Positions 1 through 64,000 of a DNA stretch of 64,000 bases are shown one piece after another. The notes below the pieces were generated by a model. That model saw only the letters and a list, made by a program, of their open reading frames with translations, was not told the DNA's origin and made no database searches. The stretch's first letter is position 1; each line of letters begins with the position of its first letter. Origin of the DNA: Squalus acanthias (lineage: Eukaryota); contig CM059431.1 in assembly GCA_030390025.1 (NCBI GenBank), forward strand, positions 120,654,001 to 120,718,000, given 5' to 3'. Both the position numbers and the translations under genes were made by a program.

Positions 1-1034
1 AGAAAATTACTCGGGGGCAAGAACTTTAAATTAAAAATTTGGAAACGTAAGCAAGATACTGTATTAAACTCAACTGAATTATTTCAGGTTAAGGTTAGAT
101 CCATGATCCAATGTAAGAGGAAGGAAAAAAAATCAGAAAAGTTTATCGACAGGCCATTATAAGCACTGTCTGCTTTGATTCGTTCAGATCCTGGCAAATC
201 CAATAACACAGTTTCCAAAATATGGTACTTTCCTTGTATTTCTGCTCAGGACTATCTGTGACAAGTCTGGGAAAAAAGCAGGGTTAATCCTACTAGGCTG
301 GATCAAGCAACAGAACGTGTGATTTTTTCTTCACCTTGCCCAATCACTTATTTGACTATATTTAAATCTAGCATTGAAAATTTCCACTGGTTCACATGGA
401 TGGAAGTTGCAATTTATCAGTCATATATATTTGCTGCATGGTTTGTTAATACGTCTGGGTGTGGGGTTTGGCTGATTTCCAGGCTTGCACACACGTGATT
501 AGTATGAGTGTACAAATTAAACATATAAGGGGATCAATTTTTCACCCAACATCGTGCATAATCCACGTCTAAACTGGGAAATAAAGACTGAAATCCTGTC
601 CACTGACCTCAATCAGTATATTTTTTTCACAATTTTATTTTAGGTAATCAGGGGTAATTTGGTTAGTGCTTGATTAAGGCGTGAAACGGGTGGTGTGACT
701 GCAGCACGTAACTGAAGAGGTCGGCCCGAGCATTTCTCGAGATTGGTCCTCATGTTTAATAATCGCAGTGAGCTGTCGGGGCCTGTCGTCCCTCCAGAAG
801 CAGTCGCAGGATCAACTTGGACCGGCTGCCTCATCATCAACTAAGTCCTGCCAGGGGAGAAGTATCGAAGGGGGAGAAGGATGGGCGGGGGATGATCGTG
901 GGATGGCAGAAACCTGCAATAGTGCTGTGGAGCCGCAAGGAGCACGCCTGCTTCCTCCAGCTTCACGTAGGTGTAAGTTTAAAAGAAAATTATTGACCTT
1001 TTTATCCGTGGCCTCCAGCGGTCCTTGAATCTAA

Positions 1035-1575
1035 TTTTCCTTTCGGAGATGCAATGGTCTCTGCTGCAACTGTTCCTTGTGACAAAGCATTCCATTTTCC
1101 ACCAACCCTCCATGCAAAAAATGTTCCTAACCCCTTTCCTTAGTCTCCTAATAATTTTAAATCAATGAGTCCTTGTCATGGACTCCCCAACCAGGAGAAA
1201 TAGTCTTTCCCTATTCACTCTATCAAAACCCGTCATATGTTTAAAACCCTCTATTAAATCCCATCTTAGCCTTTGCCAAGTCCCAGGACCTCAAGTATCT
1301 CCTCATAATTATAGTTTCCCAACCCTAACATCGTCTTGGTGAATCTGTGTTGTATGTGCTTGTAGTTTTAATGCCCTTTCTATAATGGGGCACACAAAAC
1401 TGCAAACAGTACTCACTCGAATTGTGAACTAACCAATATTTTGTACAGATGTCATTATTTCTATACACTTGTACCCCTGTTTATAAAACTCAGATGACAT
1501 TGGCTTGTTATGGCTTTACCTATCTGCACTGGCACTTTTAACCCCTAGGCCCCTCTGTTTATCTACACCCTTCAG
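1035..1575 (-). mobile_element. Degenerate CR1-clade LINE 3' fragment
   Basis: Resembles the better preserved CR1 3' ends at 11720-12252 and 14370-14850 (ccacc..ccctc...aaaaa..ttcct, gactcccc..ccagg.gaaa); boundaries approximate. Confidence 0.55.
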
Positions 1576-1628
1576 CGTCTTTACATAGTCTTTATATTCC
1601 CATTTATATTCCCACCACTGAAGGGTGT

Positions 1629-1765
1629 AGAGTTCTGACGAAGGGCCATCGACCTGAAACGTTAACTCTGTTTCTCTCTCCACAGATGCTGCCTGACCTG
1701 CTGAGTATTTCCAACATTTTCTGTTTTTATTTCAGATTTCCAGCATCCGCAGTATTTTGCTTTTG
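1629..1765 (+). mobile_element. Penelope-like element terminal repeat fragment with minimal hammerhead ribozyme
   Basis: agagtt-CTGACGA-agg.....cct-GAAAC-gtt-aactct: hammerhead core with stem I (agagtt/aactct) and palindromic AACGTT; same repeat flanks the GIY-YIG-type fragment at 45925-46753. Confidence 0.8.
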
Positions 1766-2287
1766 CCTAGGTCTTCCTGGATTGCTTGACTCAGTTACTC
1801 ATGAGCTAAACTCGCTGAGCTGACAGGAGAGTTACATTGGTTTAGATATCCCTACTTGAGGCTACGTTTTACTCAAAATGACATGCTTCTGCTGATAAGC
1901 CTGCTATCTGGAATGTCTTATTGAAGAAATGAATAGTGATTCTGCTTACCCTGCCCAAGCCACTGCTCCTACTGACTGATCCAGTATTAATTATACAAAA
2001 AGATAGGAAAGTCCACCCTGCCTGCCTGGGTGATGAAAAGTAGCTGATTGGATGCAAGGGAATAAAAATACATTCTAAAAATGAAATTACAATGCTGCGT
2101 GAGTCTGCTTGTCATTTGCCTGTATATGTAGCGTGGGCTATAAAGGGCTGAGAATCTGTAACCTTCAATAATTAGCATCCAGTTCAAATATAGATTACAA
2201 AATATTTTTGATATACATTTAAAAAATAAGTTGCAGTATTCCAGTTGCATTGGAAAATGTATAGTTTTGCATCAGTTAATGGAACAC

Positions 2288-3726
2288 AGAGGGGGAGATG
2301 GAGCATTGCAGCAAGGAAGATCGAGAAGAGCGTTGGTGCGATGACACAGCCTTGCTTGACCCCGGTTCGTACGTGAATTGGGTCTGTGGTGGAACCGTTG
2401 GTCAGGATCACTGCTTGCATGTCGTCGTGAAGCTGGCGGAGATGGTGACAAACTTTTGAGGGCAGCCGAATTTGCGGAGGACACTCCATAATCCCTCACG
2501 GTTGACAGTGTCGAAGGCCTTTGTGAGATCAAAGAAGGCCATGTACAGCGGTTGGTGCTGTTCCCTGCATTTCTCTTGTAATTGGCGTGCGGTGAAGATC
2601 ATGTCCATTGTGCCCTCAGTAAGCTCCCCGCTGGAGTGGAGCTAATTTACAGAACAAACGGGAAACTGTTCAACCTCCGTCGCCTCCAGTCCACATCCAA
2701 AGTCGTCCCATCCTCTGTCGTCGAATTACAGTATGCAGACGATGCTTGCGTCTGCGCTCACTCGGAGGTCGAACTCCAAACCATCGTCAACACCTTCACC
2801 GAAGCGTACGAGAGCATGGGCCTTACACTAAACATCCGTAAGACAAAGGTCCTCTACCAACCTGCCCCCACCACACAGTACTGCCCCCCGATTATCAAAA
2901 TCAACGACAAGGCCTTGGACAACGTGGACCACTTTCCATACCTCGGGAACCTACTGTCAACAAGGGCAGACGTCGACGACGAAGTCCAACACCACCTTCA
3001 GTGTGCCAGTGCAGCATTCGGTCGCCTGAGGAAGAGAGTGTTTGAAGACCAGGACCTCAAACCTGGCACTAAGCTCATGGTCTACAGAGCAGCAGTGATA
3101 ACCGCCCTGCTGTATGCCTCAGAGACATGGACCATGTACAGCAGGCACCTCAAAGCACTGGAGAGGTACCACCAACGCTGCCTCCGCAAGATCCTGCAAA
3201 TCCATTGGCAGGATAGACGCACCAACGTCAGTGATCTTGCTCAGGCCAACATCCCCAGCATCGAAGCTTTGACCACGCTCAATCAGCTCCGATGGACGGG
3301 TCACATCGTTCGTATGCCCGATACGAGACTCCCAAAACAAGCGCTCTACTCGGAGCTCCGGCACGGCAAGAGAGCCCCAGGTGGGCAGAGGAATCGCTTC
3401 AAGGACACCCTCAAAGCCTCCTTGAAAAAGTATAACATCCCCACCGACACCTGGGAATCCCTGGCCCAAGACCGCACAAAGTGGAGGAGAAGCATCCGGG
3501 AAGGCGCTGAACACCTCGAGTCTCTTCGCTGGGAGCAGGCGGAAGCCAAGCGCAGGCAGCGCAAGGAGCGCACGTCAACCCAAGCACCCCACCCACCTGC
3601 TCCTTCAACCACCGTCTGCCCCACCTGTGACAGAGACTGTAGGTCCCGCATTGGACTCATCAGTCACCTGAGAACTCATTTTTAATGTGGAAGCAAGTCA
3701 TCCTCGGTTCCGAGGGACTGCCTAAG
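2288..3726 (+). mobile_element. 5'-truncated RTE-clade LINE with inverted 5' segment
   Basis: Minus-strand 2297-2612 encodes RT motifs (MDMIFTARQLQEKCREQ, FFDLTKAFDTV, GVKQGCVIAP); plus strand from about 2618 continues the same protein; flanked by TSD aatggaacac (2278-2287 and 3727-3736). Confidence 0.92.
2618..3685 (+). CDS. RTE LINE reverse transcriptase C-terminal half (5'-truncated, no true start)
   Basis: Open frame with QYADD, FPYLG and LLYASETW motifs and C-terminal CPTC...SHLRTH zinc finger typical of RTE ORFs. Confidence 0.9.
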   Translation, partial: SKLPAGVELIYRTNGKLFNLRRLQSTSKVVPSSVVELQYADDACVCAHSEVELQTIVNTFTEAYESMGLTLNIRKTKVLYQPAPTTQYCPPIIKINDKALDNVDHFPYLGNLLSTRADVDDEVQHHLQCASAAFGRLRKRVFEDQDLKPGTKLMVYRAAVITALLYASETWTMYSRHLKALERYHQRCLRKILQIHWQDRRTNVSDLAQANIPSIEALTTLNQLRWTGHIVRMPDTRLPKQALYSELRHGKRAPGGQRNRFKDTLKASLKKYNIPTDTWESLAQDRTKWRRSIREGAEHLESLRWEQAEAKRRQRKERTSTQAPHPPAPSTTVCPTCDRDCRSRIGLISHLRTHF

Positions 3727-6400
3727 AATGGAACACTGGAGTAAAAATGTACAATGCAGCAGAATAATTACATTGTTCTGGGTACTGATGTTGACATTCC
3801 AGGTGATAAATACAAGCAGACTGCTAAAAGCTTCTGCCAACCTCACTTAACTTTATATCAGAACCTCGAAGCTACTTTCCCTGCACATACTTGTGACCTG
3901 TGTCACAGTCAATGACATCCCCAAGGTAACTGCAGCAGCAGCAATATGTTAGGACCAGTATACTCACCACTTACAGCAACCAGCACAATTTGTAAAACTA
4001 ATTTGTTCAACAAATTGCATGCTGGAAATTAATTTTTAGAGAAATGCCATATATTGCACAACAATTTTCTCTCAAAATCTAAGCAGATCCGCACTAGGCT
4101 GAATTGTTCCTGGTAAGGGAAATCCTGTTATAACTGTGCCTACAGGGATTCTGCAGCAAAAGAAGAAAAATTCTAAAGCAAGGATTACCGAATTCTAACT
4201 ACAATTTTATAAATCTTGCACCAAAGAATGCAGAAATATATTAACTTTATCTGGTAAAGTAATGTAATCATGGCTGTGTTAGCCTAGAAATTCGATAACA
4301 CGTGGTGCCAAAGCAACCAATATGGCAGGCAGCATGCAGGGTCACATTCTGAGCCGGAAGTGCGAGGCCCGCCATATTGGTATAGGTATTGAGAGGCAAC
4401 CAGTACCCGCACCTGAAACAGGCATTAGGCCCTTTGCCTATGCCAATAAGAGGCCTCACATCTGTTTGATGCTTCCTTTACCAAAGTGGTTTGCCCTGAA
4501 TGCAGCTAGCGCCGGGCCGGCTGCGTTCAGGAAAACCAGGCCTACATGCGGCCTAACCAGTGGTCCTTAAAAGGACTGCTCTAGGCCGCCACCAGAAATG
4601 GTAAACTTTTAAAAAGTACTGACCTGAATATGGAGCCAGAAGGTGTACGAGTGCTCAGCAGGCCACTGCAAACCAATTTCTAGGTCATTAACTTTTATTA
4701 GAAAAAAGACAGAAAGACACATTTAGAGAGTTATGTTATTTCTCTATATAACTTTCAATGCTGCCATCTCTTACCTTTTGTCTTTCTATGCTTTCTAATA
4801 TCCCTTCTTTTCTGTTCACATCTCCATTTGATCTCGTTGACTCTCATTTGGCACTTCTTACCCATGCTCCTTTGCTGAGGAGAGACCATTTTATATGTAT
4901 ATATAATCTCTATTTATATAAAACTCTTGCATGTCTCACCTCAGAAATAGTTGTCATACATTACCTTGTCACACCACAAAAATATCTTTCAGGTTAAAAA
5001 AAATCATGATTAGCTCAAATATCCTATTGATAAAAGACCAATCACAAATCACTAATTATTATGTGAACAATGCTAATTGGACAAAATTCACTATCAGGTA
5101 AGTAAAAGCTACCAATTAGCAAAAAGCAACCACCACAAAATAAATCAATCAACATTTCCAAAACTAACCAATCACTACTTCCATTTACCAAACAAATAAA
5201 AAAACCAGCAACCACAGTCAGCAACTAGTAAACACTAGAAAAATAGACAAATCAATTCATCAAAATACTTTTTCACAGCCATTTTGGCAGCCATGTTTTT
5301 TACCAACACATTGCATTCTATATCTCCGACAATTATATTTTAACATAAATATATATAATCATTACTTTTAAACAATCACTAAACTTACTCATTGTGGGTT
5401 AGAATTCTCAGACTAGTTTCTGCTGCACAAGCCTATCTCCCTCTCTGGGACCTGGTGATTGAATACTCTATCAGAGATAAAAGTTCATTTCTGTCTACCT
5501 TGGCAGTATTTCTTAGGCTCCACGCATCTGCAAGTTTATGTTTTACATTACAATAGTGAAACAGTGCTTCCTCTATTGACTTGTGATCAAAAGAAAGTAC
5601 ACACATTGTTTGCCATTGGGTGGTGGTACTAGACTGAGTGCCACAATATCGATAGAGAGAACGTAAGGAATTCAGGCTTCAGTTTCTGAGCTCTGTCTAT
5701 AACTTGATGGTAGGCCATGGGTTCAGGAGAGCATACAAAGAGTTACACAGCCAGACGTGGAATTGGAGTACAGAGATAGCCAGGGGAGGTCATGCCCAGC
5801 ATGGGACAGGTAATCGGGAAGGAGAAGGAGGACCCAGGAGTGCAACAATAAATAGCACTGAGAGAGAGGAAATTTTAAGTTTGTTCTCCCATCCAATGCT
5901 ACAGGAGATTAACTGGTGCAATTTAAGATATTGCTACCAAAATCTCGACTCAGATTAATACTGAAACCATTCCACATATTTGTGACTGGATCCAGGCATT
6001 AAATTAAAATCAGGCTCCACTTTTTGGAAATGAATATTCTGCAACTGTTGCCATCATTACGGGGTCAAATACACATGTTCCCTGGAGACTACAATCATTA
6101 AAAAAAAACTATTAAACCTTACAGGTAGAATTAAGGATCTGCACATTCAGAAACATCTGGTAAGGACATTAAGAATAAGGGAATATAAATATTAAGAGGG
6201 ATAAATTGTGAATGTGAATAGTTTGAGGATATGGATATTAGGAAGCTTGATGCATGAAAATTATAGGTTAAAGGGTGGACATTAAGAGCTTGAATGTACA
6301 AAACACACCCTGAGCGCATTCAGGATGTGGCTATTTTCATAATGTATCACTGAAGGGATTTTGTAACTAAGTTAATAACTTAATTGCATTAAAACATGTG

Positions 6401-7072
6401 GGGGAGACTTTCGGGTTGGGCACTGAATGGGCATGATATTCATGGTACGACTGTGGCGCCCGGACTGTCGGGAGATCCAAACCACATTCAGGCTCAGGCC
6501 ACATTAAAACTTTTCAGCGAGCTGTGAGCACCAAATGGGAGCTCCACTACAATTTACTGGTCTGTCCAGGAGCAACACCAGCTGGCTGGTAGGTAACGCC
6601 TGTTGGAACAAGCATATGTCTGGTGGGTGGGAGGGGCGGGGAGAATGAAAACAGGCCGGTAGCAGGCCAGAAGATTATCGTGGAGGCCAGAGAAAGACTT
6701 TTGACTCTCCGAACCACACAAAATACTTTAAAAAACTACCTTTTGAAAGAGGCTTCCATCGGCCTTTTTCGGGACAACAGGTTCGGCCTCTTAACAGCTG
6801 GAGAAAGTGAGATTAGCCTGTGCTGTGCATGCTTTGCACATTTCTTCTTGAAAGTTGCGGTCGTGGTACCACAACAGGCGTAGTACCCCATTTTGCATAC
6901 TTAAAGGACCTCCCACCTGTTTTGGGCAGGAATGCTGGATGCCCATTTAAAGGCCTGCCTGAAAGTAAATTCAGGTGGGCAAATGGGTGCACAAGGACCC
7001 CAGCAGATTTTCAACTGCAGGTCACCCATTTTTCAGGCAAGAAAGGGACAGCTGGCTGGTGAAAGCCACCCC
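6401..7072. mobile_element. MITE / non-autonomous DNA transposon (Harbinger-like termini)
   Basis: Imperfect TIRs ggggagactttc ... gaaagccacccc; no coding capacity. Confidence 0.55.
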
Positions 7073-7391
7073 ATAATGAATAAATCTTTACTGCATGCAA
7101 GGTAAATTAAGCAACCTCAGTTCCACATCAAAGAACTGGCTACTAGATTTACCACTATTTTTAAAGGTTATTAGATGTCTAAAATGTCAGCTGACAACTA
7201 AACTGTATTACATTAATCAGTATAGAGTGTATGCACAGTTACACAAACCAGTGCGTTTTGGGGACATAGTATATTATTGAGGGAATGACATAACCTCTTC
7301 TTGCCAAAATCATCAAAGATGGAGTCAGATACTGACATCTATGAGGTAACATTACTTTATTAACAAGTCTATGATAATATGAGTAATATTA

Positions 7392-7716
7392 TTTCCCTTA
7401 GCAGAGAGGTCAATAACCAGGGGGCATAGATTTAAAGTAATTTGTAGAAGGATTAGAGGGGAGTTGAGGAGAACTTTTTTCACCCAGAGGATGGTGGGGG
7501 TCTGGAATTCGCTGCCTGAAAGAGTGTTAGAGGCAGAAACCCTCATCACATTTAAAAAGTACTTGGATATGCACTTGAAGTGCCGTAACCTACAGGACTA
7601 TGGACCAAGAGATGGAAAGTGGGATCATACTGGACAGCTCTTTTTCGGTCAGCACAGACACGATGGGCCTGAATGGCCTCCTTCTGTGCCATAAATTTCT
7701 ATGATTCTATGATTAT
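7392..7716 (+). mobile_element. CR1 LINE 3' end
   Basis: RRTFFTQRMVGVWNSLPERVLEA C-terminal motif, 3' UTR gatgggcctgaatggcctccttctgtg and (tctatgat)n tail. Confidence 0.88.
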
Positions 7717-7766
7717 AAGATCAAGCTTTAAGCATTTGGTAGATATAATTCATTGACAGAATTTAA

Positions 7767-9504
7767 GGCCGGGATTTTGCTGACCTCGGCGGGTCTGGGG
7801 CGGGTGACGGCGGTGGCGGGTCCCGTCCCCGCTGCTGGCTCCATCCCGCTGTTGAAAATGATTTTCCCTTGATAGGGCTTGTTAAGCCCACCCAGCACGT
7901 TTGCTGGTCCAATTAGAGAAAGCGTGACGTCATTTCATGATGCGTCATCAGCCGGTTTCCTTATAGGGACCATGGCCAACTTTATTTTGACATTGTGTTC
8001 TATAGCATTGAGGTGCTGCAAACACTGACAAGCACTGCACAGAGGTGCAGGGCTACACCCAGGCTCTCCCATGACTCCCTCCATATGCTTATGGAGGGAG
8101 TCACAGCACACAGGGAGGTCGTCTTCCCTTCCTATGGGTGAAAGAGACCTCCCCAGGAGATCAACACAGCCTGGTTTCTCATTGCACAGGAGGGCACAAG
8201 CAGGGATGTCGTCAGGAGGACCTGGCTGCAGTGGCACAAACCTTTCAATGATCTCAGTAGATCACGAAAGGTTAGTAAAAAGCCACACTCAGCTTCATCC
8301 TGCTGTGCCTCTTATCACATCCCCATCACTCTGTCTTCCCTGCCCTACTCTTGCACATCCTTATTCACACCAATTTACCTTGCACCTCCACCCATCCCTC
8401 TCTATCTACATTATCACATCCCCATCTCGCCAGTCACCCCTCACACTCACCCTCATCCTAATGCAATCATACCAGCTAACAACACAGAAGGGAAGTCACT
8501 TGGGTGTTTTATGCAATGTTCGTATGAAGTTTCTGTTAACGTGGTGTCAAACATTGAAACCTTTATTTTCAACACTTTCCATTCTTGGACAGATTTGTGT
8601 GCACCTTTGGAAGTGTCTTAGTGAGTTGCAGTGAATGGTGAGACATAACGGTACCCCCGCAATGGTGGTGAGTGTGAAAGGAATGGCTTGGAAATTGTAG
8701 GGGTGCTTTAGGGTGTTGGTGTGGGGTGGTGCCAACCTGGCACATCATGTGGCAGCCAGGGTGTACAGCGTCAAGTTGAAGTAAATGTGGCCATGGTGAG
8801 GCCATCCCTGGCGTCCCGGCAGCAATGTGGTCGGGTGCTGATGGCTTCTGTCCTGTGCAGCATCAGGTGATTGCGGAGAAGGTTGGTGTTGTTGTTGGCG
8901 CTGCTGGTGTTGGGGCTGATCGTGGTTGGATTCTGAGTACCAAGGTGAGAGAGTATAAAGGGCACCCATGTTGATGGTATAGATGGCAGGTGAAATAGAG
9001 ATGACAGAAGCAATCTGTCAATGGTGAGAGAGTTCTTCCAATGAGGTGATACTGGATGAAGAGTGGAAAGTGGAAAGTCTGCAGAATCTGTGCTGGTAAT
9101 GAACTGAGGTACAGCTTGTAGCTGAGGAAGGTGATGATCTGTCAGGTGGGAGCTTTTACTGTACATTTGAAGCTATCAAGTAATCAGCTGGAGCAATGGC
9201 CTCTGAACTCCCGCCTCAGGTTGACAGCCATGGTCCCCGAACAGTGTGGTTCCCGTGGCCATGAAGTTAAAGTGAAAAGGTAAGTTAAAAAAGCCTGTTA
9301 ATGATCTGTCGACTAGATGTTAATGAGATTAATTGGGTCCCCGCCGCTGCCTGTCAGGTCTGCTCAGCGTTGACAGACCCAACATTGGGGAAAGGTGCGT
9401 GGTGGCGGGTTGACAGCGGGGTCCCGACCCGCTGTAAAAAAAAACGTTTTCCCACCCGACCCACCACCGATCCCGTATGCTAGCCCCCCGGGAAAATTAC
9501 AGCC
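7767..9504 (+). mobile_element. Non-autonomous PIF/Harbinger element with Myb/SANT exon-1 remnant
   Basis: TAA TSD (7764-7766, 9505-9507); TIRs GGCCGGGATTTTGC / rc GGCTGTAATTTTCC; degenerate Myb/SANT exon at about 8050-8270; homologous to 11574-13779 and 43591-45196. Confidence 0.85.
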
Positions 9505-9540
9505 TAAATCTTTACTAGCTGAAGCCAAGTTTAAGCATAA

Positions 9541-9890
9541 CAGCAACAACTTGCGTTTATATAGCGTTTTTAATGTAGTAAAATGTCCCGGGGCGCTTCA
9601 CAGTAGCGTTATCAAACAAAGTTTGACACCGAACCCCATAAGGAGATATTAGGACAGGTGACCAAAAACATGGTCGAATTGGTAGGTTTTATGGAGTGTT
9701 GTAAAGTAGGAGAGAGAGGTAGAGAGGTAGAGGTGTAGGGAGGGAATTTCAGAGCTTAGGGCCCAGACAGCTGAAGGCATGGCTGCCAATGGTGGAGCAA
9801 TTAAAATCAGGGATGCTCAAGTGGCCAGAATTGGAAGAGCGCAGAGATCTCGGAGGGTTGTAGTGCTGGAAGAGGTTACAGGGATAGGGC
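9541..9890 (-). mobile_element. L2-clade LINE 3' fragment
   Basis: Minus-strand peptide PPRSLRSSNSG..STIGSHAFSCLGPKL, L2-type 3' UTR ending gctatataaacgcaagttgttg. Confidence 0.8.
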
Positions 9891-11573
9891 ATTGGATGGG
9901 TTTTACTTAATACTCTCAATATCCAAGAGAAACATTGGCCTTGAATTTTATGGGGGGATCGGGACGTGTGCTCATGAGCCCGACAGAAGGCTGTGCACCT
10001 GGACAGGTCGGGGGCATGGAGGCCCTGCCGATCTCTGCCAGTGGGTGGGAGCGGGAATTTGGCCGCAGCCAGAGACCCGTGGGAATGACCCCTAGCAGTC
10101 AATGGGTGGATTGGTTCCAGGGCAATCGCAGAGGTCAGGGAGGGCTGGGGATCCGCGTTGCATGATTGGAGGTCCGGGAGGGCTGGGGATTCCCTTTTTG
10201 TGATTGGCGGTTGGGGAGAGCTGGGGATTCAAGCTGTGTGATCAGGAGAGGCTGCAGCTGGGAAGGCCTAAGGATCCCGTTGAGGAGCCTGAGAGGAGCT
10301 CTCCTACTCCTCCACAAGGAGTTCAAAGAGAAGGAAGGTTTTAGAACTTACCTTGGCCTTTCCAGCTAGTCGGATCCTTCCGCCATGTTTCTGCTGCCAG
10401 GCAACAGACAATACGAGACTATCCCTACCTTGACGTTCATATTATGTCACAGCACCGATGACATCTTAAGTAGGCCCGGCTTGCTTTTAGGGGGATCCTC
10501 CTCGAGGGCTTGAATCACCACCATTAACATTATGGCGGTCGGGAACCCACCAAGTTGGAGGCGGGATTTGGAATTTCAAGATTATAACCCCTCACCCAAC
10601 CGTTTCCTGCCCATTTGGGAGCGGGTGGAGGTTAGGGGTATAGAGTTGGAAAGGCTATTTTATGGTTAGATTCCCTGTATAACTGACAGGTTAATAGCTT
10701 TGGATAACAAATGTGTCCAGGTATGTTTAAAGTTTATTTCACCATATTGCTGATAAACTACAGGCCACTGTGGTAGGGTTGGGTGGCTCTGCCTCCCTCT
10801 GGAACACTTGGGTTTATCTCTGGACATCTGCAGGTTAATCTTTGTCTATAATCATATTATTCCTCCCTTCTTATGTCATTTTTTCTCCTGGTATATTCAG
10901 CCTTGCATAGATGTTGATATCTAGACTGTGGATAATTTCAAACACTTGTCTCTGTTCTCAGAATCTGGAACAGTTATATAAGTATGGTGCACTTTAAATT
11001 TTTGATTCTGTGACTAACCTTTTAAATAAAGCCTTCCCTTTGATTCCAAGGCCTGCTCATTTTTACACTTTGATTTCATAAAGATAAGACCACTTTTCCC
11101 ACCACGCATGGGTGGACCAACCATGATGATCCATCTTGTCAGAAGGTTTTACTTTTTAAGTGTCACTAACATTTGAGGAAATTTTCATGGCTAGATTCCA
11201 ACTAGATAATGAACGTCAAGCCATTCAAAATTATTCAACACCCTTTCTGTCACAACGCAAGCATGGTATTATTGGCTACAAGTTGTTTTTTCAGGAAACC
11301 TCTCAGGTATTCTTTATCACTTCAGACAACATGGCTGTCCTTTCGGTAACTTTGGCAATCTGGACTTTTTGCTTCAGCTATTATTAGAAACATCTGCTAA
11401 TTCGAAGGGCCCCTCATTCTAAGGGCACTATCCCAGAATTCTTAGCATTAACCCTTTGGATTTTCTCAGAGATTTAAAACACCACTATTTGGGTCACTTA
11501 AATGACTACTTTTAGGTAACATTTTAACACAATTTACTAATTGAGTTCGTTACTGACTGAATCTAATCATTAA

Positions 11574-13779
11574 GAGCTAGATTTTTCCAACCTCGCGGGT
11601 CTGGGGTGGCCGACGCCCGTGGCATGTGGGGACCCCGCATCTGGTCGATCCTGGCCTCCAACAAGATTTTACGATGATTGGGCTTGTTAAGCCTGCCCTG
11701 CGAAGTTCCCGGCCAATTAAAAGAACATAAGAACATAAGAAATAGGAGCAGGAGTAGGCCATTTGGCCCTTCGAGCCTGCTCCGCCATTCAATAAGATCA
11801 TGGCTGATCTTCTACCTCAACTCCACTTGCCTACACTATCCCCATATCCCTTGATTCCCTTAATATTCAAAAATCTATCGATCTCTGTCTTGAATATACT
11901 CAACGACTGAGCCTCCACAGCCCTCTCGGGTAGAGAATTCCAAAGATTCACCACCCTCTGAGTGAAGAAATTTCTCCTCATCCCAGTCCTAAATGGCCGA
12001 CCCCTTATTCTGAGACTGTGATCCCTGGTTCTAGACTCCCCAGCCAGGGGAAACATCCTCCCTGCATCTACCCTGTCAAGCCCTGTAAGAATTTTGTATG
12101 TTTCAATGAGATCACCTCTCATTCTTCTAAACTCTAGAGAATAGAGACCTAGTCTACTCAATCAGTCCTCATAGGACAATTCCCCCATCCCAGGAACCAG
12201 TCTGGTGAACCTTTGTTGCACTCCCTCTATGGCAAGTATATCCTTCCTTAGGTTTCTCGTCATCAGCCGGTTACCTTAAAGGGACCATGTCCACAATCAT
12301 TTGGACAGTTGCTTATGGAGGGAGTCACAGCACACAGGGAGGTTCTCTTCCCTTCCAATTGGCGGAAGACACCTCCCAAGCAGACCAACGCAGCCTGGTT
12401 GCACATTGCACAGGAGGGTACAAGCAGGGATGTCATCAGTAGGACCAGGCTGCAGTTGCGCAAACCTTTCAATGATCTCAGTAGATCACGAAACGTTACT
12501 GCAAAGCCACACTCAGCCTCATCCTGCTATGCCACTCATCAAATCCCTTCACTCTGCCTTCCCTACCCTACTCCTGCACATCCTTACTCACACCAACTTA
12601 CCTTGTGCCTCCACCTATCCCTCTCTATCCACATTATCACTTCCTTATCTCACTAGCCACCCATCACACTCACCTTCACCCTTGTCCAATCATACCAACT
12701 AACAACACACAAGGGTAGGCAGTTAGGTGTTATCGCCAATGTTCATGCTATGTTTCTGTTAATGTGTTGTCAAACATTGAAATTTTTATTTTCAATGCTT
12801 TGCCTTCTTGGACAGATCTGTGTGCACCAATGGAAGTGGCTTAGTGAGTTGCAATGAATGGTGAGACATAACGGTACCCCCCGCAATGGTGATGAGTGTG
12901 AAAGGAATGGCTTGGGCATTGTAGGGATGCTTTATGGTGTTGGTGTGGGGTGGTGCCAACCTGGCATATCATGTGGCAGCCAGGGTGTACAGTGTCAAGT
13001 GAAGTAAATGTGGCCATGGTGAGGCCATTCCTGGCATCCCGGGCAGCAATGTGGTCGGGTGCTGATGGCTTCTGTCCTGTGCAGCATCAGGTGATTGCGG
13101 ATAAGGTTGGTGTTGTTGTTGGTACTGCTGGTGTGCCTGGTGATGCTGGTGTGCCTGGTGATGTTGGTGTTGGGGCTGATAATGGTGGAATTCTGAGGAC
13201 CAAGGTGAGATTTTTTCAAGGGCACCGATGCTGATGGAATAGATGGCAGGTGAACTTGGGATGACAGAAGCGATCTGTCAATGGTGAGAGAGGTTGCTCC
13301 AAGGATGTGACACTGGACAGAGAGTTTGCTCCAAACACTTCAAAACTCCAAAAAGCTGAAAAGTGTGTTCCAAATCCTGAAGGCTCCAGCCTCTAAGATT
13401 GGAAATTGAAAAGCTGTGAAATGATAGCTTTTATACCACTTTTGCAGCTGTCAACTATTCACAGCAATGCTGAGTCATTGAGAACCCGACACACTTACCT
13501 AACATGATCCCCAAGCGCCGTGAACCTCATAAAAAACATGGAAAAATTGTTGGGAACTGATAAAATGCTGCTTAAATACCTTTAAGCAGCTTCTTAAGTA
13601 TCTCACTTGCCTGACCCGTCGCTTAGTGCCGGGTCTGCAAACTGCAGGCAGAGCCGGCACTTGGGAAATTAACAAGGAGGCGGGTTCAGAGCAGACTTCT
13701 GTCCCGCTGTCAATCACTGCCATTTTAACAGCGGACCTGCCTCCAAACCCACTCTCTGAGCGCTGGCAAAATTCAGCCC
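11574..13779 (+). mobile_element. Non-autonomous PIF/Harbinger element (same family as 7767-9504) carrying a CR1 insertion
   Basis: TAA TSD (11571-11573, 13780-13782); Myb/SANT remnant MEGVTAHREVLFPSNWRKTPPKQTNAAWLHIAQE at 12309-12490. Confidence 0.85.
11720..12252 (-). mobile_element. CR1 LINE 3' fragment nested in Harbinger element
   Basis: LGLYSLEFRRMRGDLIETYKILTGLDRVD...FFTQRVVNLWNSLP; (aagaacat)n tail on plus strand. Confidence 0.92.
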
Positions 13780-14369
13780 TAAGTTACTGATTTATTGTAA
13801 TATTTAATTACTATGCTGACTGAATTTACTGATAGTTACTGACTACATCTGACGAATATTTTTTGCCTGAATTGAAAAAATTCATATATTGAATGCATTT
13901 TATAAGGCATTGAGTTGCTCAGTACAATTAATAATTAGTGCCTCAAATCCATGGGAGATTAACTTACAATATTAAAAAAAATGTTTCACTTCAAAAATTG
14001 CACCAAATAACTGGAGTACAATACCCAGGAGCCAAATTGAGGCTTACCATCTATCCATAACACATCAGGCATCATCCAGAATATATCCCCACAGGTCCCC
14101 AGATTACACCAATGAGTAACACCATAGGAGGTCTACTAGTTCACATAGTATATACAATATACATGCCATTTAGAGCAATATTAAAAATGCATGGATAGGA
14201 GCCATAGCTGATAATGACTCCTAGACAATAACATTTACTTTTGCATGGGACTGATCTGACATTCTTCAACTTTTTCAATCCTTTATGTAACAGCTTCATC
14301 TGCCATTAGTGAGTTAGGTAGTGACTGGCTGGACTGGGTCTGCATTTTAATTGGCAGATGCACCAAATG

Positions 14370-14850
14370 GAATCTTACAGCACAGAAGGAGGCCATTCGG
14401 CCTGTCTTGCCTGTAACTTGCCTCTTTGAAAGAGCTATCGAATTTAGTCCCACACCCCAGTTTTCTCCCTATAATGCTGCAAATTTGTCCTCTTCAAGTA
14501 CATGTCCAATTGCCCTTTGAAAGTTCCTCTGGGATCTGATTCCACCACCCTTTCAGGTAGAGCGTTCCAGATCTTAACAACCCTCTGTGTGAAGAAATCT
14601 CTCCTCAATTCTCCTCTAGTTCTTTCTTTTGCCAATTATTTTAAATCTATGACCTCTGGTTACTGACCCACATGCCAGAGGAAACAGTTTCCCCTTACTT
14701 GCTCTATCAAAACTCCTTATAATTTTGAATACTTCTATTAAATCTCCCCTTAACCTTCTCTGCTCGAAGGAGAATAATCCCAGCTTCTCCAATCTCTCCA
14801 CATAACTGAAGTCCCCATCCCTGGTATAATCCTGGTAAATGTTCTCTGTA
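14370..14850 (-). mobile_element. CR1 LINE 3' fragment
   Basis: RLEKLGLFSFEQRRLRGDLIEVFKI and FFTQRVVKIWNALP in two shifted frames. Confidence 0.88.
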
Positions 14851-15096
14851 TGAGCAGAATGATCCAAATACTTCACTGTGACCCCAAACTCACATCCTTC
14901 TATTCTTTATTTATCGTGCTTTTTTGGCTCATTTAAACAATGGAGAACAAATTCGTTATTTTATGGATTTTATTTTATTGTACCATTACCATTGATTCCA
15001 TCCCCTCCCCAGCCATTGGGGGTTAAATTCGGGAGTGTTCACTTTTGGGCACCCCTACCCCCCGCACACGGTTACTCCCCCATGCACAAATAGTGA

Positions 15097-15522
15097 AACA
15101 TAGAAACAAAGAAGATAGGAGCAGGAGTAGGCCATTCGGCCCCTCGAGCCTGTTCCGCCATTTAATGAGATCATGGCTGATCATCCAAATTCAGTACCCT
15201 GTACCTGCTTTCTCCCCATATCCCTTGATCCCTTTAGCCTTAAGAAATATATCTAACTCCTTCTTGAATATATTCAATGAATTGGACTCAACTGTCTTCT
15301 GTGGTAGAGAATTCCACAGGTTCACCACTCTCTGGGTGAAGAAATTCCTCCTCATCTCAGTCCTAAATGGCTTATCCTTAGACTGTGACCCCTGGTTCTG
15401 GACTCCCCTGCCATCGGGAACATCCTTCCTGCATCTAGTCTGTCTAGTCCTGTTAGAATTTTATAAGTTTCAATGAGATCCCCTCTCATTCTTCTAAACT
15501 CTAGCGAATATAAGCCCAATCG
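15097..15522 (-). mobile_element. CR1 LINE 3' fragment
   Basis: LGLYSLEFRRMRGDLIETYKILTGLDRLDAGRMFP; near-identical layout to 11720-12252. Confidence 0.9.
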
Positions 15523-16041
15523 ACCGGATATTGGGCCTTGGACCTCATCATCATGAAGCCGGCGCTGTGGTAGGAGGGCGCTTAAGGTACGTCGTAGAAG
15601 TTTCACCCAGTGTATCAGGAGGCCAATGATTTACTCAATCAGAACTCTTGTTGCTGCATGGCTTTCATTTTATCGGCACTCCGCATCTGTGCCCGGTTCC
15701 TGACAGGAGTCATGAGCCAGTTGGTGAGACGATGGCCCTTGTCCTCCAGCAGCCAGCCTGTCACCCGATGGCCTGGTGGAGCAGAGCGGGTATTGAGGAC
15801 TGGCGCTGTATGAAAGTGTCACTACCACAGCCAGGAAACCGGGCACCGATCTGCATGAGTCACTGCCTGTGGTCATCAACAAGTTGAACATTGAACAAAT
15901 GAAAGCCTTTCCTGTTGAAAAGCAGTGTTAGTTCATACTACGTGTGAGCAGTCTATGATATCCTGCACCTGCGGGAATCTAATAATGTGGGCAAATTCCA
16001 GTACTCTTCCTGCTTCTGAGCCTCTATGGGCAAGCTAATGA

Positions 16042-16507
16042 AAAGAAAGAAAGACTTGCATTTATATAGCGCCTTTAACGACCACAGGACATCCGAAAAC
16101 ACTTTACAGCCAATGAAGTACTTTTTTGAACTGCAATCCCCGTTGTAATGTAGGAAACGTAGCAGCCAATTTGCACACAGCAAGCTCCCACAAACAGCGA
16201 TGTGATAATGACCAGATAATCTGTTTTTGTGATGTTGGTTGAAGGATTAATATTGGCCACGATGCCAGGTACAAGTTCCCTGTTCTTCTTCAAATAGTGC
16301 CATGGGATCTTTTACAACAACCTGAGTGGGCAGATGGGGGTCTCAGTTTAACGTCTCATCCAAAACACAGCACCTCAGACAGTGCAGCACTCCCTCAGTC
16401 CTGCACTGAGTGTCAGCCTACATTTTTGTACTTACGTCTTTGGAGTGGGACTCAACCCACAACCTTCTGATTCAGAGGCAAGAGTGATACCACTGAGTTA
16501 CAGCTGA
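16042..16507 (-). mobile_element. Deu-domain SINE (SacSINE1-like: tRNA-like head, Deu core, L2-type tail)
   Basis: Core gtgccatgggatctttta....cctgag...gcagatggggg.ctcagtttaacgtctcatcc...agcacctc.gacagtgcagcactccctcag recalled as the Deu domain; tail shared with L2 at 9541. Confidence 0.75.
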
Positions 16508-18516
16508 TGCATAATGGAGTATTGACTCATTGCAAACCGTGAATCAGTGACCTGCTGGATCGCCATGTGAGCAACAACAAACTGGCTAATGTTGCTGATG
16601 TCACCAGAAGTGGTATGGATTAGCCAGAGGCATAAAAGTTTAGAGTCATGGTGACCTTCACTGCTACAGGTATTGCAGTTCATACCCTGGTGTTGGGCTC
16701 CAATTGTCACTCCAAAGGTAGAATAGTAAGTGACTATGTTACCTTGTATACTGCTCCTCTCTGAAGTTCAGGTACGATGTTCTGCTTCTGAATACCTGCA
16801 TGCTCTAATGCCTCCTGCACCTTGCCTCCTTCACCCTCTTCTGTCACCTGTACAGGTCTTTTCTGCCTTCTTTGCTGCTGCTCCTCCTCCTGATTTGGGA
16901 ACCTCAATGGTAGTCCCAGCAGCATTCCCGTGTTCAGGAATTCAGAACAAGCAAATCCTGTGAAACATTTTTCTTGCTTTCCACAAACTCGCTCTGCAAA
17001 AGTATCTCACAGACAAGCACTTATCAAAACAGCCAAAATCTTGGCCCAAAAGCACCCTAGCAGCCTAAAACAACTAACCAGACTTGCCTTATTGGAGATG
17101 AGAATCTCTTTAAATATTGCTTGTCAAGGTTGCTCGCCAACTGTTCCTACCATAATTTTACGAGCAGGTTAAGGAAATGAAGTTTCAGGTGTGCACGGAT
17201 ACCAATTTCACAAGAGGGTCCTGATTCAGACGCTGTGGCCTTATTAATATATTTAAATGATGCCTGTGTTTATTTCAGGCAGCCGCCAGGGACACCTATC
17301 AAACATCCCAACCAATATGGCGTCATGGGCAGCAGAATTCGACCTCAGGGCTTCCATTTTGGACTCAATAAATGTGCGAAACGCATAGCAATCTACCCCG
17401 TGGTGTCCATTTGAAGCTAATGATCAGTAAGAATATCAAAAGAAAAGAAAAGTTTGGATCTGTTGCCAAAATATTTCAATTAATTGTCAGCGCTGGGCTA
17501 AAGAATTTGCAGATTTTTTTTTGTTTTAAAGTTTTGGAAACACGTTCATTTAAATAAACAGTGAATTTAACAGAAATAACCCAGCACTTCAGAAATATTA
17601 AATATTATGAATAATGCTAGATACTTCTCGGTGAAAGCACACATGTAATCTCAGGCCTCAGATGCCAAATATAAGAATGATGCATTTAAGAGAAAGCTAG
17701 ATCAGTACATGAGGGAGAAAAGAATAGAAGGATATGCAAATAGGGTGAGATGAAGTAGGGTGAGAGGAGGCTGGTGTGGAGCATAAACTCCGGCACAGAC
17801 CAGTTGGGCCGATGGCCTGTTTCTGTGCTGTAAATTCTACGTAATTCTATGTAAGGCGAAAATGAACTAAAATGGCTGGTGTACTAGTTTACAAAACATC
17901 CATTGTTCAAGCTGTAAAACAATTAGTGCACCGGGGTTTAAAGTGGGCAATGCAACAGATTATCAAATGTCAGATGCATCTCTGGCAAATACAGGCTCTG
18001 CTTCTTCTGCAATGCAGGTCTGATCCAGCAGTCCATTGCTCTTTGTACCCAGGCAGCTGCCCTATCCAGCTTGGTCACCTTTGGCTGCTGCAGACCAAAG
18101 GCTGCAGGAGTCACTCTGGCTCTGGACAAGGCCATACCATAATTCGACCTGTGGCTCTTGTTGCACAAACTGAAAAAGTGCACAAAGATGCTATTGGGAG
18201 ATTTGTTGGGACAGCATTGAAAAGGAGATTCACTTTCTTGTATCTAATTGGACCCTGCTAACTATGTGACCATGGGGATCTTTCTATTTTATAGATGGAT
18301 AAGGTAGAAATTAACATTGGCAATGATGTATTCATGTTTAATGCACTTGTGTGAAATTCCTTTCTCCACAATTTTAATAGTGCCACTAATCTGTTTAATT
18401 TGAACAATGATTGGACTGCCACCATTACAGGCAAGGTATCTCATCCTGTGGTAGCTTTCCTCTGTTTGACTCACATCAAATAAGATCTTGGTGATATCTG
18501 TGACATTTTTATATTG

Positions 18517-18721
18517 TGAGAAGTCGCACAACACCAGGTTATAGTCCAACAGCTTTATTTGAAATCACAAGATTTCGGAGCGCTGCTCCTTCGTCAGGTG
18601 ACCCGACGAAGGAGCAGCGCTCCGAAAGCTTGTGATTTCAAATAAAGCTGTTGGACTATAACCTGGTGTTGTGCGACTTCTCACTTTTGTCCACCCCAGT
18701 CCAACACCGGCATCTCCGCAT
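18517..18721. mobile_element. Penelope-like element remnant: inverted terminal-repeat pair, each with a hammerhead motif
   Basis: About 83-bp inverted arms (18516-18598 / 18602-18684); core C(T/C)GACGA-aggagc-agc-gctcc-GAAA; 13-bp TSD catttttatattg (18504-18516, 18722-18734). Confidence 0.85.
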
Positions 18722-19569
18722 CATTTTTATATTGGCCATTGGATCAGTTTTTGGGTTAATCTTAGGCAAAATGGATCCCACCTTTACAATCGATTATTAT
18801 ACTCAGGAGTTCAAAGAAAACAGGGAAATTAAAGTTTGATTTTTTTCAAGAAAGGAAGAAATAGGATGGAAATAGTGAGGTATACAAGACAGAAATGAAG
18901 ATTTTAAAAAGTCTCAATTTTAAAGATAGGTGAAAAAGAGAAAGGGAAAGAATAGAGAATGCGGAAAATGATTTTTAAATTTGTTCTCAGGATGTGAGCA
19001 ATACTGGCAAAGACTGTATTTATTGCTTTTCCTAATTGCGGTAGTAAATTTTATTTAAAAAAATATGTCCTTATGTTTATTTTAATTGCTTAAAGTTCAT
19101 TTAGTTGTATCGGGTTAATATTGCAGGAATAAAGTTACTCCTGATATGTGAGCAGCTTAATTACTGTAACATCAATGTTTATCTTAGCATCGCAGTGTAA
19201 GTAACGTTTTTAAAAATAGCCAACCAATTCCTCAGAATAGCATTCTAGAGATGAACCTACACTGGATACATTCTCTAGCTCTGGGTGCTGTTCCCTTGGG
19301 TGTGTTTTGGTCATGTAACGGGGACACACTTCTCCTGCCTCCTTCTCCACTTGTGCATTGTGCAATTTCCCAGTGAACATGGGTACACAATTCCATTACA
19401 TAAATGTTGCAAGAGCTTCATTTACATATGCAATCTGATGCAAATGAACTTCCGTGTAGTTATGTGAAGCTAAGGCTTGATTTGTGCAATGCATTTATCC
19501 ACCCATTTGACATGGGCGTTAAAGAGCAGTCACACTAGTGTAGTGATTATTTTACTGCACTATTAATCC

Positions 19570-19940
19570 AGATGCATGGACTAATAATCCAGTGAATATG
19601 AGATCAACTCCCATCAGTTTGCGACTGTAATTCAGTTTAAAAAAATCTGGAAATAAACAGTGATCATGAAGCTGTCAGATTGCCGTAAGAACCCAACTGG
19701 TTCACAAATGTCCTATAGGGAAGGAAACCTGCCGTCCTTACCTCAGTCTGGCTTATATGTGACTCCCACACCAACATGCCTGACTCTTAAATGCCCTCTG
19801 AAGTGGCTGAGCAAATCTCTCAGTTGTAACAAACTGCTGCTCAAGAAGAAGGCCCACCAACATCTTCTCAGGGCAACCAAGGCCTGGCGATAAATGCCGG
19901 CCTTGACAGTGTTACTCACATCTTGAGAATAAATTTAAAA
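19570..19940 (+). mobile_element. tRNA-derived SINE with Meta-domain-like core and LINE-derived tail
   Basis: Core ctggttcac.aatgtcct.tagggaaggaaa.ctgccgtccttacc; tail aaggcccacca.ca.cttctcagggcaa matches the LINE end at 57125-57165. Confidence 0.75.
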
Positions 19941-20239
19941 ATGTTCTGGCTTTTCAGGAAATAGTTCCTGAAACCTGAATTGTTTGAATTTTGATTGCTG
20001 CAATCAAAATTGCCAAAATGCGTTTCACATTCAGTGTTTCTCTATCTCTGAAAACGAGTGTAAACAAAGGGATGCCAGGAAGGTTTACCTTACATTCCTT
20101 TACTTTCCATTTTCCATGGCGCCATGTTTACAGCCCCGAAAGCAATTGTGAGAACTACCTTCACAGGCTGGTGTTCATCATGGAGACAGTGAGAGTTGTG
20201 CAATCTGCTGCAAGCTGACGCTACAGATAACCTCAAGCT

Positions 20240-20960
20240 CAAACTCTGCACTGCTGATCAACTTCATAACTGACCTCAACGTCTAGGCCTCCGAGTCCTT
20301 CCAGATCGCTACAGGGGACATTTGCAACATTAGTAAATCAGATGCAAAACGAAAGTAATTGCTGCTGTGTTTCCCATTGCAAACAAGTTCATCACTTTTC
20401 CCAGGGAAAAACAGCAGCAGAATGAACGGAACTACAATTCTTTCACAGTCCATTGCATTACTAATGGCACCCATATGGCCATCTGGGACCTTAAACATGC
20501 CATCACACTCGCCCTGAACTGCACAGGCTTCCACTTCATCAATCTATAAGCATTCAGTCACCAACAGTACAGGTGAATGTCTGCTTCCCAAGCAGTAATC
20601 ATGATTCATTTTAAGACAGAATTGAAGGGAGGTGGAGTTGGGGGCTCCGAGGAGATAAAATTTATCCTCTGCTGCCCTGGCTAATGACACTCTTTCAAGA
20701 CTCAAGGTCAAAATGTGAAATCATTGAACAGACTATTGAAACTGTGCCTCAACTGTCTGGACTGTCAGGGAAGGTGTTGCAGTATAGCACTACCAGGAGC
20801 TCCAAGATTATCATTGCCTGCCACATGCCCTAAAACCTTAAAGGGGCCTAACTATAAAAAGAGTTGGAGGAGGAGACCCATCTGCAGGCAACACCGGAGG
20901 ACGCCACTGGCCATAACCCTAAAGATGTGCGTCATGCGCTCGGACAAAACAGTATCCTCA
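20240..20960 (+). pseudogene. Highly degenerate Harbinger (HARBI1-like) transposase
   Basis: Frame pieces ASESFQIATGDICNISKS, FITFP...NGTHMAI and IIEQTIE...SGKVLQYS match the motif order of the transposase pieces at 51480-51830 and 34803-35222. Confidence 0.6.
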
Positions 20961-22461
20961 ACAAGGAGCTGTCCAGACAAAATTGTAATACACAGCAACT
21001 AATTTATTTCTCTAAAAGTAATCTGTAATTTTGTGTTCAATGCTAACTCCAGTACTTCATCTTGGTGAGAGTACACAATAAGAATCTTCTGGAATCTACT
21101 CTCATACTACTTTTAGATATTCACTCAGTGGAACGAGCAAGAGAGGTTCTGGGTGTCCATGAGAGTCTTTTGGAATTGGGGTGGCCCTTCATCTCCTTGT
21201 GCTATTTTATCGGACGACCTTACTAATGGTTCTAATGCGTCTGTTGCTTCAGGGCTACCTCGTCCGGCTTGCTTTCTGGAAGATCTACTGTCATTTGAGA
21301 TGTCGGGGCTAGATGGGCAGGTAGTAGCTTGGCCAGAAGAGACAGCAGCCTTTCCTACTCCAGCCTCACTGCTGCCTCCGAGCCTTTCATCAGAATGCCC
21401 AGTGTGTTGCATGGCAGTGAACCCCTGGGAATAAATGAGGTGTGAAACCCTCCATCTGATCCGTCTGAAGATGGACTCACAATGAAGTTTAATTCTTTAC
21501 AACACATATCTTTTTTTCAGCTGTAACCGACAGCCACTTGCCCAACTGGACTCTCCATCTGATCTATCAATATAACCAAGAGAGCCTGGAGGAGGTTGGA
21601 GACCTAAGTCTCTATAGCAGCAGTCTGAGCATTCATGAGCGATGCTCCCACTGCCCTTGAAATTCCTGGAGGGCTTCCCAATTTCCCATTAAAATGTCAG
21701 AGGGATCAAACAAAACCCCAGAGAAATGGCATAAACAGCTGAAAATGTCCAATTACGCCATTCGTCCAATGCTTAAAAATGGGATCCATTTGTTGCTCCT
21801 CTTGCTTTACCGTTGCTTGAAGATGCATTCCCCTCCCCCACACAGACGCACGTCATTTTATTTCAGTCACAGGTACTCATGAAATTAAGATGCTGCTGCA
21901 AAACTACAGTCAAATTTGGTGCGGTTTCAGAGACATTAACATTTAAAGTTTGATTAACTAAACAGATAGCAATCATGCTAAACACTGAGCTGTTTACTGT
22001 GCCAGTCTGTCAATCATTCATCATGTGGAAGCCAATTTTAATTTCCCTCAGCAGGGAACCTCCTGAGCTTTCGAAGGAAAGAACGGTGTTGCAAATAGTT
22101 TTTTAAAATGCTGGTAGAGCAGAAAGAGAGAAAAGATTGAAGAATACTCTGTTGGGATGGTTTTTCAAATGCATGCTAGCTGTGTGGAGCCTCGGCCACT
22201 AGAAACACACATTGGGTAATTGGGTTGCCCTTCCCATTATTTTCTGGACACAAAATGATGGGAAGCGAGCCCCTAATGTATGAAATGTGTACCAGATAGG
22301 TGAGACTCCACAGCAGCAGCATGCATTTAGAAAATTGGCCCTAATGAAAATACAAAGTACATTTTGAATTAATATAGAGCTTTTCAAAATGTGGCCTTGA
22401 GTGTTCCTCTGCTTTAACGAAGCAATATAATCTTGTCATATCAAAATTCCAAACTAATAAT

Positions 22462-23138
22462 GGCCCTGATTTTAAAGGGGAGGGCGAGTAACGTGCAGGC
22501 AAGACCTGAAGCGGGCAGCAAACCGGGGGAGTCCAGGGACGTGGACCTTAACGGCCAGGCATCATATGCATGAATTTCCCGGAGTCCTGCCCAAACCTGG
22601 CCAGATCGACTACCTGGCTAGTCGGCGGCCATTCAGAACTGTCCCCGGCAATCAGTTGAGGAGGGGGTCTCTGGAGGTGATTGGTAGGGGGTAGGTTCTA
22701 GCCGCGATCAGGGGCCAGAGGGAGCCCAGAGCAAGGGAGGCCCTTTGGCTTCATTGTGAGTCTCGGAACAGCACTCCTGCTCCTCCTGGCCCACAAGGAA
22801 ACCTAAGATAAAGTTATGTAACATACCAGCTCGGCCTTTTCTAGTCAACGCCCAGCACCCAACAGGGTTGAACTGATGGAGAAACCATCACTGCTACTCC
22901 GCTCAGGCCACCAACTACTATTACAGTCAGGTCCCGATCACACCATGAGACTCAATCTGCATATTTAAGGAAGGACCCTGCTTCCTTCCTGCGGATGTTC
23001 TGCTCGCCTGCTCGAAAGAGCAGGTTAAGTTCGGGACATGCTGGGGAAACAGCAGGATCAGAGGAGGTGAGCGACTGTCCTTATTTTAACTGTTGCCCGC
23101 CTAGTTTCCACCAGAAGAGGGAAGTTAAAATTCGGGCC
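22462..23138. mobile_element. MITE with Harbinger-like TIRs
   Basis: TIRs ggccctgattttaa ... ttaaaattcgggcc. Confidence 0.65.
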
Positions 23139-23707
23139 AAAGTCTTTCTGAGGTGGGGGTTCTTTTTTGGACATGAAACTTTAATAGTCATCATGTTAAT
23201 ACTGAAATCCAGTTCAACAGGCCACTGGACAAGTTTCTTATGTTCATAAAAAAGAAATCCCTCTCTGTCAGACTAGACCACTGGGATGTTCAACATTTAT
23301 TCACTCTTAGAATGGCGGGAATTAAAAGCAGTCCTCCCTATAAAAGAGCATGCACCATCAAAAAGCATAGGTTTGGATGCATAACCATGACTTGATAGCC
23401 AGAAAAAGAGACGCCCCCTCTGGACTTCAAGAATTGGGAATTACTCTCCAGTCACAATGAAGTGGGCGGTATTTCTCAAGGTAGGCAGGTTGGGGGCAGG
23501 GGGGCCTCCGAGACGGGCGGGAAACCCGGGAGGCCAGGTTTCCCGCAGGCCCTGCTGATTTAACAGCAGGGCCTGATTTGCATATGAGGCCTCGGATTCC
23601 CGCCCGCAGCCAGCCTGATTGAGAGGCTGTCTGGCTGCGGGCAGGTAGGCCTGCAGCTGCGGAGAGGGAGCAACGGGTCGATCCGGGGGAGGGATCGTGG
23701 AGGAGAA

Positions 23708-24560
23708 GGTCAGGGATTAGCTGGCTTGGTCAGGGATCGGCGGGGGAGGGGGGGAGGGGATTGGCGGGGGAGTGGGGTCGGGGATCGGCGGGGGAGGGGG
23801 GTCGGGGATCGGCGGGGGAGGGGGGGAGGGGATTGGCGGGGGAGGGGGGTCGGGGATCGGCGGGGGAGGGGGGGGAGGGGATCGGCGGGGGAGGGGGGTC
23901 GGGGATCGGCGGGGGAGGGGGGAGGGGATTGGCGGGGGAGGGGGATCGGGGATCGGCGGGGGAGGGGGGTCGGGGATCGGCGGGGGAGGGGGGGTCGGGG
24001 ATCGGCGGGGGAGGGGGGTCGGGGATCGGCGGGGGAAGGGGTCGGGCTTGGCGGGGGAGGGGGGTTCGGGAATCGGCGGGGGAGGGGGTTTCGGGAATCG
24101 GCGGGGGAGGGGGGGAGGGATTGGCGGGGGAGGGGGTCGGGGATCGGGGATCGGCGGGGGAGGGGGGGTCGGGATTGGCGGGGGAGGGGGGGTCGGGGAT
24201 CAGCGGGGGAGGGGGGGGGGGGAGGGATTGGCGGGGGGGGGGGAGGGGATCGGCGGGGGAGGGGGGGTCGGGATTGGCGGGGGAGGGGGTCGGGATCGGC
24301 GGGGGAAGGGGGAGGGGATCGGCGGGGGAGGGGATCGGCGGGGGAGGGGGGAGGGGATCGGCGGGGGAGGGGGGAGGGGATCGGCGGGGTCGGGGATCGG
24401 CGGGGTCGGGGGTCAGGGATCTGCTGGCTCGGTCGGGGATCAGCGGGGGAGGTTGGAGGATCGGCGGGGGAGGTCGGCTGGGCATCAGGGATCGGCGGGG
24501 TGGGGGGGGGTCGGGGATCAGCTTGGGCTAGGTCGGGGATCGGGCGGGGGGCGGTTGGGG
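23708..24560 (+). repeat. G-rich minisatellite (unit about GGGGATCGGCGGGGGAGGGGGGTC) inside a MITE-like element (about 23464-25085)
   Basis: Dozens of 21-24-nt variant units with long G tracts; flanks resemble the MITE at 22462-23138. Confidence 0.9.
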
Positions 24561-27458
24561 ATCACAAGGGGGGTGGGGGTGGGGGGGAAGAGAGAGAGGA
24601 TCGGGGCTGGCCACCGGAGGATTGTGGCCGGCTTCAGCATCATCGGTGGGGATCGGAGGCCCGGGGTAGTGGGGAGGGAGCGAGGCCTGGGAAGGCGATC
24701 AGAGGCTTCCTGAGGGGTCTCCGATCGCGGTGGGGTGGGTTAGGTAGGGACCCTGGATCCAGGAGGTAGGTATAAATCCGCTTACCTCCTGGATCCAGCA
24801 GTCCCCGCCTTGGTTTAATTGCCGGGTTTCACAAATTGTGCAAAACCCGTCCACATGCAGTTAAATTCAAAATGGAGGTTAGAAAAGAGACTTCCAGCCT
24901 CATTATAATATTTAAATTGACGTTCCATTCCCTGGGAGCGGGTTGGCCATCTGTCCCTCCGTCCCAGCCCTATCACGCCTCCGTTAAAACCGGAAGTGTG
25001 CGGGTTGGAGGCGGGAATCCATCTTTAACACTTTAGCTACCCCCATACTCCAAACCCACCCTTTTTTTTTAGGGGAAAACGACCTTTCTTGATATAGCTT
25101 CAAATATAAATAACAGCCACTTATCCTTCAGCACCTGTGAAGGCAGAAAATCTGACAAAATATGGAATATGACTACAAACATGCAGTGGTATTTATGTTT
25201 TTCACTAATTTTGTGTTCTAGCACGCCGAGAGAGTTGACTCCTGGCCAAGTACGGTTCCATAGCCACTTGTCACCTTCCAATACCTTGTCCAATCAACCA
25301 TCATTCATGTGTGAGTCTGGACATTTGAGAGCCCACAGAACAAACCTGCAAGACAAACTTAGTTTAGTACTGATCGTGTCAGCAAGCTGTTTGACTTTGG
25401 GACATTATAACTGAACCCAATCTTGTCCCCACCTGACATCCATAAATTCATACTTCCAATCAATCAGAACAGGAACCCCATCTGATTCCCCATCATCCAG
25501 GACATCCAAGTCCATTGTCGCACTCTATTGCCTAAGATCAGCTAACTCAACATAGACCAGCGAATCACAGACCTTCCTGGCCTGTTCAGCTTACTTGCTG
25601 ATTAAACTTTCAGAGATAATGAGGACACCTTTTTTTTGACAACAAAGGAACAGACACATCTAATTCCTAATTGGGCCAAATTTAGTCCTCATGAATCAGC
25701 CAAAATGCCTCAATCCATGTTCCTTAAGGTTTGGGTTCTCACTATTCTCGGCTGCAATGTTTAGATTTGAGTGATGAGATAATAACCTGATAAAATCTCT
25801 GGTGCCTCTTGCTGCAACTGACATGATTAAAATGTTTTGTGCAAAACAAAACAAGTCATCCTGAGGATAAACTAAAAAAATGTTTTTATAAACCTGTTTC
25901 CTAAAAGCCACGCCTATAGCTTTTGCCTTGTTGTATCACTAAAGGCTTCCCGTTTTAATGCTCAGAGCGCACAGAACAAACTTGCAAGACAAAGTTAGTT
26001 TAATACCGATACTTGGAGAGAATGAAACAGCGATGTCATCAATTAACAGTGAAACAGTCTAACTGAGGAATGTTTACTTTGTAATATAGCAAATCAATTA
26101 AAAATGTAAATGAATAGCTCTGTAATGCAGATTATACACCCATTGCAGACAAGGCAAATGATGAGAAACAATGCAGTCATAGGAGTAGAAATTGGATTAG
26201 ATCTGTTTTTGGGCCTGAAATAGGCAATGCTTTCAGAGATGGAGACCAGGCTCAAGGAGCTGAATGGTCTACTCCTGTTCATATCTTCCTAGAAGCCCCA
26301 GGCCTGAGGCTTGACCAGAATACACTGCTTCAAATTTGTCTAAAACTCTCGTCCTCTATTTCCTTTCCACAATTTGCTGGTCTGCAACATACTCCCAGCA
26401 ATATGACCGATCCTTTTCTAATCTTCAGCTCAATCCGAAAGCATTGTTTGGATCACTTCTTCATTTAAGTCATTACTGTGACAGAGCTATCACTCCACCC
26501 GATTTTCTTGAAGTCAGTGGAAAGATAGACTGGGTGGTGTATATAACGGGCAACCGATCTGCTCATGTACATTCTCCACCAGCACCGAAAGGTCATGCAC
26601 ATTAATATACATAAAATTTAGTTTGGATTTCCATACCTTGGCAATTTTTTCTTTTATTGCTTTCCCACTTCTTGATTTTCTTTTCCTGCTTTTTCCTGCA
26701 TACCCTCCTCTAGCCTTTCTACTTCCTTATTACATGTACACCTAAAGCCTTCCAAGCAGCATATTCTACTCTTGCTCGACACTCCCTAGCTATAAAAATG
26801 TAAACCCTCCCCAACAGCTTGAGTTAACCTCCGCACAAGGATATTAGTTTCGGCTCTGGTCAGATGTAGGTTGGACCATTGGCACAGCTTACTCCTGCCT
26901 AGAACTGGTCCCAGTGGCCCAGGAATCAGAACCCTTTCCTCACATATTATGTTAGATTCAGAGGATTTAGAAGTTTTAGGTAACTGGGCCTATAGGTGAC
27001 AGATGTAATTCAGTGTGGATAAGTGCAAGATAATTAATCTGGGAGTAAGGAATCAGAAGAAGGATTAAGTGTCAAATAAAACAATGCTACAATATGCTGA
27101 TCATAAAAGAGCTCCAGAGTTTATCTATAAAATTGTCAGCACATTGCTTAACTACCATCAAAGGGCAAATAAGGTATTGAGTTGCACTGGCATAGGGATA
27201 GAATACAAATTTAAAGACACTGAGGGGGCGATTTTCCCAATGGAGGCTGGCTGGAGGCGGGTTTCGGTTTGGGTGGGTTCCAAACCCGCCTCCACTGAGA
27301 GGTGGGAAAAAATTGCGATTTTCCCCTAATTGGCCAGTTGATTTCAGAGGTGTGGGTTGCCCTTGGCCAATTAGTGTTTTGGGACTTAAACTCGCCTCTG
27401 CTGACATCACTTATGCAGCCTCATTTAAGGGCTGCTTGCTGCCTTGGCTCATTCCACT

Positions 27459-29155
27459 TGTAAGGGGTTTTTGTCGTGCTTGTATCACGGACGGTGCTGG
27501 TGCGAGGTTAGGCCTTCGTTGCCTAATACTATTGCTTGCTCTGGTCTCCGGCCAGCCTTTTAGCAATAAGCACCTGTGAGTGGTTCGACCCACTCGCCCT
27601 TACGGTTCTAACACTGGACTTAGGTGCAGGAGCAGTAATGCAGAGAAAACTCAGATAGACCCGGTTGAATAGTACGAAATGGAAATCTTTATTGCATAGC
27701 GTCCAAAATCATGAAGTACATGTCATAGGCGCAAATTAACGAGAATACAAGTATACATACATTCATAAAGCTTGGTCTATGGTAATGAAGAACGCACGGC
27801 ACATCGTAAAAAGGGGAACACATTATACTTTATCCTTAATAAAACCACCCTCCCTTATCAATACCTACACTACATCTAGATTTGTAGGATCGGGAAACAT
27901 GCTCACCACTCGTGATACTTCGGAGAATTTTAAAGTGAGGCACTCGGCTCGTTTCGCTGCAGCGCCTGACTGTCACGTGTTTGGAGGGGTTCTGCACCCC
28001 ACTTGTTTATCTTTGCCACTGCGACAAGCAGGCTGGGCTCCCCGTTGTCATGAAGAACTCGACAGAACTTGGACACGGTTGTAGAACTCAAAAAAAAGTC
28101 TTCCTGTTGTTATGAGGAATTCGATCGACCCAAACCGGATCGTGCAGTAACCCATAGAATTCAAGAAATGAGTTTGGTATTTATATTTTCAGGCGCGGTC
28201 GGGGTTTACTGACCGTGGCGGCACGTGGATTCTTCTTCTTTTCTTGTCATTTCATCTTGTCTTTTCGGGCCTTCGGGTCCAGACACCGTTTACCGACTCT
28301 CGGGATGGTGCACCCGGTCACTTGCCCTTGTCGAGGCGGCTCGTTCCGTTTGAGCTCCACCCAACATTCGAATAGCCGACCCGGACGGCTAAAAGTCAAG
28401 AGTCAACAATGTCCAGCCCTAAGGAAGAGCTTCAGCAAGGGTTCGCCGAGAGATAAGAGAATAAGAGACGATTCGAGCGAATAAGAGACCAGCCGGGAGA
28501 ATAAGAGACCGATGGACATTTGTTCACTATAGTTATAGTGCTGTGTTCCCTTATCTCCCGCCCAAATCTTAATGTTTGTCCTTTGTATAATATTGGCACT
28601 CAAAAACTCCCAGCATGGGGCGATTCTTTCCTTAACGGGTTTCGGTAGCACCTGAAACTGGCCAACTACCCGTTAATGTTTTCCCCATTGTTGACCCAGC
28701 CAGGATTGTATGAATCATCTCCCTGACTGGTTTTGGGGGCCCCCGAATACTCGTTTAATCACCCGTCGATGTCTCTCTCATTGTAGAGCCGTGGGGGTAT
28801 TTGTGTATTGATGTGTCTGGATGGGCCTTCGATTGCCCAGTACAATGGTCCTTACTTGTGCATGGAAAACGAATCCAGCACTTATATCTTTTGCTATTGT
28901 CACAAATGCAAACAGGTAGCATCCTGTCTTTATCAGTGTTTATCGAGTATGATCCAGCCTTATATTGAAATGTTTATTCGAACGCCATCTTGTCTGCCCA
29001 CTGTACTTCTGGAAGCTTCTGCCACGATGCGCGGCGGCCATTTTACAGGCTTCTGTGTCCTTTATAATCATGACAGCATTTCGTTTAATAAAACTGATCA
29101 AACAAATCTGCTTCTCTTTCGTTATTTTGAATCGCGATAATTGCGAAACTTTACA
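27459..29155 (-). mobile_element. Solo LTR (1697 bp), divergent relative of the LTR at 54337-55965
   Basis: TG...CA termini, CACT TSD (27455-27458, 29156-29159); 27575-27700 is the reverse complement of LTR segment 55710-55840 including AATAAA. Confidence 0.92.
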
Positions 29156-30396
29156 CACTGGATTTTTGTCGATGCTGCACCACCTGCAACATTATTTGAG
29201 GAACCACAATGGCCAAATCCAAGGCAAGGGCCTCCCTGAGGTTCTCAGATGAGGAGCTGGGAATGCTGGTTGAGGGGGTGAGAGCCAGCAGGGAGGTGCT
29301 CTTCCCCTCCTCTGGGAGGAAGAGGCCTCCCAAAGAAACCAAGGCAATCTGGGTGCTGCTGGCAAGGGAGATCACCTCCAGATCATTGTGCACCAGAAGC
29401 TGGATGCAGTGCCGTAAAAGGTTCAATGACCTTGTAACATCAGGCAAAGTGAGTATACCTTCAGCTTGACCCTCCTTCTGCTCCCCTTCTCCTCTCATCA
29501 CCAGCACTCTGCATTGTCAACCTCCTCCTACACATCCCACTTTACCATTACAACCCTTGCACCCTTCACCATCCCTCTCACTCTATGAACCCAATCACTT
29601 CACTATTCGACTATGCTGCCCTCACACTCCCTTTCAATGTTATGCAAATACAACGACTAACAACACACAGGGAGGGCCCTTGGACATGAAACCTCACTCC
29701 ATCTTTGTCTCCTTCTAAGCATCTATGCTCTGGACTCTCTACACTCACTCCATCATTCTCACTCCAACTCCACTTGTCTCCCTCACTGCAGTAAAAGAGA
29801 GCCCACAATAGACGGGAAAGGGCGAAGACAGGAGGAGTGCCACCTTCCCTTGCCCATCTCACCCAGGCTGAAGAGGCGGCCCTGGACATCACCGGTGCAG
29901 AGGTGGAGGTGGAAGTGGGGGACAGACAGATGGGCGAGGCAGAGCAAGCTGGTGACAGAAGAGTTTTACCTCTCTCATTCACACTGCTTGAGTGACTGAA
30001 ATGGCTGCTGGTGTACATGCTTATAATGCCACTTGAGCATCTGCACTATTGCATCTGCATGCCACACTTCCGTCAAATATCTAACCCATGCCTTTACTCC
30101 CCCACAGGACCATCCACAGAGACCCCCCGCCCCACTGTCCAGGAGGAAGAGGCTGAGCAGCAAGACTCCTCAGAAGAACCTGCAACCTCTGAGGACGCAG
30201 CGTCAGCAGAATTAAGCGCACCCAGCACCAGCGCAGATACGCACACCTCGGTGGGACCTTCAGGACATAGATTAGTGGTGTCACCATTTGTATCACATCT
30301 CACAGGTGAGCATCAGCAGGTGGTAGAGACAGGTGAGAGTCTTCGGTATAGGGCGCAGGACTCTCCTAGCTCTGCACCGCTGCATGTGGACCATGT

Positions 30397-33300
30397 GGGC
30401 TGGATTTTGCCAGTGTGGGCGGGCTGGGGTGTGTCAGGTGGAAATCGTGTCAGGAGCCCGACTCCAAAGTGAAGTGTTGAAAAAGTGGGATTTTCCCCCA
30501 ATTGGGCAATTGATTTCCTGCGTGTGGGAACCCCTGGCCCAATGAGCCTTTTCATACAGAAAGTCGCCTCCGATGACCTCATCAATGCTGCTGGATTTAA
30601 GGCCTGCAAGCAGCCTTGCTTCTTCTGGAGACTGCAAACGCTTTGTAAATTGTATGAAGGAGTTGATTTCCCGACAAATTCCACGATCAAGCAAAAGTGT
30701 GCACCTCGGTTTGATGAGCCCTCCCTCCAAGCTCTGGTGCACGGAGCCAGATGTAATAAGGAGGTGCTGTTCCCTTCCTCAGGGAGAAAAAAGCCACCCC
30801 AGCAGACAAAAGCTGTGTGGCTGCAAGTGGCCGAGGAGGTCAACTCCATTTCAATGACCCGCAGAACCTGGCTGCAATGCAGGAAGAGTTTCATGACCTT
30901 CTCCGCACAGGAAAAGTGAGTATGACTTTCCCATCACCCTCAATATGATCCCCATCGCCTCTCCTCACCAGCACTCTGCTTTGCCAACCTCTTCCTCCAC
31001 ATCTCACTTGACACTTACATCCCTGCACCCTTACCCATTCCCTCTCTCTCTATGGTCACATTCACTTAACTATTCGACCATGCAGCCCTCACACTCCCTA
31101 TCACTGTGATGCAATGACAACAACAACTTACAGCACACAGGGAGTGTCCTTTGTATCCTTCTAAGCATCTATGCTATCGATTCTCTACAGTCACTCCTTC
31201 ATTCTCACTCAAACTCCACTTGTGTCCCTCATTGCAAGAAAAGAGAGCCCACAATAAGAGGGAAAGAGCCATGACAGGAGGAGGGCCACACTCAGTAGCC
31301 CAGCTCACGCCCTGGGAGGAGGCAGCCCTGGAAATCGCTGGGATCGAGGATGATACCCAAGTGGGGGATGGACAGACAGGCGCATCACAGCAAGCTGGTG
31401 ACAGAATAGTTTGGCATCTGTCTCATTGACATAGCATGAGTCACTGATAATGAATCTGATGCTGTAACAGGTTGACTTATGATCATCTGCACTATTCAAT
31501 GTGCATGTAACCTTGACCTCACATCTCTAACTCGTTCCTTTATTCCCCCACAGGACCATCGAAAGCTCCCGTCCCCACTGTCCAGGAGGAAGAGCCTGAG
31601 ATTCCAGACTCCTCAGAGGAAGCTGCAACCTCTGAGGGCGCATTGTCAGCAGAATTCAGCGCACCCAGCACCAGCGCAGACACTCACACCTCGGTGGGAC
31701 TTTCGCGAGATAGAGTAGTGTTGTCACCTGGTGTATCACAGCTCACATGTGAGCATCAGCAGATTTGTGGAGACAGGGACAGCAGTGGAGAGTCCTCGTC
31801 AGAGGGCACAGGACTCTTCCAGCTCAGCTCAGCTGCATGTCGACCCTGTGCCCCCGGGTCCATCCAGAAGGAGAGCGGTGCTGGAACTCCAGGAACAGGT
31901 GCAGGAGTCTTTGGCAGGTTTTGTCTCCAGGGTCGCTGCGAGTGTGCAGCGAATGGAGGAGTCCATCGCGAACATGAGCAGAGCCTTTGTGGAGGCATTG
32001 GCGCATGAACGCATCACCGCGGAAAGGATGGCAACCTCCGTGGAAAGGATGGCTAACTCCATGGTAAGGCTGGCTACCATAGAGGAGAGGATGGCTACGG
32101 CCATGGAAGAGCTTAGTCGCCAGTGTATGGAAAACATGGTGATTGTTCAGAATAGACTGACATCTCTTGAGGAGCAATGGTCAGCTATTGAGCATAGAAA
32201 CCAGACCTGCATGGAAGTCCTCTGGAGTAGGACTTCCAGTGCAGAAACGGGTCCTCATGACCACCCTGAAGTGCAGCAAGGTGCTGTCAAGCCACTTGCT
32301 AGCTCTGAAGTGGGGCTGACCCATGAGAGGGATGTTGGTGGCAGAGAACAAGGAAGTGGGGGATCCTCTCCAAGCGCTCACATGACCATGCCACTGCAGA
32401 GCCCTCAGTCAGAGTCCCACCAGAGTCCTCACCCAACTGAGATGGGCATCTCAGCCCCTGCACAGCTGTAGGAGTAGCAGACTTTTGGCGAGCCTGCACA
32501 GGTTCGCCACCTCAGAGGACGGCCACCAAAGGCGTCGAGACTGGAGCAGCAAGAAAGTGAGCAAGGGGCTTCCCCATCTGCTGAAGCCACAGGGGAAGCA
32601 ACACGTAGGAGCACGTGTGAGAGGAAGATAAAGCAGAAGTAGTCACAAGGGTAGTCACTTGGGTGCTGTGATGTTTTGTATTTGGACCAGCCATCATTGT
32701 CATTGTATTATAAACAGATTTGATGGCAAACTGTTGAAGTTGTGGCCTGTGTCATTTCGCAAATGGGACTCTCACATTGAGGGCTCAGGGTGCCTTGCAA
32801 TTGTCAGTATGGTGGTCAGAGTGATAGGAATCCGGAGGTTCTTGTCCATTGTGGATGCTCTGGTAAGAAGTTGCGAGACTAAAGTGTTTGATTGTGCAGG
32901 CTCACCAAATCTGGCCAAGATGAGTGCGTCCCTTGCATCCTGGGCACCAATGTTGTCGCACGCTGGTGCCTTCTGGCCTCTGTAGCTTAAGGTGGGTGAC
33001 TAGCAGCTTGGCGCTCCTTGATGCTCCTGTTGTTGGTCCTGCTGTTGTTCATGGTTCTGCTGCTACCGTGGCTGGTCTTCGTCCAAATCTACTGTCCAGG
33101 AGGAAACAAATTAAATGGTCGCCATGCTTCTGGTATATGCCTCAGTTGAGGAAGCGCTCAGTCAAGGTGGGGAGAGGGGTTTCCCAGGAGGTCACACTGG
33201 AGATGGGTGTCAGGCTCCAAACTTCCACAACAATGAGTAGGCCTGCTAAAAGTTCGCCCAGACCTGAGACAACAAAGGTCTGCCACCTGCAAATGATCAA

Positions 33301-33666
33301 CGGTGAAAACTCCTTTTTAATGGTGGAGCTGCAGCTGTTAGTAAGCAATCCACTTGTGAGGCCGCCAGGATTGCATTGCGTGTTCCAGAGGAGGCGTGTA
33401 GGATGGGGGAAATGTCTAAAAATCGGAAAGGCCTCTCAAAATGGGATAATAGAGGCAATTAAGTTGTTGCTAAGGGCCTTAAGGGCCTATCCTGCCTCTT
33501 GGAGGCGGGATGGAAAGGGGGTCAGAAAACACGCTTCTGGGAAAATTGCTTGGTGGCGGGATGGAGGCGGGATGGAGGTGGGATCGGGCCCGCCTGCCAT
33601 TTTTTGTGATTTTACCACCTCGCACGCCTCCAAACCCGCATCCTCGTGCTTGGCAAAATCGAGCCC
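30397..33666 (+). mobile_element. Harbinger element B nested in exon 3 of the Myb gene of element A
   Basis: TIRs gggctggattttgccag ... ttggcaaaatcgagccc; element A coding sequence resumes at 33667; no clean TSD visible. Confidence 0.85.
30684..32642 (+). pseudogene. Harbinger B Myb/SANT-like gene (exons about 30684-30915, 31238-31397, 31554-32642) with coiled-coil ERMA heptads
   Basis: APRFDEPSLQALV..KEVLF...W.QVAEEVN....RTWLQCRKSF; exon 2 has the same 160-nt length as in A, acceptor mutated to AA; frameshifts and stops present. Confidence 0.82.
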
Positions 33667-34679
33667 ATAGCCTCTGGGTCCATCCAGAAATGGAGTGGTG
33701 CTGGAACTCCAGCAGCAGGTGCAGGAGTCTCTGACAGGTCTTGTCTCCAGAGTCACTGTGAGTGTGAAGAGGATGGAGGATTCCAACTCTAACCTGAGCA
33801 GTGCCGTTGGGGAGGCAATGACGCATATACGCAGCACCACGGAAAGGATGGCAACCTCCGTGGAAAGGCTGGCTATGGCCATGGAGGCAATTAGTTGCCA
33901 AAGGAAAACATGGTGATTGTTCAGAATAGACTAACATCTCTGGAGGAGCAATGGGCAGCTATTGAACAGAGAAACCAGAGCTTCATGGAAGTCCTTTTGA
34001 GTGGGACTGCCAGTGCAGAGACGGGTACCCATGGCCCCCCTGGTGTGCAGCAAGGTGCTCTTAAGCCACTTGCAAGCACTGAGGTGGACCTGACCCATGA
34101 AAGGGAAGTTAATGGCAGACAACAAGGAAGTGGGGGGCTCCTCTCCAAGGGCTCACACTTCCATGCCACTGCGTAGCCCTCAGTCAGAGCCCCACCAGAG
34201 TCCACACCCAACTGAGATGGACGTCTCAGCCTCTGGACTGCCGCAGGATGAGCAGTTGTTTGGCGAGCCCTCACAGGCTTGTAAACCCAGAGGATGCCCG
34301 CCAAAGGTGTCGAAGCAGGAGCAGCATCAAAGTGAGCAAGGGGCCTCCACTTCTGCTGAAGCCACAGGGGGAGCACCACATAAGAGCACACGTAAGAGAA
34401 AAATAAAGCACCATTAGTCACAGAGGTAGCCACTTGGGTGAATGTTTATGTGTATTGAGGAAATGCCATCCCTGTTGGAAAGTAAAAAAATGCTTTGATG
34501 GCAAACTGTCATTTCGCCTTAGGCAGCTCCACATTGCAGGCTCCGTGACACTTGCGTGGTCAGGTTGGTGGCCAGAGTGAAAGGAGACCAGAGAGTCATG
34601 TCCATTTTCTATCATGTCTTAAGATGGATCCAAGGTCATGTGCCAACATGGGCAACCTATGCAATTCTGGCCAGGATAA

Positions 34680-35296
34680 GTGCTTGCCTTGCATCACGGG
34701 CAGCCATGTGCTCACGTGCTGCCAGTCGATAGGCTGGCGCTCGGTCCTTCCCCTGCTCCTCCTCCTCCACCTGCTCCTCGTCCTCATCCTCATCTGAGGA
34801 GGCTATGAACTGAGCCATTTGCTCATCAGGAAGCTCAAGCCACGATGCTGTGCCATGTTTTGCAGTGCGCAGCAGACCACGACCATTCTGGAGGCCCTGG
34901 CTGCTGAATACTGCAGGGCTCCACCTGATCTGTCAAGGCATCGGAAGCGCATTTTCAACAAGCCAATGGTTTGCTCGATGATGGACCTGGTCGAAGTGTG
35001 GCTGGCATTGTAACGCTCTTCAGCCTTGTTAGCTGGCCTCCTGATCAGCATCATTAGCCACTTCTTCACGGGGTAGCCCTTGTCACCAAGGAGCCATCCA
35101 TTAAGTTGGTTTGGCAGATTGAAGAGTGGAGGAACACTAGACTGCCGCAGGATGAATGAGTCATGGCAACTACCACAGAAGTTGTCGCAAACATGCAAAA
35201 TCTCCTTCTTGTGGTTACACACCAGCTGTACGTTGAGGGAATGGAAGCCCTAGCAGTTGACAAAGATAGCTGGGTTGTGATGGGAACAGGTGACAA
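34680..35296 (-). pseudogene. Harbinger DDE transposase (HARBI1-like), C-terminal part
   Basis: [53 protein letters not shown] motifs. Confidence 0.92.
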
Positions 35297-36259
35297 GTGG
35301 GTCGGTGGGATTTAAATGAGGCCTGGGAGTTAGAAAAGACTGGGCCTCATTTCTGTGGCAGCTGATGAGTTTCGCACTCACCCCGCTACCCACCTGCCCA
35401 AAACCTGCCAGGAGTTAAAATCGGAACCTCTGTATTATTGTTATACAGACTTTGTCTAGACCTCATGTCACGAATTGCATTGTTCTAATGTAACTTATCT
35501 AAAAATACTAGCAGTATTTTTCCAAACAAGGATTTCAAGGGTGACTGTTCTTTTCTTATTTTAAAAAAGGTTACTTTTCTGGGATAACAATTTTAAAATA
35601 TTGAATAGAGCTTTAATTTTCAGAGCACTTGGGTTCAATTCAGCTATTTGAGAAATACGTATAATATGAAACTGTGTCTTTAAAAAAGCTAAGCTCCAAA
35701 TGTATTTGTTGATAAATAATTTGTCATGGTTTGATATCTGACAGAAATTGATTCTTCTACAGGAATGCCACTTTTGGAAGGTTTTAATTACACAATAAAA
35801 TGTCTCCTCAATTTACCATTTAAGTGTAACAGCATTATAGGAAGTCTGGGTTTAGAAAGAAATGAAATTGCTTTCTACTTCAAACAGATTAAGGGCATAA
35901 AAGTTCGGATCTCTGTGGTTTTGTAGGTCCTAATGTATTTCTAAAGGAGATTCAGCCAAAGAAACTGAATATTTCACATGAGAGCCCCTACCTGCAGGAT
36001 GTGACAAGAGAATGACCCTATATCAAGAGACTGTTTTATTGCAAGAATCTGCAAGAAGGAACTATGAAAGCGGTGAGCTGCAATGGATTCACTATGATAT
36101 CTATATTTTAAAATACTGTCCGTGTTATATGTTTAATATTTTCACTTCTGTACATTTAATAAATTGGATTAGTTGTTTTAGTCTGTACAAATAAAGTCTA
36201 GTTTGTGATATGTTCTGCTATCTGATAGACTGAAGATATAATGCTAATTCAGATTTTTC

Positions 36260-37170
36260 ACCCCATATCCGTGGATGAGATTGCTAAGGGTCAGTATGTA
36301 AATGAGCAAGAGGATGTGGCCTATTATGAATTCCTGGGGGACTCCCAGTGTCACTGTGCAGGTCTGGGAGGAGAAGCCATTGCTAGTGATGCCCTGGCTA
36401 TGATCAGATAGATAAGAGTGGAACCAGGCAAAAACAGTCCCATCAAGCTGGACAGTAGAGGAGAGGTATTGGAGAAGGATAGTGTGGTTGACCTCATCAA
36501 ATAATTCAGAGAAATCAAGGAGGATGAGAAGGGATAATGCACCAGAGTCACAGTCATTGATTAGGGCCATTTTGGTGCTGTGGGAGGGAAAGAAACCTGA
36601 TTGGAGGGATTGAAACTAGGAGTTGTCAGAGAGATGGACACAGATCTGGAAGGCAACAACACATTCAAGGACCTTGGAAAGGAAAGGGAGGTTGGAGATG
36701 GGATGATAGTTTGCAAGAAGAGAGTGGTCAAAGGTGAGTTTTGAGAAAGGGGGTGTAGATGCCCCCTATGCCTTCAGACTGTGCCTGAAGAGAGGAAACC
36801 ATTTATAATGTCAGCTAGCATGGGGGCCAGTAAAGGAAATAAAAACAGAAAATACTGGAAATACTCATCAGGTCAGGCAGCATCTGTGGAGAGAAACGGA
36901 GTTAACAGGGGGAATTTTAACCAAAAAAAGGGTGCCCCCCAACCCGCCTTCCTCCAGAAAATTTCGGCCAACGTTTCTGGTCAATAACTTTTCATCAGAA
37001 CGTGGCAGGAAAGGAAGTTGGATGGTCAGCAGTTTAGTGGGAAGGGGTCAAAGGAGCAGGAGGGTCATGGACAAGATGAGCTCACAGATAGTAAAGGGGG
37101 GAGATGGCAGAGAAATTAGAGAGAAATGGTAGTACAGATAGCGGAGGGTCTGGTTGGAGGTTTGGCATTG
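36260..37170 (-). mobile_element. L2-clade LINE RT fragment, interrupted by a Penelope repeat
   Basis: SLLILLDFSELFDEVNHTILL...WFHSYLSD...GVPQ motifs in ORF 36244-36570. Confidence 0.8.
36831..37000 (-). mobile_element. Penelope terminal repeat fragment with a 62-bp mini-MITE (about 36908-36969) inside its hammerhead
   Basis: Reverse complement of the 1629-1765 repeat; insert ggggg.aattt...aaatttcggcc splits the gttaac/aacgtttc region. Confidence 0.7.
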
Positions 37171-37717
37171 TGGCCAAGGGGAAGGGATAATAGCAACAGT
37201 TCAATAATAGTCTCTACTTTAGTAACAAATAAGTTGTCAACAGCATATTTGTAGCATCTTATGAGATTCAAACTGTAAAAATGAATTAATAACACATACT
37301 CCCCCATGATCAACTTCCATTAGAACAATTGTAGGTGACGTGCGTAATTCTATTGAATAAATGCTGTGATATTGGAAACCCCTGTCTATAGAGTGTTTGG
37401 CAAGCACAGAGGAAAACAATTGTCCATGTAACTTTCAATATTTTGTGCTAACTGCATTTGTGGCACTTGCATTGATCTGTATTAGCTACGTTTATTAGTT
37501 GGGAATAAACAGTGTTTGTTGCTTTAAGTATAATGAACATACAGAGAATAAAATTACAATAATCAAGCCATATTCCATGATAAAAATGCTCAACAGTAAA
37601 GTAATTAGCTCTTTAGAGATTTGGATTGGTACATACCTTGAATTACTACATGCTGTTTACATGCAACAATATGTATACATCTGAATCATCAGATTTAACA
37701 CCGTTAAATGCTACACT

Positions 37718-38987
37718 TTAAAAAAATGTGTTCATGGGATGTGGGCGTCGCTGGCAAGGCCAGCATTTATTGCCCATCCCTAATTGCCCTTGAGACGGTG
37801 GTGGTAAGACAACTGACTGGTTAGGCCATTTCAGAGGGCAGTTAAGAGTCAACCACATTGCTGTGTATCTGGAGTCACATATAAGCCAGACCAGGTAAGA
37901 ACAACAGATTTTGTTCCCTAAAGGACATGAGTGAACCAGATGGGTTTTTACGACAATCACATAGTTTTCCCATTACTGATACCAACATTTTTATTCCAGA
38001 TTTATTTAATTAACCGAATGGCCTCCTTCTGTGCCGTTATAACTCTATGGCCGGAATTTTGCCGGCGCTCAGGGGGCGGGTTTGGATGCGGGACATCCGG
38101 CAAAATCGCAAAGATTGACAGCGGGTCGGAAACCCGCTGTCAACCCGCCTCCAATCAATCTTCCCAAGTGTCGGGTCCCCGATTTGCGTATGGACCCGAT
38201 ACATAGCGGTGGGAAGAGGATTATAGCCACTTAACTGCTTGTTAACAGGCAGTTAACAGGCTTTTTCCAATTTTGACACTTCTACTGCGGGCTTCCCGAC
38301 ATCAGGACACCACGCCAGCTAAGTGTGGCGTGTTGTGAATCTGCTGTAATGTTTATGCATTGATGACAGCTGCAGAAGTGATGTGAAGGATCCAATGGTA
38401 CACTGGTGAGTTTCAGAGGTAAGAAAATGTTGGGAAATTCATTTTTTATGCATTTAGACTTTTCTGTAGGTAACAAGTTTTGAATTGTATGTGTAATCCC
38501 ACCTCATTGGGAGAACTTCTCTCACCAGTGACAGATTGCTTCCGTAACCTCACCTGCAGCTGACATCTGTTCTAGCCTAAGGAGGGAGTCACTGGAGAGC
38601 CTGGGTGCAAGAGCTCACCTGTGAACAGTGATTGTCAGTGTTTGCAGCACCTCAATGCTGTCAAACACTGAAAAATCAACTGTCAAAAAAAATTGTGCGT
38701 GGTCCCTTTAAAAAAATGGCAGATGACGCATCATCTGACACCGGCTTCCTCTTAATTGGCCGGCAAGCCTGCAGGGTGGGCTTAACAAGGCCAATTGACA
38801 TAAAATTATGTCTGTGGGACGGATCTGGAACCTGGAAGGCAGTAGACCCGCTCCCAAGCATAAAATCACAGCCTTTGACTCTATGAATTTAAATTTCCTA
38901 GCTGCCGTGGTGGGATTTGAACTCATGTCTCCAGATCATTAAGCTCAGAACTACCTAGTTCAGTAACTTAACCACTATGCTACCGTT
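37718..38987 (-). mobile_element. tRNA-derived Meta-domain-like SINE, split by a Harbinger derivative
   Basis: Minus-strand head at 38885-38987 has A-box (tagcatagtgg) and B-box (gttcaaatccc); core and tail at 37718-38010 match 19570-19940. Confidence 0.75.
38049..38873 (-). mobile_element. Short non-autonomous Harbinger element related to 7767-9504
   Basis: TIRs ggccggaattttgc ... aaaatcacagcc; subterminal sequence (gggcttaacaagg, gacgcatcat) is the reverse complement of 7870-8030. Confidence 0.75.
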
Positions 38988-39377
38988 CCCAACAATTTGA
39001 TGCTTACAACATTCCCCCAAAAGACAGAAAAATATTTTCTTTTCAGTTTTTCTTCCCTGGCCTATGCTGAGGCACGGTTCCCTAGCACAGAAATAATAAA
39101 ACAACCTGCTTTATATTTAGTTTAGAAAACATTATAATTTAGTATACATCAATTAAACAATATGATTTAAATCACAAATACTGCAGATCCGCTTACGCTG
39201 GTCAATGTCACTAATTTCAGCTCACAATGTGGAAAAGGTAGGGTTTCAAATTAGGTTTAAGATAAGGTGTAGACCAAATCTAATATGAATAAATTGTTAT
39301 TACACGGAAAGTGATTTAAATAAAATAGGTGGTGGGAATCTTCTGGATGTTAAGTGTTGTGAAAATTTAAACACGTT

Positions 39378-41500
39378 GGGGGAAGAAATTCCCTACCTTA
39401 TCGCCACCCGTTAGCGCAGAGTAATGTAGAGAAAGTGGCTGCTGTCGCTCTTCCGCCAGCTGGGGGTGGGTCCCGCGACGTCCTCCATTTTCGTGGTCCT
39501 GGTAGCGCTGCCGGTAAGTAGCATCACCCTGAAAAGAAAAATGAGCGCTGTGGTGACGTCAGTTGGCATGCAACACCAACTTAACATCACCAGAGTGAAC
39601 TTCGACCCTAGCGCTGAGTTCAGCGCTGGGTCCTAAGCATGCCAGGTAAACCCAACGGGCAAGCAAACTGACAGAGGCACTGTCAGCACCTCTTAATGGG
39701 ACACACACATCTTTCAAGTAAGCTTGCATTTAAGCTTTTGGACATTTTTTTTGATTTTATTGATGTAGTGGCTTGTTGCAATACATGTTAAAAGTGTTTT
39801 AAGTGTATAGGGAGTGCTGCTGGATGCTTGCAAGGCCTCAGATGATAAAGGAAGGCCTCTGAGAAGACATAAAATGCTGCAAATACTCAGCAGGTCAGGT
39901 AACATCTGTGGAGAGAGAAACAGATTTCACGTCTGAGGTCAAGATGCTGCCTGACCTGCTGATTATTTCCAGCATTTTATGCTGGCATTTCAGATTTACA
40001 GCATCGGCTTGCAGAGGAAAGAAGAAGACGCAGAAGAGGAGGAAGCAGAAGGAAGGATGCAACCCTTTCTGGCCAAGATATCCGGGATTGAATCATCCGC
40101 CTGTGATCCCAGTGACCACAACTCAAATTCCCCTTTCAACATTAGCCCCACACCATACCTTCCCTCTGCCACTGACCATCACAGTGTCCTCTTGGCCACA
40201 ATGCTGAAATAAAAGCCACCACAAAGCAACCTTTTCAATCCAACTTAATACATCTATCCATCCAATATGACATCAAGAAATCAACTCATCACCCTTATGG
40301 ATTCCCTTAGTGACTGTCTTGTGTGTGCCTTTGCCTATCCTACTGATGTCACGCAGTGCTACCCCAGTGGCTGCAGCATGGCTGGTGGAAGGCTGCTGAC
40401 TTTCAGTGGGGGACACTGCAAATGGCCTTTAGGTCGACCTTGAGGAGCTGGTGTCTGGGAGTGTCAAATCGAGTGACGGTGTTTCTTCTTTTTCTTCTTC
40501 ACTCTTTTCTCCCTCTTCTTTGCCAACCACTGGCTGGGAGGGCTGCATTTCTTGGGTGTGTGAAATGAGGAAGGCACAAGGGTGGAGTTGTGGTGAGGGG
40601 AGAGGGAGAAAGCAAGAAGTGCATGCCAGAAGGAATTTAAAATATGAGGATACCAGCATCTTGTATCCTTTCTGCCACGCCACTGGCCAAGGGCTCAGCC
40701 ATGCCCCTGTCAAGAATGGCCAGCAATGTCTCCTCCAAGGGGGTGAGGTGATGCTAGGAATGGGAGATGTGCTTCATGTTTGGTACAGATTGTTGGTAGG
40801 TGAGTGATTGGGGGAGCGAGGGGGGAGCGAGTTGTGCATTGAACAATGTGTGAGGCTAGTGATTCAGTTAGTAGGAGACTGCTTTTGAAGATGCATTCAC
40901 TGATCTTGACCAGTGGTCTGAGGTCATGAAGCTACTTTGGGCAGTGGAGCCAGGTGGTGGGGGCGACAATGCTGACAGTGACGGCTTCCATGATGTGGTC
41001 CCACATCGTTCTTTCTGGAGGGCCTCCTGGCCCCTGTGGGTAGAATACCTCTCTTGCAGTGTTGACCCCCTGCACAAAGCTGGAGTGCTGCATGCGCGAC
41101 CCTGGGTGCCCCTTCCCTGGCTTGCTGAGCCATTTGTGATAGTGCTGAAGCAATTAAAGCATGTTTTGAGGTTCGGAAGGGAATTCAGCTTTAAGTGCTG
41201 AATACTCCTATTTGGGACTTCTTTTTATGTTAATGTTTTTTTTTTGAACGGCTGAAAAATTCCTTTTTTCACTTGGTTTTAATTTTTATAAGTTCTGAAC
41301 GCATTGCCCCTTTAATTCATAGCCCTTTTAATTGCCCACAATTCATTGCAAACTCCACAGCCTCACTCCCAGAGGCTGGAAGAAACTGCAACGTCGCTCC
41401 TGGACGGGAACTTTGCGTCGGATGCCTCCACGAACGCCACCAGGATGGCATTACACTGAGCTAGCGCTGGGCTAAAAATCAGCGCAAAGTAAACCCGAGG
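39378..41500 (-). mobile_element. Degenerate Harbinger element with Myb/SANT remnant; contains inverted Penelope fragments at about 39868-40010
   Basis: Minus strand 40900-41133: MAQQAREGAPR, then frameshifted GVNTAREVFYP...WDHIMEAV; boundaries approximate. Confidence 0.6.
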
Positions 41501-43052
41501 CCGCGGTGACACCGGCAGGTTTTTGTCGATGTCCAGTTTCTAGGCCGTTCTTTACAATCGCAGCTACAATTTTCCTGCACCCAAAAAAAAACTTCCCGCA
41601 AACCTTAAAACCGGCAAGCAAGAACCAAAACAAGTATGTGAAATCCTCCAGATTTTGTTTCTCCGTTTTTCTTCTTTCTCTGCAATACAAAACCTTATGG
41701 AGTTACGAGACATCTGTTAACTGCAAGCAGCTGACATACTTCAGATGCTTGTTTTAAGGGCATCATATTGGAGATGTGCACCAGTTCAGTTAACCGATGC
41801 ATGAAGGATGACGGATGAGATGTTGGACAGTTTTCTAAAGACAGACCAGATATTTCATTTGATATTCCATTTATTTCTGAAAAACTTCCTTCCCCCTTTA
41901 TCACCAGAAACATCAGATTAGCTTCTCTATTCATTCCACAATTTTGCTTTTTATGATTGTTACTATTATACATTTCATGCTTTATTTTTTTATGAGTGGC
42001 TGACCTTTAAAATGTGATTACATTAGGCTGTTGATTTACGACTTGATATTTTAGAAAGAAGCTTATTAAGAAATATATACGGTGACTTTCTATAATGGAT
42101 AATTCAAAAATCCTGTTGTGTGCTCTCCCTTTAATTTCTTTTCAACTGCATTGAATTATAATCTATTTAACTGAAGGCGATGAAATGGATACAAGCATGC
42201 CACACAGATCGTTCCTACACCACCAGGAAAAAGAACAGTGAAAGTTGCAGATGCTTCAATTTGCCCTGAGGGTTTAACCACTAAAAAGGAGGAGATTGCC
42301 TCTTCTTGATCCATAACTTATGACCAGACCGGGGTGAAGTATTCTGTACAATGGAGTTCATTTACAGTAACATCTTATGTCATCAAATATAAGCTCACAA
42401 TATGGGAAGACACTTACAGAGCCCAGTGTGGAATACAACACAGGCAGAGATGGTAGAAGTAGGTCAGTAAGAAATGGTTGTGTTATTCAGAGCAGTTTAA
42501 AGTGCCTGCCACTTTCATTGAGAGTAATTTTAACCAAACCCATCCAGTGGGAAAACTGACGGGATAGGATTTTATACCGCCTTGATTTTATGTTCCATTG
42601 AAGTCAATGGAAAGTAAAATTGGGCGAAGTGTAGAACACACGGTCGATCCGATCCCATCAGTTTCTCACCGGGCGGGTTAGATTCAAATTACCCCCATTT
42701 AATTCTAAAATATTTAATAATATAATTATTGCTTGGAAATGTAATGTGGCTAAGGCAAACAATATTTGGACATTCGAAAGTTTAATTTCTTGCTATCTGT
42801 AACTCTTGGTCCTATGCATATAAAGGAACGTAGATCCTATGAATTCATACGACAAAACATTTATTGTTTTCAAACTGCCCTGCTGTCCTTTGTAGACAAC
42901 ATTGCACCTCTCTGTCTCCAGCAGCACAGAATACAGTGTGTCCTATGAAGTAATTGATCATCGTTTACCTATCTCGCATTCAATCCCATTCATAACCAGG
43001 GAGTGGGGATTGGGGGGATGGGGTTAATTCCTCTGACACAATGAGAAAGTAT

Positions 43053-45419
43053 GGGCCTGAATTTTGCAGTAGGAATAACGGTCTATCAGCGCTCACCATT
43101 ATTATGGAGTAAATCGGACAGCAACTTCCAGTGTCCACATATGCGCAGTTAAACACAGAAATCAGGAAGTTGCTGTCCAATTTGCCCTGCTCCTCCACAA
43201 GCTTCGCTCTAACAGTATCTCGTCCAGAGACTTGGCAATCAAACACATGAACGACATGTAGTTCCAGTACTTACCCACTAGATACCCATTAAACATGCCA
43301 GAAAAAGATAGCGCTTGTCCATTCAAATGTAAGTGAAATTTTAATGGCATGATAAGTCTTAATTATTACAAACAACCTCTCTGGCTTTGAAAATTTACTT
43401 TTGCTGGTGTGGAGTCTCATTCCTTCAGATTTTAATTATTGTTGGAGTTATAATAAAAGTTTAAAAAAAAAAATTTCTCTTTTTCTTTCTGTCTCATTTA
43501 TTTCTCTCTCTTAATCCCATCTTTCTTTCTCTCTATTTTGCTTTCTGTACATGATTTTACATTGAATTAAATATTCTAACTTACACTTCGCGGGGGAGGC
43601 AATTTAGGTGTTTAAGAGATTGTTCATAGCCTGTTAAAGAGAATTTTGAGCTCAGTTTAACATTTTATGAGGTCGCCCACGGGTACCACGCTGCTCGGGG
43701 ATCACGTCAGGTAAGGAGGTCGGGAATTGTGTCACCATGAAATGATCTCTTTACTCAACAGCTGCAAATGTGGTATAAAAGCTCCCATCTCACAGTTGTT
43801 CACTTTTCAAGCTCAGAAGCTGTTGCTTACTGCATTTGGAAGACAGATTGAGCTTTATGCAGGTTGCAAGTGTTTGGAGTAAACTCTGTATCCAGTGTCA
43901 TTTCAATGGAACATCCTCTCTCACCACTGACAGATCGCTTCTGACATCTCAACTTCATCTGCTACCTATTACATCAGCATCGGTGCCCTTGAAAGTATCT
44001 CACCTTGGTCCTTAGAATCCCAACACGATCAGCCCCAACACCAGCATCACCAGGAACACCAGCAGCACCAGGCACACCAGCAGCACCAACAACACCAACC
44101 TTCTCCTCAATCAACTGATGCTGCACAGGACACAGGGCATCAGCACTCGACCACATTGCTGCCCAGGAGGCCAGGGATGGCCTCACCACAGCCAGATTTA
44201 CTTCACTTGACACTGTACACCCTGGCTGCCACATGATGTGCCAGGTTGGCACCACCCCACACCAACACCATAAAGCACCCCTACAATGCCCAAGCCATTC
44301 CTTTCACACTCATCACCATTGCGGGGGTACCGTTATATCTCACTATTCACTGCAACTCACTAAGCCACTTCCAAAGGTGCACACAAATCTGTCCAAGAAC
44401 ACAAAGTGTTGAAAATAAAGATTTCAATGTTTGACAGCACATTAACAGAAACTTTACATGAACATTGGCTAAAACACCCAAGTGCTTACCCTTGTGTGTT
44501 GTTAGTTGGTATGATTGGACTAGGATGAGGGTGAGTGTGAGGGGTGGCTAGTGAGATGGGGAAGCGATAATGTAGATAGAGGGGGACGGGTGGAGGTGCA
44601 AGGTAAGTTGGTGTGAGTAAGGATGTGCAGGAGTAGGGTAGGGAAGGCAGAGTGATGGGGATGTGATGAGTGGCACAGGAGGATGAGGTTGAGTGTGGCT
44701 TTGCAGTAACGTTTCGCAATCTACTGAGATCATTGAAAGGTTTGTGCCACTGCAGCCTGTTCCTCCTGATGACATCCCTGCTTGTGTCCTCCTCTGCAAT
44801 GTGCAACCAGGCTGCGTTGATCCCCTGGGGAGGTCTCTTCTGCCCATTGGAAGGGAAGAGAAGCTTCCTGCGTGCTGTGACTCCCTCCATAAGTATATGG
44901 AGGGAGTCATGGGAGAGCCTGGGTACAGCCATGCACCTTTGTGAAGTGCTTGTCAGTGTTTGCAGCACCTCAATGCTGTAGAACACTGACAACACAACTG
45001 TCAAAATAAATTTGCATCATTAAGTGAAGTCATCAGACCCGCTTCCTTCAATTGGCCGGCAAATGCGCTGGGCAGGCTTAACAAGCCCAATCAATGTAAA
45101 ATCACTTGGGACTGCGGGCTGGAGCCAGCAGCGAGGTCGGGACCCTCCACCGACCCCAGCCGCACCAGACTCGCTGAGGTAGGCGAAATCACGGCCTTCG
45201 TGCCTCAGTAACAATTCTTCAATCTGATTGGTTGAAGAAACACGCTATTGCTTTCCCTCTTCACACACGCCACAGACCCCCTGTAAAGCGCGTTGTGCTG
45301 AACCAGATGCCCGATGACAGCAAGTTGCTCTTAAAAACCCCACAAAATGTCTGTGGGCAGCTGCAAGTGTAATGAACGGTGAGCGCCGTTCCTTCACCGT
45401 TGACCACAAAATCCGGGCC
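43053..45419. mobile_element. MITE-like element hosting a nested Harbinger derivative
   Basis: TIRs gggcctgaattttg ... caaaatccgggcc. Confidence 0.6.
43591..45196 (-). mobile_element. Non-autonomous Harbinger element (family of 7767-9504 and 11574-13779)
   Basis: Minus-strand PRLSHDSLHILMEGVTARRKLLFPSNGQKRPP...WLHIAEE; colinear with the two plus-strand copies; left boundary approximate. Confidence 0.85.
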
Positions 45420-45924
45420 AATATATTTTACTCTTCTTTTCTAGCATACTGACAGGACCATGCTACATTATTCTCTGTAAGGTCAGTCACATTTCAACTA
45501 AAATACAATTAAGCATTCCATCAGAATCCACCTGAAATAATAGTGTTCAGCCATTTACTAAACTGCTAACTATAATAAGCTTAAACCTGTATAGTACATA
45601 TACCTCCAGTGTTTTTGTTCTGATTGGCTAAGCTGAAAGTGTGGGAAAGCCAAAGTACCGTAAGGCTTTAGATTAGCTCATTGCTGTAATCACAAGCATT
45701 TTGTTTCCGAGTCACAAACCATATAACTCTTAGAATGCTGCTATTTTGAGCTGAGTGCACATCTGAGACAGTTGTTTGATGCTAACAGCAATCATTCAAA
45801 TGTCTTGAGTAGATTTCAGTGGAAAATAATAATTGTTCCCTATTTTCTTCCCTCACATCCTCTTTTTGTTTACTAACTTTAAATTTAATGTTACTTTTGT
45901 CCTACCCAATACAGTATAACCTTA

Positions 45925-46753
45925 AATAACAACAGAAAACGCTGGAAAAACTCAGCAGGCCAGGCAGCATCCGTGGAGAGAGAAAGAGAGTTAACGTTTC
46001 AGGTCGATGACCTTTCGTCAGAACTGTGAAGAGCCGGAAATCAAATGGATTTAAGGCCAGGGTAAAGCTGGGAAAAGGGGGAGGGGATAAAAGACCAAAC
46101 GCAGATTGGGTGACCGCTTTGCGGAACACCTCCGTTCAGTCCGTAAGGGGGACCCCGAGCTCCCGGTGGCCTGTCACTTTAATTCACCGCTTCACTCCCA
46201 CTCTGACCTCACCGTCCTCGGCCTATTACACTGTTCCACGGAAGTGCAGCGTAAGCTCGAGGAACAGCACCTCATCTTTCGTTTAGGCACGCTACAGCCC
46301 TCTGGACTCAATATCGAGTTCAACAATTTTAGATCATAACCTCAGCTCCAATCACATTTATATTTTATTTTTTCCACCCTTTTATTTGCCCCCCCCCCCA
46401 CCTTTTTTTTCCTCCTAGAAGCTGGCAGCTGTCCTTCATTCTGCCAGTGGATTTCACACTTCTTTCAGCCTTAATCTGTCACATTAACACCACCTCTAGC
46501 CTTGCATATCTCTTAATGTCTCTTAATGTCTCTTCCTCTCCCCCTTTGTTCTTTTATCCCCTCCCCCTTTTCCCAGCTTTACCCTGGCCTTAAATCCATT
46601 TGATTTCCGGCTCTTCACAGTTCTGCCGAAAGGTCATCGACCTGAAACGTTAACTCTCTTTCTCTCTCCACGGATGCTGCCTGGCCTGCTGAGTTTTTCC
46701 AGCGTTTTCTGTTGTTATTTCAGATTTCCAGCATCCGCAGTATTTTGCTATCG
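45925..46753 (+). mobile_element. 5'-truncated Penelope-like element: inverted partial repeat, GIY-YIG endonuclease C-terminus and 3' repeat
   Basis: RLGDRFAEHLRSV....ELPVACHFN...RKLEEQHLIFRLGTLQPSGLNIEF (46100-46339); 45925-46092 is an inverted copy of about 46552-46720; 15-bp TSD tacagtataacctta (45910-45924, 46754-46768). Confidence 0.92.
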
Positions 46754-47360
46754 TACAGTATAACCTTATCTTTTCAAAACCATATTTCTTGAAATACTAA
46801 CTTTCAAATAATTTACTCCCTTTTATTTTTCTTCTGGCTCTCACCATCCATTCTGGAGGTAGGAACCTTAAAAAACATTTGGTTTGTTAAAAGCTGGCTC
46901 TTAAAGCCATTTGCAGTCCAATAACATGCTTGGATATGTAAATTTGTCTGAACATCCTTAAGAGTTTATCGGTACATGTAGTTGAGGTGATGCACAGTGC
47001 AAGATCTTAAAGGATCTATTCAAGAGTAACTAACAAAGTAAGGGTGGAACTACCAGATTAATACAGCCACAGAATCATATGATTAGAAAATAGCTAATAA
47101 TGCAATTAGAATAAAAAGGCAGAAACATGAATTATATTTGGCATCTACAATATGAAAACATGGGTGATCATTAAGAGAAAAGCGAATCACAAACATTTAA
47201 CAACAGCAAATTCCAAATCAAAATAGGTGTACTAAACAGCGATTATGCATTGGACTTTATTGAGGATGTATGAGAGTCAGCTGATGAATGTAATGTGATG
47301 GTTGTCAGATACCTAAAGTTTTAGACCATATTTGATGAGATGCCTTACAAGAGACTTGTA

Positions 47361-47835
47361 GGCCCCGATATTAATTCGGAGATGGTGTCTGATATTGCGT
47401 GGGAGACCCAGAAGAAAGGTCAGCGTGTCTGTCAGTGGCTTTTTAACTCAGCCAGCTCATTTGCACTTTACGTCCGGTTTGCCATCCAATGTGCGACAGC
47501 CGGTATGATGAGGCCCCTGTGATGTGATCTCAACTCCAGTATTTAAAGGGCCGATCCTAAGATGGAATTTGGAGGAGATTGGAGTTTGAAACAACAGAAG
47601 AGGAAGTTTAAGAATGGATTCCAGATGGGCAAATGATGTCTCCCTTGATGTGCTGCTGGGGTCTGTGAGGAGCCGCAGAGAGGTACTCTTCCCCAGAAAT
47701 AGGAGGAAGAAACCTACTGCTCACACCAAGATGACATAGCTGGAGTTGGCCAAGGAGGTGAGCAGCAGGAGCGTAGTGCCATGCTCATGGATTCAGTGCA
47801 TGAAGGGCATTAATAACCTAACCAAGTCAGGAACA
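47361..47835 (+). mobile_element. Harbinger left end with Myb/SANT exon remnant
   Basis: DVLLGSVRSRREVLFP..RKKP...LAKEVSSRSVVPCSWIQCMKGINNL; truncated at the CR1. Confidence 0.75.
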
Positions 47836-47840
47836 CAAAA

Positions 47841-50800
47841 ACGTAAGAACATAAGAAATAAGAGCAGGAGTAGGCCATATTACCCCTTGAGCTTGCTCCC
47901 CCATTCAATAAGATCATGGCTGAACTTCTATATCCACTCCACTTTCCCGCCCTATGCCCATATCCCTTAATTCCCTAAATGCAAAAAAATCTATCAATCT
48001 CAGTCTTGAATATACTCAACGACTGAGCATCCACAGCCCTCTGTGGTAGAGAATTCCTAAGATTCACAACCCTCTGAGTGAAGAGATTTTTCCTCATCTC
48101 AGTGCTAAATGGCTGACCCCTTATCCTTAGACTATGATCGCTAGTTCTAGACTCTCCAGCCAGGGGAAACAACCTCTCAGCAGCTACCCTGACAAGCCCT
48201 CTAAGAATTTTGTACGTTTCAATGAGATCACCTCTCATTCTTCTAAGCTCCAGAGAATATAGGCCCATTCTACTCAATTTGCTCCTCATAGGAGGACACT
48301 TTCCTCCCAGGAATCAATCTAGTGAACCATCGTTGCATCCCTTTTAAGGCAAGTATATCCATCCTTAGGTAAGGAGAATAAAACTGTACACACTACACCA
48401 GGTGTGGCCTCACCAAAGCCCGATATAATTGCAGCAACACTTCCTTTCTGTGATACTCCAACCCCCTTGCAATAAAGGCTGACATACCATTTGCCTTCCT
48501 AAGTGCTTGCTGTACCTGCATGTTAACTTTGTATGATTTGTGTACAAGAACACCCAAATCCTTCTGCATACCAACATTAACTAGTCTCTCACCTTTAAAA
48601 AAAGATTCTGCTTTTCTATTCTTCCTACTAAAGTGGATAATTTCCCAATTCCCCATGTTATACTTCATCTGCTATCTTCTACCTCAATCACTTAACTGGT
48701 CTATATCCCTTTGCAAGCTGTTTGCATCCTGCTCACAGCTTATTTTCCCACCTAGCTTTACATCATCAGCAAATTTGGATATATTACATTTGGTCCCTTC
48801 ATCTAAGTCATTGATCTAGATTGTAAATAGCTGGGGCCCAAGCACTGATCCTTGCAGCGCTTCACTAGATATAACCTGCCAAACCAAAAATGATACATTA
48901 TTCCTACTCTCTGTTTTCTGTCCGTTAACCAATTCTCAATCCATACTAATATATTACCCCCAATCCCATGAATCCTAATTTTGTGTAACAACCTCTTGTG
49001 TGGCATCTTATCAAATGCATTCTGAAAATCCAAATATACTACATCTACTGGTTCCCCCTTATCTACTCTGTTAGTTATACCCTCAAAAAACTCCAATAGA
49101 TTTGTCAAACAAAATTTCCCTTTCATAAAACCATATTGACTCTGCCTAATCATATTATAATTTTCTAAGTGCCCTGTTACCACATCCCTAGTAATAGATT
49201 CTAGCATTTTCCCTATTACTGATATTAGGCTAACTGGTCGATAGTTCCCTGTTTCCTCTCTCCCTCCTTTCTTGAACTGCAGGGTTACATTTGCTACCTT
49301 GCAACCCACAGGGACTATTCTAGAATCTAGGGAATTCTGGAAGGTCAAAACCAATGCATCAACTATCTCTGCAGCAACCTCTTTTAAAACCCTAGGATGT
49401 AGGCCATCAGGTCCACGAGATTTGTTGGCTTTTGGTCCCATTAATTTCTCCAGTACTTTTTCTTTACTAATATTAATTACTTTACTTTCATCACTCTCAG
49501 TAGACTCTCGGTTCCCCATTATTTCTGATATTTTTTTGTGTCTTCTACTGTGAAGACAGATACAAAATATTTGTTTAACATCTCTGCCATTTCCTTATTC
49601 GCCATTGTAATTTCTCCTGTCTTTGCCTCTAAAGGACCCACATTTACTTTCACTAATCTCTTCCTTTTCTACATACATGTAGAAGCTTTTACAATCTATT
49701 TTTATATTTCCTGCTAGTTTACTCTCATATTCTATTTTCTCCCTCTTTATCATTCTTTTAGTCATCTGTTGCTGATATTTAAATCCCTCCCAATCCTCAG
49801 GCATACTACTCCTTTTGGCAACATTGTAAGCCTCTTATTTTAATCTAATACTACCCTTAACTTCTCGAGTTAACCACAATTGGACCACTTTTCCAGTGGT
49901 GTTTTTATTCCTGAAGGGAATGTATATTCGTTGAGAATTATGAACTATTTATTGAAATATTTGCCATTGCTTATCTACCATCATATCTTTTAATCTAATT
50001 TGCCAATCTACCTTAACCAACTCACCCTTCGTACCTACATAATAAGCTTTGTTTTAATTTAAGACCCTAGTTTTGTATTTAACCACATCACTCTCAAACT
50101 CGATGGAACAGAAATTTGGGTTGGAGGCTTCCCGCGGGTGCAAGCCCCCAACCTGCACTTACCCAACGTGCCTGCCATTGCGCTCTGGGCCTGCGTGGGA
50201 TTCCGATCCTGGGCCTCCTCCAGTTGCTGGTGTGCAGTGCTTGCGTATCCCAGGGGCGCAGTTAGTTCGAAGCATCCCCTGGGATCGCATGGGCCATGGA
50301 GAGCCAATCGGAGCAGGGAATCTCCATTCATAGATTTGACAGGAAGACCTGTCAAATCTATGAATAGAGATCGGCCCCAAAACCTAACTAAAACTTCAAA
50401 TATTTTTTTTTTAAATCACATTTTTAAAATAACTATAAATTACATAAATTAACTATTTTAAACAAAATTTTAACGGGGCTAAAAATAAACTTACCTTTCT
50501 TTAAAGTATTTAAAAAAGATAAACCTGTGGAAAAAATGTTAAAATTTTACTTAATTCACCTCTTACCTTGTTAAAAGCAGGCCTTGCGCCTGCATTTTCA
50601 ACACGCATCTGCTAGGGACTTACCCACACGGAGAAACCTGAAAAAAGGCCAGATGTTCCAGGCGTACGCGCTGCCTCTCCCGCGCACGCGTTTGACATCC
50701 GAATCCCTTCCTTCAAGGGAACGGAAGTTCCGGTTTCCAGCGCATGCACAGTGCATGCGCGAAACTGGCACTTTCGTTGGGTCTATGGGTGAGTACACTG

Positions 50801-50969
50801 TACATACTCACCCGTGGAGACCCGAATTTCTGGCCCAATATGAAATTCTATCATATTATGATCACTCTTCCCCAAAGGATCCTTTACTATAAGATTACTA
50901 ATTAACCCTGTCTCATTACAAAATACTAGATCTAAAATAACCTGTTCCCTAGTTGGTTCCTCAACATAT
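47841..50969 (-). mobile_element. 5'-truncated CR1 LINE (ORF2 RT, frameshifted), interrupted by a MITE
   Basis: GPDGLHPRVLKE, NYRPVSLIS, VYLDFQNAFDKMPHKRLL, FADD and C-terminal CR1 motifs; aagaacataagaa tail. Confidence 0.95.
50105..50836. mobile_element. MITE (family shared with 52020-52777)
   Basis: Interrupts CR1; TIR gaatttctggccc; internal hairpin cattcatagatttgacagg..cctgtcaaatctatgaat; colinear with 52020-52777. Confidence 0.85.
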
Positions 50970-50970
50970 C

Positions 50971-51830
50971 GGGGGAGAAATTCGGTACCTTAGTGCTTCC
51001 AGTTAGCGCCTGGTGGGGACACTAATGGGGCTCTGAGGTAGTAGTGCTGGAGTGAGGCGAATCCAGTGCCGCACGGCAAATTCAGCCCTCCCATAGCACT
51101 GCCGCTACGTGTCAGTGCTGGAGACTTCAGCGCCAGGCAGATTGTGATGTCAGAGAGCGTGCAACTCTCACTGGGCACCCAATCTGCCAAATTGAGCCCC
51201 GACAGCGACAGGAGGAGGCATCAAGCAGTTGGTAGCCAGCTCCAGGGGCGCTACTTAAAGGGATCATGAGTAATGAGTTGCAGCTCTCAGGTTAGTGCTG
51301 TTTCACTGCTTCTTTGTCAGTTTTGACATTGTGCAACAGTTTAAATCAATCAGTAAAAGGTTGTTTAGTCTCTGGAGTGTTGTGACTGCTAAAAATTAGT
51401 TACATTTACTCTCACAACATAACAAAGTGCTACACTTGGTTACATTAATGGGGGTTGTACTGGCAGTCGACCTCGCCCTCCAGGATCTACGGCGGAGGGA
51501 GTGGAGGCAGCGAGAAAAATTGAAACATGTGGCCAGAGGGATGAGGAAGGCCATCAGGGCTCTTAACAGGAGGCCTTACCCTCTGAGGGTATTCCGAGAG
51601 CACTTCTCCTACCTTCTATTCTCCTATTGAGCCAGTAGCAGTGTCTTAGAAGGCTCCGCTTCACCAAGTAGGTGGTCACAGAAATTTGCCACCTCCTGCA
51701 ACCAGACCTCCAGCCTCAGATCAGGACAAGGACAGCTCTCTCAGTGGCAGTCAAAGTCACCGTTGCCCTCAATTTCTTCACCAGCGGATCCTTCCAGTCT
51801 GCAATATGAGATATGCATATAGGATATGGA
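50971..51830 (+). mobile_element. Harbinger end with transposase N-terminal pseudogene
   Basis: RRPYPLRVFREHFSYL...CLRRLRFTK...TALSVAVKVTVALNFFTSGSFQS at about 51480-51805. Confidence 0.8.
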
Positions 51831-52019
51831 TCTGGAATATCAGATTGTCGTAAAAACCCATCTGGTTCACTAATGTCCTTTAGGGAAGGAAATCTGCTGT
51901 CCTTACCTGATCTGACCCATATGTGACTCCAGACCTACAGCAATGTGGTTGACTCTTAACTGCCCTCTGAAATGGCCTAGCAAGCCACTCAGTTGTAACA
52001 AACCGCTACAAAACACAAT

Positions 52020-52777
52020 GGCCCAGAAATTCGCCTCTCCGGCTTGCTGCGGGGGTAAGGATCGCGAGCGCACTTACCTACCGCGACTGCCGTTCTGCTT
52101 CTGGCCCACGGGGACTTCAGCTCCTGGGCCTGCCCCAACTGCCGGCGCACAGTGCTTGCGTGTCCCGGGGGCATAGTTAGTGCGATGCGTCCCCTGGGAT
52201 CACGTGGGCCATGGACAGCCAATGGCAGCAGACCATCTTTCATTCATAGATTTGACCTGTCAAATCTATGAATTGAAATCGGCCCCAAAAGAACAGCTAA
52301 ACTTCAAATAATTTTTTTAAAAAACCATCACATTTTTAAAATAACTATAAGTTAAATAAATTAACTACTTTAAATAAAAATTACAATTTTTGAAAAAATT
52401 AAACTACTTTTTAACATTGCTAAAAATAAACTTACCTTTCTTTAAAGTATCTAAAAAAGATAAACCTGTTGAAAATTTTTTTAAATTATAATTAATTAAC
52501 CACTTACCTTGTTGAAAACGGGACTTGCGCCTCCTTTTTAAAAGCGCAGCTTCTTCAATACTTACCCTCCTGGAGAAACCTGAAAAAAAAACTAAGTTTG
52601 CTGCGTGCGCGCAGCCTCTACCGCGCACGCGGTTCACCTCTGAACCGCTCCCGTCACCAGACCGGAAGTTCCGGTTTCCCACGCATGCACAGTGCATGCA
52701 GGAAACCGGTACTTCAGGAGGCCTTACGGGTGAGCACACAATGCGTACTCACCCGGCAAGTGCCGAATTTTTGGCCC
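52020..52777. mobile_element. MITE
   Basis: TIRs ggcccagaaattcg ... cgaatttttggccc; AAT TSD. Confidence 0.85.
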
Positions 52778-54336
52778 AATAATAAGAATGAAACCGGATG
52801 GACCACCCGGCATCGACCTCGGCACTGGCTACGGACATGGCAATGGCACACCCAGCCCAGTCGACCCTGCAAAGTTCTCCTCACCAACATCTGGGGACTT
52901 GTGGCAAAATTGGGAGAGCAGCCCCACAGACTAGTCAAGCAACAGCCTGACATAATCATACTCAAAGAATCAAATCTTTCAGCCAATGTCCCAAACTCCT
53001 CCATCACCATCCCTGGGTATATCCGGTCTCACTGGCAGGACAGACCCACCAGGTCAAGCAAGGGCAAGGAAACCTGCTGATTACCATCTACCACCCTCCC
53101 TCAGCTGATGAATCAGTACTCCTCCATGTTGAACACCACTTGGAAGAAGCACTGAGAGTAGCAAGGGCACAGAATATACTCTGGGTGAGGGACTTCAATG
53201 TCCATCACCAAGAGTGGCTCAGTAGCACCACTACTGACCGAGCTGGCCGAGTCCTGAAGGACATAAATGCCAGTCTGGGCCTGTGACAGGTGGTGAGAGA
53301 ACCAACACAAGGGAAAAACCTTCTTGAACTCGTCCTCACCAACCTACCTGTCGCAGATGCATCTGTCCATGACAGTATTGGTAGCAGTGACCACTGCACA
53401 GTCATTGTGGAGACGAAGTCCCGTCTTCACACTGAGGACACCCACCATCATGTTGTGTGGCACTACCACCGTGCTAAGTGAGATAGGTTCAGAACAGATC
53501 TAGCAGCTCAAAACTGGGCATCCATGAGGCGCTGTGGGCCATCAACAGCAGCATATTTGTATTCCACCACAATCTGTAACCTCATGGCCCAGCATATCAA
53601 TCACTCTACCATTACCATCAAGCCAGGAGACCAACCCTGGTTCAATAAGGAGTGTAGAAGAGCATGCAGGAGCAGCACCAGGTTTACCTAAAAATGAGGT
53701 GCCAACCTGGGGAAGCTACAACACAGGACTACATGCATGCTAAGAAGCGGAAGCAGCGTGCTATAGACAGGGCTAAGCGATCCCACAATCAACAGATCAG
53801 ATCAAAATTCTGCATTCCTGCCACATCCAGTCGTGAATGGTGGTGGATCATTAAACAACTAACGGGAGGAGGAGGCTCCATGAATACCCCCATCCGCAAT
53901 GATAGTGGAGTCCAGCACGTGAGGGCAAAAGATCAATATCGGCCTCTTCCTGAGGTTCCCTCCATTACAGAAGCCAGTCTTCAGCCAATTCGATTCACTC
54001 TACGTGATATCAAGAAACTGCTGAGTGCACTGGATACAGTAAAGGCTATGGGCCCCGAAAACATCCCGAAAAACTTGTGCTCCAGAACTAGCCATGCCTC
54101 GAGCCAAACTGTTCCAGTACAGCTACAACACGGCATCTATCCGACAATGTTGAAAACTGCCCAGGTATGTCCTGTTCACAAAAAGCAGGACAAATCTATC
54201 CTGGCCAATTACAGTCAACTCTCAATCATCAGCAAAGTGATGGAAGGTGTCATCGAAGGTGCAATCAAGCATCACTTACTCACCAATAACCTGCTCACTG
54301 ATGCTCAGTTTGGGTTCTGCCAAGACCACTCAGCTC

Positions 54337-55965
54337 TGTAGAATTCGCAATATATCGCGATTTTATTAATAAGGAGAAAACACAGAGTTTCGTTCAAACA
54401 GCTTTTATTTCAGCAGAATGCTGACAGGTTTAAAGTGGACACAAGCAGCCTGTAAAATGGCCGCCGCACCTCGTGACAGAACATTCTAGACTTTTCAACA
54501 GGCAGACAAGATGGCGTTCCAATAAACATTTGTGCAAGATCGATTAAGAGTCAGCACAGTGAAGATAATACACGAGACATTATGGGTTTGCAGTATACAC
54601 ATAAATACTGAAATCGGTCTCCCAGGTACAAATGAAAGCCATTGTACCGAGTAATCAAGGGCCCATCCAAAAGACATTAATATGTAAAATCCCAACGACT
54701 CTACGATGAGAGAGCCGTTAACAGGTAGTTATACAAAACACTTGGAAGCCCCACAACCCCTCCAGGGAGAACACCGACCGATTTAACAATGGGAGAAATA
54801 TTAACAGGTACTCAGACATTTACGAGTAGCCCCGAAACCCATTAAGAACGGAGATCACCCATACAAGACATTTGAGCGCCAGACCCTAAACAAAAGAATG
54901 GACATTAAGGTTGGGCGGGAAACGGAAGATTTTGCACTATAATTGCAGGCTCCAAACCGTCCATCTTTCTCTTATCCGATCGACTCGTAACCTCGTGGCT
55001 GCTCCTGTGTACTCGTAGTCGGGCTCCTGCTTGCCTGTTGACTCTTTGAAAAAGACTGTTGAACTTTCTGATCCGTTCGGATCTACCTCGTGTCGCGTAA
55101 CGAAGACCTATGTTGGTAACTGGCAGCGGAACCAAAGGCCCGAGATGAGATGAGATGAGATGAGATGAGATGAGAAGAGAGGAAGACCATATCCATCGCC
55201 ACGGTCAGTAAATCCCGACCGCGCCTGTAGGTCGAACAGCCAAGTTTTCCTTGCCAGGAAGACTTCTTCGAACTTGCAAAGAACATATCACATCGATGAT
55301 ATTGACAACTGTGCTCGGAAAAGTACCTGTTAAACCAACCAACACAGGTCTTCATCACAGCAGACGGTCCAGCCTGCTAGCCGGAGCAGCAGAAGCAAGT
55401 AAACAAGTGGGACCAGGAGATCTCCTGACCGACACGTGGGTGCTGCGGTGAAAAACATCCGATCAGCTATTCGGAATTTCTCCGAGTTATCACGAGTGGT
55501 GAGCACGAGTCTCGAAATCCTACGAATCTAGTTAGGATAGATATTGATAGGGGAGGGTTTAAGGATTAAGGATATTTGTAATGTGTGCCCCTATTTACTG
55601 TGTGCCGTTCGTTCCTCGTTTCCCTAAGATCGACTATATAACTGCTTGTAAGATTGTACTGTCATTAATCTGTGCTTATGACATGTATTTCATAATCTTA
55701 AGTATCATGCAATAAAGATTTTCCATTTCGTACCATTCAACCGAGTCTACATGAGTTTCATCTCCATTACTGCTCTCGCATCTAAGTCCAGTGTCTAGAA
55801 CCGTAAGGGCGAGTGATTCGAACCACTCACAGGTGTGTCTAGTGTTCCCAGACTGGCTGGAGACCAGAACAGGCAACAAGGCCTAGACCCGCACTGACAT
55901 ACAGGCTGCACAGAGCCGCGTGAATCTCACAGGCTGCGAGACACGCAGGGTCAGAATCCCTTACA
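54337..55965 (+). mobile_element. Solo LTR (1629 bp)
   Basis: TGTAGAA...CCCTTACA; GCTC TSD (54333-54336, 55966-55969); AATAAA at 55711; internal (GAGAT)n at about 55142-55173; LINE resumes after it. Confidence 0.95.
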
Positions 55966-57165
55966 GCTCCCGACCTCATTACAGCCTTGGTCCAAACATG
56001 GACAAAGGAGCTGAATTCCAGAGGTGAGTTGAGAGTGACTGCCCTTGATATCAAAGCAGCATTTGACCAAGTGTAGCATCAAGGAGCCCCAGTAAAACTG
56101 AAGTCAATGGGAATCGGGTGGGGGGGTGGGGGGGGGGGGGTGGAAATGCTCCACTGGCTGGAGTCATACCTAGCACAAAGAAAGATGGTTGTGGTGGTTG
56201 AAAGGCAATCATCACAGCCCCAGGACATTGCTGCAGGAGTTCCTCAGGGCAGTGTCCTATGCCCAACCACCTTCAGCTGCTTCATCAATGACCTTCCCTC
56301 CAACATAAGGTCAGAAATTGGGATGTTCGCTCATGACTGCACAGCATTCAGTGCCATTCGCAACTCCTCAGATAATGAAGCAGTCCATGCCCGCATGCAA
56401 CAAGACCTGGACGACGTTCAGGCTTGGGCTGATAAGTGGTAGGTAACATTCGCACCACAGAAGTGCCAGGCAATGACTATCTCCAACAAGCGAGAGTCTA
56501 ACCACCTCTTCATGACATTCAACGGCATTACCATCGCCGAATCCCCCACCATCAACATTCTGGGGGTCATCATTGACCAGAAACTTAACTGGACCTGCCA
56601 CATAAATACTGTGGCAAAAAAGCAGGTCAGAGGCTAGGTATTCTGTGGTGAGTGTCTAACCTCCTGACTCCCCAAAGCCTTTCCACCATCTACAAGGCAC
56701 AAGTAAGGAGTGTGGTGGAATACTCTCCACTTGCCTGGATGAGTGCAGCTCCAACAACACTCAAGAAGCTCGACACCATCCAGGACAAAGCAGCCCATTT
56801 GATTGGCACCCCATCCACCACCTTAAACATTCACTCCCATCCACCACCGGTGTTCTGTGGGTGCAGTGTGTACCATCTACAAGATGCACTGCAGAAACTC
56901 GTCAAGGCTTCTTCGGCAGCACCTTCCAAACCCATGACCTCTTCCACCTAGAAGGACAAGGGCAGCAGGCGCATGGGAACACCACCACCTCCAAGTTCCC
57001 CTCCAAGTCACACACCATCCTGAGTTAGAAGTATTTTGCCGATCCTTCATCGTCGCTGGGTCAAAATCCTGGAACTCCCTACCTAACAGCACAGTGGGAG
57101 TACCTTCACCACAGACTGCAGCAGTTCAAGAAGGCGGCTCACCACCACCTTCTCAAGGGCAATTA

Positions 57166-57609
57166 ACGAATCTAGTTAGGATAGATATTGATAGGGGAGG
57201 GTTTAAGGATTAAGGATATTTGTAATGTGTGCCCCTATTTACTGTGTGCCGTTCATTCCTCGTTTCCCTAAGATCGACTATATAACTGCTTGTAAGATTG
57301 TACTGTCAGTAATCTGTGCTTATGACATGTATTTCATAATCTTAAGTATCATGCAATAAAGATTTTCCATTTCGTACCATTCAACCGAGTCTACATGAGT
57401 TTCATCTCCATTACTGCTCTCGCATCTAAGTCCAGTGTCTAGAACCGTAAGGGCGAGTGATTCGAACCACTCACAGGTGTGTCTAGTGTTCCCAGACTGG
57501 CTGGAGACCAGAACAGGCAACAAGGCCTAGAGCCGCACTGACATACAGGCTGCACAGAGCCGCGTGAATCTCACAGGCTGCGAGACACGCAGGGTCAGAA
57601 TCCCTTACA
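57166..57609 (+). mobile_element. 5' LTR of provirus, truncated to its last 444 bp
   Basis: Matches 55522-55965 with about 3 substitutions by eye. Confidence 0.95.
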
Positions 57610-57613
57610 GAAA

Positions 57614-59425
57614 ATGGCGACCGCGGCAGGACACTGGCAGCGAGAGGGTAGTGTGTTAGACTTTGGAATGACTGTACGAAATGTTATGCAGGAAAAGATA
57701 GCAGATTATGTGTTCGGAAAGGTTAATCTAACTAAGAAATGGATAAGTGAATTGTTAGCGGATAAAAGCCCGCTAGAGGCAGCCGAAAGGTGGACAGATA
57801 GTAAAGAACATAAAAAGACACTTGAGAAAGCAGTCTGGCTTATGTGTTACAAAAGGCAGGTTCAGATTTCAAACCAGACCATTACAGCGCTAGTAGCTCG
57901 AATCAGTCATTTAGAGGGAGAAATGGATGAGAAGGTTTCTGGAGGGGAGGTGCTCATTAAGAATTTAAATGAGTTGCACCAAGAAAGCCAGGAAATCTCC
58001 AGTCACCTTAAAACAAGGATAGATTATCTCGAGTGCCAGGTCACTGAGGCAAAGTTGAATGAGAGCAGGTTAAAGGAAAGATGTAACCGCCAAGCTGCCC
58101 AGATAAGAACTCAAGAAGAGAGCTTAACGGGGGTTAGGGCGGCATATAAGTTGGCCCTTGAGGATAAGTTTGAGGGAGCCGACCATAGCGCCTGCCAAAG
58201 GGAGATAGAGCACCTCAAGAAGGCCGTAAACAAAGCGAACGGCATGGTGTGCCTTATCAGTCCGTCAGCACACCAGCCGTTAGTAAGTGAGAAGTTTAAG
58301 AAATCCCCACCAAGTAAAGCAGAGGAAGTAGTAGCCACTGCGCCCTCCGCGCCACCCAGCTATTCGGAAACCTGGGTAAGGGAGGAAGCAATGGAAGAAA
58401 CAAAAGAGCCCATTGAAAAAGAAGTAGGAAAGGGACCGTTGTATCCAGTAACGGGCATTAAAAGGGGCCCAAACAGAAACGGTGGGGAAGAACCGGGGGA
58501 TCTCCTCGGACAGCTGGTGTTGCCTCACAGTTCACATCAGCTGAGAGCTATGATAAATCATGTACGGAAGCTGACCGAGTCAGACGACCCTTCCGTACAT
58601 TTCAGAGAAGTTGAGCAAGCCGCAGCCATTAACGGCTGCGATGATGGGGAAACAGCAAAAATGCTGCTGTTCTCACTAGACAGCTCGGTCCTTCAGTGTC
58701 TCTCAGGCGAGAGCAAGAGGGGAACCAAGACTTATGAGGAATTGAGGGATGAGGTCCTGGAAGTGTTGGGGGCGAACGATGAAGGTCCGTTTGCTAGAGT
58801 GGGACAGACAGTGCAGATGGAGGGAGAACCCCCGAAGGTTTTTGCCGACAGGCTGTGGCCAGTATATGAGCGCAGCTGTCCAGGTGCGCCCGAGCGCGAA
58901 GATGTGGAAGGCACCGCTTTAACTCATTGGCTTAGGTGCATAATAGCCAACAGTTTACCAGCCGTCAGAGAGCAGGCAAAAGCATGGTTTGATCCCAATG
59001 ACCCCAACATTACGGAAGAGTCGGTCTTGAATCGACTCACGTTAGGTTATCGCAATATAAGGGGTATGGCAACACGTCCCCTTAAGGGAAGAGTACATGA
59101 GGTACGACCCGCAGCCCCGTATCAAAGAGAGTGGCATCAGGAGGGTAATCGCGCCCCACAGGCAGGTAATGCTTGTTACGGGTGTGGGAAGACAGGGCAC
59201 TGGTGCAAGCATTGCAGGAACCCTTGGAAGGATTCCAAGGATAAAAATCCCGCGGTCCGAGCCCAGGCGCCTGTCCCGGCTAAGGAAGCTAAGGCACCCA
59301 CCCCTCCTGACGACCTCGAAGTAGTGTTAGGAGCCATGCGCAATCTAATCTTGAGTGCGCGTGGACAGGTGGCGGTCGCAACCGGCCCCGTAGGTGCCGC
59401 AGGACCGTCTAATAGTACCCCATGA
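57614..59425 (+). CDS. gag: Gag polyprotein (603 aa): N-terminal coiled coil, PSAP/PPSY late motifs, capsid-like region, one CCHC zinc knuckle
   Basis: Intact ORF directly after LTR/PBS; PSAPPSY at 58343-58363; CYGCGKTGHWCKHC at 59174-59215. Confidence 0.92.
   Translation: MATAAGHWQREGSVLDFGMTVRNVMQEKIADYVFGKVNLTKKWISELLADKSPLEAAERWTDSKEHKKTLEKAVWLMCYKRQVQISNQTITALVARISHLEGEMDEKVSGGEVLIKNLNELHQESQEISSHLKTRIDYLECQVTEAKLNESRLKERCNRQAAQIRTQEESLTGVRAAYKLALEDKFEGADHSACQREIEHLKKAVNKANGMVCLISPSAHQPLVSEKFKKSPPSKAEEVVATAPSAPPSYSETWVREEAMEETKEPIEKEVGKGPLYPVTGIKRGPNRNGGEEPGDLLGQLVLPHSSHQLRAMINHVRKLTESDDPSVHFREVEQAAAINGCDDGETAKMLLFSLDSSVLQCLSGESKRGTKTYEELRDEVLEVLGANDEGPFARVGQTVQMEGEPPKVFADRLWPVYERSCPGAPEREDVEGTALTHWLRCIIANSLPAVREQAKAWFDPNDPNITEESVLNRLTLGYRNIRGMATRPLKGRVHEVRPAAPYQREWHQEGNRAPQAGNACYGCGKTGHWCKHCRNPWKDSKDKNPAVRAQAPVPAKEAKAPTPPDDLEVVLGAMRNLILSARGQVAVATGPVGAAGPSNSTP
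57615..57632 (+). promoter_or_regulatory. Primer-binding site, tRNA-Arg(UCG)
   Basis: TGGCGACCGCGGCAGGAC is complementary to the 3' 18 nt of a vertebrate tRNA-Arg-TCG as I recall it (...GTCCTGCCGCGGTCG-CCA); lies 5 nt after the LTR. Confidence 0.85.
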
Positions 59426-60535
59426 CTAGAGCCCACGCAGCCTGCCTACCTGTGTCCTTTTAAAAGACACGCACAGGAGGGGGTCTGCGGTGAGGAGGCC
59501 AGGTTAAAAGAGCAGGCCTTGCGGGAGGAGAACGCCCGCTTAATAGGGAAAATAGATGGGCTGGAAGGGCAGCTTAGAGAGCAGGCCCTGCGGGAGGAGA
59601 ACGCCCGATCAATGGGAAAGTTAGACGTGCTCAGGCTAGAAGGGCAGCTTAGAGAGATAAAAGCAGCCTACAGGGTAGCCAAAAGCCGGGAGTATGAGGA
59701 TGTAAACCAGTGCAAACTGTACCAGCCAGGTGCGCAGGGGAAAACTACAGGGGTAAATCCCGCCAGTGGGAAAGCACAGCCCCAGGTAGGACCACAAGGC
59801 ACACAGGCAGGCATAGCAGCTTGCATCAGGGGAAGGGACATCCCGGACGATCATGCAGCGTTTTTCTGGAATTGGGGGTTAGATGAGGAAGAATTCAGGG
59901 TACCCGGGTCAGATGAGGACAGTGCAGATGAGGATAGTGATGACGACGGGTGGTTTCTGAGGAACGGTCTGGAGGGAACGGGGGCTGCAGATAGAGATCC
60001 ACACAGGGTGGACACACAAGCTGCAGGTCCCGAAGACAGGAGGGAGGAGCTAGGGGAGGCAGGGCCAGCCGCTATGGGAGCACAGAGAGTACCGGTATGG
60101 CTCCCAGAGATGTGGCCGCCCGCTTTGAACGTCCCGCCCTCGGGGGAGGCAGAGATCACGAGTGAAGGGCCGCCTGCTGGGCCAAGCAGGGCGGAGCCAC
60201 AAACTGCGAGCCCCGAGGTTAGGGAGGCGGAGTCAGCGGAGGCGGAGCCAGCGACTGTGGTGGAACCCCAGGTCATCCCGATGGAAGCCTCGGAACCCGG
60301 TCCGTCCGTCACAGAACCCCCGCCCATAGCAACTCCCCGTAGGTCAAGTAGAGAACCCCAGCCCAGGAGGATGTGGTCATTTCCCCAGACTGCCCCAAGG
60401 CGTAGAGTTAAGGTTAAGATAACCCAGATACAGGCCGGCCACATCGCAGCAGCAACAGGCTGCGGCAGATCAGAGGGAAGGGTCAGTGCCCTCCCACCGT
60501 CGGGAAGAGCTCGCAGCAGCCTTCTCAGAATTTAA
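59426..60535 (+). CDS. Unknown ORF in frame with gag, in the position normally held by pol (coiled-coil, acidic and Pro/Glu-rich)
   Basis: Open from the codon after the gag TGA to 60535 (369 codons); no protease D(T/S)G, RT YxDD or integrase motifs seen. Confidence 0.7.
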   Translation, partial: LEPTQPAYLCPFKRHAQEGVCGEEARLKEQALREENARLIGKIDGLEGQLREQALREENARSMGKLDVLRLEGQLREIKAAYRVAKSREYEDVNQCKLYQPGAQGKTTGVNPASGKAQPQVGPQGTQAGIAACIRGRDIPDDHAAFFWNWGLDEEEFRVPGSDEDSADEDSDDDGWFLRNGLEGTGAADRDPHRVDTQAAGPEDRREELGEAGPAAMGAQRVPVWLPEMWPPALNVPPSGEAEITSEGPPAGPSRAEPQTASPEVREAESAEAEPATVVEPQVIPMEASEPGPSVTEPPPIATPRRSSREPQPRRMWSFPQTAPRRRVKVKITQIQAGHIAAATGCGRSEGRVSALPPSGRARSSLLRI

Positions 60536-60825
60536 AGGGGCCGCCCTGAGAACGGGCGGCACTGTAAAGTTATAAGTTTTAAGTCTTAAGTTTATAGTTC
60601 AAGGTTAAGTTTATAGTTTTTTTTGATAAGGTTAAGATTGTAGTGTTTTTAACAGAAAACGATAAAATGATGGGAGCTTTAAAGTTAGGTTTAGTTAAAG
60701 TTTATTCAGCGAACGTGGAAGTTTACGTGAGGCGAGGTCAGGGGACCCGCTCACCCTTCACAGAAGCCAGAGACTCTTGCGAGGCTGGCTACTTCATTCT
60801 ATTTGATCACAGGAACCAAGGAAGG

Positions 60826-63177
60826 ATGGAACGAATTCTAGTATTGCTCGCGGCAATCGGATGTGGATTGGCCTATCGAGGCCGCACCAAGGATGTCGTG
60901 GTGTTTGGATGTTCCGGGAACACGGCCCCCATCGCGGTGGATGGGACCGGAAGACGGGAGGCAGAGGAGACCAGCACCTATTTCCACAAGGGAAGGTGGC
61001 CAGGATGGCTGGGAACGAACTCAACGGAGTATTCTAGCACATCGGGGTTTGCCTACAAAGAGACTTCTTTACTGTGCCCCAAAGTAAGGATCATCGCACC
61101 CAGGATCAGCGTCACCGTCGGCAAACGGATTTGTTTGACTTGTAGTGGGAAGGTCCCATTGAGCCGATGGTGGTGGCTGCGAAAGCTGAGCAAAACTATG
61201 AGGAACTCTTCGGTCGAGTGGGAACGACTGGGTAATAATACCCATCGGACAATTACGGGGACAAACGGACAAGTGAAAGTCTGTTGGGACAAATGGTGGG
61301 AACCGGACGAGGGAATTTATGTATGTATGTGGGGGTCAAAGTACGTTTGCCCCAAAGGCATCTCCATATTTTTCATTAATCAATGGCAGGATAACGGACA
61401 GGGGATGAGGTGGGATGCGAGCACCAGGGGGTGCGGAGCCCCATTCTCCCCGATCCCAGTAAATGCCACTGAGCTCATTACGCGCCCACGCAAAGCCCCG
61501 CCCACGATTCCGGTGGTTCTAGCTGAGGAAGAAGGGTGCCCTAAAACTAGTAAGGGACCCGGGAATGGTTTGGTACTGGTCCCCACAGACCAGATACTAT
61601 TTCAGGGGGTACATTACGCGGTGGCCTCGGTGATTTTAAATCTCACCGAGGTGCGGTTACCAGAGTGGTGCCCCAAAAAGACGGAACAGTTGTATCAGGT
61701 CCTGTTGACCAAGATGTTCAGACAATTTTACGAATTCGATTTCGCGGAAATTGATAAAACAAGTTTGTACACCGCACCACAGGAAGTTTTGAATCAAGCA
61801 GGGAGGCAAAGAAGGGGTTTGGTGAACGATGCGTTCACTGCTTTTAACACGGGTACATCTGTGGTCAACGCTCTAGACAGTGTGGAGCTGCAGACCCAGA
61901 TTAATGGTTTAAAGACACAATTAAAAGACATTCTAACAGATGAGAATAAAGTGGTAGGGTCAGGTTTACACGAGGACCAAGCCATGACTCTCCATTTAAA
62001 GGAAATTATAGCAGAGTTGGAGAAACATGCAAAGACGGTAAATGCCCTGATTAGGGAAGATCGGAATGCATCCGATCAAGCTGCGCAGAACGAGGTGTGC
62101 GTGCTTTACGGGGCGTGGTTACTGGGCGAGGGCCGCAGTAATTTGGAGGATTTAAAACAAGGTTTGGTTCCGTCCTGGATAAGTAACAAACACCTGCGGG
62201 CGCTCCACCCTTTTCAGAACGCATTAAGTCCGTGCCAGCTCAGGCTAGCTTCAGAAGCATACCCAGTCCCCGTGGACTGCGGACGATCAAACCATACTAT
62301 TATGGGAATAGTATTACGCATGCCGGTTTTGGGCGACACAGCAAAGCCCGCCCCGGTGTATCGGGTAGAGAACATTGGTGTCATTCAGGGGGGAGCCCAC
62401 ATTCGTTATGCAGCGGTTCCACCTTACGTCATCCGCTGGGAGCAAACGATGACAGGTACAGATCTCTCTGGTTGTCGTGGCAGGGGAGCACACATAATAC
62501 TGTGCCCCCAGCACTTGAATGCCTTTTTAACACCACAGTGCGGGTTCAGAACGACTGGCGCCAAGTCCATGAATTGCACCATGGAGGCAATGGCACAAGA
62601 TCATGTGCCTCCGCAGGTAGCATACGTCGGGGGTGGAACATATTGTGTTACCACTGCAGCGCAACACTACCAGCATGGAAACCATAGCCGGTGTCCGGTG
62701 AGTGACAGCAGTTTTTGTTTTAAACCCAGGGCGGAAGTTCAAGTAGCACAACAGCGAATTATCCCAATCCCTGAACCATCCACTGTTCATCTCACAGTAA
62801 AAGAGAATTTCACCGACTTGCAGCGATTCGTCGCGCATTTTGGATACCTCATTCCCCCTCTCCCTGAACACCTCACCAAGCTTTTAAATGCCGTCGCGGT
62901 ATCACAGAAACATTTTTACACATTAGAACAGAAAACTGTCGAAATAGGGACAGACATTCTGGATATAGTAGTTCCACCGTGGTGGAATCTGTTCACTAAT
63001 ATTGAAGTGCCTTCATGGATCAGAATAGCCTCCCACATTTTAGTCGTATGCCAAGTTTTCATTGTAGTGTACCTATTGGTCGTACATTGTAAAAGAGACA
63101 AGCGCCTCACCAAGCATGAAAACACGGGAGAGTGGCGAGAACGTTACGTGCGTGTGCACGATGAAAGCACCGTGTGA
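60826..63177 (+). CDS. env: Envelope glycoprotein (783 aa): signal peptide, Ig-like domain, furin site, F-type class I fusion subunit, TM anchor
   Basis: MERILVLLAAIGCGLA signal peptide; RQRR/GLVND at 61804-61830; heptad region; Cys-rich region; TM IASHILVVCQVFIVVYLLVV at about 63025-63085; frame is open from 60643 but a splice acceptor lies at 60812. Confidence 0.9.
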   Translation: MERILVLLAAIGCGLAYRGRTKDVVVFGCSGNTAPIAVDGTGRREAEETSTYFHKGRWPGWLGTNSTEYSSTSGFAYKETSLLCPKVRIIAPRISVTVGKRICLTCSGKVPLSRWWWLRKLSKTMRNSSVEWERLGNNTHRTITGTNGQVKVCWDKWWEPDEGIYVCMWGSKYVCPKGISIFFINQWQDNGQGMRWDASTRGCGAPFSPIPVNATELITRPRKAPPTIPVVLAEEEGCPKTSKGPGNGLVLVPTDQILFQGVHYAVASVILNLTEVRLPEWCPKKTEQLYQVLLTKMFRQFYEFDFAEIDKTSLYTAPQEVLNQAGRQRRGLVNDAFTAFNTGTSVVNALDSVELQTQINGLKTQLKDILTDENKVVGSGLHEDQAMTLHLKEIIAELEKHAKTVNALIREDRNASDQAAQNEVCVLYGAWLLGEGRSNLEDLKQGLVPSWISNKHLRALHPFQNALSPCQLRLASEAYPVPVDCGRSNHTIMGIVLRMPVLGDTAKPAPVYRVENIGVIQGGAHIRYAAVPPYVIRWEQTMTGTDLSGCRGRGAHIILCPQHLNAFLTPQCGFRTTGAKSMNCTMEAMAQDHVPPQVAYVGGGTYCVTTAAQHYQHGNHSRCPVSDSSFCFKPRAEVQVAQQRIIPIPEPSTVHLTVKENFTDLQRFVAHFGYLIPPLPEHLTKLLNAVAVSQKHFYTLEQKTVEIGTDILDIVVPPWWNLFTNIEVPSWIRIASHILVVCQVFIVVYLLVVHCKRDKRLTKHENTGEWRERYVRVHDESTV

Positions 63178-63616
63178 TCGGAAAATGGCGTCACTCCCGC
63201 TCGCCACGTGCGCCGCGGAAGTGTGTACTCGATCATGATTTTTCAGAGATTGTAAATACGTTGGGAACTCGACATGTTTTAAGAGTTGGTGTTGATTATT
63301 TTGGTGATGGTGTTACAGTTAAAAATGATTGTTTGGTTTTGGGTTTTGTTTTTCCTTTCCCTGAATAAAAGATGAATATACAGGTGATACGAGAGGCATC
63401 GGCCTGGTTACGCCGGGAAGGAAAACAAGTGGTGTAAGTTTAAGGGCAAATAATGCCTACGGTGATATAAAATGTAATTTTCTTGGGAAATAAGGACGAC
63501 ACAGAGACCCTAGCTAGGTTAAAATTATGGGATTAATTTGCTGGATTCGGAGAGAAATCGAGATAATATTGCTCACCACTATGATTTTTGATACGATAAG
63601 CGGAGTTATTCGCATC

Positions 63617-63628
63617 AACAGGAGGGAC
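63617..63628 (+). promoter_or_regulatory. Short polypurine tract
   Basis: aacaggagggac immediately before the 3' LTR. Confidence 0.65.
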
Positions 63629-64000
63629 TGTAGAATTCGCAATATATCGCGATTTTATTAATAAGGAGAAAACACAGAGTTTCGTTCAAACAGCTTTTAT
63701 TTCAGCAGAATGCTGCCAGGTTTAAAGTGGACACAAGCAGCCTGTAAAATGGCCGCCGCACCTCGTGACAGAACATTCTAGACTTTTCAACAGGCAGACA
63801 AGATGGCGTTCCAATAAACATTTGTGCAAGATCGATTAAGATTCAGCACAGTGAAGATAATACACGAGACATTATGGGTTTGCAGTATACACATAAATAC
63901 TGAAATCGGTCTCCCAGGTACAAATGAAAGCCATTGTACCGAGTAATCAAGGGCCCATCCAAATGACATTAATATGTAAAATCCCAACGACTCTACGATG
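63629..64000 (+). mobile_element. 3' LTR (runs off the window)
   Basis: Matches 54337-54708 with 3 substitutions in 372 bp by eye. Confidence 0.95.

Follow-up and report, generated by a model that had tools for sequence, protein, structure and literature searches.

Several retroviruses, among them MoMLV, WDSV, SSSV and ZFERV, carry a single in-frame stop codon between the zinc knuckle of Gag and the DTG motif of the protease. The contexts listed for such gamma- and epsilonretroviral stops are UAG-G plus a pseudoknot, UGA-AGA, UGA-CGA and UGA-AGU. UGA-CUA(G) is not among them, and a 2026 review of animal-virus readthrough lists it for no retrovirus. UGA-CUAG is, according to excerpts of the literature on cellular genes, the core motif of the readthrough genes AQP4, MAPK10 and OPRK1; at the human sites tuning extends to +27 nt, and no large structure is needed.

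Snakehead retrovirus (SnRV) and the clade Huo endogenous retroviruses (ERVs), including elephant-shark CmiERV lineage I, combine an in-frame gag-pol stop with a tether plus RNase H and an Arg-rich Pol tail; in section 4.1.2 of PMC13517186 the SnRV junction is UAG-GGC. Lokiretroviruses and zebrafish BHIKHARI are characterized by a paramyxovirus-F-like Env, a tether plus RNase H, a coiled-coil Gag and young pol-less derivatives, BHIKHARI itself encoding Gag only; by RT the Loki clade is sister to all other retroviruses, and lokiretroviral integrase is closest to CGIN1. A known case of a defective element that keeps an open frame is mouse IAP 1Δ1, in which, as set out in an excerpt of PMC6466679, an internal deletion fuses gag directly to pol in frame, enzymes are supplied in trans, the fusion acts in cis, and the deleted form dominates new insertions.

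Here we describe a window, the whole 64,000-nucleotide stretch of Squalus acanthias DNA that was analysed, containing an element that, on sequence comparison, is a non-autonomous ERV of the form LTR-gag-ORF2-env-LTR and descends from a pol-bearing relative of snakehead retrovirus that is present in the same genome. Its features are as follows.

54337..55965, + strand: complete LTR copy, 1629 bp, TG...CA, with a 4-bp duplication (GCTC) on both sides, inside a LINE fragment
57166..57609, + strand: truncated 5' LTR of the element, the 3' 444 bp of an LTR
57615..57632, + strand: primer-binding site, 18 nt, complementary to the host tRNA-Arg(TCG) 3' end plus CCA
57614..59422, + strand: gag, 603 aa from ATG, with an N-terminal coiled coil, a putative capsid region and one CCHC zinc knuckle
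59423..59429, + strand: predicted UGA-CUAG Gag-Pol readthrough site (TGA 59423-59425, CTAG 59426-59429)
59426..59457, + strand: pol 5' stump, 32 nt, the ~11 codons preceding protease, delimited by comparison with pol-bearing relatives
59458..59699, + strand: coiled-coil insert of Gag origin that contains a 69-nt duplication, common to a second pol-less family
59700..60535, + strand: Pol post-integrase C-terminal tail of low complexity, predicted to be disordered and terminating with Pol's own stop codon
60667..63177, + strand: env, 836 aa from the first ATG, with an Ig-like N-terminal part, an RQRR cleavage motif and a transmembrane helix
63620..63627, + strand: polypurine tract, read from the sequence
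63629..64000, + strand: start of the 3' LTR, which extends to ~1.26 kb past the window

The complete LTR copy is 99.8% identical to the 3' LTR (3 mismatches), and the primer-binding site overlaps the gag ATG. Gag is 52% identical to a skate protein carrying PF00098; a Pfam search of Gag, ORF2, Env and a 226-codon antisense frame gives no significant match. That antisense frame (59851-60531) has no family match, and four stops are left in it across ORF2.

As in IAP 1Δ1, an internal deletion has left an in-frame fusion frame, enzymes would come in trans, and the family outnumbers its pol-bearing partner. In contrast to IAP 1Δ1, which lacks env, the shark element retains a whole gag, a putatively leaky stop as gate and an env under strong purifying selection, has gained a Gag coil, and follows a design that arose in three pol-less element families. 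It shares an F-like Env, coiled-coil Gag and pol-less habit with the group of lokiretroviruses and BHIKHARI, and its gag-ORF2-env layout sets it apart from BHIKHARI. Its pol-bearing relatives resemble SnRV and clade Huo in the traits given above and differ in the junction (UGA-CUA/CUG) and in a post-integrase tail of about 200-280 aa instead of about 60 aa. A further difference is that the window element lacks pol.

The junction itself reads exactly as the earlier note had it: gag ends CCA TGA CTAG, the next 31 codons are open and in frame, and gag plus ORF2, with X at the stop, gives 973 aa. The open stretch runs from 59426 to 60535 (369 codons plus a stop), while the other two forward frames across ORF2 hold 19 stops each; 31 open codons would be unremarkable by chance (P about 0.21), and 369 have a P of about 9e-9. 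An ORF that had been placed at 59519-60535 lies in a real frame, but its start is TTG, a bacterial-style initiator, and the first AUG of the ORF2 frame is codon 63 (59612), with none near the 5' end. A CTAG after the stop has a chance probability of about 0.004. TGACTAG is present at 684 of 694 family junctions with exact flanks genome-wide and is kept in all 19 fetched copies (19 of 39 other best matches, biased to close copies); the preceding codon, CCA in the window, is CAA in most of the copies listed.

The proposal that a Gag-Pol switch has been retained is borne out by pol-bearing relatives, whose TGA-CTA/CTG runs in frame into protease and RT. TGA-CTA or TGA-CTG ends gag in 14/14 sister loci chosen by Gag similarity alone, with protease and RT in frame in all seven that bear pol, and a single in-frame stop separates gag from protease at pol-bearing L045 and L047 as well. 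Every one of the 16 sister junctions read has UGA trailed by CTA or CTG only, CUG-G and CUA-A variants standing in place of CUAG in sister families; unlike the cellular motif, the shark signal is a viral Gag-Pol switch. By this comparison, the UGA-CUAG in the window is the junction at which gag and pol meet in frame in the parent. No stimulatory 3' RNA structure exceeds shuffled sequences in any of 12 pseudoknot-free junction folds (z -1.81 to +1.22), no fold is common to the 12, and the gammaretrovirus-type 3' structure has no significant counterpart at these junctions. A stem spotted by eye 3' of the stop was dropped, being no better than shuffled sequences.

A pol-bearing parent matches the window at 92% identity across gag, the stop and the 32 nt that follow, and then enters protease; exactly 32 nt of pol is retained, and in a public contig the pol-type continuation likewise departs from the window sequence at 59457. 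The tail rejoins pol-bearing relatives at 89% nucleotide identity over 59700-59889 and 83% over 60216-60700, both Pol ends being in register. ORF2 consists of ~11 codons from the Pol N terminus, a coiled coil of 80 codons derived from Gag and a 278-codon post-integrase tail; it is Pol in which a short piece of Gag coiled coil takes the place of protease, RT, RNase H and almost the whole integrase. The suggestion of a 'non-Pol protein' loaded as a 'different cargo' is not supported, since some 289 of 369 codons are Pol (N-terminal 11 plus C-terminal 278).

The Gag origin of the insert is visible only through its longer form in a sister family, which matches a related Gag coiled coil at 35-37% identity over 78 aa (E 2e-12 to 3e-16); a direct BLASTP of the window Gag against its own ORF2 is not significant (E 1.9). 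The insert (59458..59699) is 84-89% identical at the nucleotide level to family B pol-less copies, joins the tail at a 10-nt microhomology, and is predicted to form one helix (residues 20-98, pLDDT 73-96 over most). No ORF2 homologue was found among proteins of 202-646 aa, longer forms lying outside that range. A basic motif in the tail, RRSxRxPQPR(K/R)xW, is kept in all three pol-less families found in the genome, the third of which has no Gag coil and carries scraps of protease and RNase H/integrase instead.

The pol-less junction has at least 867 exact matches and a junction-plus-protease pattern has 17, so that the pol-less form outnumbers its pol-bearing partner, in a ratio that is rough because the two patterns differ. 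Among the 19 copies, ORF2 is open to its natural end in 13 and broken in six, and gag is broken about as often (7/19); ORF2 is fully open in 3/4 family B and 1/3 family C copies. ORF2 frameshifts occur in single copies only, none being shared, and the length variants common to more than one copy (12, 15 and 39 nt) are all multiples of three. The 39-nt variant also appears in 4/4 public runs; the nature of these contigs being guessed or unknown, they attest presence and say nothing on expression. Shared indels in the tail are weak evidence of frame maintenance, because the in-frame null reaches 0.57-0.8 in this repetitive sequence, and one stop-class substitution in the tail is common to more than one copy. 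These frame statistics are small-sample (19 own-family plus 16 sister junction loci).

Of the founding junctions, six of six across the three families are in frame, for which the chance probability is about 0.004-0.008 (microhomology null about 0.40-0.45 per junction), the six being few and counted by eye from protein alignments.

For variants shared among the 19 copies, dN/dS is 1.17 in the tail; the value for gag is 0.28, or 0.40 against the pol-bearing parent, and that for env is 0.06. The last 96-98 tail codons yield 0.94-1.16 in 5/5 family A/B comparisons, as against 0.10-0.13 for integrase, and the tail is near neutrality even between pol-bearing copies (1.03). One comparison of the first 63 tail codons gives 0.49 (p 0.022), indicating some peptide constraint. 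The insert, 11-16% diverged between two pol-less families yet open, has a dN/dS of 0.68-0.75 over 48-54 codons, not different from 1 (p 0.53-0.58). The absence of purifying selection over most of the ORF2 peptide argues against a specialised cargo.

We consider the best explanation, to which we give a probability of about 0.47, to be that the leaky Gag-Pol stop has been kept and that the open frame is selected for translation across the old pol interval, with a gain in cis. Its parts differ in strength. Because the parent must read through UGA to make Pol, the window element very likely does so too, a few percent of ribosomes passing the stop to give the 973-aa Gag-ORF2 while enzymes arrive in trans from pol-bearing copies. 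Selection on the open frame of ORF2 is somewhat probable; that translation is selected, and not the peptide, is the least certain step. Readthrough ribosomes would translate a further 1.1 kb before terminating at the native Pol stop. In unspliced RNA the gag stop is kilobases away from the 3' end, and this longer translation may help to shield such RNA from nonsense-mediated decay, against which readthrough elements can guard RNA (an excerpt of PMC10141005). This gain may be small, because few-percent readthrough clears 1.1 kb and the 3' region is much longer; alternatively, the cis effect could resemble that of the fused IAP 1Δ1 frame. Either could make the short element more numerous than its helper, and the pattern suggests that keeping ORF2 translatable aids the spread of a defective element.

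It is rather unlikely that the Gag-ORF2 protein itself is selected, its extra coil bundling with Gag N-terminal coils in assembly and the basic motif of its disordered tail, perhaps a nuclear or chromatin tether by analogy, favouring defective RNA in mixed particles. The insert does lie in Gag's native frame, fold as one confidently predicted helix and persist in two families with strongly different gags, and the motif common to all three families has a counterpart in the Arg-rich end of snakehead-retrovirus Pol; IAP 1Δ1 provides a precedent, described in the same excerpt of PMC6466679 as a cis-acting protein. These points must be set against the near-neutral insert, the lack of any Gag coil in the third family and a tail with dN/dS near 1 even between pol-bearing copies.

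Also rather unlikely, in our estimate, is a neutral relic, in which signal and frame were inherited, in-frame deletions came from microhomology and luck, and nothing was needed except cis RNA signals at either end of pol (such as an env splice region); the finding would then be an ordinary internally deleted ERV. With copies 97-99% alike and LTRs at 99.8%, the family is so young that the frame would be expected to persist in copies without selection, and the near-neutral tail, the in-frame bias of microhomologies (0.4-0.8, with 10 nt at the insert-tail junction) and the build-up of ORF2 breaks in single copies, as in gag, all fit. What such a relic explains poorly is the 6/6 founding junctions, the zero shared frameshifts and an insert still open between diverged families. 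That the UGA is a true stop, with ORF2 made, if at all, from spliced RNA or the internal AUG, accords with the unstructured 3' flank in 12/12 junctions but is very improbable given 62 open codons 5' of that AUG in register with gag, pol-bearing relatives that share the junction in frame with protease, and human sites that reportedly dispense with large structures in the excerpts cited above.

A broader version of the preferred reading, selection for translation, is possible but tentative: SnRV-clade shark retroviruses may use a cellular/alphavirus-type UGA-CU(A/G) for Gag-Pol, and derivatives in three families may repeatedly have collapsed pol to an in-frame stump for a cis advantage, two of the stumps gaining a Gag coil, so that a readthrough-dosed Gag-coil-tail protein would help an env-keeping parasite to beat its helper by ~fifty to one. 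UGA-CUA/CUG would add a retroviral readthrough context missing from the 2026 review, with natural variants available. A single genome that holds three pol-less families, their parents and young copies by the hundred also makes it possible to ask why defective retroelements retain unneeded frames, as a natural experiment in which 'translation matters' and 'peptide matters' are separable, a question so far addressed mainly in mouse IAP 1Δ1. The strong env constraint in a pol-less element suggests reinfection with borrowed enzymes as its mode of spread.

The predicted Env has a paramyxovirus-F-like fold, the top PDB matches being paramyxo- and pneumovirus F (E 2.5e-11), while a sequence search against solved structures gave no match; the trait is not exclusive, as the walleye epsilonretrovirus Env matches too. 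Clade placement rests on the pol-bearing relatives, the window element having no RT. In a tree of RT plus tether with 21 rows (foamy, ERV-L and Loki references left out), their RT groups with snakehead retrovirus (support 92/88, not starred), together with a coelacanth Pol (50% identity) and P0006, matched by eye to the SnRV row printed in an excerpt of the PMC7947760 supplement. They carry a tether plus a second RNase H (PF17917/PF17919 then PF00075), and MLV and foamy RT-RH cover 197-771, Ty3 reaching only to 615. Assignment to the lokiretroviruses was dropped, as the RT sits with SnRV among retrovirus-type rows and its retroviral LPQGF differs from the PFGY of the two Loki rows seen. The nearest Pol bears the database label 'NYNRIN-like'.

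A gag reading frame, its TGA-CTAG stop and an in-frame open ORF that together give a 973-aa fusion had been described in an earlier note, and all were confirmed on the window sequence, the length counting an X at the gag stop. The parts of the element are as follows.

57166-57609, + strand: truncated 5′ LTR, flanking gag-ORF2-env
57614-59422, + strand: gag, read in the window
57615-57632, + strand: primer-binding site, 18 nt, complementary to host tRNA-Arg(TCG)
59423-59425, + strand: TGA stop of gag, then CTAG, read in the window
to 60535, + strand: open frame after the stop (ORF2), read in the window
60667-63177, + strand: env, read in the window
from 63629, + strand: 3′ LTR, preceded by a polypurine tract, 99.8% identical to the LTR at 54337-55965

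The 31 open codons directly after the stop are unremarkable by chance; the 369 open codons of the whole frame, and the CTAG, are not. The ORF named in the note at 59519 starts with TTG, the first AUG being codon 63 of the frame. The junction region has 2004 candidates in the 3.7-Gb genome, the best 40 of them 98-100% identical, and the pol-less junction is matched exactly 867 times. Contigs from two other organisms span this junction with 1 and 2 differences (4 of 14 runs examined). Among named proteins, the closest to Gag and Env come from a skate, and two sharks and frogs supply further Env homologues, which points to a cartilaginous fish as host.

The stop itself is best read as a Gag-Pol switch. 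With two database Gags as queries against the genome, we chose 14 sister junctions by Gag similarity alone; seven carry TGA-CTA-A or TGA-CTG-G and continue in frame into protease and reverse transcriptase (RT), with Pfam matches to protease, RT, tether and RNase H at the one such locus scanned. A genome-wide pattern search for the 20-nt junction of the window with a protease motif after it found 17 loci; one of these shares 92% identity with the window across 57614-59457 and then enters protease. All 16 sister junctions read have CTA or CTG directly after the UGA, and TGACTAG is kept in 19/19 fetched copies of the window's family (family A) and in 684 of its 694 flank-matched junctions genome-wide. 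Because sister junctions enter protease and the motif is kept among copies, the proposal that the switch has been retained is well supported. None of 12 junction folds shows a conspicuous 3′ RNA structure. The passages of PMC13517186 on these signals, section 4.1.2 among them, list UAG-G, UGA-AGA, UGA-CGA, UGA-AGU and UAG-GGC as retroviral readthrough contexts, and UGA-CUA is absent from them; we found no literature description of a UGA-CUAG retroviral junction or of this family, for which subscription journals, Repbase and bioRxiv supplements are further possible sources.

The second half of the proposal, that the switch now loads a non-Pol cargo protein, fails on the composition of ORF2. Its first stretch, 59426-59457, is the beginning of pol, and 59700-60535 (the tail) match pol-bearing copies from the last integrase residues to the Pol stop, at 89% and 83% nucleotide identity in two main blocks and 81-82% at the amino acid level. 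The insert between them (59458-59699), joined to the tail at a 10-nt microhomology, is common to family A and the pol-less sister family B (83-89%), whose longer version is 35-37% identical to the coiled coil in three Gag proteins (E 2e-12 to 3e-16). Judged from these alignments, ORF2 is therefore what a collapse of Pol has left, patched with a piece of Gag, rather than a foreign gene. A single-sequence structure model predicts one helix (residues 20-98) and is elsewhere of low confidence (mean pLDDT 54). Four pol-bearing loci (L035, L036, L048, L049) have a low-complexity tail of 200-280 aa after integrase, with dN/dS near 1; this post-integrase tail is much longer in the shark relatives than in snakehead retrovirus (SnRV). 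Under the Pol tail, the minus strand (59851-60531) holds a 226-codon antisense frame that matches no family and probably arises from base composition.

Selection was assessed from variants classed as shared or singleton among the window and 19 copies of its family. Among shared variants, gag has 44 nonsynonymous and 61 synonymous changes (dN/dS 0.28), env 5 and 33 (0.06) and the tail 48 and 16 (1.17), with one stop-class call in the tail; singletons give 0.41, 0.30 and 0.56, respectively. ORF2 is intact in 13/19 copies, and its frameshifts are private. Gag is intact in 12/19 and env in 9/19, some env losses being rearrangements or locus ends. ORF2 indels found in more than one copy measure 12, 15 and 39 nt, against an in-frame null in the tail that reaches 0.57-0.8. 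Across families, dN/dS over the last 96-98 codons is 0.94-1.16 in all five A/B comparisons, a pair of pol-bearing copies among them at 1.03; comparisons with family C, the third pol-less family, give 0.76-0.78, and integrase gives 0.10-0.13. Over the first 63 tail codons it is 0.49 (p 0.022) or 0.60 (p 0.31), and over the insert 0.68-0.75 (p > 0.5). The pattern is one of a kept frame and a mostly free peptide, save for one short basic motif seen by eye in all three pol-less families.

Most likely, the element would be copied with helper enzymes while supplying its own Gag and Env, and its UGA would still be leaky; the open stump is probably kept since translation up to the native Pol stop would give help in cis. 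Readthrough elements have been reported to shield RNA from nonsense-mediated decay (PMC10141005), and the IAP 1Δ1 fusion to work in cis (PMC6466679). Two less probable readings are still serious rivals: that the Gag-coil-tail protein is itself functional and, at nearly equal odds, that the open frame is a neutral relic, the latter to be weighed against the private frameshifts and the way in which pol was lost.

That loss recurred. The other seven Gag-picked loci are pol-less, four in family B, with a Gag-coil insert and tail in the pol interval, and three in family C, with a protease scrap, an RNase H/integrase-linker scrap and a tail; the frame is fully open in 3/4 and 1/3, respectively. Counted by eye, six founding events across families A, B and C (the pol-to-insert join, a 69-nt duplication, the separate insert-to-tail joins of A and of B, and a pair of large deletions in C) all preserve the native frame on both sides, a count that excludes smaller indels, which may be older than pol loss. 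Microhomology pairs of 4-8 nt in natural pol pieces are in frame at ∼0.37-0.46, so that six of six has a chance of ∼0.004-0.008 (0.008 being the value computed for a null of 0.45). With the cargo reading gone, two testable points remain: a candidate readthrough context unlisted for retroviruses, and an in-frame loss of most of pol that is seen three times over.

In a 21-row RT-tether tree, the shark sequences group with a coelacanth Pol (81/71) and the Pol row P0006 (92/88); the RT of P0006 agrees with the row given for SnRV in the supplement of PMC7947760. ERVs related to SnRV have been described before in elephant shark (PMC4422223) and have been termed clade Huo (PMC6001957); clade III is reported to account for most cartilaginous-fish ERV RT loci (PMC11089739). 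The Env model (pLDDT 61.6) has a fold like paramyxo/pneumovirus F (best E 2.5e-11), a likeness shared with lokiretroviruses and, in a viral library, walleye retrovirus Env. Within env (60667-63177), an Ig-like N-terminal region precedes the F-like fusion module, and the hydrophobic signal segment comes after a leader of 53 residues.

At 57614-57632, the gag ATG, 5 nt past the LTR end, overlaps the tRNA-Arg primer-binding site, and the skate Gag homologue has a similar starting peptide. The 3′ end of tRNA-Arg(TCG), the likely primer of the family, has 424 matches genome-wide, including large tandem arrays of 1623-bp period on contig C26 (∼38.9-42.2 Mb). The layout at window 54337-57609 and locus L009 is odd: full LTR, 1.2 kb of LINE, partial LTR with internal region and 3′ LTR, the LINE flank after the 3′ LTR being the same as after the first. 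Either a local duplication in which one copy was reduced to a solo LTR, or two alleles merged during assembly, could account for it. Head-to-tail copies on contigs C1, C2, C5, C8, C12 and C3716, spaced ∼7.7 kb (pol-less) or 12.4 kb (pol-bearing), are consistent with tandem units having a common LTR. Elsewhere, the window holds an inverted 75-nt fragment 87% like the family's LTR (27611-27685), a G-rich minisatellite of ∼24-nt period (23656-24420), diverged tandem duplications in two sets, one of ∼1.45-kb and one of ∼1.78-kb period (29421-34432), and three copies, one inverted, of a ∼90% alike repeat element with short tandem units (7765-9032, 12310-13451, 43758-45198).
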